This document shows positions 1 to 64,000 of a stretch of 64,000 nt of DNA, one piece after another (positions within the stretch are counted from its first letter, which is position 1; each line of letters begins with the position of its first letter). Location of the stretch: contig NC_057718.1 in the NCBI RefSeq assembly GCF_004010195.1, positions 68,830,449 through 68,894,448 of the forward strand. The letters run 5' to 3'. The stretch is from Chiloscyllium plagiosum. Taxonomy: Eukaryota. The notes beneath the pieces were generated by a model. That model saw only the letters and a program-made list of their open reading frames with translations, was not told the origin of the DNA and made no database searches. The position numbers and the translations under genes were made by a program.

Positions 1-170
1 TGAAGAAGTTTTCCTCTTCACCCCCACCCTCCTCTAGCTTATCTCTCCACGCTTCAGGCTCTCTGCCTTTATTCCTGATGAAGGGCTTTTGCCCGAAACG
101 TCGATTTTGCCTGTCCTCGGATGCTGCCTGAATTGCTGTGCTCTTCCAGCACCACTGATCCAGAATCCAG
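1..170 (+). mobile_element. Penelope-like element 3' end (pLTR fragment) with hammerhead motif at 71-106
   Basis: attcCTGATGAagggcttttgcccGAAAcgtcgatt followed by ...ctcggatgctgcctgaattgctgtgctcttccagcaccact; same family as the 50005-50330 copy, which carries GIY-YIG C-terminal coding remnants. Confidence 0.75.
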
Positions 171-414
171 CACCTCATTGTTTACTGCAAGCTTTTATCT
201 GGTCAAAGTCATGCTAGCTGAGCCTTTGTCACACAACCCAAAACTTAACTCTTTCCCTACCTGAAGTGCAACACCTTACACTTACCTGGATTAAACTCCA
301 TCTGCCATTTCTCTGCCCAGATCTACAACTGATCTATATGCTGCTGTATATTTTTTTTGGAAAAATTCCACACTATCCACTGATCTTTGTAAGATTGTTA
401 CAATTTGTAAAGTT

Positions 415-2037
415 AATCACACAACACTAGGTTATAGTCCAACAGGTTTATTTGGAGGCACTAGCTTTTGAGGTGCTGCTTCTTCATCCGGTGGTTGTGA
501 AGCAGGACCATAAGAAACAGAATTTATAGGAAAAGATTACAGTGAAAAGACTACAGTGAAATCTTGAACAAACCTAGATTAAGTCTTTAATCTTTTAGAA
601 TGGATTTGCTGTTTTTGGTTCTTTAATATGTAGATCCCTAACTATTTCTAAGTAACATTCTCAAGATAATTTAAGGTTTTCATTCAAAAGGTGTCAGACA
701 ATGCATTAAAGGTGTGAGGTTACAGTCTGTCTGTTTGTATCCCAATTTGAGTCAGACTGGTTCTATTTCCTAAGTGGAATTTACAAAATATTGTAGGGAT
801 TGACTGCTTGCAGGTTCTGCATTTTTTGAGCAAAACAGAATGTATCTGCAAGTACAAATTCACTCCATAAACCTATACATGTGTGCATATGCAGGAGAGA
901 GTGTGTGTGTGTGCATGTGAGAGAGTGAGTGTTTGCGTGTGTGCAAGCTTGGTAAAATGTGTGATGGGGTATAAGTGTGCGTGCGTGCGTGTGTGTGCGC
1001 GCGTGCGCGCGCAGGTATGAAAAAGGGTGCATGTGTGGGTGGCACGGTGGCACAGTGCTTAGCACTGCTGTCTCACAGCACCAGAGACCTGGGTTCAATT
1101 CCCGCCTCAGGCAACTGTCTGTGTGGAGTTTGCACATTCTCCCCGTGTCTGCGTGGGTTTCCTCCGGGTGCTCCGGTTTCCTTCCACAGTCCAAAAAATG
1201 TGCAGTTTAGGTGAATTGGCCATGCTAAATTGCCCATAGTGTTAGGTGAAGGGGTAAATGTAGGGGAATGGGTCTGGATGGGTTGCTCTTTGGAGGGTCG
1301 GTGTGAACTTGTTGGGCCGAAGGGCCTGTTTTCACACTAAGTAATCTGATCTAAAAACAGTGGTGTCACCTGGAGTGTGACATGAACCCAAGGTCCCATT
1401 TGAGACTATCATCATGGGTACTGAACATGGCTATCAGCCTTTGCTTGCCTGTTCCGAAGTTCGCCTTGGAGGATGATCACCTGAAGAAGGTCTGAGGCCG
1501 AATGTCCCTGGCTGTTGAAGTGTTCCCTGACTGGTATTTCTATTTACAGAAATACATTTGCAGATAGATTCTATTTTGTTCAAAAATGCAGAACCTGCAA
1601 GCAGTCAATACAGGTAATATTTCGTAAATTATACTTTGAAATAGGACCAGTCTGACTCCAGATTGGGATACATACAGACTGTAAACTCACAATTTTAAGG
1701 TATTGTCTGAGCTGAGATGTCTCCTTTTGTTATAAAACCATAAGTCATCTTGAGAATGTGACCTTTGAAGAAGTTCTGGCATTTACATATTAAAGAACTA
1801 AAACCAGCAAACCCACTCTAAAAGGTGCAAAACATAACCATCTAGGTTTGTTCAATATATCATTTCAGCTGCATGAGACTGTAATCTTTTGCTATAAATT
1901 CTGTGTGTTATGATTCTGCTTCACAACCACCTGATGAAGGAGCAGCTCTCCAAAAGCTAGTGCTGTTGGACTATAACCTGGTGTTGTGTGAATTTTAACT
2001 CTATCCACCCCAGTCCAACACTGGCTCCTCCAAATCA
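415..2037. mobile_element. Penelope-like element in inverted-repeat arrangement with 16-bp TSD; contains a SINE and a TG/CG microsatellite
   Basis: 415-~870 is the reverse complement of ~1560-2000. TACAATTTGTAAAGTT flanks at 399-414 and 2038-2053. Hammerhead-like cacCTGATGAaggagc..ctcc(A)AAAgctagtg near 1928-1962. Confidence 0.75.
1037..1356 (+). mobile_element. HE1-like tRNA-derived V-SINE
   Basis: ggcacggtggcacagtg (A-box region), gggttcaattcc (B-box), V-domain tgtgtggagtttgcacattctccccgtgtctgcgtgggtttcctccggg, CR1-like 3' end and taatct tail. Confidence 0.9.
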
Positions 2038-2053
2038 TACAATTTGTAAAGTT

Positions 2054-3065
2054 CTGAATGGCCTTGACAAGGTGGAATGCATATTTACTCGTGTGGAAAA
2101 TTCCACAGCTAGGAGATACTTCTTTAAAATTAGTGATTGCTAAGATGAAGGAAATTTATTTTTTTTGAAGGTTTTGCGACTTTGGAACTTTCTGCCTCAC
2201 AATGTGGTGGAAACAGGGAGATTAAATATTTTAAAGATAACAGTGGATAGTTTTTCATCAGGCAAGGGAATCAAAATTTATCTGGGGAAAGGTGGGAATG
2301 GTATTTGGATCAGAGAGACCAACTGTGACCTTATTGGAAGGCAAGTGGCATGAATGGCTGATTTCTGCTCTTAATTCATATTGTTCATTCAATTCTTGGT
2401 GTCACACATTAGGAATGATATCAAGGCTTTTGCTGGGGTGCAGAAGAGATTTACCAGAATTGTTGAGGGCTTTCATTTGGTTAGAGAGACTAGAGAAGTT
2501 TGTTTCTCTTAGGAAGACAAGGTAAAGAAGAAATTCGATAAGTCTTCAAAATGAAGAAGGAGAGTAAATGAGGACAAACTACTTCTACTAGCAGAAAGGT
2601 TAGAAACAAAGGGCTGAGGAGTGGCAGATAGACTTAAATTGAGATACGTGTGAGGTGTTGCATTTTGATCAAACAAGCCAAGGCAGGACTTGAACAGTTG
2701 GTACCTTGTGGAATATTTTTGAACTAAGAGACCTAGGATTCAGGTATATAGTTCCTTGAAAGTGGCATCACAGGTAGACAGGGACGTTTGGCACACTTGC
2801 CTTCATTGGTCAGAGCATTGAGTAGAGGAGTTGTGATATCATGTTGCAGTTTTATAGGACATTGAGGCCAATTTTGGAGTACTGAATACAGTTCTGGTTG
2901 CCCTGCTATAGGAAGGGCATAATTAAATTGGAACGGGTACAGAAAAGATTTACAAGAATGTTACTGGCACTGGAGGGTTTGACTTATAAGGAGAAGTTGG
3001 ATCGACTGGAACATTTTTCCTTGGAACATAGGAGGTTGAAGGATGACCTTTATAGAAGTCTGTAA
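2054..3065 (+). mobile_element. Degenerate CR1-type LINE 3' fragments
   Basis: Decayed CR1 ORF2 C-terminal motifs (tgtgaggtgttgcattttg; cagttctggttgccctgctataggaagg; aaaagatttacaagaatgtt). Confidence 0.7.
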
Positions 3066-4005
3066 AGTGGAGCTTGAACCTACAGCCTTCTGATTCAGAG
3101 GCAAGAGTGCTGCCACCGAAACACAGCTGACATCACAATATTATAATTTGCTGATCCATTATGTAATGTCTAACTTTATTTGTACTGATGTAGAGTCAGA
3201 ACCTAGTAGCAAATGTTTACTTGCATCTTGGCTTCATTGACATTTGAGCCCTGTTGTAGCAAATCATAAACCTGGGACTGTCAGGGTCAACTAGATCCTG
3301 TGGGAAACCGAATTAAGTATATTGTTTGAATTTAATGATTAAGTTAATGTCCAAGTGAAGGCCACTATGATGATGGGAAACTCTGAGCAGTTGGCTGGGC
3401 TAAAGCATTTACATTATAGAAATATTTTCACTGATTTATATTTTGAGTAAAAGCTCTCATTGTACATCACCTGATGAGATTAGTTGAAGATTAATGTAAG
3501 TGTTTCCTGCAAAATTCTTCTGAATTTAAATTCAAAAATCAACAAGTGTTGCTTTCAAATTTGAGGCCTAGTTTTAAATCAAGCCCAGACAGAAGAATGA
3601 AAAATCTCCTTATCTGGCTATGGAATACAATGAAGGTTGTAAATTGCAACACTATAATCTCTCTTAACTCTGCAATGCAAGAAACAGAAATTAGATGTTG
3701 AGTCAATCTAAGACTCAATTCCTGGTACCCAACTCTGAGGATAAGTTACTATTGAGTTTGTGAATGGTGGAGAGAGGTAAAGAATGAATGAAAATACACA
3801 TTTTAAAATGGAGGGAAAATGAAATGACTAAACTGATCATAGTTGTCTTAAGGCAGGTCTTGAACAAGGCAACTTTTCTCTTTACTGAGTTCCAGTTTAT
3901 GGGAATAGAAGCTAATGCCATCTGATGATCTAAGCTCATTATTGTCTGAATTTACGTGGACCCCACATGTCAAATGCGTAATGTGTGTTTTTGTTTTTTT
4001 TACAG

Positions 4006-4092
4006 CATCTGAGGAGAAGGAGATTGTGAAGGGTCAATTTCTGAAAATAATGGATGCATATGGCTGTCTGGGAGTACTTTGTATAAAGAATG
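4006..4092 (+). CDS. SYNJ2: Synaptojanin (SYNJ2-like) coding exon, probably exon 2; Sac1 domain N-terminal part
   Basis: Acceptor ttttttttacag|CATCT and donor TG|gtaagt; 87 bp, phase 1-1. Translates (A)SEEKEIVKGQFLKIMDAYGCLGVLCIKN(G), resembling recalled SYNJ2 [23 protein letters not shown]. SYNJ1 has AYGLLG at this position. Confidence 0.9.
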
Positions 4093-4799
4093 GTAAGTGG
4101 ATAGGTGATCTTATGGAACCTAATGGAGCAGAATTGGTCAAAATTAGAATTTTGTCAGGTTTAGCAAGAATCTTATCAGATTTAGAAAAAAAAGTCTGCA
4201 TCCTGACAAGTTATAGAAGTTGAGCACTTTGGTGTGATATTCTATCAAATTAATTTGAATTTGAAGTGCACATTGAGTTGGGATTTTTTGCACTGACATG
4301 TTTTCATTTTTATTCCTTGCTCAGTTACCATTTGTATAATTTTGAAAATTCTGTCATTTCTTACCACTGCAATGTGAAGAATTGGGCCATTGTATAACAC
4401 AAAGGATGTAATTCAGCCCATTGTTCTTGTGCCAGCTCTTTGAAAGAACTAAAAATGAGTCCCAGTCTTCCTCAAAATCCTGAAAGCTTTAAATATAAAT
4501 CCAATCCCTTTTTAAGGTCACAATTGAATTTGCTTCCAGTGCCCTTTTGCATAGCACATGGTAAGACATTGCATAAACCGAATTCCCCTCATTCATCCTG
4601 GTTCTTTTGCTAATTATTTAAGATGTATTCCCTTTGGTTACTGATCTTCCTACAATTGGAAGCAATTTCCTACTTCTTAAATTTCTACATTATTTTTAAC
4701 TGTTTATTACATTTTTTCCTTCTTGATATGGAGAAGAATTCCATTTTCTTTAGACTCTCAACATATAATGAGTATTTTTCATCAGTTGTTGAAGAGAAT

Positions 4800-6854
4800 C
4801 CTGAGGGACAGGATGTACATGTATTTGGAAAGGCAAGGACTGATTAGGATAGTCAACATGGCTTTATGCGTGGGAAATCATGTCTCACAAATTTGACTGA
4901 GTTTTTTGAAGAAGTAACAAAGAGGATTGGTGAGGGCAGAGTGGTGGACATGGTCTGTATGGATTTCAGTAAGGCATACGACAAGGTTCCCCATGGGAGA
5001 CTGGTTATCAAGGTTGGATCTCATGGAATACAGGGAGAACTAGCCATTTGGATACAGAACTGGCTCAAAGGTAGAAGACAGAGGATTGTGGTAAGGGTTG
5101 TTTTTCAGACTGGAGGCCTGTGACCAGCGGAGTGCCACGAGGATCGGTGCTGGGTTCACTATTTTTCGTCATTTATATAAATGATTTGGATGTGAGCATA
5201 AGAGGTATAGTTAGTAAGTTTGCAGATGACAGCAAAATTGGATGTGTAGTGAACAGCGAAGAAAGTTACTTCAGAGTATAACGAGATTAGATTAGATTAC
5301 TTACAGCGTGGAAACAGGCCCTTCGGCCCAACAAGTCCACATCGCCCTGCCGAAGCGCAACCCACCCATACCCCTACATTTACCCCGTACCTAACACTAC
5401 GGGCAATTTAGCATGGCCAATTCACCTGACCTGCACATCTTTGGACTGTGGGAGGAAACCGGAGCACCTGGAGGAAACTCACGCAGACACTGGGAGAACG
5501 TGCAAACTCCACACAGTCAGTCGCCTGAGGCGGGAATTGAACCCGGGTCTCTGGCGCAGTGAGGCAGCAGNNNNNNNNNNNNNNNNNNNNNNNNNNNNNN
5601 NNNNNNNNNNNNNNNNNNNNNNNNNNNNNNNNNNNNNNNNNNNNNNNNNNNNNNNNNNNNNNNNNNNNNNNNNNNNNNNNNNNNNNNNNNNNNNNNNNNN
5701 NNNNNNNNNNNNNNNNNNNNNNNNNNNNNNNNNNNNNNNNNNNNNNNNNNNNNNNNNNNNNNNNNNNNNNNNNNNNNNNNNNNNNNNNNNNNNNNNNNNN
5801 NNNNNNNNNNNNNNNNNNNNNNNNNNNNNNNNNNNNNNNNNNNNNNNNNNNNNNNNNNNNNNNNNNNNNNNNNNNNNNNNNNNNNNNNNNNNNNNNNNNN
5901 NNNNNNNNNNNNNNNNNNNNNNNNNNNNNNNNNNNNNNNNNNNNNNNNNNNNNNNNNNNNNNNNNNNNNNNNNNNNNNNNNNNNNNNNNCCGTGCCGCCC
6001 ACCTTGATCAGATGGGCCAATGGGCTGAGGAGTGGCAGTTGGAGTTTAATTTAGATAAATGTGAGGTGCTGCATTTTGGAAAAGCAAATTTCAGCAGGAC
6101 TTATACACTTAATGGTAAGGTCCTAGAGAGTGTTGCTGAACAAGAGACCTTGGAGTGCAGGTTCATAGCTCCTTGAAAGTGGAGTCGCAGGTAGATAGGA
6201 TAGTGAAGAAGGCGTTTGGTATGCTTTTCTTTATTGGTCAGAGCATTGAGTACAGGAGTTGGGAGGTCATGTTGCGGCTGTACAAGACATTGATTAGGCC
6301 ATTTTTGGAATATTGCGTGCAATTCTGGTCTCCTTCCTATCGAAAAGATGTTGTGAAACTTGAAAGGGTTCAGTAAAGATTTACAAGGATGTTGCCAGAG
6401 TTGGAGGGTTTGAGCTTTAGGGAGAGGTTGAATAGGCAAGGGCTGTAATCCCTGGCACCTCGAAAGCTGACTAGTGACCTTATAGAGGTTTATAAAATCA
6501 TGAGGGTACGGATAGGGTAAATAGACAAGATCTTTCCCTGGGGTGGGGGAGTCCTGAACTAGAGGCAGAAATACAAGTTTAGGGTGAAAGGGGAAAGATA
6601 TAAGAGACCTAAGGGCAACCTTTTCACGCAGAGAGTGGTGCGTGTGTGGAATAAACTGCCAGAGGAAGTGATGGAGGCTATTACAATTGCAACATTTAAA
6701 AGACATCTTGGTAGGAATATGAGTAAGAAGGGTTTAGAGGGATATGGGCCGGGCGCTGGCAGGTGGGACTAGATTGGGTTGTGATATCTGGTTGGCATGG
6801 ATGAGTTGGACCGAAAGGTCTGTTTCCATGCTGTATGTCTCTATGACTCTATGA
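4800..6854 (+). mobile_element. 5'-truncated CR1/HER1-type LINE (RT domain to 3' tail), interrupted by a SINE and an N gap
   Basis: ORF fragments GKSCLTNLTEFFEEVT...DFSKAYDKVPHGRL, LEYCVQFWSP and FTQRVVRVWN; tail ctctatgactctatga. Confidence 0.92.
5284..6001 (-). mobile_element. HE1-like V-SINE inserted in CR1 (spans N gap 5571-5989)
   Basis: (GATTA)n tail and reverse-complement V-SINE body; head cgtgccgccc follows the gap. Confidence 0.88.
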
Positions 6855-7780
6855 ATGTATAATTGAACACCGTCATTTCTGGTATCACGAGTAAAATTCT
6901 TTTTAACCTATTCCACAATCTTGACGTTATTTCTAAATTGTGATTCCTAGAAATAGGTAGAATTTTAGTTGAGGTTGGTTTTTAAAAAGGGCCACATCTG
7001 ACATAGACAAGAATGATACCCATACAGTGAATAGGAGCCAAGTGTTTTATTTCCTGTGTCTGATTTAAATAATGCAGAGCAGTATCCCTCCTCAATCTGG
7101 CAGGATTGATGTTAGGGTTATGGGATGGGAGCTGAAACTGGATAGAGCATTAGGTGGCAGGGACCCAAGCAAATAGTCATTGGTATTAAATTGTTACAGG
7201 GTTTTTGAAGCTGCACAAAAATAAGAAAACGTAAAGTGAGTAATGAGTTAATTGTGAGGGACTTTCATTTCATATTTGATAAATTAATTGGCAAAGGTAG
7301 CTTGGAAGATGAGTTTATGAAAATTATTTTAGATGGTCTTTTACCTAGCTGATTCCTTGACAACTGTTCCAGAAAACTCTTTTAGATTTAGCATTGTGTA
7401 ATGAGTCTGGCATGTTTGTTAATCTTCAATTAACAGATCTTGGGAAAGTTTGATCATTAATATGACTGACTTTAAAGCAAGTTTTGGAGCTGTATGATTA
7501 AGTTGGAAATAGGTATCTTTAAATTTAAACACATTCAGTTATGGAGGTTTGAGAAGTGTGTGGGTTAAGTTATTTTGAGAAATTAGTTAAGATAAATAAG
7601 CCATGGCAATATATGAATTAATTCATATTTTCAACTATTATACATTCGATTGAGTCGTAAAACCTTTGTTGGAAGAATTCTACAGCCACATCTGAGTAGA
7701 TAAGTTTGTGATAGAATTAGTTTAAAAGATTTCTGATGTTATGAAAAAGACAAGTAATTCTGTGATTCGGGAGGGTTTCG

Positions 7781-8135
7781 AACCAATAGACAATAGGTGC
7801 AGGAGTAGGCCATTCTGCCCTTCGAGCCTGCACCACCATTCATTATGATCATGGCTGATCATCCTCAATTAGTATCCTGTTCCTGCCTTATCGCCTTAAC
7901 CCTTGATTCCATTATCCTTGAGAGCTCTATCCAACTCTTTCTTAAATGAATCCAGAGACTGGGGCAGAGCATTCCACACATCCACCACTCTCTGGGTGAA
8001 GAAGTTTCTCCTCATCTCTGTCCTAAATGGCCTACCCCTTATTTTTAAGCTGTGTCCTCTGGTTCGGGACTCACCCATCAGTGGAAACATGTTTCCTGCC
8101 TCCTGCCTCCAGAGTGTCCAATCCTTTAATAATCT
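7781..8135 (-). mobile_element. CR1-type LINE 3' fragment
   Basis: Minus ORF GESRTRGHSLKIRGRPFRTEMRRNFFTQRVVDVWNALP...FKKELDRAL. Confidence 0.88.
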
Positions 8136-8924
8136 TATAACCAGCAAAAGATGACCTAGAAATTCAAGAAGAAAGGGAATAAGAGAATAGGTAATCAAAA
8201 GATTCTCTACTGTGCTGAACCTTCATCATGAGGCTCATTTTTATTTTTCTCTTTTATTTCAATTCCAACTTTTAACTAAAAGGGATGCTAATTTTGAATC
8301 CTCTTTAGCTCCTTATAACAATATGCTCACTTTGGATCTGAAGTATCTCCATTTTTGAAGACTTTTCTTTTTATTCTCGTCAGTTTATCTTTCCAATTTC
8401 CCTTGGCCATATCCCTTTTTAATTCACAAATTAGTGGTTCCAGTTCAGTATCTTTGGGTTTGAATGTTTCCTCCTTTTTATTATTATGATGCATCTTCAT
8501 CACACTCCTCTTGGTGTAAGATTAATTTGTTACCACTATCATCTTTTTTGGTTGAAATCTATGGGGCTGATGCATTGGCTTCCAGTTGTGAAACCTGCTG
8601 TTGTGCATAGAACACAGAGATTCACCACACCAGGGGAAAAAAAACAGGAGGAGCATGCTCCTATAGAGCTTAATTTCTCTGTGGTTTTAACTGCTAGTCT
8701 CAAACTTTCATGTCACAGAATTTAAACTTTCTCAAATAACCCCTTCAGGGTTTTAACCAAAACACTTCTGATTTTGAACTTTTACTGAAAGGTAGAGTTC
8801 TTTATGTAAGAGATAGAGTTCTCTTCTGCTTTTCTGAGTATAGGTAGTCAGAATGAATATTAGTAGGAGACCATGAGGTTTGATTTTTTGCAGCAATACT
8901 CTGTCCAGATACATATTGTGTTTT

Positions 8925-10030
8925 AGTGAGTTTTGAGAAGATTTGTAGCTCAGGTTGAGGTTCTGGATGTAGGTTTGCTCGCTGAGCTGGGAGGTTCATT
9001 TCCAGATGTTTTGTCACCCTACTAGGTAACATCTTCAGTGGGCCTCAGGCGAAGCGGTGATTCCTGCTTTCTATTTATGTGTTTAGGTTTCTTTGGGTTG
9101 ATGATGTTATTTCCTGTGGTGATGTCATTTTCTGTTCTTTTTCTCAGGGGGTGGTAGATGGGGTCTAACTCTGTTTGTTGAGAATTCTGGTTGGCATGCC
9201 ATGCTTCTAGGGGAATTCTCGTGCTTGTCTCTGTTTAGCTTTCCTAAGTTGGATGTATTGTCCCAGTCGAAGTGGTGTCCTTCCTTATCTGTATGTAAGG
9301 ATACTTTGTAGGGGATTTTGTATTCAAAAAGAATGGGTACCATGGGTACCCAATGAACACACTCCGCCGATTTCTCAGCAACAAACCCAAGCAAGCAGAC
9401 AAAGCATGTCCAGAAACCTTAGCCGCTCTCCCCTACATCAAAGACATCTCGGACATGATTGCCAAACTACTCAGACCCATTGGCATCATGGTAGCCCACA
9501 AACCCACCAACACACTGAAACAGCAGCTAATGAACTTGAAAGACCCTATACAGACAACAAGCAAAACTAATGTCATTTACAAAATACTGTGCAAGAACTG
9601 TAACAAGCCCTACTTTGGACAAACCGGCAGAAAACTAGCCACTAGGATATGTGGACACCAACTAGCCACAAAATGACATGACCCTCTCTCACTCGTATCC
9701 TTACATACAGATAAGGAAGGACACCACTTCGACTGGGACAACACATCCATCTTAGGACAAGCCAAACAGAGATATGCACAAACATTCCTAGGAGCATGGC
9801 ATTCCAACCGGAACTCTATCAACAAACACATCGGGTTAGACCCCATCTATCACCCCCTGAGAAAAATAACAGAAAATGACATCGCTAACCCAAAGAAACC
9901 CAAACACACAGATCGAAAGCAGGAATCATGTACACTGCTTCGCCTGAGGCCCACTGAAGTTGTTACCAAGTAAGGTGATGAAATGTCTGGAAACGAATAT
10001 CCCAGCTCAGCAAGCAAACCTACATCCACA
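8925..10030. mobile_element. Penelope-like element, inverted-repeat structure, with GIY-YIG endonuclease remnant on +
   Basis: ORF 9353-9676 (ALPYIKDISDMIAKLLRP...NVIYKILCKNCNKPYFGQTGRKLATRI) is the PLE RT-thumb/GIY-YIG region. 8960-9300 is the reverse complement of ~9695-10030. Decayed hammerhead motifs near 9002-9042 (-) and 9951-9990 (+). Confidence 0.9.
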
Positions 10031-10044
10031 TGTTATGTTTCCTG

Positions 10045-10400
10045 AGATGGGGTTAGAGTCCTCTGGAATGGGTTTAGTTGAGGTTAGAGTCCTCTGCGTG
10101 GTACTGAGGTTCACATCCCCTGGGTGGGTTTTGTTGAGGTTAGAGTCCTCTGCGCAGTACTGGAGTTCAAGTCCCCTGGGTTAGGGGTGTGATTGAGATT
10201 CAAGTCCTCTGCGCGATATTGGGGTTCGAGTCTACTGGGTTAATTTGCAGTTCAAGTCTTCCGCACTGTGCTGTGGTTTGAGCTTTGTGTTTAATTGGGG
10301 TTCAAGCTCTCTGCGTATAAGCGAGGTTCAGGTTCTCTGTGTTTAAATGGAATTCAAGCCCTCATGAGGAGTAAAGTGAGAAAGGGGTTAAAGTCCCCTA
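10045..10400 (+). repeat. Degenerate tandem repeat (~13 units, 26-35 bp spacing) with core GGTT(C/A)RAGTCC
   Basis: Recurring ggttagagtcctctg, agttcaagtcccctg, ggttcgagtct and ggttcaagctctctg units. Confidence 0.75.
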
Positions 10401-11684
10401 GTGGTGAAATTTGAGGCTCTGTGAGTCTTTGTTCTGGGGGAAGAGAGTGGCTGGATCGTGGCGCCATGTGGTCCGCCGCAAGGGCTTTCTGTTTTTATAA
10501 GTGTCATTGCAGTGAGAGAATGCAAAAAAAAGAGAAACGCTGAAATTAAGGTTTAATAATACTTGGGTTAAAAAAGGAAAGTTTCAATGGAGATTATACC
10601 ATGCTGAGAGTGTTTGTCGTTTAAAAATTTTGGTTTGTTCAAATACTGATTCTGAAAATCCTTTTAAGGAACTATTTTGCCTTGTTCGAATCAGGATCTC
10701 AATTCAAAGTGTTTTGTGGGCTGTGTATTGGGGCAGATTTTCTTTCTACATTGAAATTGTACAACATTAAGTCCTTTTTAAAATGATCAAGCTTAAAACA
10801 AATTGAGTGCCTTGATGTGTTTGAAATTCTACAATACCTGTTTAAAAAGGGACAGTTGGGTCAGTGGTCATGGTTTAACCAGATGAGAGTATTGTATTAA
10901 AATATCTTTGCTGCTGCGCAGCATGTTTACAAAAAGAAGAATGCATTTTTAGTTTGATGGTTGGTTAAGATTTTCTAGACAATATTAGAACTTGAGGCTG
11001 AGCTGTTTAAATTCTGTTAATTATTGTTAAGATTTCATTGGCCCCCTTCAAATTGCAAATTTAAAGAATGTTGATCACTACCAAAATTGCCTCCATAATT
11101 TCAACTGTTTTAGTCGGGAAGTTTCATTTGGAGAACATATTTTAATATATTCTGCATTTGTTTCCCACAAATATTTGAGACTTAAATCTGAACTGAAACT
11201 GCCTCTTAAATGCAAGAGCACAGGAAACATTTTGTTGTTTTCTTGCTGTTCCAGACAGCTTTCACATTAGCCAAATATCAATTTGTTAAAAGAAAATAAT
11301 TTTGGAATAACCTGAATGGGGGACCTGCGTGGGTTTGATTTTAGGACCATTGATTGTTGTTTGTACTGCCTAAACAATTCAGTTAATTATAATGTAGAAG
11401 TTTATGGATTGTATAAAACTTGGTAGTGTCATAGACAGTGAACAGAGTAACAGACTTCAAGAATTCAAAGAGTGTTGAAATAAGCAGACACAATTTAGTG
11501 TAGTTAAATGTGTGACTGTCTTCATACGGATACCCACCCTGGCAAGGAAGGAATGAAAGAGAAGATGCAAAGATACTTTCAGCAGCTAACATCGTCTCTA
11601 AAGTTTCTCCATTCACAGCACATCTTCAGACCATCGCCCACCCCTCCACAGCCAGTTCCAACAGATTCAATCAGCTTCCCAGCC

Positions 11685-11981
11685 ATGAGCACGAAATATC
11701 AATATGAAATTGATGAGGAGGTCGGTACGCTTCTTGTCAGTGGCCATCCAATGGACATTACGCCATTTGAGCTTTACCATATGAGATATGAAGATTCACT
11801 GATCAAGCTAACATCACAACAGCCAGTTGGCATTGTTACGTTTAACAGCAGAGCGGGGGCAGAAGCAGCAAACAATGCTGCGTTCACCTGGCCTGCAGCT
11901 GCTGCACTGCACGCTCAGTTGCACTGGTATCCTCTATCTGAAAAGTATCTGCAAGAATGGAAGTCTTGTCAGTTTAGTTAA
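11685..11981 (+). pseudogene. RBPMS2: Intronless processed copy of RBPMS2/RBPMS (RRM RNA-binding protein), internally deleted but still open; probable UTR-derived flanks ~11520-12300
   Basis: GCCATGAGC start. [21 protein letters not shown]...[31 protein letters not shown] resembles EEVRTLFVSGLP.DIKPRELY...[28 protein letters not shown]. The C-terminus [18 protein letters not shown]...WKSCQFS resembles [17 protein letters not shown]...GWK.RQFC. No introns; many substitutions at conserved residues. Confidence 0.85.
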
Positions 11982-12316
11982 GTATTTAAATACCATTATC
12001 CAAGAATTCAGATTTCTCCGTGGTGTGATGGACAGACTGAATTTTGTTTTCAGGTTGGACTTTGCTGAAGGAGACTTTTGGAGAACTGGCTTGTTTCCAC
12101 TTGACTTGAAGGGGATGGAGTGGTCACTAAGGACTGTGGATTTAAGAACTTTATTGGTGAATTTTTTTTCCACATAGGAGGATTCTTCAAATTCTAATTA
12201 CTGCAATGGACTAGTAATTCTTGTTGTTATAATCACTGTCTATTGTGCATCAATAACTTAAATACTGGCTGTCAGAGTCTTATGCAAGTTAGTAATGCCA
12301 TCGGTTATCATTAAAT

Positions 12317-13108
12317 GATAAAAGGAGGGAATGAGAATGTATATAGGGTACAATCAAATAGGGGAAAGTGAGGACTGCAGATGCTGGAGACCAGAGTTGA
12401 AAAGTGTGGTGCTGGAAAAACACAGCAGGCCAGGCAGCAACCAAGGAGCAGGAGAATCAACGTTTTGGGCTGAAGAAGGGCTTATGCCTGAAACTTCGAT
12501 TCTCCTGCTCCTCGGATGCTGCCTGGCCTGCTGTGTTTTTCCAACACCACACTTTTCAACTATAATCAGGTAGGGAAAGAGTTAAGTTCTGAGTTTTGTG
12601 AAACAAGAGGTTCAGCTGAGCATTACTAAGATCAGATATGAACTTGCAGTTAACACTGGGTGCTGGAGGCAAGGGTAATAGGTTAACAAGGTAGAAAAGC
12701 ATTCGTTATGTAGAGCCATTTAACAATATTGAAAGCATTCAGTATGTAAGGTCAGTTTAACAAGGTGAAAAGTATTCATTATGTGAAGCCAGTTACGGTT
12801 AAGAACATTCATTGTGTAACAGCAGGTAGCTTAGTCTTTACTATTGATGCTTGCTGATTGTAATGGTCACCCAATCAATATGCACACTGCCTTATCTGGA
12901 TGTCCCACCCTGTAAAATGACTATATAATTCATTAAGAAACTGCTATTCCAGAGAAGACCGTGAACTCATGTCTCTGTGCATGTGGGCGATCATTCTCTC
13001 TCCCTCCAAGGGCTGGAATAAAGATGAAGGAGGTAAAGCCATACTGTGCCTCTGAGTGTTTTGCTTTGACTGAGGGAGGGGAGGAGGGGGAGGGGCAACG
13101 GGACAACA
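12317..13108 (+). mobile_element. Solo LTR-like element (copy 1), interrupted by the PLE hairpin
   Basis: TATATAA near 12922, AATAAA near 13017, ends ...gggacaaca; clearly homologous to 15840-16313. The 5' boundary is uncertain. Confidence 0.6.
12360..12560. mobile_element. Short hairpin-like non-autonomous Penelope pLTR derivative
   Basis: gttgaaaagtgtggtgctggaaaaacacagcaggccaggcagca is inverted as tgctgcctggcctgctgtgtttttccaacaccacacttttcaac. Hammerhead-like ctgaagaagggcttatgcctgaaac in the loop; imperfect direct repeats ta.aatca..taggg.aaag flank it. Confidence 0.75.
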
Positions 13109-13263
13109 ACTATGCAGTTTGTATAGATTAATGGGTTGCAATATAACAGCCATTGAGTTTGTCGGGGGAGGTCCCTCATTCACATAAAAGTGCAAACGTT
13201 TAATTAAAACACAAAGGACAAAAACACTACAGGCATATGGAGCAAGTTGAGGCAATGGGACGA

Positions 13264-13482
13264 CAGTCGGTTCTGATATAACGCAATAGTTCAATTCTCC
13301 TGCGATCATGCGTTATAAGAAAATCACACGGTTGCCATATCAGTTAAACTAACTAGGCCGGAATCACGTTCTAGCCAATACTGATAAGGAAAGTTTGCAT
13401 TCTACAAATAACTGTCTAAATTCTTCAATCGCATTAATGCCAATTTGCATTGAAGAAACACGCATTATAGCAGAACTGACTA
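13264..13482. mobile_element. Non-autonomous DNA transposon (pogo/Tigger-type MITE)
   Basis: Terminal inverted repeats cagtcggttctgatataacgc ... gcattatagcagaactgact, with TA on the right flank. Confidence 0.7.
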
Positions 13483-13949
13483 TAACTGAATATTCTTTCA
13501 AAGAAATGATACTATATGGGTTTAATGAATATTTTCTATGCCGTAATGTCTGGTAATTCAATGAACTACATCTTTGAAAGCTCTGACAGTACACAGACAA
13601 TGCATAGTCTTTTAACAATTGTTACAAAGTTTGCAGCAACTATACATTCCTTAATGGCGTAAAACCCCAAAACTGCTTAGTGCATCAGGGTTAGCAAAGA
13701 AAAATAAGGTGTGTATAAGAGTAAAAGGAAAGACCTATAAAGTATCAGAAATATTAGTTACCATTAGATTGGAAGGATGTTAAATTATGGCAAAGGAGGA
13801 CTAGGAAATTACTAAATAAAGGGAGAATAAAATATGGATGTAAGTTAGTTTAAAAAAAAGATTGCTAAGCCTCAATAGGTTCCTTCATTGAGGAAAATAC
13901 AAAAATAAGTCTTCCAAAATTAGAGATTGAAGCAACTAGAGAGAATGAG

Positions 13950-14850
13950 GAATTGAAGGAAACTGGAATAGTAGGATTGAGTACATAAATTGGAAATGTT
14001 AAGGAGAATGAAGGCTGATAAATATGCAGGACCTGATATTCTTAATTGGAGACTGTTGAAAGAGACAACTATGGAAATAATGGCTACATTAGTGATCATC
14101 TTCCAAATTCTGTAAATGCTGGAATAATTCCTGCAGATTGGGAAGTAGCAAAATGCCACCTCACTATTTAACAAAGGAGAGAGAGAAGTGGGGAACTATA
14201 GATCTCAGCTTGTATCTATAGTAGGAAAATTGCTAGAATTTATTATGAAAGATATACTTGGGTCAAAGTGATCTGATTCAGCATGGATTGAACAATGGAA
14301 AATTACGTTCTGTTGGGGTTTTCTGAGGATGTTATGAACAGAATTGATAAAAGGGGATCAGTGTATATAGTACACTTGGATTTTCAGAGTTTTCGCTTAA
14401 ATCCCCCAAGAAAGGTTGGTTAGCCAACATAAATTGGGTAGCTGGTCAAGTACTGTCATGGACTAAGGGTTGACTAAAAGGCAGAAAGCCGAGTAGGATA
14501 AATGGATCATTCTCACATTGGAGAGCAGTGAGTAATAGGAATCCACAAGGATCAGTACCTGGGCCTCAATTATTTACAATATATATTAAATCATTTGGAC
14601 AGGATGACCAAATGAAATATTTTCAAATGCATGGATGACACAAAGCTAAGTGGGAATGTACCCTAAGAGGAAGATGCAAAGCTGCTTCATGAAGTTTTGG
14701 ACAGACAGAGTGAATGTGCAAGAACAGGACAACTGGACTATCTTGTTGAAAAAATGTGACATTATGCATATTGGTAGTAGGAACGGATAGTCAGAGTTTT
14801 TTTTTAAAACGGCGAACAGGTTGAAATGTGTAGAGGCACAATGGGAACTG
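13950..14850 (+). mobile_element. Old degenerate CR1-type LINE RT fragment
   Basis: Decayed motifs (gattgggaagtagcaaaatgcc; ttggattttcag; ccacaaggatcagtacctgggcc; ggatgacacaaagct). Confidence 0.7.
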
Positions 14851-14854
14851 GGTG

Positions 14855-17800
14855 AGAGTATCTTTTAATCACAAATGGATTGGAGGAGCGGGAGTAGTAG
14901 TTTTGATTAGGGATAACGTTATAGCTGTAGTTAGGGATAATATTCCTGGAAAACCTCAGAGGGAAGTTATTTTGGTGGAACTGAGAAACAAGAAAGGGAA
15001 GATCACCTTATTGGGATTGTATTGGAGATCCCCTCCAAATAGTCAGTGGGAAGTTGAGAAACAAATTTGTAAGGAAATCTCAGTTATCTATAAGAATAAT
15101 AGGTTGCTAATGATACGGGATTTTAACATCCCAAACATAGATTGGGACTGCCATAGAGTTAAGGGCTTAGATGTAGAGGAATTTAATGTGTACAAGAAAA
15201 TTTTCTTATTCAGTATGTGGATGTACCTACCTGAGAGGGTGAAAAACATGACCTACTCTTGGAAAATCAGGCTCAGCAGGTGACTGAGGTGTCAGTGGGA
15301 GAGTACTTAAGGGATAATGTTCATAATTTTATTAATTTTAGAATCGTTATTGAAAAGGATAGACCAGATCTAAAGTTAAAGCTTTAAACTGGAGGGAGGC
15401 CAATTTTGACAATATTAGGCAAGAACTTTAAAAAGTTAATTTAGGAAGGATGATTGCAGGTAAAGGGATGGCTGGAAAATGGGAAGCCTTCAAAGATGAG
15501 ATAACGAGAATCCAGAGACAGTGTGTTCCTGTTAGGATGATAGGCAAGGCAAGGATGGTAGGTGTAGGGAATGCTGGATCACTGGAGAAATTAAGATTTT
15601 GGTCAAGAATAAGAAGGAAGCATATGTCACGTATAGACGGCAAGGATCGAGTGAATCCCTAGAAGAGTAAAGAGATAGTGGAGTATACTTAAGAGGGAAA
15701 TCAGGAGGGCAAAAAGGGGACATGAGCAACCGTTGTCAAATAGGGTGAAGGAGAATCCAGAGGGATTCTACAAATACATTAAGGACAAAAGAATAATTAG
15801 GGAGAGAATAAGGGTCCTTAAAGATCAGCAAGGCCACAGGAGAGGGTGAGAAAGTGTATAAGGTATGAGAAAGTAGGGAAAGAGTTTTGAGTTTGTAAAG
15901 CATGAGGTTCAGCTGAACATGATTCAGATCAGATAAGAACTTAGTTAACAATGGGGTGCTGGAGGCAAGGGTAATGGGTTAACAAGGTGGAAAAGCATTC
16001 ATTATGTTATGCCATTTAACAAGATGAGGAAGCGTTCAGCATGTAAAGTTAGTTAACGAAGTGAAGAGTATTCATTATGTATAATGCCACATGGCTTAAT
16101 CTCTACTATTGACACTTGCTGATGCTCCTCCCTGTAAAGTGACTATATAATTCATTAAGAATCTGCTGTTCCAAAGAAGACTGAGAACTCGTGTCTCTGT
16201 GCACGTGGGTGATCATTCTCTCTCCTTCCAGGGTCCGGAATAAAGATAAAGGAGGTAAAGCCATACTGTGTCTCTGAGCGTTTTGCTTCGACTGAGGTGG
16301 GAACGGGATGACAAGGGGTGAGATACTAAATGAGTATTTTGTACCAGTGTTTACTATGGAGAAGGGCATGCAAGCTAGAGAACTTGGGAAAATAAATAGC
16401 GACATCTTAAAATGTCCATATATCAGGGGAGGTGGTGCTGGACATCTTAAAATGCAAAAAGGTGGATAAATCCCTCGGATCTGATCATGTGTAGCCTAGA
16501 ACTCTGTGGGAAGCTAGGGAAGTGATTGCTGGGTCCCTTGCTGAGACATTTGTAACATTGATAGCCACACGTGAGATGCCAGACTGGACGATGGCTACCA
16601 TGGTGCCACTATTTTTAAAAAGTGGTAAGGAAAAGCCAGGCCAGTGAGCCAGACATTGGTGGTGACCAAGTTGTTGAAGGGAATTCTGAGGGACAGAATT
16701 TACATGTCATTTACATTTGGAAAGACAAGGACTGATGAGAGATGGTCAACATGGATTTGTGCGTGGGAAATCATGTCTCACTAACTTGATTGAGTTTTTT
16801 GAGGAAGTAGCAAAGAAGATTGATGAGGGCAGAGAGGTGGACATGATTTATATGGACTTCAGTAAGGCATTCAACAAGGTTCCTCATGGTAGGTTGATTA
16901 GCAAGGTTAGGTCACATGGAATACAGGGAGAACTAGCTTGAAGGTAGGAAAACACCGCTTGGTGTTGGAGGTTGCTTTTCAGACTGGAGGCTTGTGACCA
17001 GTGGTGTGCCACAAGGATCGATGCTGAGTCCACTGCTTTTCATCATTTTATATGAATGATGTGGATGTGAATGTAGGAGGTATAGTTAGTAAGATGTTAG
17101 TTTGCAGATGACGCCAAAATTGGAGATGTAGTGGATAGCAAGGAAGGTTACCTTAGAGTACAATGGAATCTTGATCATATAGGCCAATGGGCTGAGGCCT
17201 GGAGATGGAATTTAATTTAGATAAATGTGAGATGCTGCATTTTGGAAAGGCAAATCTTAGCAGGACTTATACACTTAATGGTCAGGTGCTGGGGAGTTTT
17301 GCTAAACAAAGAGACCTTGGAGTGGAGGTTCTTGGTTCCTTGAAAGTGGAGTTGTAGGTAGACAGGATAGTGAAGATGGCATCCGATAGAGAGCATAGAA
17401 CATTACAGCACAGTACAGGCCCACGATGTTGTGCCAACCTGTGGAGCCAATCTGAAGCCCATCGATCCTAGATTATCCCATTTTCATCCATATGATTATC
17501 CAATGACCATTTAAATGCCTTTAAGCTTGGCGAGTCTACTACTGTTGCAGGCAGTGCATTCAACGCGTCCACTACTCTATAGGTAAAGGTAAATAAATAA
17601 AGGTAAGTACTTGCCTTTATTTATTGGTCAGTTGTGGCTGTACAGGACATTGGTTAGACCACTTTTCAAATACTGCGTGCAATTCTGGTCTCCCAGCTAT
17701 AGGAAGTATGTTGTGAAACTTGAAAGGGTTCAGAAAAGATTTACAAGAGTGTTGCCAAGGTTGGAGGGTTTGAGCTACAAGGAGAGGCCGAATAGGCTCC

Positions 17801-18190
17801 AGCTGTTTTCCTGGAGCATTGGAGGCTGAGGAATGACCTTATAAAGTTATAAAATCATGAAGAGCATGGATATGATGTATAGCCAAGGTCTTTTCTGGTG
17901 GGGGGCAGAGCAGGGGGCTTGGGGGGTTGGTGGTGTGGCGAGAGAGCCCAAAGCTAGCTGGCATAGGTTTAAGGTGAGGGAGGAAAGATTTAAAAGGGAT
18001 CTGAGGTATAACTTCACAGACAGTGTGGTGCATAAATGGAATCTGGATGGATTTATGACTATAAAGCGTTTTGAGTGATATGGGCCAAAAGCTGGCAAGT
18101 GGGACTAGGTTACTTAAAATATTTGGTCTGCATGGACACATTGGTATCTGAAGTGTCTGTTACAATGCTGTGCTGCTCTATGACTCTAAA
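14855..18190 (+). mobile_element. Long CR1/HER1-type LINE (endonuclease + RT + tail), disrupted; contains an LTR-like insert and an antisense CR1 tail at ~17385-17590
   Basis: APE-like GGAGVVVLIRD...LLGLYWRSPPNS...DFNIPNIDW; RT QHGFVRGKSCLTNLIEFFEEV...YMDFSKAFNKVPH; tail ctctatgactct. Confidence 0.9.
15840..16313 (+). mobile_element. Solo LTR-like element (copy 2) inserted in CR1
   Basis: Homologous to 12565-13108; TATATAA, AATAAA and a ...gatgaca end. CR1 sequence resumes on both sides, with repeated gggtgaga at the junctions. Confidence 0.62.
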
Positions 18191-19096
18191 GATTGGCATT
18201 TAGAAATATGAAGGGATATGGGATTGGGGGGGGGGGGGGGGAAGAAAACCCAGCATTTAAGTGAATGATACACCAAGCAGAATGGGCTGAGCAGTCTACT
18301 TGCACTCCTACTTTTCTATCAGGGCTATATTTCCATCAGTAGTTCGAGAATCGGAAATCAGAATGTTTCCTGATTGCGTTCCTGACTTTTAAAAGGCAGC
18401 ATATTTATAATGCATTTTCTCTCCGGTAGTTGGGTGTGGGCTGGAGACAGGGGTGCTGAGTAACAATGAATGAAGGTGATGGCAAGGCCACTCCAGTCCT
18501 ACTGATAACTGTTAGGCCCTCTACCCCACACCTGTCACCCAACAGACAGGAGAGTTTTGTATCCTCCATACACACTCATACAGTATAAATTATGAGCCCA
18601 GCAGGCAACTGTATAAGAAGAATGTTGAATTAATGACCAGGTATCTGTTTTACCAGTTGGTCTTATTTTGAAGGCTTGACTGAGCTTCAGGACGGTCTAT
18701 TGCATTCAGTCCAGCCCATGTGTAATTAGACAATTTGAAGGGAACTTCTAGCTTTGATTAATCATTACAAACTCCTAAAATTGTTAATCTTATATTTGAA
18801 GTGATTTTCCAATGCCTATTTGTTTATTTGGATCAGATTATGAGGTGTTTCTTCAATGGCATTTTCACTGCCAGCATTAGCAGGTGGTCAATTGTAAATC
18901 CAAACCACTAACTGCATTAAACTGTTCACCGTATATCAGCTCTACTTTTTTTACTTCAATACAAATCTTATTTGGAGGTTTTGCTGGAATAGCCTGATTT
19001 TTTTTTTTCATTAAGTGTCCCAGTGCCCTGACATTTCTCTAAAAATAATTCAGATGTCCTGGTTTTCATACTTTCCATTTCTCTTGTTAGATCTTT

Positions 19097-19400
19097 AGAT
19101 TAGATTACTTGCAATGTGGAAACAGGCCCTTCGGCCCAACAAGTCCACACCAACCCTCCGAAGAGCAACCCACCCAGACCCATTCCCCTTCATCCTTCAC
19201 TACGGGCAATTTAGCATGGCCAAATCACCTAACCTGCACATTTTTGGACTGTGGGAGGAAACCGGAGCACCAGGAGGAAGCCCACGCAGACACTGGGAGA
19301 ATGTGCAAACTCTACACAGACAGTTGCCTGAGATGGGGATTGAACCTGGGTCTCTGGAGCTGTGAGGCAGCAGTGCTAACCACTGTGCCACCGTGCCGTC
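19097..19400 (-). mobile_element. HE1-like V-SINE
   Basis: Full reverse-complement V-SINE with (GATTA)n tail. Confidence 0.9.
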
Positions 19401-20071
19401 CTGTATGAAGGAAAGCTAAGAAATTTTGTTCTTCCCATAAATACCCATCACATTGCATGCATATACGTACCAAGCCTGTATTCGTCATAACTATCCTCTT
19501 AATGCCTCTAAGGGAATTGTTACTAATGTTTTGGCATTAACAGCTTTGTTGCTGCTGTTGAAATCACATTCTCACTTTGGGTCAGCATATTTTAGGTGAT
19601 GTCATCACACAACCTCTCACTTTCAACTGCCTTTCCCCAGACCCCTGCAATTTGACTCACAGCGTGTCAGTTATCAACACAGACCCTGCCTTCCAATGGC
19701 TTTTCAATGTTTTTCAGTTTTGACTTTTGAAAACCTGGTCACCCAATTTTTTTGCTATCAATCTTTCAAACATTAGAAATATTTTTTAACATTTACCCTC
19801 TCAAGTGTCAGTGAGCTTTCGAACAGCTATGATCAGTGTTATCTTAAACTTCTCTACTGTAAGAAGAATAAACTCAACTAGACTTGGCAATTCCTTATCC
19901 ATTGCATCATTCTAATAATGCAATGATAGTAATAATTCTATTAGTTAACAATGGACTAGTTTTGATGAAGATATATGTATTATGTAAGTTTTTGTGCATA
20001 TGTACATCATTTTGATCGGCAGAAATGTAAACAGTGTTGTGGTTCTGTTCGCCGAGGTGGGAATTTGTGTT

Positions 20072-20111
20072 GCAGACGTTTCGTCCCCTGTCTAGGTGAC
20101 ATCCTCAGTGC
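20072..20111 (-). ncRNA. Minimal type I hammerhead ribozyme motif (PLE-associated), intact core
   Basis: Minus strand reads GCA-CUGAGGA-U-GUCACCU-AGAC-AGGGGAC-GAAA-CG-UC-UGC. Stem I GCA/UGC, stem II, complete core and GUC cleavage triplet. Confidence 0.75.
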
Positions 20112-20911
20112 TTGGGAACCTCCTGTGAAGCGCTTCTGTGATGTTTCCTCCGACATTTATAGTGGTTTGTCTCTGCCGCTTCCGGTTGTCAGTTCCAGCT
20201 GTCCGCTGCAGTGGTCGGTATATTGGGTCCAGGTCGATGTGTTTGTTGATTGAATCTGTGGATGAGTGCCATGCCTCTAGGAATTCCCTGGCTGTTCTCT
20301 GTTTGACTTGTCCTCTAATAGCAGTGTTGTCCCAGTCAAACTCATGTTGCTTGTCATCTGCTAAGGATAGCTGGTCGAGTCCTTTCGTGGCTAGTTGGTG
20401 TTCATGGATGCGGACCGTTAGCTGTCTTCCTGTTTGTCCTATGTAGTGTTTTGTGCAGTCCTTGCATGGGATTTTGNNNNNNNNNNNNNNNNNNNNNNNN
20501 NNNNNNNNNNNNNNNNNNNNNNNNNNNNNNNNNNNNNNNNNNNNNNNNNNNNNNNNNNNNNNNNNNNNNTGTTGTGGCCCTTTTGAATAGTGTCTTGATG
20601 CAACTTCATTTGTGTGTGTTGGGGTGGTTGCTATCGTAGTTCAGGACTTGGTCTGTGTGTGTGGCTTTCCTGTATACCTTTGTGGTGAATTCTCCGTTAG
20701 GTGTTCTCTGTACCATCACGTCTAGGAATGGGAGTTGGTTGTCCTTTTCTTCCTCTCTAGTGAGGAGATTCAATCAATAAGCACATCGACCTGGACCCAA
20801 TATACCGACCACTGCAGCGGACAGCTGGAACTGACAACCGGAAGTGGCAGATTCAAACAACTATAAATGCTGGAAGAAACATCACAGAAGCGCTTCACAG
20901 GAGGCTCCCAA

Positions 20912-20951
20912 GCACTGAGGATGTCACCTAGACAGGGGACGAAATGTCTGC
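20912..20951 (+). ncRNA. Minimal hammerhead ribozyme motif (sense copy; C>T change in stem III)
   Basis: GCA-CTGAGGA-tgtcacctagacaggggac-GAAA-tgtc-TGC. Confidence 0.65.
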
Positions 20952-21599
20952 AACACAAATTCCCAGCTCGGCGAACAGAACCACAACAACGAGCACCCGA
21001 GCTACAAATCTTCTCACAAACTTTGAAATGTAAACAGTATTTTGCTGTCCCCAATAAGAAAAGTGAAAATTAGAACCAAGGGTGGTAAGCAAATGTGTTC
21101 TCTATATTTTTAAGAGCTGCAAATAAGTGATGCCTCAGTATTTGATTAACTGTGTAGTTAGACTTATTCCATTTGTAGTGAGTGAGAACAAATGGATTAA
21201 TAGTATGCCACACAAGGCTTAAAATGATAAATTAGTGGTTATTTAAATGTGGTGTTTACCTAATGACAACGCAGTCTCCAGTCGTCTTAGAAATTCTCAA
21301 ATATATTTCAGTTTCATTGACCTATACAAGTCTTATCAGTCAAGTAAAACCCAGATCAAAAAGAACCCATTAATTCTAAGTCTTCAACTAAGAACGTGAA
21401 CTATGTCTTTTTCTTCTTTCAATAAATGGTTCCTATAAATACCTTTTTTCCACTCTGGTACGCAGTCCTGTTAGACTTGAAAGTCAGCTTTTCTTGTTTT
21501 GCTGGTGTCAACAGGCTGAACAGGAATTAGTCATTAATAGGGTCACAGGAGAGCTTGGACTTGTCAGTTTCACAGATGGCTGCCTAAGTTAGATACTAA

Positions 21600-21785
21600 C
21601 TTAGAGAGTGGTGGGGGCATGGAATGCGCTGCCTGTGGGAGTGGTAGAGTCAGAATCTTTGGTGACCTTTAAGCGGCAATTGGATAGGTACATGGATGGG
21701 TGCTTAAGCTAGGACAAATGTTCGGCACAACATCGTGGGCCGAAGGGCCTATTCTGTGCTGTATTGTTCTATGTTCTATGTTCTA
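21600..21785 (+). mobile_element. CR1-type LINE extreme 3' end with (TTCTATG)n tail
   Basis: gagagtggtgggggcatggaatgcgctgcc...gggccgaagggcct...ttctatgttctatgttcta. Confidence 0.8.
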
Positions 21786-22302
21786 ATCCAAAAGGCTTTG
21801 GCTCATCTTCGGGATAATTAATAAATTTTAGTTCATCAGCTCTTTACTGTTGTGTAAGATACTTCGCACTTTGCATGCATTGTATTCATACTGACCGAGA
21901 ATGTTAACTGAGATGCACTCTTGTCAGTGTCAGAAATTCAGCTGTATAGCTGATCTGTCACCTGATCTGCTGGCTCACAATCTCCCCATTCTTCAGTGAC
22001 TCTTGACTACCCTGTGACTCTGTGTGAAATTGATACTGTTCCAGTAACTAAACACTATTGCATTATCATTATGTTATTGAATGGAAAGTGGGTTGTTGAA
22101 TCCAAGTTAAACAGATCAAGTAGCTCTTCTTTCACTTGCTGTAGTCAGAAATGCCATCAGTGGAATTGTAAAGAATGATTCTCTGTATCTCTGGCAATGG
22201 TTTACCCGGGTTATTTGTACAAGTTAACATTTATATTGATTGTGAAGCATTTTATCATGGAATGCTGCCAGATATAGAAACTCATTAATCCAGTCTCTTG
22301 TT

Positions 22303-22512
22303 TCATAGAATCATAGAATCCCTATAGTGTGAAAGCAGGCCATTCGGCCCATTGAGTGAACACAGTCCCTCTGAAGAGCATTCCACCCAGACCCCCTGCC
22401 CCACTCTATTCCTGTAACCCTGCAATTCTCATGGCTAACCTACCTAGCCTACAAATCTCTGGACACTATGTGCAATTTACCATGGCCAATCCACCTCACC
22501 TGCACATCTTTA
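22303..22512 (-). mobile_element. Partial V-SINE (3' part)
   Basis: catagaatcatagaatc tail; catggccaatccacctcacctgcacatcttt. Confidence 0.75.
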
Positions 22513-23116
22513 GAATGGTTTAATTGCCTTACTTTCTTTATAAAATCTTTACTGGATTCACAAATTAGTTTGTAGTTACCTATTGGAATGGAAATTTGAC
22601 ACATTAATTGAAAACTACAGTTTCTTTGGTCCTGCACAGGTTTACACATTGCAGGAAGCTGGTAAAAGATAAAATTCCACCTTTTTAACTGCCTAAACAA
22701 TTTGCATCGTCGTACAAATTGAATCTGCATTTGACTGGTGAACAGAATGGCTATCTACTGTTTTAAACAAGTAGTTTAGAGCCAATTTAATAAACCTTCC
22801 CGTATCAGAAAGCTTAAGTAAGATATACTTTCTTCCTTATTTTTGAAAAATAAGAACTCCTCCATTTACTGCTGGAAGCAATGCAAGGGGGTTCATGGAG
22901 CCATTGTAAACACCATCATGATTGAGATTAGCAAAATCAAATTGAACTGAGAGAATTTCATAATTTTGGTTTGCTTTGTAAGAATTTGAACTCATAGACA
23001 TAATACTTGTATTGTGCCTTTCTTGATTTCAGGCCATCTCAATACTTAGAAGTGCAATAACTTTCTCTACCATCATATATGCCTTTCAGTCTATTTAATC
23101 TGTAACATTAAGGATC

Positions 23117-23427
23117 TGGGTGGCACAGCAGTTAGCACTGCTGCCTCACAGCGCCAGAGGTCCGGGTTCAATTCCCGCCTCAGGCGACTGACTGTGTGGA
23201 GTTTGCACATTCTCCTTGTGTCTGTGTGGGTTTCCTCCGGATGCTCCAGTTTCCTCCCACAGTCCAAAAACGTGCAGGTTAGGTGTATTGGCCATGCTAA
23301 ATTGCCCGTAGTGTTAGGTGAAGGGGTAAATGTAGGGGAACGGGTCTGGGTAGGTTGCGCTTCGGTGGGTTGGTGTGGACTTGTTGGGCCGAAGGGCCTG
23401 TTTCCACACTAAGTAATTTAATCTAAA
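23117..23427 (+). mobile_element. HE1-like V-SINE
   Basis: B-box gggttcaattcc, V-domain and taatctaa tail. Confidence 0.9.
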
Positions 23428-24206
23428 CTCGCAACAATAGAGTAGCTTGAGATTCCTCTCCTCAGGTACTCTCCTGCTTTGTTGTGCAATTGCCCTTGCC
23501 ACCCCTTTTTCTCCAGAAAGTCTATGCCTGATCCAGTTATTTTTGCAAATGATCATTCTGTTTCCCCACCTTATTTTCATCTTTTAAAAGTCTTGAACAG
23601 GTATTGCCCTAAATCTGTGCCCACCTTTCCAAATAATTTGATGCTCGATTCTTTCCAAACAGGTTTCTACCCTATCAAATCAATGCACAGTTTTGATCAA
23701 AGTGGCAAATGGCATCTTCTGTGACAATGCTGTACTTTAACAGGATGTGCCACACAGTCCTGCTCCTGTGTCACTGTAATGTTCCCAAGCTTGGTGAGAC
23801 TGCCTTAGCTGGTTGATTCTTGCTGATTAATATGGACCAGTGTATCTACGGTCCTGGTTTTCTACTTTAGTCATTTATCTCTATGGTACCCAGAGGATTA
23901 GCCTTGAGCCTTTTTGCTTTCTCATTTCCATTTTGCACCTTGATGACATCATCTGACATGTGATAGGTTCCCACAGATACATTAACTACACTCTGCTCTA
24001 TATTACTGGCAACTCTGTTCACCTTTCTGCTGCCTCAGTGTTAGCAGCCATCTTGTTGATATCTGACCATGGATGAATCATAGTTTCTTTCAGTTAAACA
24101 TCAAAACCATTTGTCTTCAGCTCTACCATTCATTTTCTACTGTAGACACTCATTCTGCCTCTGTCCCTGTTGCCTGTTGGGCCACATTGTTCACAACTTC
24201 CATCCT

Positions 24207-24330
24207 ATCTGATGAAGGAGCAGCACTCCGAAAGCTAATGCTTCCAAATAAACCAGTTGGACTATCACCTGGTGTTTGCATGATTTTTAACTTTGTCCAC
24301 CCCAGTCCAGCACCAGCTCCTCCACATCAT
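24207..24330 (+). mobile_element. PLE pLTR fragment with hammerhead core (same family as 415-2037)
   Basis: CTGATGAaggagcagcactccGAAAgctaatgcttccaaataaaccagttggactatcacctggtgt. Confidence 0.7.
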
Positions 24331-25039
24331 GTAAGTATTGGGTGACCTGGTGATGGTATACTAGCCTTTGTGGAGCTATTACAAAATAAAATTTTAATAG
24401 CACCATGCACTGGACATGCTGACAACACAAATACATTACAGATTTTCCTTTGATTCTTTTTTAATGAACCAAACAACTTCAAAAGTAAATAATCACATGA
24501 ATGTTGGTATTGTAGTCCTACAAGATTATACATTTGAAGTCAGTCTTTCAATGTGTGCCTGCATAATTTTCCAAAAGACTAGCAAAATCCTGTTCAAAGT
24601 AACAGATTACCAGGAAAATACTTACCGTTTTTCTCCCATAGGGTACTATAGCTTAACGGACAGATTAATTTCTCTCAAACTATGGTTGAGGATTCCTAGA
24701 TTAACATACCTTTCATCCATCATTTGATAAACAAGTTTGATATCATAAGGTATTGATGTATGCATACTTGGTAAAATCACAACTTACTCCTTTTTTCTTC
24801 TTTAAACTATATTTATGAATCACGTTTAAACAGCTGGTTAATATCACCTGTGCCTGATGTATATGTAACTTCAGCAGAGTGGTTAAGTTAATAATTTTTT
24901 AGTGGGCCTCTGAAATACATTATGGAACCAATCAGGGAACAGCCGATTTCAGATCTTATCTTGTGCAGTTAGGTAGGATCAATTCATAATTTACAAGAAA
25001 GGAAACCACTGGTGAAGAGTGATCTGATAGAATTTAGCG

Positions 25040-25520
25040 CAGCATAGAGGCTCAGTGGTTAGCACTGCTGCCTTACAGTGCAAGGGACCTGGATTTGGTT
25101 CTAACCTTGGGCGACTGACTGTGTGGAGTTTGCACATTCTCCCTATGTCTGCGTGGATTTCCTCCGGGTGCTCCCGTTTCTTTCCACGAATCAAAGATGT
25201 GCAGGTTAGGTGAATTGGCCATGCTAAATTGCCCAAAGTGTTCAGAGGTGTGTTGGTGGATAGATGTAGAATAGTAGGGGATTGGGTTTGGATAGGATGC
25301 TCTTTGGATGGTCGTTGTGGACTTGTGGGGCTGAAGGGCCTGTTCTGGATTAGAGTGGTGCTGGAAAAGCACAGCAGTTCACGCAGTATCCTGCTCCTGG
25401 GATGCTGCCTGCACTGCTGTGCTTTTTCAGCACCACTCTAATCCAGAATCTGGTTTCCAGCATCTGCAATAATTGTTTTTACCTATGAAGGGCCTGTTTC
25501 CACACTTGGGATTCTATGAT
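25040..25520 (+). mobile_element. V-SINE with nested PLE-derived hairpin (25345-25485) flanked by TSD TGAAGGGCCTGTT
   Basis: SINE body interrupted by ctggattagagtggtgctggaaaagcacagcag...ctgctgtgctttttcagcaccactctaatccag; tgaagggcctgtt is duplicated on both sides. Confidence 0.85.
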
Positions 25521-25890
25521 CTGTGAATGTCCCATTGAGTTCAGAGTAATGTGCTTCAGTCTGGAGCTATAATATTAAGCTTAAAGGCAATTACCCCTTG
25601 CCTCTCATATGTATGGTAGATTTGGAAATCAGATTAAAATATTTAGCAGTAGAAAAGCATAGCAACCATTTCATAATTTTAAAATATGCATTTCATTGAG
25701 AAATAAAAGGTCCATGTGGAACTTTTTCCATTTATGACTAATGGTAATATTAGATTAAAAGAAGGCGGCTATAGTGTGGTCAAAATGAATAGCAAACTTG
25801 AGGAATGAGAGAAATTTTGGTAAAGGATAAGCAAGAAATTGACAGAGGGAGAAAACTGAAGTAAACTATTCAGAATATATATAAGATTTG

Positions 25891-26222
25891 TGGGCGGCAT
25901 GGTGGCACAGTGATTAGCACTGCTGCCTCACGGCGCCAGAGACCTGGATTCAATTCCCGCCTTAGGCGACTCTCTGTGTGGAGTTTGCACATTCTTCCCG
26001 TGTCTGCGTGGGTTTCCTCCGGGTGCTCTGGTTTCCTCCCACAATCCAAAAATGGCAGGTTAGATGAATTGGCCATGCTAAATTGCCCGTAGTATTAGGT
26101 GAAGGGGTAAATGTAGGGGAATGGGTTTGGATGGGTTGCGCTTCGGCAGGTCGGTGTGGACTTGTTGGGCCGAAGGGCCTGTCTCCACACTCTGAGTAAT
26201 CTAATCTAAATCTAAATCTAAA
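25891..26222 (+). mobile_element. HE1-like V-SINE
   Basis: Full-length copy with (TCTAA/TCTAAA)n tail. Confidence 0.9.
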
Positions 26223-26289
26223 CAATCGTAATATATAATTGAATGCAAAAAGAGAGCACTGCAAGTAAACACCAGTCCCTAAAAATTAG

Positions 26290-28620
26290 ACAAAGTTATA
26301 AGGAGCATATTCTTTCACCATCCCTCGTGCCCTTAAAGGTGAGGATGAACTGTTTTGTGAAGTACCACAGTCTGTGTGGTATAGTTACTCCTACAATAAC
26401 TTTGTGGAAGGACTTGCAAGATTTTGATCCAGAAACATTGAAAGAATGGGAATATATTTCCAAGTTGGGTTGGTGAGTAGCTTGTAGATAAACTTGCAGA
26501 AGGTGGCTTTCGCATGAATTTGCTGCCCACATCCTTCTAAATGTTAGCTGTTGTGGGTTTGGTGAATGCAGTCTAAGGAGTGTGTCTTGTAGAAGGTACA
26601 CACTGCTACTGTGCAATATTGGTGGAGGGAGTAAATATTTTTGGCTTGTGTCTGTCAAGTGGGTTGCTTTGACTTGGATGATATTAAACTTCTTGGGTGT
26701 TGTTGGAGCTGCAATCATCCAGACTAGTGGGAAACATTCTATAAGATTTCTGACTTGTGCCATGTAGATACTGGACCAGCTTTGGGCTGTAGAGAGGTGA
26801 ATTATTCACTGTAGCCTCTGACTTGCTTTTGTCCCCACAATTTTGGCTAATAAAGTTTAGTTTTTGGTCAATAGTAACTCCCCAGGATATTGATAGGTGG
26901 AATTCAGTGATGGTAATGCCATTCAATGCCAAGGGGTGACAGTTAGATTTTATCTAGTTAGAAATAGTCTTTGTCTGTCACTTGTGTGGTACGAATGCCA
27001 CTTGCCACCTTTCAGTCCAAACCTGGATATTGCCCAGGTCTTTACTGCATTTGGATATGCTCAGCTCTGACCTTATGAATGGAAAGTTATTGATAAAGTA
27101 GCTGAAGATAGTTGGAAGAAGAATACTATCCTGAGGAACTGTGAAGATGGGCCTTCCATAAGTATTGTGCAGTGGTCTTACATCTGTCCATGGCAATACA
27201 GGTATCTCCAACAGGCAGATTGGTGACCGTGATGTCCTGGAGGGATAGCTGAGTTGACCTCCAACTGCAGTGAACATCTTCCTTTGTGCCAGGTATGCTT
27301 CCAACCGGTGAAAAATCGTCTCCTTAGTTATCATTTGTTCCACTTTTGCTAGGGTTCCTTGGTACCACCTTTGGTCTTATCTCATCTCTGGAATCTAGCT
27401 CTTTAGTCCGTGTTTGAACTAAGGCTATAAGGAGGTCAGATGCTGAGTAGTCCTAGCAGTGCACAAACTGAGCAATCACGAGCATTTTATTGCTAATCTA
27501 ATACTGCTTGAAAGCAAAGTTGATAACCCCTTCCACCATTTTACTGATGATTGAAAGTAGACAGATGGCGAGCTGATTGCCGAGGTTGGATTTGTTCTGC
27601 TGCTTCTTTACAGGACATACATGGGCAGTTTTAATGTTGGCTTCTGTGAGTGTAGTCGCTGCACTGGAACAACTGGACTCAGGACTTGGCAGGTTTTGAA
27701 GCACAAGTCTTCAAGACTGTGTTGTCAGGGTCCATAACCTTAGAGTATCCAATGCCTCTTGTTATCATGCAGAATGAATTGTATTGATATAAGAGTAGCA
27801 TCTGTCATGTTGGGGTAGGCTGAGTGGGATCATCAATTGAGTAGTTCTGGCTGAAGATTGTTGCGAATTTCAGCCCTTATGTTTGCACTGATGTGCTGTG
27901 GTTCTCTATTATTGATGATGGGAACAGTTGTGTAGTGTACTCTTGTAAGTCTGGTACAGCAGTAGAGCTTAGATCTGATTCGTTGGCTGTAGAACTGCTT
28001 CTCTCTATCACTTGATGTTTGGTATGCAAGTAATCCTAGAATGTTGTTTCACTAGATTGACACCTGATTTGTAGGTATATCTAGGACTGCTCCTGGCATG
28101 CCCCCCTACATTCTTCATTGAACCAGGATTGAACCTCTGGGTTGGTGGTAATCATAAAGTAAGGAATATGCTATGCGATGAAGGTTACAAATTGTTTTGG
28201 GAGTATGTTTCTGCTGATATCGATGGCCCACAGTACCTTGTGGATGCCCATTTTTGAATTGCGATATCTGTTCAAAATCTATCCCATTTAGGAAAGTGAT
28301 AGTGCCACACAACACAGTGGAGTGGATTTTGAATATGAAGGTGGGCCTTCCACAAGGACTGTGCAGTGGTCTTACCTGTGCTGTCATGGACAGATGTATT
28401 TGCAACAGGCAGATTGGTGACCATGATGTCATGTATGCTTTTCCCTCTTGATTCCCTCGCCGCCTACTGCAGATCCAGTTTTGCGGCTATGTCCTTTAGA
28501 ATTCTATCAGCTCAATCAGTGTTGATGCAAGTGAGCTGCTCTTGGGGATGGACATTAAACTCCCCCCAACTAGAGTACATCCTGCACCCAGGAATGCTGA
28601 AGGGGCAGCAGTGGTGGTAA
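26290..28620 (-). mobile_element. Old degenerate non-LTR retrotransposon (CR1/L2 clade) fragment
   Basis: Minus-strand remnants: SNLGNQLAICLLSIISKMVEGVIN (decayed YRPISLL), VPQDSILLPTIFSYFIN, IQVWTERWQVAFVPHK and AQVRNLIECFPLVWM. Confidence 0.8.
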
Positions 28621-28699
28621 TCTGCAGGCAGTTTCCTTGCATATATTTGACCTGGGTAGTACCTCAGCTCCTGTAATTTATTTTTGTTGGTCTCCATTT

Positions 28700-30722
28700 G
28701 AAAGTCTTTTCCCAGGGGTGGGGGAGACGAGAACTAGAGGGCATAGTTTAGGGTGAGAGGGGAAAGATATAAAAGAGACCTAAGGGGCAACTTTTTCACG
28801 CAGAGGGTGGTACGTGTATAGAATGAGCCATCAGAGGAAGTGGTGGAGGCTAGTACGATTGCAACATTTAAAAGGCATTTGGATGGGTATATGAATAGGA
28901 AGTGTTTAGAAGGATATCGGCTGGGTGTTGGCAGGTGAGACAAGATTGGGTTGGGATATCTGGTCGGCATGGACGAGTTGGACTGAAGGGTTTTTTTAGA
29001 TTTGTTTTTAGATTACTTAGAGTGTGGAAACAGACCCAACAAGTCCACGCCGACCTGCCAAAGCACAACCCACCCAGACCCATTCCCCTACATTTACCCC
29101 TTCACCTAACCCTATGGGCAATTTAGCATGGCCAATTCACCTAACCTGCACGTTTTTGGACTGTGGGAGGAAACCGGAGCACCCGGAGGAAACCCACGCA
29201 GACACTGGGAGAATGTGCAAACTCCACACAGTCAGTCACCTGAGGCGGGAATTGAACCAGGGTCTCTGGCGCTGTGAGGCAGCAGTGCTAACCATTGTGC
29301 CACCGNNNNNNNNNNNNNNNNNNNNNNNNNNNNNNNNNNNNNNNNNNNNNNNNNNNNNNNNNNNNNNNNNNNNNNNNNNNNNNNNNNNNNNNNNNNNNNN
29401 NNNNNNNNNNNNNNNNNNNNNNNNNNNNNNNNNNNNNNNNNNNNNNNNNNNNNNNNNNNNNNNNNNNNNNNNNNNNNNNNNNNNNNNNNNNNNNNNNNNN
29501 NNNNNNNNNNNNNNNNNNNNNNNNNNNNNNNNNNNNNNNNNNNNNNNNNNNNNNNNNNNNNNNNNNNNNNNNNNNNNNNNNNNNNNNNNNNNNNNNNNNN
29601 NNNNNNNNNNNNNNNNNNNNNNNNNNNNNNNNNNNNNNNNNNNNNNNNNNNNNNNNNNNNNNNNNNNNNNNNNNNNNNNNNNNNNNNNNNNNNNNNNNNN
29701 NNNNNNNNNNNNNNNNNNNNNNNNNNNNNNNNNNNNNNNNNNNNNNNNNNNNNNNNNNNNNNNNNNNNNNNACTAGGTAACATCTTCAGTGGGCCTCAGG
29801 TGAAACACTGCTGATAATTCCTGTTTTCTATTTACATGTTTGGGTTTCTTTGGGTCTGGAACAAAACATCTGGAAATGAACCTTCCAGCTCAGCGAGCAA
29901 ACCTACATCCAGAACCTCAACCTGAGCTACAAATCTTCTCAAAACTCACCACTGGGCTCCTCCATTTTTTTCTAATGAAGAATGAGTGATTAACCTGATC
30001 AACTGTGGAATTCACCATGATGGAGCATCTCAGAGCAAATCTAATAGCATTTGACAAGGCAGAAAATGCTGCCATGAAGGTTTAGACAACTGGAGTCTTG
30101 ATTTTGGGTACCAGTGATAAAAGGAATTTTCAGGATGGTGCAAGAATGTTGTGCTCAGTTTTCCAATAGTAATGAAGTGTAGCTAGAATTGATTGTCTTG
30201 GAGGAAGACATACCGTCTTCTCCTCCTCTAGAGGGCCAAAGCCTGCTAATTACCACAGTAGTAGTATTGCTGGTGTCTGTGAAACAACTAGCCCAGATAG
30301 CTATAACCAATGTAGAGATGATATAGTCTGGAGATGTGCCTTCCAAAATCAAAGGTCTTCATGGTTGTCCTCCAAGGCCTTCTGCATTATCTTTATTACT
30401 AGTTTAGAAAGCTTTCACTGCATAAGCAGTCCAGAACTAGAGGGCATAGTTTAGGGTGAGAGGGGAAAGATATAAAAGAGACCTAAGGGGCAACTTTTTC
30501 ACGCAGAGGGTGGTACGTGTATGGAATGAGCTGCCAGAGGAAATGGTGGAGGCTGGTACAATTGTAGCATTTAAAAGGCATTTGGTTGGGTATATGATTA
30601 GGAAGGGTTTGGAGGGCTATGAGCCGGGTGCTGGCAGGTGGGACTAGATTGGGTTGGGATATCTGGTCGGCATGGACAGGTTGGACCGAAGGGTCTGTTT
30701 CCATGCTGTACATCTCTGACTC
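28700..30722 (+). repeat. CR1 3' fragment containing a ~1.6 kb duplicate of 47240-48805 (CR1 tail + SINE + gap + PLE fragment + unique DNA)
   Basis: 28820-30427 aligns with 47240-48805 apart from scattered substitutions; 28730-28828 is repeated at 30433-30531. Confidence 0.85.
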
Positions 30723-32005
30723 GAACTTTCTTTACCTTTTTGTTTTGATAGGAACACATTTATGTTCCCTATTAAGTAAACCAATTATCTGTTATTGTAC
30801 TCTCTCTTTGACCCTCTTTCCTTTATTCTGCTTGATTCTCTGTGGTATCATGAACCATTTTTGTCAGAGCCAACTTTTTCATTTTAATCTCAGCACTCTT
30901 TGAGTGTCCATCCATTTCCTTCACAGAACTGTCAGTCAGTACCTGCATCCTCATCATCTCTCAGGAGGCTTTTTTTCTGCTAATCTACTGTTTTACTTGC
31001 CAGTCATTAATTCCAAACTGCCTTGGCTCAAACCCTTTTCCACTTCTTCTCTGAATTTAGCTCTCTTCTCATTTACCATTGTCAACTTCGATTACTGCTT
31101 GTTCTTTTTCATTACTTCTCAGAACCAAATATTTGGATTGCTGTTTCTCGAAAATGATATCCTGCTGAGGAATATTCCTCTAATTCTACTAGTTGCAAGA
31201 TGTTTTTCCTTTTACATTGAGCTGTAAACACAAAATTGAAGAAATTTCTCCACACATTTTAGGAATTCTTTTTTACACTTCTTTTGCTCCAGTTCACACA
31301 AGGATAATTGATTTCTACAGTAGCACTCTTGTTGTTCGTGTATTTTTCTGAAGTTTGTGCGCTGGTACGATCCTGCTTTTCCTTCCTGTTAATTTCATGT
31401 AGAGTAAGCAGCAGACCTACTCACGCTTACTAACTCATATTAACTCTTGCCATGTCTGTAACAGTAGTTAATTCAATATTTCCAGGTTTTTTTTTATTCC
31501 TCCTGACTAAATAGTAGCTAGGGCTTCCCCTTTATTTGAACAAATTCACCATTTTGTAACTATATTGTTTGAGGCATGATGGAAAATTCCATTTGGTCAG
31601 TTTGCATCTGTGTTGATGGCCAACAAGTTAATATTGCAATAATAAAAGCAATGCACTGTGGCTGTTGGAGATCTGAAGTACAAACAGAAACTCAGCAGGT
31701 CTGGTAGCATCTATAACTCTTTTTGGTGTCACAATAGACTGGAAAAGTTAACTTTGTGTTTATCACCACAGATGCTGTCTGAACTGAGTTTCTCCAGCAC
31801 TTTGTTTACAGTTAACATTGCATGCTTGGATTCCTTATCAGAATGACAGGGTAGTGGGTGGATCTAATTGGAATGCTCTTCAGAAGGTTGGTGTGGACCT
31901 AATGGGCCGAATGCCCTGCTTCCGTGCTAGAGGCATTGAGCGTAATCTTTCAATCCTCCTGAGGTATATGGATGCTATCAGAGCATTGGAGAATGGCAAA
32001 TTAAA

Positions 32006-32267
32006 GCCAAGATTAGAGTGGTGCTGGGAAAGCACAGCAGGACAGGCAGAATCCAAGGAGCAGGAAAATTGACGTTTTGGGCAAAAGCCCTTCATCGAAA
32101 GACAGAGTTAACTTTTCCAGTCTATTGTGACACCAAAAAGAGTTACGTAAGCTACCATTCCTGATGGCTGAAATGTCAATTTTTCCTGCTCCTCAGATAC
32201 TGCCTGACCTGCTGTTCTTTTCCAGCACCACTCTAATCTCCAGTATCTGCAGTATCCACTTCTGCCT
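32006..32267. mobile_element. Short PLE-derived inverted-repeat insertion with captured local sequence
   Basis: gattagagtggtgctgg... is inverted as ...ccagcaccactctaatc; imperfect TSD aatggcaaa(g)ttaa at 31992 and 32268. Confidence 0.75.
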
Positions 32268-32296
32268 AATGGCAAAGTTAACCCCATCATTCATAA

Positions 32297-33729
32297 GCTG
32301 AAAATGTGTTGCTGGAAAAGCGCAGCAGGTCAGGCAGCATCCAAGGAGCAGGAGAATCGACATTTCGGGCATGAGCCCTTCTTCAGGAATGAGGGATTTG
32401 GGGGAGGGGTGTTGGAAATGCGATAGGTGGAAAGAGGTTAAGGTGAGGGTGATAGGCCAGAGTGGAGGTGGGGGCTGAGAGGTCCGGAAGAAGATTGCAG
32501 GTTAGGAAGGCAGTGCTGAGTTCAAGGGTTGGGACTGAGACAAGGTGGGGGAGACAATGAGGAAACTGGAGAAATCGAGTTCATCCCTTGTGGTTGGAGG
32601 GTTCCTAGGCGGAAGATGAGGCACTCTTCCTCCAGCCGTTGTGTTACTATGGTCTGGCGATGGAGGAGTCCAAGGACCTGCATGTCCATGGTGGAGTGGG
32701 AGGGGGAGTAAAAGTGTTGATCCATGGGGTGGTTGGTCCGGGTGTCCCAGAGGTGTTCTCTGAAACGTTCCGCAAGTAGGCGGCCTGTCTCCCCAATATA
32801 GAGGAGGCCACATCGGGTGCAGCAAATGATGTGTGTGGAGATGCNNNNNNNNNNNNNNNNNNNNNNNNNNNNNNNNNNNNNNNNNNNNNNNNNNNNNNNN
32901 NNNNNNNNNNNNNNNNNNNNNNNNNNNNNNNNNNNNNNNNNNNNNNNNNNNNNNNNNNNNNNNNNNNNNNNNNNNNNNNNNNNNNNNNNNNNNNNNNNNN
33001 NNNNNNNNNNNNNNNNNNNNNNNNNNNNNNNNNNNNNNNNNNNNNNNNNNNNNNNNNNNNNNNNNNNNNNNNNNNNNNNNNNNNNNNNNNNNNNNNNNNN
33101 NNNNNNNNNNNNNNNNNNNNNNNNNNNNNNNNNNNNNNNNNNNNNNNNNNNNNNNNNNNNNNNNNNNNNNNNNNNNNNNNNNNNNNNNNNNNNNNNNNNN
33201 NNNNNNNNNNNNNNNNNNNNNNNNNNNNNNNNNNNNNNNNNNNNNNNNNNNNNNNNNNNNNNNNNNNNNNNNNNNNNNNNNNNNNNNNNNNNNNNNNNNN
33301 NNNNNNNNNNNNNNNNNNNNNNNNNNNNNNNNNNNNNNNNNNNNNNNNNNNNNNNNNNNNNNNNNNNCTCCTCCACCTTGTCTCAGTCCCAACCCTCGAA
33401 CTCAGCACCGCCTTCCTAACCTGCAATCTTCTTCCTGACCTCTCCACCCCAACCCCCACTCTGGCCTATCACCCTCCCCTTGTCACCCTCCCCTTGTCAC
33501 CCTCCCCTTGTCACCCTCCCTCCACCTATCGCAGTTCCAACACCCCTCCCCCAAGTCCCTCCTCGCTACCTTTTATCTTAGCCTGCTTGGCACACTTTCC
33601 TCATTCCTGAAGAAGGGCTCATGCCCGAAACGTCGATTCTGCTGCTCCTTGGATGCTGTCTGTCCTGCTGCGCTTTTCCAGCAACACGTTTTCAACTCTG
33701 ATCTCCAGCATCTGCAGTCCTCTCATTCT
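32297..33729. mobile_element. Penelope-like element, inverted-repeat structure with 14-bp TSD
   Basis: CCCATCATTCATAA at 32283-32296 and 33730-33743. Minus ORF ...CTRCGLLYIGETGRLLAERFREHL...RLEEECLIFRLGTLQPQGMN is GIY-YIG. Hammerhead motifs at 32355-32390 (-) and 33603-33638 (+). Confidence 0.92.
33603..33638 (+). ncRNA. Minimal hammerhead ribozyme motif (PLE-associated)
   Basis: attc-CTGAAGA-a-gggc-tcat-gccc-GAAA-cg-tc-gatt; core and stem II intact, stem I short. Confidence 0.65.
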
Positions 33730-34503
33730 CCCATCATTCATAAACTGTGTAAGGATGAACCCAGCAAATACAGACCAATCAACTTAACTTTCATGGTGGG
33801 AAGGCTTTTCAAAACAGTGTCTTGAATCAGTCACTTGGGCAAATGTAGATTGATTAAGGATAGCCAGCATGGTTGGGTTAAAGATAAGTTGTATTTAACT
33901 AACTTGCTTGAGATTTTTGACGTAACTAAGAAGTTTGCTGATGGTAATGTAATTGATGTGGAGCACAAAGACTTCCAAATGGTTTTGACAAGTGCTACAT
34001 AAAAGGCTTATCAGCAAAGTTGCAGTCCATATAATTAAAGGGTTAGTGAAAACAAAAATAAAGAATTGATCGAGTGATAGAAACAGAGTTGTGGTGAATG
34101 GTTTTTCTCAGATTGAAGAAAATTATATACTGGGTTCCCTGGAATGATCCTAGGACCACAGCTTTTCATTTTCTATATTAACAAGCTAGACTTTGTCCAA
34201 GCCACTGTTGCACAATTTGTAGATGATGTTAAACATGGAATCACTAAACTTTGAGGATAGTGATAAGCTTCAAGAAGGCATATGCAGGCTGATATGGATG
34301 AACAAGTTGGTGATGGGATTTAATCAGAAAATGGAGAGTTGATTCATTTTGGTAGGAAGAATAAAGAAAGATAAGATAAAGTAAACAGCCTCCTTCAACA
34401 AGGGCTGCAGGTTAGAGGAGGCTGGGATATTTATGTACATATCACTTGATGGCAGGTTAGGTTGATAAACTGTATGGGATTCTGGGCATATAACAAAACA
34501 CCA

Positions 34504-35071
34504 TGTTAGGTTCTTTTCCTTGAGATTCTTACGCACTCGATGCGACTGCAGACGCCAACTTCTGTGAACAACCAAATTTATTAAGCAAGTACAAGGTGTG
34601 GAGGAACTTTTAACACTCTTTGCAATGTTTGCGAAGCCATGTCAAGGGATCTGTCTGATCAAAGGGACAGTTCTTCCTGTATACAGTACAAGAGTTTCAC
34701 ATTACAGTCAGTAACGCCCACAAGATGACTCCCAACCATCCCCCCGCCCTCAGTCACATGCGACTCAAGACACTTGGTGATCACATCATTTTCAGAAACA
34801 ATATCATGTAAATCATCCCTTTAATGGTCAAATCTGTTGTGAATTGCTTTTTTTTAAACTGCAGGAAGCAGTCAGAATTTTAATTGCAATGTTCTTATTG
34901 ATTCTGAATAGGAGATCATGACAATGTAAATTCCTTTACTCTGAATAACTTGGCCATGCAAATGGCTCTGAATGGCATACATTCTACCTGCAAGACAGAC
35001 ATACCACCCTACCCCCCCAGGAAATCCAATTTCTGCAGGTCAGCAGAGAAAATTAACCCTTTAATATCACA
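34504..35071 (-). mobile_element. Solo LTR with 4-bp TSD, inserted in an old CR1 fragment (~33750-35640)
   Basis: Begins TGTTAGG and ends ATCACA; ACCA at 34500-34503 and 35072-35075; TTTATT (minus-strand AATAAA) near 34577. LINE sequence resumes after it. Confidence 0.75.
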
Positions 35072-35821
35072 ACCAAGCACAAAAAAGGAAGTTCTAGCAA
35101 ATCTTTCAACGACACTGGTTTGACCTCACCTCGAATACCATGTTCAATTCTGGGCACGCTGCACTTCAGGAGGAATGTGAATACAGTGGAGTGGGTGGAA
35201 AAATAATGGATTTGAATGGTTTCAGAAATAAAGCATTATAGCAATGAGAATATATCCGAAAAGTTGGGACTGTTGTCCTTGGAGAAGAAAGGAGGTGATT
35301 AGTTAGGTTTTGTTCAAAATCATGGGGCGTCCTGACACAGCAGGTAGGAAACAAACTGTTCCTATTAGCAGAAGGATTGAGACGGAGTCAATATGATTTG
35401 AAATGAATGGTGAAAGCTGCAATTGATAGGAGAAGTACAATTGTGCAGCACTGTTAGATTCTGGAGTGCGCTGCTTAAGAATCTGGTGAAGGCAGATTCA
35501 ATTTAGGCCTTTAGCAGGGAATTGAATGATTATCTGAAGTGAAGAAAACTGTTACAAGGCTATAGGCCAGGGACCAAGGTGGGAGTGAAATGGAACAAGG
35601 GAAGAGGTGCATAACAGGACATCCTCTTGTGCTATAATCAATCTGTAATGCTATAAATCGCATTTAAAACTAGATAATTTTAAAAAAAATTCTCTTATGC
35701 ACATCTTTGCATTGATTTATGTATTTTGTGATCATTTTTGGACAGGACCTAGTTTCTTATTGTATTATTTCTTTTTCTAACCAAATACGAAGAATTTTCA
35801 TTCTATGCTTTTCATTTCCAG

Positions 35822-36089
35822 GTGACTCAAGACTCTGCTTTCTGGTTCTGGTGACAGGCTGTGTATCTGTAGGGAGGATCCGTGACACTGACATATGTAA
35901 GATTACCACAACAGATTTTGTTCCACTTCAAGAAGAAACAACAGATGAAGAACGAATCACTGCCTTAAGGAAACTGCTGAACTCTGGGATGTTTTATTTT
36001 TCATCAGCTTCTGGTTCGACTTTTGATCTTAGTCTGTGTGCACAGAAGCTGTATGCAAAAGACCATGAGGCGGGAATCCGATTTTTCTG
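35822..36089 (+). CDS. SYNJ2: SYNJ2-like coding exon (probably exon 3), Sac1 domain
   Basis: Acceptor ttttcatttccag|GTGAC and donor TG|gttaga; 268 bp, phase 1-2. Translates GDSRLCFLVLVTGCVSVGRIRDTDICKITTTDFVPLQEE...RKLLNSGMFYFS...FDLSLCAQK...RFF(W). LVLVTGC.SVGRI and DF.PLQEE are SYNJ2-like. Confidence 0.93.
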
Positions 36090-37179
36090 GTTAGATTACT
36101 GTTTTAAATGATTTAATGCTATTAGAAACTGACAAGTTACCAAAAATACTGATGACCCCTGCTCCCTCCACTGCATGGTAAAACCTTCATGGAGTGTGGA
36201 ATGGGCAATAGAAACCACAAAGCCCCACAAACTTTATTCCTCACGCACAGGTTGAATTTCTGCTCAGTCAGGAGACTTTTAATGTAATAACTGTGACCCA
36301 CATCCACGAGACCCACTCCCGTTCTAGCTTCTAGTAATTTTTGCTGGCACATGTTAAGAATTTGTTAACCATCCTGCTCACCACACTTCTGCCATTTTTG
36401 GCTCTGTTGCAGGGCTGAACATTTCAAACCCCCTCACAGTTTTAGTAGAGTCAGACCCAGTTCACTAGCTATAGTTCATGATCTGATGAAGGAGGTGGGA
36501 ACCATTGCTGTGCCCTAGACACAAGTCAACAGCAAAAAATAAACAGTCATTCAACATTTTCATTGGTATACATTTCCCCTCTTACCTTGTCACAACTCTG
36601 TCAGTCAATCACCAGTCATGATATCAATTTAACAAAGCTTGCATCCATTTCGGATGTCCAAAGGTTTGGTCAACGAAGTAGATTTTAGAAAGCATCATAA
36701 AGGGAAAAATGAAGTAAGAAGATGGAGAAATGTTGTAAGGGAATTCCAGAGCTTGGGACCTGGGCAGCTAATGGCATGATATTTGATGATGGAGCAAGTA
36801 AAATTGGGGTCATTTCCAGAGGCCAGAATTAGAAGAGTGCAGATGTTCAGAGCCTATGGGACTTGATGTGAGCTTGCCTCCAGGAGAGAGTTTTACATGC
36901 TGCAGCATTGCTTATGCTACTTCCCATAACATAAGAAATAGGCACGAATGCTGTGATACTGAAGAATCCAACAGACATTTATTACAACTAATTACATACA
37001 TGTCAGAGCTAAAACTGAGCTGTTTGGTTACAGCAGAGGATCATGCTTCCAGTAACGTGTCATGCCTCAGGTGATCTAAGGTGAGATGGAGCATGACATC
37101 TGTTTACTCTTATGTTACCTCCCATGTGCAGTGACAATATCATGAGCTTGTCTATTAGAAATATACTGACTGTGAAATA

Positions 37180-37570
37180 TAATACAACAGGTGAGGGGAG
37201 ATTATGTAAATAGGGAGGAGCAAGGTCAAGGGGGGCTGTGTTGAAAACAAAGATGGCAGTTTTAAAGTCAGGTGACAATGTAAATCAGCAAGCTTCAGAG
37301 TGAGAGGGGAATGGGACTTGGTACTAGTTAAAGCATAGGTAGCAGAAGTTTGGATGACCTTGAATTTACAAAGGGTAGAATGTGAGACAACAATCAAGAA
37401 TGTGTTGAAGTAGTTGATTCTAAAAGTAACCAAGGCAGAACTGAAGGTTTCAGTAGCAATTCTTGAGATAGGAGTGAAGTGAGGTGATGAACTGGGCTTG
37501 GAAATAGGGCATCTTGTTGATGATATGAATGTGAATTTGGAAGTGGAACTGAAGATGAAATGTGACAACA
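37180..37570 (-). mobile_element. Old L2-like LINE fragment
   Basis: Minus remnants ATETFSSALVTFRINYFN...KFKVIQTSATYALT...LKLADLH resemble the L2 ORF2 C-terminus. Confidence 0.6.
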
Positions 37571-38104
37571 AGGCTGTGGAGAAACTAATAGAAACACATA
37601 CATCAGAACATCTATCCTGTGCTGTAAGATTCTAGGACCTTTTGCATAACTTTCATAAACACTAAACGTGACCCTTAGAGCAACAGCTGCTTTCAATCCA
37701 CCTTGTTTGTACCCTTCAAAACAGCTGCTTTCTATTCTCTCTGTCTATACACACACCTCAATCAGGTCCCCTGTCAGTTTTTTCTGCTCAAAAGAAACCA
37801 ACCTGATCTTATCCACTCTTTTTTTCAAAACTAAACCTCTGTATCCCAGGTAACATCCTGGTCAATCTGCAGTGCATTCTCCCAGTACAATCACATCCTT
37901 CCTATCATATAATGACCAGAAGTGCACACTGTACTTGAGCTGCAGCCTAACCAAAGTCTTATCCAGCTCCAACCTAAGTTCTCTGCTGTTAGAATTCTGC
38001 TACAACCGATAAAGTCTTCACTACTCTATTACCCTGCTGCCACCTTGAGATCTTTGGACAAGCACTTCAAGATTCCTCTGTTCCTCTAAGCTTCCTATAG
38101 AGCT

Positions 38105-39258
38105 TCCCCCCTGTATTCCATGAGATCTAACCTTGCTGATCAGTCTCCCATGGGGATCTCACAGAATATAGGGAGAACTAGCCATTTGGATACAGAACTG
38201 GATCAAAGGTGGAAGACAGAGGGTGGTGGTGGAGGGTTGTTTTTCAGACTGGAGGCCTGTGACCAGTGGAGTGCCACAAGGATCGGTGCTGGGCCCTCTA
38301 CTCTTTGTCATTCACATATATGATTTGGATGCGAGCATAAGTGGTACAGTTAGTAAGTTTGCAGATGACACCAAAATTGGAGGTGTAGTGGGCAGCAAAG
38401 AGGGTTACCTCAGATTAAAACAGGATCTGGACCAGATGGGCCAATGGGCTGAGAAATGGCAGATGGAGTTTAATTCCAATAAATGCAAGGTGCTGCATTT
38501 TGGGAAAGAAAATCTTAGCAGGACTTATACACTTAATGGTAAAGTTCTAGGGAGTGTTGCTGAACAAAGAGACCCTGGAGTGCAGGTTCATACCTCCTAG
38601 GAAGTGGAGTCACAGGTAGATAGGATACGGAAGAAGGCGTTTGGTATGCTTTCCTTTATCGGTCAGAGTATTGAGCACAGGAGTGGCGGTTGTACAGGAC
38701 ATTGGTTAGGCTACTGTTGGAATATTATGTGCAATTCTGGTCTCCTTCCTATCGGAAAGATGTTGTGAAAATTGAAAGGGTTCAGAAAAGATTTACAAGG
38801 ATGTTGCCAGGGTTGGAGGATTTGAGCTATAGGGAGAGGCTGAACAGGCTGGGGCTGTTTTCCCTGGAGCGTCGGAAGCTGAGGGGTGACCTTTGTAGAG
38901 GTTTACAAAATTGAGGGGCATGGATAGGATAAATAGACAAAGTCTTTTGCCTGGGGTCAGGGAATCCAGAACTAGAGGGCATAGGTTTAGGGTGAGAGGG
39001 GAAAGATATAAAACAGACCTACGGGGCAACTTTTTCACACAGAGGGACATGTATGCAATGAGCTGCCAAAGAAGTGATGGAGGCTGGTACAATTGCAACA
39101 TTTAAGAGGCGTTTGGATGATTATATGAATAGGATGGGTCTGGAGGGATATGGGCCGGGAGCTGGCAGGTGAGACTAAATTGGGTTGGGATATCAGGTCG
39201 GCATGGACGGGTTGGACCGAAGGGTCTGTTTCCATGCTGTACATCTCTATGACTCTGT
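38105..39258 (+). mobile_element. 5'-truncated CR1/HER1 LINE with short inverted 5' segment; adjacent older antisense CR1 at ~37600-38100
   Basis: GVPQGSVLGPLLF...SKFADDTKIGG and LEYYVQFWSP; tail ctctatgactct. Confidence 0.92.
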
Positions 39259-39989
39259 AAATTTTCTTTTTGAGGACGACCCATTAGGGTGGCCCTTGCC
39301 AAACAATATTTGTGTACAAGATTGTTGATAGTCATTTGGCAGTTTTAAGATCACCATTACTGACACTAACATTAAAAAAAATTCCAGCTGTATTAATTTG
39401 ACTCAAGTTCCTCATCAGCTATAGTGGGATTTTAGCGGTCTCTATTATTAATCCAGATCTCTATATTGCTTGTCAAGCCCCAACACCATAATTTCTAGGC
39501 TTTAACCTTACCTAACCTAGTGAGTACACGTCTGTGTTGTTGACATAGAATTTTATCAGGTATAATTATAGTCATATTACATGAAGACCACTGAAGAGTA
39601 TAAATTTCATAAAACACCTATATACTATTATTTTGACAGTAATAGTTGTGACATTGGACAGCAGAGGGCAGCAAGTTCTAACAGCTGAATTGTAAACCCT
39701 GGAGCCATAAATCCTGGCCCCTGACTGAGAAATGAGTTGGCAGTCTGCCCACCTGAAACCCTCGTGCCATGTGTCAATGTTATGTTGGGAGCAACCTCAA
39801 TTTTTTGTTTGGGACTTCTGGTCTCTTCTGGGAGGAAGTCCTGCCATAGAGCCATGCTGGCCTATCTGATTGGCCAACAATATTGTAATTGCAGCAATGC
39901 TAGGACTGAATAAAGACTGAATCTGGCCTTAAAGACAAGTATGGAAATTTGGACTGGCCCAGCTAGCACAGCCAAGCAAGGAGTGTGAG

Positions 39990-40105
39990 TGGTCATTGTA
40001 GGGGGAGGTTGGGGGTGTGTGGAATAAGGGGTCATTGCAAGGGGGAGATTGGGGGTGTGTGGAGTAAGGGGTCATTGCAAGGGGGAGAGGGGATGTGTGG
40101 AGGTG
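39990..40105 (+). repeat. G-rich ~39-bp tandem repeat, about 3 copies
   Basis: ggtcattg(t/c)a(a)gggggag(g/a)ttgggggtgtgtgga(a/g)taagg repeated. Confidence 0.8.
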
Positions 40106-42151
40106 TGGGAAATGGATGAATGCAAGTTTGAGAAAGCAATGTGTTTAAAGGGGAAGTGCAATCTTGGGTAGGTGTGAATTTGAACATGGAACTTCCCGAA
40201 AGCAATCTCCCACTTCTTTCTCAATACACCTCACTCTGAAAACTGCTGGGCTGCTCTCCTTGTCTCCATTTCCCCTGTTGCATATAAAATAATGGCAAAG
40301 GTGGAAGGAGGCCCTTTGACCATTAATTCTCCATTTAAGGTCCTTAATCGATTCAAGGTGGGTGGGTTGTCTGACGTCTCACCCACCACTTTAATATGCC
40401 TTCATGTACACCAACGGAAGGCTACAAAATTGAGCCCAATGTTTTGAGAGTAAATTAAAACCTGTTAAAGATTGTTTTCAATTCATTTTCTGTTATATGG
40501 AGGCTTATGTAACATTAATTTTATGACAAAGTCAGAGGTAAACCCTAAGTGTTCAGTTTTTTCCACGACAGCTCTATCACAAAGGTGGGGTTACACATTT
40601 TTCAGTGCCCCACACCTTGGTAAACTCCAAAGTCAGCTTTTGATTTTGAAGTTTTATGTTACAACAAATTCAACATTTTCCAAGACACAGCAAGGATCAG
40701 TACAGTTTGCACGCACAGATGGGAGAAGGCACACCCAGAGTGATGTACAGCCCAAGTGAGTGGTTGATATTGGAAATTTAGTGCACTGTGGGAGTTCAAC
40801 CAGTAAAGTCTTTCCATTCTTATTTTTTTTTTTAAGTTGCATGGTCTAGTTAAAAGATTAACAAGGAAACTGACTGAGGGATAGGTATCAGTCAAGCACC
40901 TGAAGCCCGAATAAAACCTCAGCAGATGATTGAAGCTTAAAAAACTTCAGGGGTCTGCTGATTGGGAAAACAAACCAAATCACTGACATCACAAGAAATT
41001 GGGCTGTTGATTTTAAAAAGATGTACTTTTTAGAAGAAAGGATTAACTGAAAAACAACATGAATAAATGAAAGTCCGGGCCAATATAGTTAAGGAATATA
41101 AGTAAGCAAAGTAGGGTAAGGGAACTACAGTTAACAGTATACTTAAATAAGTATAGATTTTTAAGAAAAGGGTACCCTCAGACTTAAAAAGTCCTGGTAT
41201 TTAATATGTGACCATAGGAAGTGGGAGTAGAAGTACAATCTCCCCACTCCCCCCCCCAACCGGCCTGTTGAACTCCTGCTTTAAATTCCACATTCCCATT
41301 TGTCCCTGGTAAAGTTCAATTTCCCCTATCTAACTAGAATCTGCTGGTATTCAAAATATTCAATAATCTGGCCACAATGCCTTCTGAGGTAGAGTTCCAA
41401 AGTTACACAATGCTCCAAAAGAGAGAGAATCTCCTCACCTCTGTCCTAAAAGGGCGACTCCTAATTCTAAAACAGTGCCTCCTGGTTCTGAAACACACAC
41501 ACAGTCTTACAATCAGATTCTCTCACCAAAACATACACTCACACATTAACATTTATTTTGTATTTCTACTGATTTGTTGGAAATGGAGAGAAAGTTGAGA
41601 ACATTAGTTTGGGATTTCCTGCTTTGACTCAAATTTGATTGGAAGTAGACATAATAAATTTCAATGCCAAATTTCAGAAATTGACTATTGATAAATTCGT
41701 AAAGATTGCCAATGAATGGTGTTGTGCAGTAAATAGGTACATCTTTAAAGAGATATGCTCACATTATCACAACATGTGACCTGATGGTATTAAGATCATA
41801 TACTACATCTTAACTTGGATCACTTGGAACAGGACATGCGAATGGAAGCACGTTTTCTCTGTAATTAGAAGGCACGATACTAGCACAGACATTCATGCCT
41901 GTGAATGTAATAATTGTATATAACAGCCAACTGTAATATATAACTTGAATTTTTCAATACCATGTTGTACAATCCTAGTTTCTTGTCTTATGAGAGACAT
42001 TATGAGCATAACATAAGATACTCTAGTGGAGGTAAAAGCTCAGTTTCCAATTTTCTCTGAGCAGTGAGTGGAGAAATAATCTGCTTTTTTTATTGCCTAT
42101 AGAAATGTTGACAATTTCTATTCATTGTTTGTCTCTCTGAACCAAATGTAG

Positions 42152-42377
42152 GAATCGCACTCTACATGTACATCTCAAGCAGTACCAAGTGAACTGCTCA
42201 GATTGGCTGCTGAAGGTGATCTGTGGTGCAGTAGAGATACGTACGGCCTATGCTACAGAAAAAAAGGCAAAGGCCTGCCTGATATCACGGCTCAGCTGCG
42301 AGCGAGCTGGCACCGGCTTCTTCGTAAGAGGAACTGATGATGATGGTCATGTGTCCAACTTTGTTGAAACAGAACAG
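42152..42377 (+). CDS. SYNJ2: SYNJ2-like coding exon (probably exon 4), Sac1 domain
   Basis: Acceptor tgtag|GAATCGC and donor CAG|gtatta; 226 bp, phase 2-0. Translates (W)[86 protein letters not shown] matches recalled SYNJ2 (SYNJ1 has GHVANF). Confidence 0.95.
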
Positions 42378-42870
42378 GTATTAAAGATATAAGAAAGACT
42401 CGCATATGTATAATAGCCTTTGTTATGAACCAGACCAAGCCCCCTCAGAATATAATAAGAAGGTTACCTAGACCCTAACTTTTTCTTAATTTACAGGCAA
42501 CTGCCTGGCGTTGCATTCCAGATGAAATCTAATTGGTCAAACCCCCAGTCTTGAAGCAAAACACCCTTGATTCTTACACTATAGTTAAAAGATAACAAAA
42601 GAAGAAAGAAATTGGAATAACTTAGCTCGATTGAAAAACTTAACAGGATAATTGTTTAAGTAAAAAAGTAACATTCCTTTCTAAAGGCAAATTCAATAAA
42701 GTAGATTGTTGAACATGCAATTCTAATAGCAGGAAGAGAACTCCCAACTTTTAGCTGTAATAGAGAGAAAAAAGTGCTTCCACGTCTAACTTAAAGACCC
42801 CAGCATCAACTGCTACTGAAAAACCAAAACTAAATGTCCTGGCTCTGAGGGAACTTGACCCCAATCATTC

Positions 42871-43457
42871 CTCTGGGACACCTCTGGGAACTTGCGGAAC
42901 GTTTCAGAGAACACCTCTGGGACACCCGGACCAACCAACCCAACCACCCCATGGCTTAACACTTCAACTCCCCCTCCCACTCCACCAAGGACATGCAGGT
43001 CCTTGGACTCCTCCATCGCCAGACCATAGCAACACGACGGCTGGAGGAAGAGCGCCTCATCTTCCGCCTAGGAACCCTCCAACCACAAGGGATGAACTCC
43101 GATTTCTCCAGTTTCCTCATTTCCCCTCCCCCCACCTTGTCTCAGTCAAATCCCTCGAACTCAGCACCGCTTTCCTAACCTGCAATCTTCTTCCTGACCT
43201 CTCCGCCCCCACCCCCACTCTGGCCTATCACCCTCACCTTGACCTCCTTCCACCTATCACATTTCCAATGCCCCTCCCCCAAGTCCCTCCTCCCTACCTT
43301 TTATCTTAGCCTGCTGGACACACTTTCCTCATTCCTGAAGAAGGGCTCATGCCCGAAACGTCGATTCTCCTGTTCCTTGGATGCTGCCTGACCTGCTGTG
43401 CTTTTCCAGCAACACATTTTCAGCTCTGATCTCCAGCATCTGCAGTCCTCACTTTCT
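42871..43457 (+). mobile_element. 5'-truncated Penelope-like element with 12-bp TSD; hammerhead at 43331-43366
   Basis: CCCCAATCATTC at 42859-42870 and 43458-43469; LAERFREHLWD...RRLEEERLIFRLGTLQPQGMN is the GIY-YIG C-terminus. Confidence 0.92.
43331..43366 (+). ncRNA. Minimal hammerhead ribozyme motif, identical to 33603-33638
   Basis: attcCTGAAGAagggctcatgcccGAAAcgtcgatt. Confidence 0.65.
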
Positions 43458-44969
43458 CCCCAATCATTCAGGTTACTTCTATTGTTCCAACTTCAAAAAA
43501 AGCCCTACAGCCTCACAAGCTGTTTACTTTAGTGACTTTGGAACAGACTGTTCAGTGCCTCTGTCCCAATCCTTCCTCATTTAAATAAAACTCTGAGAAA
43601 ATACATTTCTTAAAGCCATAGTATTGTCACACTTTCATGACTTCTAGCTCATGTTCTTCTGTTCACGCGTAGCCTAAATATCAGCATGGAGATGTTCAAC
43701 TCAATAGCCTTAAGTGTCATGTAACAAAATCCAACCCCAGAATTGCATTCTGCTGCACACAAAACTAAATTCTGGGTTTATTTCAAAGAACTGTTTAATT
43801 TGGTATAGCCAAACAAACTAGCTAAGAGGTGTGATATGATCAATAGCATGAGTGCACAAAAGTAGTGATTTACAAAATTCCTTTACATAAGAATGGTGTG
43901 AATTTATCAGCAGGAGAGGTTATTTGTTCATTTTTTATGCAATTATAATGAAGTGCAAGCTGTTAAGTAATATCAATTGAATATTGTATCTACCTTTATT
44001 ACAATAGCTTTTTTTCTGGTTAACTAGTGAAAACAACTGGTGAAACAATAATTGTGAATTTAGTAGAAATTACTGGAAAAGCTCAGTATGTCTGACAGCA
44101 TCCATGGAGAGAAATCTGAGTTAACCTTTCAAATCCAGTGGCCCTTCATTCTGATAGTGAGAGAAACATTGAGTTTTTCCAGCAATTTCTGTTTTTGTTT
44201 CTGATTTACAGCATCTGCAGTTCTTTTGGTTTTATTTGTTGTCCTGTCCCATTTTGTTTAAAGACAGCTCCTGAAGCTGGTATAAAGGTATGAAGTAATG
44301 GCTTCAAACTGTTTTGCTCAGAGATTCCTGTGATTGCTCGCTGACCTTAATGAAAATGAGACAAAACATTAGAGAGCAAGCAGGAGTGAACCACATGTCC
44401 ATTTTTTTAAAGATTCAGATGAACCTGGAGTGAATCCTAAACTTGTAGATTAAACAGAGATCCGATCTGAAATGAAATGCAGTTTGAGATGGATATGGTA
44501 GAAATTTGAACTTAGAAATTCAGCTGCAATTCGGCCTGTAAAGTGAACCTGCATTATTTATTCAGGTTGATACACTAGCAGCAGAGACCATGTCTTAAAC
44601 ATTAGGAGAAATGATTAAACTATTCAGACATTTACCAGTTCTTAAATTCTTCAGCTCTTTTGGCATGTATTGAATTCTCATAATCAAAAACACCACCCAA
44701 GAAGAAAGCCTCCCATACTTGAATGAATATGAAGTTGGGAGAAGCAGGGTACCTGCCTGACCTGTAAGAAAAGAATGTAAGCTGTGGCTGATTGCTACTA
44801 CCCTGTCCTCCCCACTGTTCTCACAGCACCCCTCAATGCATTCTATAAACTATTAGCTCAAAATGTTAAGCGTATTGAAATTGGGATAGATGTCTAACAT
44901 TCATTTCAAAAACAAAGGTGTGTTTTTTTCCATTTTAATCTGAGCTTCTCATTCTTTTCTGTTTTGCAG

Positions 44970-45053
44970 GTAATTTACTTGGATGATGCAGTGTCTTCCT
45001 TTGTCCAGATACGAGGTTCAGTCCCATTATTTTGGGAGCAGCCTGGAATACAG
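44970..45053 (+). CDS. SYNJ2: SYNJ2-like coding exon (probably exon 5), Sac1 domain
   Basis: Acceptor tctgttttgcag|GTAATT and donor CAG|gtaatt; 84 bp, phase 0-0. Translates [28 protein letters not shown], containing the Sac1 [10 protein letters not shown] motif. Absent from the ORF track. Confidence 0.95.
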
Positions 45054-45892
45054 GTAATTTATAGTACTAATTTAGTTTTACTTGTTCTAGACAAGGAATG
45101 CTCTGCAGAATAAACTAAAATACGGAGCATAGGTAGCAGCTTCATTTGATGATTTTTGATCATTGGATTAGGTAATTTGAATTAGAACTTTTGCAAAATT
45201 TGCAGCACCCCTATTCACACCAAGTTGGAATCCATTTCAATTATAATAATGCTAAAAATTAATATTTTTCACCTCACCCTCAAGTTCTGCATTATTTCAA
45301 ACATTTACGCATCACATTGACAGCTATTCAATCTTGACAGTTACATTTCCCAAACAATTCCTAGCATTCTCACTGATGCACTCCCCTTTGAATAGGAATT
45401 TATACATAAAGCAAAACAAGATTGCCATTGGGAGCAGCAGAATTTAATATCCTCTCCCCCATTGATGAGACAATACTGTCCACAAAGGAGAAAAAACAGA
45501 GCTGATGGTGCAGCAATGGGCAATTTAAGCGGACATCAAGCAAGAGTTGTATAGGCTTAATCGTTTTCATCTCTTCTCCCTCTTGGGCTGCAGACACTAA
45601 TTGTGGACACAAGTCCACAAGCTAATCCTGTCCCTTCTTCAATGCAACTTGTGATCAGATAAAATCCCTTAGCCAGTGCAGGAGGAGGATGAGAATGACA
45701 GTGCTGGTGCATTATCTGACTTTTGCAGCTATCAACTCAGATATTAATATTATTCATCTTTGAGAGGCGAAGGTAGAGGTGGGATTTGCACATGTGGTAG
45801 CTTATTTGGTACAAATATACAGGTATAAGGGTTGATGTATGCGGTAGTTTGCCTGATCTGGAGTACTGGGAGCAATTTTGGTCCCCTTGTAT

Positions 45893-47412
45893 AAGAGTGG
45901 ATAAATTCCCCAGGACCTGATTAGGTGTACCCAAGAACTCTGTGGGAAGCTAGAGAAGTGATTCCTGAGCCTCTTGCTGAGATATTTGTATCATCGATAG
46001 TCACAGGTGAGGTGCCGGAAGACTGGACGTTTGGCTAACGTGGTGCCACTGTTTAAGAAGGGTGATAAGGACAAGCCAGGGGACTATAGATCAGTGAGCC
46101 TGATGTTGGTGGTGGGCAAGTTGTTGGAGGGAATCCTGAGGGACAGGATGTACATATATGTGGAAAGGCAAGGACTGATTAGGGATAGTCAACATGGCTT
46201 TGTGCGTGGGAAATCATGTCTCACAAACTTGATTGAGTTTTTTGAAGAAGTAACAAAGAGGATTGATGAGGGCAGAGTGGTGGACGTGATCTATATGGTC
46301 TTCAGTAAGGCGTTCGACAAGGTTCCCCATGGGAGACTGATAAGCAAGGTCAGATCTCATGGAATACAGGGAGAACTAGCCATTTGGATACAGAACTGGC
46401 TCAAAGGTAGAAAACAGAGTGTGGTGGTGGAGGGTTGTTTTTCAGACTGGAGGCCTGTGACCAGTGGAGTGCCACAAGGATCGGTGCTGGGTCTTTTCGT
46501 CATTTATATAAGTGATTTGGATGTGAGCATTAGTGGTATAGTTAGTGAGTTGGAGGTGTAGTGGACAGCGAAGAAGGCTACCTCGGTTTATAACAGGATC
46601 TTGATGGGTCAAAGGGCTGAGAAGTGGCAGATGGAGTTTAATTCAGATAAATGTGAGGTGCTGCATTTTGGGAAAGCAAATTTTAGCACGCCTTATACAC
46701 TTAATGGTCAGGTCTTGGGGAGTGTTGCTGAATAAAGGGACCTTGGCGTGCAGGTTCATAGCTCCTTGAAAGTGGAGTAGCAGATAGATAAGATAGTGAA
46801 GAAGGCGTTTGGTATGCTTTCCTTTGTTGGTCTGAGTACTGAGTACAGAAGTTGAGAGGTGATGTTGCAGCTGTACAGGGCATTGGTTAGGCCACTTTTG
46901 GAGTATTATGTGCAATTCTGGTGTCCTTCCTGTGAGAAGGATGTTGTGAAACTTGAGGGGCTTCAGAAAAGATTTACAAGGATGTTGCCAGGGTTGGAGG
47001 ATTTGAGCTATTGGGAGAGGCTGAATAGACTAGGGCTGTTTTCCTGGAGCATCGAAGACTGAGGGGTGACCTTATAGAGGTTTATAAAATCATGAGGGGC
47101 ATGGATAGGATAAATAGACAAAGTATTTTCCATAGGGTGGGGGAGTACAGAACTAGAGGGCATAGGTTTAGGGCGAGAATGGAAAGATATAAAAAAGACC
47201 TAAAGGGCAGCTTTTTCACGCAGAGGGTGGTACGTGTATGGAATGAGCCATCAGAGGAAGTGGTGGAGGCTAGTACGTTTGCAACATTTAAAAGGCATTT
47301 GGATGGGTATATGAATAGGAAGTGTTTAGAAGGATATCGGCTGGGTGCTGGCAGGTGGGACAAGATTGGGTTGGGATATCTGGTCGGCATGGACAAGTTG
47401 GACTGAAGGGTT
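45893..47412 (+). mobile_element. 5'-truncated CR1/HER1 LINE (RT to 3' end)
   Basis: ORF 46007-46561 ANVVPLFKKG...QHGFVRGKSCLTNLIEFFEEVT...FSKAFDKVPHGRL...GVPQGSVLG, with downstream frameshifts. Confidence 0.93.
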
Positions 47413-47416
47413 TTTT

Positions 47417-47679
47417 TAGATTTTTTTTTAGATTACTTAGAGTGTGGAAACAGGCCCAACAAGTCTACGCCGACCAGCCAAAGCACAACCCACCCAGACC
47501 CATTCCCCTACATTTACCCCTTCACCTAACCCTATGGGCAATTTAGCATGGCCAATTCACCTAACCTGCACGTTTTTGGACTGTGGGAGGAAACCGGAGC
47601 ACCCGGAGGAAACCCACGCAGACATGGGGAGAATGTGCAAACTCCACACAGTCAGTCGCCTGAGGTGGGAATTGAACCC
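47417..47679 (-). mobile_element. HE1-like V-SINE (runs into gap); duplicated at 28997-29305
   Basis: Reverse-complement V-SINE body. Confidence 0.88.
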
Positions 47680-50004
47680 NNNNNNNNNNNNNNNNNNNNN
47701 NNNNNNNNNNNNNNNNNNNNNNNNNNNNNNNNNNNNNNNNNNNNNNNNNNNNNNNNNNNNNNNNNNNNNNNNNNNNNNNNNNNNNNNNNNNNNNNNNNNN
47801 NNNNNNNNNNNNNNNNNNNNNNNNNNNNNNNNNNNNNNNNNNNNNNNNNNNNNNNNNNNNNNNNNNNNNNNNNNNNNNNNNNNNNNNNNNNNNNNNNNNN
47901 NNNNNNNNNNNNNNNNNNNNNNNNNNNNNNNNNNNNNNNNNNNNNNNNNNNNNNNNNNNNNNNNNNNNNNNNNNNNNNNNNNNNNNNNNNNNNNNNNNNN
48001 NNNNNNNNNNNNNNNNNNNNNNNNNNNNNNNNNNNNNNNNNNNNNNNNNNNNNNNNNNNNNNNNNNNNNNNNNNNNNNNNNNNNNNNNNNNNNNNNNNNN
48101 NNNNNNNNNNNNNNNNNNNNNNNNNNNNNNNNNNNNNNNNNNNNNNNNNACTAGGTAACATCTTCAGTGGGCCTCAGGTGAAACACTGCTGATAATTCCT
48201 GTTTTCTATTTACATGTTTGGGTTTCTTTGGGTCTGGAACAAAACATCTGGAAATGAACCTTCCAGCTCAGCGAGCAAACCTACATCCAGAACCTCAACC
48301 TGAGCTACAAATCTTCTCAAAACTCACCACTGGGCTCCTCCATTTTTTTCTAATGAAGAATGAGTGATTAACCTGATCAACTGTGGAATTCACCATGATG
48401 GAGCATCTCAGAGCAAATCTAATAGCATTTGACAAGGCAGAAAATGCTGCCATGAAGGTTTAGACAACTGGAGTCTTGATTTTGGGTACCAGTGATAAAA
48501 GGAATTTTCAGGATGGTGCAAGAATGTTGTGCTCAGTTTTCCAATTGTAATGAAGTGTAGCTAGAATTGACTGTCTTGGAGGAAGATATACTGTCTTCTC
48601 CTCCTCTAGAGGGCCAAAGCCTGCTAATTACCACAGTAGTAGTGTTGCTGGTGTCTGTGAAACAACTAGCCCAGATAGCTATAACCAATGTAAAGATGAT
48701 ATAGTCTGGAGATGTACATTCCAAAATCAAAGGTCTTCATGGTTGTCCTCCAAGGCCTTCTGCATTATCTTTATTACTAGTTTAAAAAGCTTTCACTGCA
48801 TAAGCTAAACATTTGGGAAAATAACTCTGAGAAGTGACAGGAGAAGCTAATGACTACAAAGGGCAGGCAGTAAGGAAAGGCACAAGGATGATTTGTTTCA
48901 TTTTGTATAAAATGTAAACGTTATGTGCCAGAAATAGTTAAAAAGACTCATGGTGTTGCAACTTCAGCTGAGGACCTGACACATCATTAACTGTAAATAT
49001 TGTCTCACTTTGTTAGTCTTACAAAATAGTCTCGCCCTGTGATTCCATTTTGTTTAGGGAATGTAGTTATTAGTTTATCATTAAATCCATCATCTAAATT
49101 AATGCCTTCTCAATGAATGTGTAGATATTGTATTAACTGCAGTGAAGATATTGGTTATCAATCAACCTCTAAGGCACTGAAAATTAACTATTACAAGTTT
49201 TGAATTTTTAGTGAGAATTTACAAATGTTAAATTTTAATTTTGTTTGCCTTTTTAGTTTCTTTTTGTTGCTTTCTGGCCTCATGGTGTACCTCAAATGTT
49301 TTTTGACTTTTATTTGTAACCACATTCAAGGAGCAAAGGCAAAATGCAATCAAACAGATAAAGTAAGCCACTCAGTCTGAATGGGTGTGGCACGCACAAT
49401 GAGATAGATGATCTAAAGGCACAAATAGGGGCAAATGGTTATAAGATAGATCATAGATTTTTGAAGGACTGTGTTTATTAATGAAGTTTTGGAATATTAA
49501 AGCGAAAGATAGATGAGTAGGAGCCAAAGAAAACAATTCAATTCACCTACTAACTGGGTGATAAATCCTGAGGAAGTGCTTATGCCATATTTCTTCAGAC
49601 TGGACAAACTGATTTCATCTGACATTAGCTTGCTCATTTTTTACCACCTAACATTTTATGTCAGGCGAGGAGCTTTAAGTAGAAACTTTAACGATGGCAT
49701 TAGAGAAAACGAATGATAAAGTTAATTGTGTCATTTATGAGATATATAATGTTTATGAAACTCTTCATTCCAACCATTAGAACTTTGAATACTGAAGAAA
49801 CTGGGTGGTTGAGTGGATTATAATGAAAAAAGTGGAAATGTATCCAGGTTGTAGCACTCCTCCAAAACTGTCAATTGATTCCTGTTGAAAGATAAAGAGG
49901 AAAGAAATTGAATAAGGCCCATTAACTGTGTAAGGATCATGATGAACCAACGCACTTTGTCGTGATCAGGTAGCATGTAAGTTTCAAGTCTGTTGATGTA
50001 TATG

Positions 50005-50330
50005 GTAAAAACAATGAGTGCAGATGCTAGAAACCAGATTCTGGATTAGTGGTACTGGAAGAGCACAGCAGTTCAGGCAGCATCCAAGGAGCAGTAAAAT
50101 CGACGTTTCGGGCAAAAGCTCTTCATCAGGAATACAGGCAGAGAGCCTGAAGGGTGGAGAGATAAGTGACAGGAGGGTGGGAGTGGGGAGAAAGTAGCAT
50201 AGAATACAATAGGTGAGTGGGGAAGGGGATGGCCCTGGGGTTGAAGTGTTCCGAGGCGGAAGATGAGGCGTTCTTCCTCCAGCATCTGGTGGTGAGGGAG
50301 CGGTGGTGAAGGAGGCCCAGGACCTCCATG
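50005..50330 (-). mobile_element. Truncated Penelope-like element with 13-bp TSD; hammerhead at 50098-50133 (-)
   Basis: GTTGATGTATATG at 49992-50004 and 50331-50343; LEEERLIFRLGTLQPQG remnant. Confidence 0.88.
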
Positions 50331-52629
50331 GTTGATGTATATGACCAGAGTGCACATCACAGCACTAATCAAGCTACTGAGTGTCAGGCAGGTGGCCCAT
50401 GTTTGTCTGACACAAGCTCACTTTAAACTAGCCAACCTTACTTTAAGCCAGCCTTTATTTCTTAAGGGGAGCTTCATACTCTTGTTGTTTTGTTTTGAAA
50501 CAAAAACAAAAGTGCTGGAGAAGCTCAGGCTTGGCAGAATCTATGTAACCAGAAACTGAGTTAATGACTCCTCTTCAGAATTATGTTTTGTTTGAGTAGG
50601 CCCAATAGACAACACCCATATGCTACAAATCAGTATGAATAAAACAGTAACTTGTTAATGATAAAATTATTTGATTTTTGTGGTGATGATTTAGAGACAA
50701 GTATTGGCTAGGACACCAGGGAGGATTTCCCTACTCAAAAAATAATGTACCATGGTATTCTTTTACATCCACCCAAATAGGCAAAAAGGAGCTCAGTGTA
50801 GCATATCAACTGAAAAATAGCACCTCCATGCCTCCTCTGTACTTACTACCTTTACTTAACACAAGAAGGAAAATGGCACCGAGAATAAAAACTGCTTTGA
50901 GATTCACTGTGTCAATCTACTGATTCATTGATTTAAAAAAAATTAAAAGATGTATTTGCTGCACCGAAGCAAGTATAGCGAGCAAGGAAAGAAAAAAAAA
51001 AGCAGGGATGAGGAGAATCATGCAGATAAACTTCATCATGTGCTCAATCCTGAAGGAACTTTGAGTAATGAGTACCCTACATGGAGGGAAATCTCTTCAG
51101 CTAGGGGTATAGACTCTGAAAAAAACAGGCAGCCTCAGGAATGCCTTGTTTTGAACAGGAAGAAGCGAGGTAGTGGCCAAATTTTCATAGTACATTGTGT
51201 TATGCATGTCCTTCCTATTTTTACAAAAACAAGCAGGAAATTTTGGCGCAATAGGACCATATGATGAAAATACATAGTGCTGAACTCCTACAGTGGGAGA
51301 TGACATTATTATGTTCAAACTCTTAAGTGAAGCAGATTTAGTTGTCCATGAGCTCCTGAGTATTGCTGGAGAGAAATGACTTTTAACTTCCTGAAGAGTC
51401 TGGTACAGCTGGAGAAGCCAGGTTCCAAAACATTGGAAGAAGTAATAGGGATCCTGCAGAATGATTTTTCACCAAAACCATTTGTGATTTCTGATGGGTT
51501 CAGATTCCACCAATTCAACTAACATGTTGGTGTATCTATCTCCGAGTTTTTGGCACTTTTAGAGAAGTTAGCAGAATTCTGCAGATTTGGAGACAACTTT
51601 ATTGGTGCTCTCAGAGACAGACTGATATGTGGTTTATGATGTGATGCAATCCAGAAGAGACTGCTGACAGAAAGGAACCTTGACTTAAAGCACTGGAAAT
51701 AGCAGTCTTGAATGAACTAGCTGTCAAGTCTGAGAGTTCACAAAATGGTGGCTGAGAGACAAGCACCAATGCAGAGTCAAAATTGCCATCAGTGTGACTA
51801 AATGTATCATAAGCAGCAAGTTGCTGGTGTAAAGAAGCTGTATGCAGAAACTGAGGGGAAAAAAAGTGTACAGTTTCATTGATACCTAGAAGTGTGTATT
51901 AGAAGCAGCTAAATCACATTGCGCTGCAACCCTCAGAAATTGTACAAAGAACGTACACGAGTGAAGTAGTGCCTTTTTCAGGAGCTGTATCAATGTGTAT
52001 GTTCAGTTGAAGACTTAAAGAAAGAAGTCATTTAAAGTCTGAAGATTTACCTTTACGTACTGTCAAAGGAAATTTTCCACCTTTATTGGGAAGAATGCAG
52101 TTGGAGAAAATCAAACTCAACTAGGTTGAAGTAAATTGCTTGTCAGTGCCTGAGACTGATCTATCATAAATTCTAAAGAAACATGTCATTGTTTTCAGTG
52201 GGGATCTGAGAACATGAAAACAATACCATAAATTTGAAAATAAAGGATGAGAATCCAGCAAAATATTGCTTGGCTAGATCAGTACCTTAAGTAATCAGAC
52301 CAAGGGTCAAATCAGAATTAGAGAGACTGGACAAGATGAGAGTCCTTGAACCCATAAATGAGTGATTGGGTCACCCATTTCATATTGGTGATTGGAAAAA
52401 AAATGGATTGGTATGTATCTTTGGTGATCTTAAGGTCATGAAGATCTGGTACTGTGTGACGAGTAGTGTCCATTGCCTTTACCGATGATGACCCTATTTA
52501 CTGGACCAGCTGGAGGTCAGCTTTTCAATAAAATTAATCTAAGACTAACACATTTCCAGATGAAGGTATCTCCTGAATCATTGAAATACTTGATTATATC
52601 AAGCAAAGAAATAAAATAATTCAAATTGC

Positions 52630-52835
52630 CATAGTCCAGAGGATCATAAAGCTGCTCTTTCCTTAGAGAGAGATGACTGGTGCAGTTTAACCTGAGGTTC
52701 ACTGCACACCTGGCAAGGGGAGAGGTTGAGGAGAATCCTTCGTGGTAACGTCAGCCAGTGTGGGAACAGAACCCATGCTGTTGCTATCACACTGCATTGC
52801 AAACCAGCTGTCCAGCCATCTGAGCTAACTGGCCC
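52630..52835 (-). mobile_element. tRNA-derived SINE of a second family, inserted in Gypsy RT
   Basis: Minus strand reads gttagctcagatggctgga...gggttctgttccc (A/B-box-like head); interrupts RT coding just before THKGLF. Confidence 0.6.
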
Positions 52836-53329
52836 CTTTCACACATAAAGGACTATTCAAATACAAGAGACTTCCATTTGGAATCACATCTACACCTGCA
52901 TTGTTACAAAATGCCTTGGATCAGATTTTAAGTAGATTAGATGCAGTCCAGTATTACCTAGATGATATTTTAGTCATGAGGATAAATGAAAAAGCGCATC
53001 TGCATAATTTAGATGCTACTCTGCAAAGACTTGAAGGTTACAGCTTCAGAGTGAGAAAAGACATGAATTTAAAAAAAAGGTTCCATTGAATGTTTAGGCC
53101 ATATTATTAACAGCAGAGATGATAGCCAAAAGACATTCCGGTGAGTAGGGCTTAACTTTGAAATTGAGGAGAAGACAAGAATATGTGCAGCTTGTGCAAG
53201 AGTACTCAACTTAACCCCATTATCATTATTACATCTATGACAATGGCCAGAAAAGTCATAGCAAAAAATTCCATTTTGATGAAAGAAACTGAATGAGGAG
53301 AAATAAACTATGATGTTTTAAAAACATTT

Positions 53330-55982
53330 CACATTACAGAAGAGGATGTTCGGGAGCTTTTACAGACTGTAAAGGTGGATAACTACATTGTCCACTGGAG
53401 TAGTGTCAGATGATTGGAGGGTTGCAAATGTTATTCCCTTTTTCAAGAAAAGGAACAGGGATAATCCTGTGAAGTACAGACCAGTCAGTCTTACATCTAT
53501 GGTGGGCAAACATTTGAAGAGACAAGATTTATTATTAAAAGCAAATTACTGTGGATGCTGGAACCTGAAACCAAAAGAGAAAATGCTGGAAAATCTCAGC
53601 AGGTCTGGCAGCATCTGTATGGAGAGAAAAGAGCTGATGTTTCGAGTCTAACTGACCCTTTGTCAAAGCTAAAAAAAAGGGGAGAAATAGAGAGGTATTT
53701 ATGCGAGGCTGAGAGAAGGTGAGTCATGGCTCCAGAAGCAAAAGTGGCAATAAAGAGGTGATAATGACAGTGTATAGAGAGATTATAGGGAGATTAGGAG
53801 CTGTGAATGACNNNNNNNNNNNNNNNNNNNNNNNNNNNNNNNNNNNNNNNNNNNNNNNNNNNNNNNNNNNNNNGAGAAGGGTAGCAAAGGGGGAAGAGGG
53901 GAGAAAAAGATGACGAGAGAGTGGGGAGTGAGAGAAAGAGAGACCATCAAGAAATAAGAGGTACAGAACAATGAAAAAAAAATATTTAAAAAAATGGATG
54001 AAATAAAATTATCTGAAGTTGTTGAATTCAATGTTGCTGTAACGTGCCTAATCGGAAGATGAGATGCTGTTCCTCCAGTTTGCGTTGAGCTTCACTGGAA
54101 CATTGCAGCAGGCCAAGGACAAACATGTGGGCATGGGAGCAGGATTGTGTGTTGAAGTGGCAAGCCACTGGAAGGTCCGGGACCTGATTGCGTACAGACC
54201 GAAGCTGCTCAGCAAAGCGATCACCCAGTTGGCGTTTTGTCTTTCCGATATAGAGGAGACCACATTGGGAGCAACGAATGCAATAGACCAAATAGGCCGG
54301 TCTCAACATTGAATTCAACAACTTCAGATAATTTTATTTCATTCATTTTATGTATCTTTTTAAAACTTTTTTTTCACTGTTCTGTACCTCTTACTTCTTG
54401 AATGTCTCTCTTACTCTCACTCCCCACTCTCTCATTATCTTTTTCTCTCTCTTCCCCCTTTGCTACCCTTCTCTCCTGTTTTCCATTTTGCCTCTGCTTC
54501 ACCCATCCCCCCAATCCCCCACATATTTTGTCACATAGCACTGGCTTCAGCCTTGGTCATTCACAGCTCCTAATCTCCCTATAATCTCTCTATGCACTGT
54601 CATTATCACCTCTTTATTGCGACATTTGCTTTGCTTCTGGAGCCATGACTCACCTTCTCTCAGCCTCGTATAAATACAAAGGGTCAGTTAGACTCGAAAC
54701 GTCAGCTCTTTTTTTCTCCTTTAAAGGATTTATGATTACTTTGATTTGAGGTAGTCAGCATGGCTTTGTGAGAGGCAGGTCATGCCTCACAAATCTTATT
54801 GAATTCTTTGAGGATGTGACAAAACACATTGATGAATGTAGAGCAGTGGATGTGGTGTAGATGGATTTTAGCAAGGCATTTGATAAGGTTCCCCATGGTA
54901 GGCTCATTCAGAAAGTAAGGAGGCATGGGATACAATGAAATTTGGCTGTCTGGACATAGAATTGGCTGGCACACAGACAGAGGGTGGTGGAAAGTATTCA
55001 GCCTAGAGCTCGATGGCCAGTGGTATTCCTCAGGGATCAGTTCTGGAACCACTGCTCTTTGTGATATTTATAAATGACTTAGATGAGGAAGTGGAGGTTG
55101 GGTTAGTAAGTTTGCTGAAGGTTGGTGGACTTGTGGATGGTGTGGAGGGCTGTTATAGGTTACAATGGGACTTTGACAGGATGCAGAGCTGGGCTGAGAA
55201 GTGGCAGATGGAGCTCAACCTGGAAAAGTGTGAAATGATTCACTTTGGAAGGTCAAATTTGAATGCAGAATACAGGGTTAAAGGCAGTATGGATGAACAA
55301 AGGGATCTTGGGGTCCATGTCTAAAGTTCCCTCAAAATTGCCACCCAAGTTGATAGGATTATCAAGAAGGCGTATGGTGTGTTAGATTTCATTAGCAGGG
55401 GGATTGAGTTCAAGAGCCGCAAGGTTATGCTGCTTCTCTGTAGAGCCCTGGTTAGAGCACACTTGGAATATTGTGTTCAGTTCTAGTTGCCTCATTATTG
55501 GAAGGATGTGGAGGCTTTATAGAGGGTGCAGAGGAGGTTTACCAGGATGCTGCCTGGACTGGAGGGCATATCTTATGAAGAAAGGTTAAGCGAGCTACAG
55601 CATTTCTCATTAAAACGAAGAAGGATGAGAGGTGACTTGATAGAGATGTACATGATGTTGAGAGGCATAGATGAAGTGGATAGCCAGAGACTTATTCCCA
55701 TGGCAAAAATATCTGTCATGAGGGGGCATAATTTTAAGGTAATTGGAGGAAGGTAATGGGAAGACGTCAGAGGTAGGTTCTTTACACAGGGAGTGATGTG
55801 TAAAGAATGCACTGCCAGCAGTGGTCATAGAGTCAGATACATTAGGGACATTTAAGCGACTCTTTGATAGGCACATAGAAGATAATACAATAAAGGATAT
55901 GTAGTTACTCTGAACTTCGAGTAGGGTAAAAGGCCAGTACCACATCGAGAGCCGAAGGGCCTGCACTGTTCTATGTTCTATA
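53330..55982 (+). mobile_element. CR1-type LINE nested in Gypsy, itself interrupted by a PLE
   Basis: DWRVANVIPFFKK...YRPVSLTS, GIPQGSVLEPLLFVIFINDLD and ttctatgttcta tail. Confidence 0.9.
53535..54722. mobile_element. Penelope-like element, inverted-repeat structure, GIY-YIG on minus strand
   Basis: Minus ORF LVYCIRCSQCGLLYIGKTKRQLGDRFAEQL...RKLEEQHLIFRLGTLQ. 53615-54037 is the reverse complement of 54304-54720; imperfect TSD a.gatttat.atta. Confidence 0.9.
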
Positions 55983-57505
55983 AATCTCCAGCACCTAATC
56001 TAACACATCCAAGAACGTTATGTGAAGTCAGGGAGGAAATTAAGAGGGCCCTTGCAGAAATATTTACACCATCTATAACTACGAGTGAGGTGCTGATGGC
56101 TGGAGGGTGGCTAATGTTGTACCTTTGTTTAAGAAACATTGTAAGAAGAGACTGGGGAACTGTAGACCTGTGAATCTGACTTTGGTTGTAGGTAAATTAT
56201 AGGAGTTGATTATAAAGTAGGATTTATAGACATTTAGAGAGGCAACAATTGATTAAGGATGGTCAGTATGGTTTTGTGTGTGGAAAATTGTGTCTCACAC
56301 CGCCCACACCACTGTGCCACCGTGCCGCCCACACCACTGTGCCACCGTGCTGCCTGCTAATGTTGTACCTTTGTTTAAGAAACATTGTAAGAAGAGACTG
56401 GAGAACTGTAGACCTGTGAATCTGACTTTGGTTGTAGGTAAATTATTGGAGTTGATTATAAAGTAAGATTTATAGACATTTAGAGAGGCAACAATTGATT
56501 AAGGATGGTCAGTATGGTTTTGTGTGTGGAAAATTGTGTCTCACAAACTTGACTGAGTTTTTTGAGGAAGTTACCAAAATGGTGGTTGATGGCAGACCTG
56601 TAGACGCTGGTCATTTGGATTTTAGTTAAGCCTTTGACAAGGTTCCGCATGGTAGACTAATTAGTAAAGTTAGGTTACATTGGATTCAGGGTGAGCTTGC
56701 CAACTGGATATATAATTGGCTTAACAGCAAATGATAGAGTAATGGTGGTGGATTGCTTTTTGGACTGGAGGCCTGTGGTCAGTGGTGTTTCACAGGGAAT
56801 GGTTCTTGGTCTTTTGTATAAATTTGTATAAATGATTTGGATGAGAATATAAGAAGGCATGTTTGTGGATGACACCAATATTGGTGACATAGTAGACAGT
56901 GAAGGTTGTCCAAGATTACAAAGGGATCTTGATCAAGTGGGGTCAATGGGCTGAAAAATAGCAGATGGAGTACAGTCTGGATAAAGGTGAGGTATTGCAT
57001 TGTGGTACAACAAACAAGGGTAGGGCTTATACAGTTAAAGGTAGAGCCTTGGGTAGCTTTGTAGAACAGATGGACCTAGGGATACAGGCACATAATTCTT
57101 TAAAGATTGCTGCACATACAGACAGGGCGGTTATAAAGTCATTTGGCCCGCTTGCCTTCACACTCAGTCCTTTGTACGGGACATTGGTGAAACCTCTTCT
57201 GGAATACAGTGTCCAGTTCTGACCACCCAGTTAGAGGATAAATATTAGCAAGCTGGAGAGGGTTCAGAAGAGATTTACCTGAATGATGCCAAGTATGGAA
57301 GGTTTGAGTTATTAAAAAAAAGGCTGGATGGGCTTGGACTTCTTTACTGGAGCTTAAGAGGTTGAAAGGTGACCTAGTAGAAGTTGATAAAAATAATGAG
57401 AGGTATAGATAGAGTTCATGGTAGGTGTCTTTTCCCTAAGATGGGGAATTTCAAGACTAGGGGGCATATTTTAAGATGAGAGGAGAGACATTTAATAAAA
57501 ACGTG
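55983..57505 (+). mobile_element. Degenerate CR1-type LINE nested in Gypsy, with internal 190-bp tandem duplication
   Basis: RT remnants (ANVVPLFKK; gcctttgacaaggttccgcatgg; gtggatgacacc); 56110-56299 repeats at 56356-56545. Confidence 0.85.
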
Positions 57506-57869
57506 ACAGGCAATCCAGAGCAACTTGTTAGTGATAATAGTCTACAGTTCGTATCACAAGAGTTTACAGACCATCGAAAGCAGATTGGAATTCAACATAT
57601 TTATCTCCCAACCACACATGGTTTTGCAGAAAGGTTTGTTCAGAAAATGAAACATTCCTTTAGGGTAACTTAAGAACAAGGATCACTATCCAAAACACCA
57701 AACCAATTTTTATTATCATACTGGAACACAACCCACTTAATGACTAAAAGTTCCAAGTCATTGGTCATGGTAAAGCCTCAATCGTTGAACTTATCCATGA
57801 CAAATTATATTGTTAACAGAAACAACAGAATAAATGAGAGAACAAAGCCAAGTGCTGAATTTCCAGAAT

Positions 57870-58352
57870 GGTCAAGAAGTTTGCAGGTAAAGGAATCGCT
57901 AGAAAATGAGAAATCTTCAAAAATGAGATAATGAGAGTCTAGAGACAATCTGTTCCTGTTAGGGTGATAGGCAAGACTGGCAAGTGTAGGGAATGCTGGT
58001 TGAGTACAGAAATTGAGATTTTGGTCAAGAAAAAGGAGGAAGCACATGTCAGGTGCAGACAGCAGAGATCAAGTGAATCCTTAGAAGAGAATAAAGGCAG
58101 TAGGAATATAATTGAGGGAAATCAAGAGGGAAAAAAGGGGGACATGAGATAGCTTTGGCAAATAGAGTTAAGGAGAATTTAAAAGAATTTTACAAACACA
58201 TTAAAGACAAAAGGGTAACTAGGGAGAGAATAGGGCCTCGTAAAGAATAGCAAGGCAACCTATGTGTGGAACCGCAGCAGATTGGGGGAGGTACATTGCA
58301 GCATGGGAAAGTTGGACCAAAGGGTCTGTTTTTGTGCTGTACATCTCTGACT
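57870..58352 (+). mobile_element. CR1 fragment (linker region fused to 3' tail) nested in the Gypsy integrase region
   Basis: Homologous to 15455-15835; ends ggaccaaagggtctgtt...acatctctgactc. Confidence 0.8.
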
Positions 58353-59812
58353 CGAGAAGTGTTGCTGAGGAATTATCTCACTGGCAAGAATTGGCTACCA
58401 GCCTTCATCGTAGCACAGACTGGACTGCTTTCCTATACCATAGGAAAGAAAGACTATGTAGTATGGATGTTCCCAGGATTGCATTCATTGAAAATACACA
58501 AAAAAAGTTGTATCAACAGACACCTGGATGTTCCTGAGGGCCAAACAGTGACTGGAGCATCTGAGAAAGACAGTAGCTTTCATGGAGAAAACAACATTTG
58601 TGTGATCCTCCAAGGATTTAATCATCTCAGGAACAAGAATGACAGATGATTTTTCTAATGCACCTCAATCACCAGACGTTAAAGCCAACGAGAAAAATAG
58701 AGACGCCTGAAGTACATCAACAGCCACACAAGAATTTGTTTTTTTGGAATGTCTTACTGACTGACTTTACTTCAAATGATTCTAAAGGATTTACAACATT
58801 TCATGAAAGGAACGCCTGATGTAAAATGGGAGGGATGTTGTGTAATTATGTAAGTATGGTAAACTGCCACTTTGAGTCTGGTCATGTGATGTAATAATGA
58901 CGTCAGGCATTTCGGGCAGAAAGCAGTTTACTGTAATCTTGCTACCTGTAGAATAAACATCTCCTTAATAAAGCTGCTGTTTAATGCTCCAGCCTTCTTA
59001 GTCCTTTGTAGAACTTAACAACTGTGAAGGCAATGGAATCAAAGCAGAAGTAGCGGTCACTGCCAACATTCTAACCCAAAAATCTTTGTGCAGTTCAGGG
59101 AGAAGTTTATTTACTTCACCTGAGCAAATAAGGTCAGGAATACAACTTTAAATGCTACGGCTATAGGATGGAGTACTAGATGCACACATTGCTTCATTCG
59201 CCATCACCCCGACACGCCATCACCTTTTGCTCACTCCGACCGCCCCCCCCCCCAATCAACCACAAACATTCAATGTATAAAAGCAAATTGCTGCAGATAT
59301 ACTGCTTATCCTTGATCAAGCATGGCTTACGTTAGCCACATTTCATCTCATGCTTGCATAGTTAACATTGCTGCAAGCTTGATATCCACATCTCTCAGCC
59401 TGCGCATTTATGCTAGTGATCCAAAAATGACTGGCACAGCACCTAAACACATTGTATTGTACTCAGTGACAACTGTGTTCCCTTACAGGATAGGGTGGCA
59501 TCTAACACAGGTAGCAATGTAAATCAGACTGGGGACAGACATGACCATATGTCCTCAGCACATGGAGAAGGTGAGACTGGTGGTCATTGGTGTGGCCACG
59601 ACAGGGGCTCTGTCAAGAATGGGATGGACACCGTAAAAGATGTGGTCCCTAACTAATCCATCTAATCACATTAACCCTCATCTCACCTCATTCTGATATA
59701 CAAACTGCAGATGGTGGAAAAGAGAACGTTAGAGGGAAATAAGGATTATGCTTTTTTTTTTATAAATATAGGTTTGTGAAAGCTTTCTGTATTTTCTTTC
59801 TCCATTTGTCAG

Positions 59813-59874
59813 GTTGGCTCTCACCAGTTACGACTCACCCGTGGTATCGAAGCTGATGCTCCTGCTTTCGACAG
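59813..59874 (+). CDS. SYNJ2: SYNJ2-like coding exon (probably exon 6), Sac1 domain
   Basis: Acceptor tccatttgtcag|GTTGGC and donor AG|gtattg; 62 bp, phase 0-2. Translates [20 protein letters not shown](R), resembling recalled SYNJ2 [21 protein letters not shown]. Confidence 0.93.
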
Positions 59875-60009
59875 GTATTGTGTATTATTGAAACTCTGTC
59901 TTATAATATAAACAGTACTGAGTCTACATATCAAATAATCTTGATATTAGAAAATAATAGAGCAACAACAACTTGTATCACTATGATTAGTGTAATAAAA
60001 CATTAGCAA

Positions 60010-60305
60010 GGTTCTGGATTTAGGTTTGCTTGCAGAGCTAGAAGGTTCATTTCAAGATGTTTCCTCATCTTATGAGGTAACATCTTCGGTGGGCCTCTGG
60101 GTGAAGCATTGTTGACAATTCCTGCTTTCTATTTATATGTTTGGGTTTCTTTGGGTCGGTGATGTCATTTCCTGTGGTGACATCATTTCCTGTGGCGATG
60201 TCATGGCATTCCTACTGGAACTCTATCAACAACCACATCGAGTTAGACCCCATGTGCCACCCCCTGAGAAAAAGAACAGGAAACGACGTCACCACAGGAA
60301 ATGAT
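60010..60305. mobile_element. PLE fragment with inversion (same family as 8925-10030)
   Basis: ggttctggatttaggtttgct...gaaggttcatttc; inverted gtcatttcctgtggtga / tcaccacaggaaatga. Confidence 0.75.
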
Positions 60306-62204
60306 GAGCTGTTTTAAAGGAGTATTTTGAAGTAAATTAGGATAACCAGTCACAAGAAAAGGAGCATCTTAAAGGAGGAGACAGACAGGTGTAAGAGAGC
60401 TTGAGGCTTAGGCTGGGTGTTCTTAGCACTAGGTTGCATATCTCATGGGTGGCAGAGGTACCATTTGGAATCATAATTTCCTTTATTCCCCTTGTGTGAG
60501 AGTCTAGGACCAGTGGGCATCATCTTAGAGTATGAGGTTACCTATTTAACACAGATGAGCTTTTTCTCTGAGTCATGAATACATGGAATCCTTTAGCACA
60601 GTGGGCTGTCAAAACTGGGTCATTAGGTATATTCAAGGCTGAAATAGACACATTTCTAATAATTAAGGCAATCAATACTAGAATAAGACAAGAAAGTGGA
60701 GTTGAGGACTATCAGCTCAGTCATTATCTCATTGACTGAGCAGGCTCCATGGGCCTAATAATTTACCTGTGTTCCTACATCTATGGCCTCTGAGGCACCA
60801 GTGATGACTATGGAGAGGAGACTATGGTGGGACAGACCTGAAATCACTGGCAGATTGTTGCCAAACAGCATAACAGTGGATGTTGAGCCCAAAGTACTCG
60901 CCATTTTTAGTGGGGAGTGCCAGGTGATCCAGGCTGGTTGTGTGCTAACTTTCTGCAAACAGAAGCAGGCAAGTGCAGCATGGTGACTGATTTTTAGTCA
61001 ATAAACCAGGGAGTCACATGGTTGAGCTCGGAAGGTGAGCATGTGGGTGCAGTTGGAGTGGGACTTGCTGAATCTTCTATCATGAGGGAATATTGAAGAG
61101 TTTGGCCAAAACTACCTGATACACAAAAATTAACATTTTTCAGAGTATTTTAAAAGCAAAACTTTCATAATCGTGTCCCATAGGTCGTGACAAAATCTGT
61201 AAGTGTGCAAAAATATCATGAATCCACCAAAAACTCAAGTTGCCTGACCGACCCCGCCCAGGACAAAGCAAACTACACTAGCCTTTTTTTCAGGAACAGT
61301 AAAAGAAATTCTATTCATTGTGACGCTTAACTTCAATAAAAGCAATAAACAGATGATTTATACAACTTAAGCTTATTCCTCTTCAAATTTCCCAAATGCA
61401 CACATTTTCAATCAAGGTTAAGACAGATGAAAGACAAGTCATTTGGTGTACTATGGATGGAAAGGAGCATACGATAAACAAAATTATGAACATTAAAGTC
61501 CAGACCACAATGTGGAAACTGCTTTTTCTCTCTCAGTTCTTTTTGATGTGTGTATTGGAGTGATGCTGTTGACTTTCTGTTCGATGGATGATCAGATGAA
61601 CTTTATTTCTTTTAACTTTATGGGGTTTTTTGGCTTTTCACCACATGAAGAGTGGTCAGGATAGGGTTCGTGGTTGGATTCTGTTTGCAGGCTGGATGTT
61701 TACACACTTTCTGCTGCCCTTAGCATTTGCAGTCTTTCAACACTGCAAATCAGCCAATCAGAGAGCCATTGCCATGCAGAATTTTCTTAACTTGGAAGTG
61801 TTTAGTGACAACTTTCTCCACATTTTTCTTGCAAAAAGCCACATTGTGTGGCACAACTCAGCAATATGCATTATTTAATTATCCATATTGCAAATATTTG
61901 GTTCTTCGATTAAGGTGGTGCAACTTTCAGTTTATCATTCAAATAACTGGAAAATATGTGGTCTCTTTCAATGGGCAGGTACAGCAAATGATTAGGAAAA
62001 CAGATGGTGTTTATTGTAAAGAGGGTTGGAATATAAAAGTAGGGATTTTTGACTGCAGTTGTTAAGGGTTTTGGAGGCTGGGTCATTGAATTTATCCAAA
62101 GCTGAGTTAGGAGTTATGGAACCGCATCTGAAACTGGAGTTGAGACCACTGTTAGATCAATCATTCATCAATTATTGAATGGTGGATATGCTTGATAGAA
62201 TGGT

Positions 62205-63020
62205 GGATAGGTGTTTGATAAGGTTCCCCATGGTATGCTGATGGAGAAAATGAAGTCGCATATGGTCCAGGGTGTACTAATTAGATACATAGAGAACTGG
62301 CCGGGCAGCAGAAGACAGAGAGTAGTAGTGGAAGGGAGTTTCTCAAAATGGAGAACTGTGACCAGCGGTGTTCCACAGGGATCCATTTTGGGACCACTGT
62401 TGTTTGTGATATACATAAATGATTTGGAGGAAGGTGTAGGTTGCCTCATTCAACAAGTTTGCAGATGACACTAAGAGTGGTGGAGTAGCAGATGATGAAG
62501 GGACTGTCAGAGAATACATCAGAATATAGATAGCTTGGAAAGTTGGGCAGAGAAATAGCAGATGGAGTTCAATCCGGGCAAATACGAGGTGATGCATTTT
62601 GGTAGATCCAATTCATGAGCGAACTGTACGGTAAATGGAAAAGCCCTGGGGATAATTGATGTACGGAGAGATCTGGATGTTCAGGTCCATTGAACCATGA
62701 AGGCCTCAACGCAGGTTGATAGTGTGGTCAAGAAGGCATCCGGCATGCTTTCCTTCATTTAGGGGTGGGGGGATGTGGTGGGGGGGAGTTCTTTACGCAG
62801 ATGGTGGCAGGTGCCTGGAATGCATTGCCAGCGGAGGTGGTAGAGGCGGGCACGATAGTGTCATTTAAGATGTATTTAGACAGATACATGAATGGGCAGG
62901 GAGCAGAGGGATACAGATCCTTAGAAAGGTTTAGATAGAGGATCTGGATTGGCGCAGGTTTGGAGGACCGAAGAGCCTGTTCCTGTGCTGTAATTTTCTT
63001 TGTTCCCTTTTGTTCTTTGA
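62205..63020 (+). mobile_element. CR1-type LINE fragment with internal deletion
   Basis: FDKVPHGML...[23 protein letters not shown]; 3' end cctgttcctgtgctgtaattttctttgttc. Confidence 0.88.
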
Positions 63021-63814
63021 TGGCTGAATGGTCAATTCCTGCTCCTAATTACTTTGTTTGTATTTCCCAACTGCTGATCATATCTCTTGATTTCCTCAGC
63101 AACAAACAAAATCTACCTCAGCTTTAAATATGGTCAGCAAAGGAGCATGATAAAATAATCTGGGTTAGATAATTCCAATGACTTGCAACTCTTTCGGAAA
63201 GTCTCAGCATCAATCCTGTCAAGTCTGTACATAATCTTGCATGTTTCAATAAGATCAGCTCCATTCTTCTAAACTTCAGAAGGTATCTTATCATATGACA
63301 ACCTTCATCACAAAATTACAGAATTGTTGAAGTATCTTAGAATCATTATTCCACAAACCACTGAACCTTTACTGCATTGCATCCAATACAAGTACGTCTT
63401 TAGACCAAACCTATGCACAGTTTGTATAGTCTTACCAAAACCCTGTACCATCTTAACAACACCCTTGTTGCAACTGCTACCTCTGGAAGCAGGCATCAGA
63501 TAGCAGTTAAGGTGGGTGAATGACAAGGCCAACAAGCCGTGGAGGTGTACCACTCTTTATTGCAACAGTAACCCAATTGTATTGAACAGTACCATTCCTC
63601 ATCCCTAAGCCCCATCCTTATTAAATGCCTGTGTCCCATAGTCACTCTTAGTACTCCACATCACTCCACACCCATTCCTGTGCTACCTCTTACTTCCATT
63701 GTCCTTTCATGTCCCCTTCATATCACCTGCCTCTTTAAGGTTTTCTCCATATTCTGATAGCCACATCCAGTATCCACAACAGGTAGAGTTCAGGAACATG
63801 TCTTTGAAATGAAT

Positions 63815-63946
63815 TAGGAGAAAGTGAGGACTGCAGATGCTGGAGATCAGAGCTTAAAAATGTGTTGTTGGAAAAGTGCAGCAGGTCAGGCAGCATCAAA
63901 GGAACAGGAGAATCGATGTTTTGGGCATAAGCCCTTCTTCAGGATT
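63815..63946 (-). mobile_element. PLE pLTR fragment with decayed hammerhead
   Basis: ggagaaagtgaggactgcagatgctggagatcagagc...gcccttcttcagga; same family as 32297 and 43331. Confidence 0.8.
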
Positions 63947-64000
63947 CTCACAGGAATATACAGACCTTGAACTCTACCTATTTCACCTTTAAAGGCTTGC

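Follow-up and report, generated by a model that had tools for sequence, protein, structure and literature searches.

The window analysed here, a stretch of 64,000 nucleotides from Chiloscyllium plagiosum (NC_057718.1, positions 68,830,449 to 68,894,448), contains genuine minimal hammerhead ribozyme motifs, which lie at the ends of Penelope-like element (PLE) relics within the introns of a gene that we take to be synaptojanin-like. All features given as hallmarks of PLE minimal hammerheads are present in these motifs, and the motif, its stems, its PLE context and its decay can all be observed in the window. We consider it very likely that they are minimal type I hammerheads from the pseudo-LTRs (pLTRs) of at least five PLE families, selected in the source elements and decayed in the copies.

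Hammerhead motifs and stem pairing in five families

All 11 motif positions listed in an earlier sequence-only reading of this DNA were recovered, with offsets of 1 to 4 nt. A core-only pattern gave 23 matches against 6.56 expected, a number reached by none of 100 shuffles, and many of these 23 are chance matches. With a strict descriptor that combines the core, an added nucleotide, stem II and GAAA-NN-UH, nine matches were found in the 64-kb window, compared with a mean of 0.12 and a maximum of 2 in 200 dinucleotide shuffles. Requiring a stem I of at least 2 bp left eight matches (0.03 expected), and requiring at least 3 bp left four (0.01 in shuffles). Because copies of a repeat are not independent, a test using one copy per family carries more weight than these counts.

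In such a test, 14 of 15 pairs at the three innermost positions of stem I, taken from one copy of each of the five families, were Watson-Crick. The 5'/3' arms are GCA/UGC in family A, CCA/UGG in B, CAC/GUG in C, UUC/GAU in D and GCU/AGC in E. Since MAFFT misaligned families A and B against C, D and E, the pairs were counted by coordinates. Of the 120 possible ways to combine 5' with 3' arms, only the true one reached 14 (mean, 5.6). Of the 24 that remain when A and B, which are related, are treated as one family, again only the true one reached 11/12; with four to five independent units, this is support, short of proof. The innermost pair occurs in three forms (A-U, C-G and U-A), the second also in three, and the third in two forms plus one U-U mismatch. 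Arms from the same family give 2 to 4 contiguous pairs, compared with 0 or 1 for arms from different families, except A with B (2). The proposal that the stem I flanks vary by family yet stay complementary is thus borne out, and stem II behaves likewise, being family-specific in sequence yet complementary. Two details of that proposal needed amendment. The stem I given as UC/GA does pair weakly, but its actual form is AUUC/GAUU with a U-U mismatch, and the copy at 24209 has the intact core described for it, but a stem I of UAU/AUG rather than CAC/GUG.

The hallmarks given by Cervera and de la Pena 2014 (PMC4209133) are an extra nucleotide before stem II, a G10.1-C11.1 pair and a palindromic 15.2-16.2 segment. 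A single unpaired nucleotide lies 5' of stem II in the window copies (U in families A and B, A in C, D and E), and G10.1-C11.1 closes stem II in the best copy of each of the five families. The 15.2-16.2 palindrome, which has no loop 3, is ACGU in A and D and AGCU in C. In family E it is ACGU, as read from the partner arm and the DNA run data, and in family B each of the two copies carries one CpG-type change. The earlier description of minimal type I hammerheads with a palindromic stem III in PLE pseudo-LTRs accordingly holds for five families.

No hammerhead family was found in Rfam at gathering score, nor among the 11 matches at E up to 10. When folded as single strands, seven of eight motifs were no better than their own shuffles (z, 0.5 to −1.6), a score that is uninformative at such short motif length. 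Weak descriptor matches at 6052, 6351, 11938, 14323, 17218, 17711, 46944, 58365 and 43399 had one or two core mismatches or lay inside other repeats and were discarded as chance.

The 11 listed copies represent eight insertions, the pairs 20072/20912, 9002/9951 and 32355/33603 each sharing one; the whole core is kept in 8 of the 11 and broken in 3 (Table 1). At least four PLE families had been proposed; five were found, with family C being PLE-like by architecture alone. The copy at 20072 is intact, as claimed, with 6 of 7 bp in stem II and the palindrome ACGU, yet it runs antisense to the host gene, and its inverted partner is predicted to sequester it.

Table 1. Hammerhead copies, carrier insertions and host exons in the window (position 1 is its first nucleotide)
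Feature	Position	Strand	Details
Family C copy, inverted arm of 1928 insertion	458-492	−	Core broken (U4G, G12A); absent from the sequence-only reading
Family C hammerhead	1928-1962	+	Stem I CAC/GUG; palindrome AGCU; core broken, G12A (AAAA, 1931)
Family C hammerhead	24206-24240	+	Intact core; stem I UAU/AUG; sense to host gene
Family B insertion, whole	8926-10028		Head-to-head; linker and GIY-YIG remnant 9299-9847
Family B hammerhead	9002-9041	−	Stem I CCA/UGG; core broken, G12A (AAAA for GAAA, 9005); G16.2A
Family B hammerhead	9951-9990	+	Core broken, A9U (9954); ~107 nt behind endonuclease remnant
Family A insertion, whole	20036-21024		Minus-strand 5'-truncated PLE and inverted arm 20766-21024
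Family A hammerhead	20072-20111	−	Fully intact; core 20108-20075; stem I GCA/UGC
Family A hammerhead, inverted arm of 20072 insertion	20912-20951	+	Intact core; C15.2U (20915)
Family D2 hammerhead	71-106	+	Intact
Family D2 hammerhead	50098-50133	−	Intact core; stem II mismatch (50102)
Family D1 palindromic mini-insertion	12352-12567		Centre at ribozyme core
Family D1 hammerhead	32355-32390	−	C15.2U (32359); arm of insertion 32296-33730
Family D1 hammerhead, other arm of 32296-33730	33603-33638	+	Intact; sense to host gene
Family D1 hammerhead	43331-43366	+	Intact; sense to host gene
Family D1 hammerhead	63911-63946	−	Core broken: G12A, G16.2A
Family E hammerhead	53632-53670 (motif 53636-53666)	−	U3-A8; G16.2A; missed by the sequence-only reading
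Family E GIY-YIG endonuclease remnant	54031-54309	−	~375 nt upstream of E ribozyme
Family E copy, inverted arm	54676-54712	+	Cut within first core box; A8; intact stem III
Host exon, SacI-homology domain	35822-36089	+	Pfam profile match
Host exon, SacI-homology domain	42152-42378	+	Pfam profile match
Host exon, SacI-homology domain	44.97-45.06 kb	+	Pfam profile match

Penelope-like carriers and the host gene

Families A, B, D and E are ordinary Penelope-like elements, with a GIY-YIG remnant and target-duplicated insertions. The hammerhead lies downstream of the endonuclease remnant by ~110 nt in family A, ~107 in B, ~190 in D and ~375 in E. Pfam GIY-YIG matches were all below the curated cut-off, with E-values of 0.01 for B and 0.0015 for both D and E (0.0015 to 0.058 overall) and none for A; the family E remnant matched GIY-YIG clusters at 0.94. 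The endonucleases of A and B are 63% identical, and those of E and D 48%. No protein remnant of family C was found within the window, and this family is assigned to the PLEs by architecture only: an inverted arm, a 34-bp tail and a perfect 16-bp duplication (insertion 415-2037).

The insertions have an inverted 5'-truncated arm, target duplications of 12 to 17 bp and one-sided tails of 36, 38, 34 and 33 bp in A, B, C and D1, a structure that matches the one described in PMC8557442. The family A insertion comprises the fragment at 20609-20773, a gap, an endonuclease remnant (20221-20475) and the pLTR, and has its 36-bp tail and a 14-bp target duplication at 20022 and 21025. The family B insertion has its 38-bp tail on the minus arm and a degraded 13-bp target duplication (two mismatches). 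Among the family D copies, the D1 insertion at 32296-33730 contains a GIY-YIG remnant (32525-32842) within a 17-bp target duplication (one mismatch), the D1 copy at 43331 has an endonuclease remnant upstream (42888-43142) and a 12-bp duplication, and the D2 copy at 50098 has a remnant at 50232-50338 and a 13-bp duplication. The D1 mini-insertion at 12352-12567 carries a plus-strand ribozyme copy with two changes (12470-12497).

Evidence of reverse transcriptase is a single 55-aa fragment (20609-20773) without a Pfam match, which we presume to resemble the end of a PLE reverse transcriptase. Families A and B look Poseidon-like, and the single cysteine in the stretch before the family B endonuclease fits Poseidon, a clade whose linker from reverse transcriptase to endonuclease is not zinc-finger-like. 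The D and E fragments start at the endonuclease; by C-terminal likeness these families may belong to Neptune, in which that linker is zinc-finger-like. The arrangement of a non-LTR retrozyme was not seen: self-comparison of the window gave only single or inverted copies and no head-to-tail tandem units.

Several shorter PLE pieces were also observed. At 25343-25483 there is a palindromic mini-insertion of the family D tail, without a ribozyme, centred just 3' of the cut site and flanked by a perfect 13-bp target duplication. A cluster of short PLE ends at 31693-32270 includes two decayed D2 copies, one cut within the core and one without stem II. Heavily decayed copies at 31715-31760 and 32098-32150 may represent a sixth family. 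In family D copies (e.g., 43331-43366), cofolding shows competition between the stem III palindrome and a second palindrome that overlaps the cut site; in D2, the first core box is also predicted to be able to pair with the cleavage strand.

The sequence-only reading placed these elements in one intron. The window in fact spans several, with SacI-domain exons inside it (E, 9e-8, 1e-18 and 9e-8, in the order of Table 1); the exon at 35822-36089 is on the plus strand, which sets the orientation of the host gene as plus. A fourth exon near 4.0 kb is probable from its splice signals and a motif; it has no Pfam match. An intronless RBPMS-like retrocopy lies sense to the host gene at 11600-11980 (plus), inside a 157-aa open frame, with 56 aa matching RBPMS2/RBPMS RRM structures (E, 4e-15). 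Duplicated stretches (29772-30427 vs 48150-48805, 98.6%; 28701-29258 vs 47120-47678, 95%) flank N gaps of ~470 bases, and each holds a cut family B ribozyme; they reflect either a recent duplication or an assembly artefact. The window also contains about eight copies of a 300-bp interspersed repeat and many LINE fragments (4784-6856, 16462-18189, 38155-39269, 45897-47417 and 54741-57502; RVT_1 E, 1e-15).

The U3-A8 pair of family E

In the family E motif (53636-53666, minus), U3 and A8 replace C3 and G8. Its stem I is AGCU/AGCU (4 bp), its stem II has 5 bp, and the predicted minimum fold consists of exactly these two stems. Two DNA and two RNA runs were aligned to 53490-53811 at 80% likeness, with changes recorded from 5% up and the best 40 of 65 change rows considered. 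In the DNA run from a second organism (X13), all three T>C and all five A>G places are among those rows and none falls at 53661 or 53666, so that neither G8 nor C3 reaches 5%. In the DNA run from the same organism (X1), all three T>C places are included, which excludes G8; four of five A>G places are included, and C3 is thus not strictly excluded. The change at 16.2 in the window copy is corrected by 79-80% of the depth in the DNA runs. On the strength of these runs, U3-A8 is very probably the norm of family E, at a likeness threshold that clips more divergent sister families and from contigs that give no phase between positions 3 and 8. RNA-only differences at 53768-53802 include transversions, and we therefore read them as another copy rather than as editing.

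The family E patterns had no match in the viral, metagenome or GTDB collections. A broader pattern found one viral locus, which lacks stem I, and at least 122 metagenome loci, mostly of one other family. This abundant, invertebrate-type family (L002-L123) shares its GCU/AGC stem I with family E but differs in having C3-G8. Among the metagenome motifs listed, 120 of 127 have C3-G8, and 79 of 127 have a stem I of at least 3 bp, though the pattern did not include stem I.

The U3-A8 swap has been published for Schistosoma Cercyon PLE hammerheads (PMC4209133) and for other natural hammerheads (Perreault 2011, PMC3088659). The likeness to these is a compensatory swap of C3-G8 as a family-level trait; the difference from the Schistosoma case is that family E is an abundant vertebrate family. 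Judging from sequence comparison, its U3-A8 pair is probably of independent origin, because its endonuclease is 48% identical to that of family D, which has C3-G8.

Depth at the E ribozyme is ~1.3 million, compared with 6 to 19 in the unique flank; this is not a copy number. The depth of the family E contig drops steeply just 5' of the ribozyme core (53655-53690): it is 1.28 million at 53633-53643, 12 thousand at 53677-53687 and 60 to 97 thousand further up. This ~100-fold drop upstream of the core indicates that most copies have their start at the ribozyme's 5' edge and not at its cut site; a poly-A run at 53671-53678 contributes to the dip.

Decay, activity and comparison with known systems

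Stem III has no loop, so that, to go by the literature, folding would be possible only as a double hammerhead. In the source element, two copies in one tandem transcript would pair in this way, with the ACGU or AGCU palindrome giving a 4-bp stem III between them and stem I then joining the 5' arm of one copy to the 3' arm of the other. Cutting would then follow C17 or A17, probably assisted by the protein of the element; both dimer cleavage and protein assistance are proposed here by analogy with published systems. Selection for cleavage would have kept the core and stems paired as the families diverged, including the change from C3-G8 to U3-A8 in family E. The window copies, which are 5'-truncated and mostly head-to-head, would have decayed since their insertion, and cleavage in place is very improbable.

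The suggestion that some copies may still be active was not upheld: there is no close tandem partner, the best copy appears sequestered, dimer energies are unfavourable, and G12 decays at the CpG rate. The window copies are probably inert fossils. Self-comparison of the window revealed no same-strand tandem partner near any copy. In read-through transcripts of the family A insertion from either strand, 39 to 40 of 40 ribozyme nucleotides are predicted to pair with the opposite arm. For eight short motifs, the cofold minimum is 8 to 15 kcal/mol below the predicted active dimer (nearest-neighbour energies, tertiary contacts left out), making dimer geometry possible but not the predicted minimum. 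G12 of family E is lost in 12% (X1) and 15% (X13) of the depth, compared with 8 to 21% at three neighbouring CpG positions; since it decays like other CpG sites, selection would have acted on source elements rather than on copies. In five D1 copies, CpG sites were changed at 1 of 5 in the core, 4 of 20 in the stems and 3 of 15 in the tail, while at non-CpG sites the ribozyme had no change in 85 and the tail had 11 in 230. This non-CpG conservation exceeds the prediction of pure neutral decay; tail subfamily differences and the choice of recognisable copies may account for the contrast. One RNA run (X21) covered the E ribozyme 8 to 39 deep on both strands, with no pile-up of ends there among 626 reads, a weak test in a poly-A single-cell library that we take neither for nor against cleavage; the other (X22) had zero reads aligned to 53490-53811.

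Against this background it is very unlikely that the intact sense-strand copies (75, 24209, 33607 and 43335) cleave in trans with transcripts of the same family and nick the host pre-mRNA. There are four intact cores on the host sense strand, the families are very abundant, to judge from the depth at the E ribozyme, and all 85 non-CpG ribozyme sites are unchanged, all of which would suit such cleavage. Opposing it are the dimer energies given above, the weak cleavage of minimal hammerheads even as dimers (PMC4209133) and RNA-seq from the anole, in which the cut site had no ends (PMC11167929). Nor are sense copies depleted (four sense and one antisense among fully intact copies, small numbers), as damaging cuts would tend to make them. 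A further version, which we regard as highly improbable, treats stem I as a family address: the two partners of a double hammerhead make stem I together, and its family-specific sequence would on this reading decide which copies pair. Given very many sense copies in introns, live PLE transcripts and their protein could then cut host pre-mRNAs in trans, one family at a time. If this were true, family E with its U3-A8 pair would offer a natural, amplified test of core covariation in a vertebrate.

It is unlikely, though less so, that conservation of the motif reflects a structural signal (for protein binding, transcript start or template end) for which cleavage is no longer needed. The fact that most E copies begin with the upstream edge of the ribozyme and not with the cut site would fit such a role, with the qualification that the poly-A run is partly behind the depth dip. 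So would two reports: hammerhead mutants inserted unimpaired in vitro (PMC11167929), and Naiad PLEs spread without hammerheads (PMC8557442). A compensatory swap at the tertiary 3-8 pair, however, fits selection on the catalytic fold, and G12, G8/A8 and a cleavable H17 are kept in every family. Hardly credible, and already largely refuted, is the idea that the complementarity arose by chance or by picking motifs by eye, with U3-A8 as two independent decay events in one copy. Stem I is just 2 to 4 bp long, seven of eight motifs fold no better than shuffles, and G8A, should position 7 be C, would be a change of the CpG type; yet the strict descriptor, the permutations and the DNA-run result for U3-A8 all speak against chance, as do the same placement of the motifs behind the endonuclease in four families and the metagenome family, with its identical GCU/AGC stem I and C3-G8 in 120 of 127 motifs listed. 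Selection for cleavage in the source elements, followed by decay in the copies, remains our preferred account.

The closest known system is the PLE minimal hammerhead, for which Cervera and de la Pena 2014 described family-level covariation. Also reported in that paper (PMC4209133) are several families within one genome that carry compensatory changes, pairs of copies on opposite strands and the swap to U3-A8. The window motifs share with this class the core boxes, the absence of loop 3, a short stem I, mostly single truncated copies and opposite-strand pairs 100 to 700 bp apart; against it, the stem I of family D (2 bp, U-U, 1 bp) is at the weak end. No cartilaginous fish appears in the vertebrate rows of the available part of its supplementary alignment, and our literature searches returned no paper with shark PLE hammerhead sequences, though Lunse et al. 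(RNA Biol 14:1499) may include shark examples. Hammerhead retrozymes have been reported in one chondrichthyan (Li et al. 2026, 10.64898/2026.07.22.740005). They share type I hammerheads related to those of PLE pLTRs, but form head-to-tail tandem arrays, whereas the window copies are single or head-to-head and often keep the endonuclease.

The best model for function is the Poseidon element of Anolis carolinensis, PAc (Frangieh 2024, PMC11167929), with which the window elements share a pLTR hammerhead and a one-sided tail. The anole hammerhead needs the protein of the element in order to cleave, and insertion in vitro does not require this cleavage; PAc is intact and was tested in vitro, while the window holds truncated relics only. 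The kind of motif, its family covariation and the U3-A8 pair are thus already published, and the sequences described here are new PLE minimal hammerheads that extend the feature to further vertebrate families and supply natural compensatory variants, in stem I, the stem III palindrome and the 3-8 pair, for testing how PLE hammerheads function.
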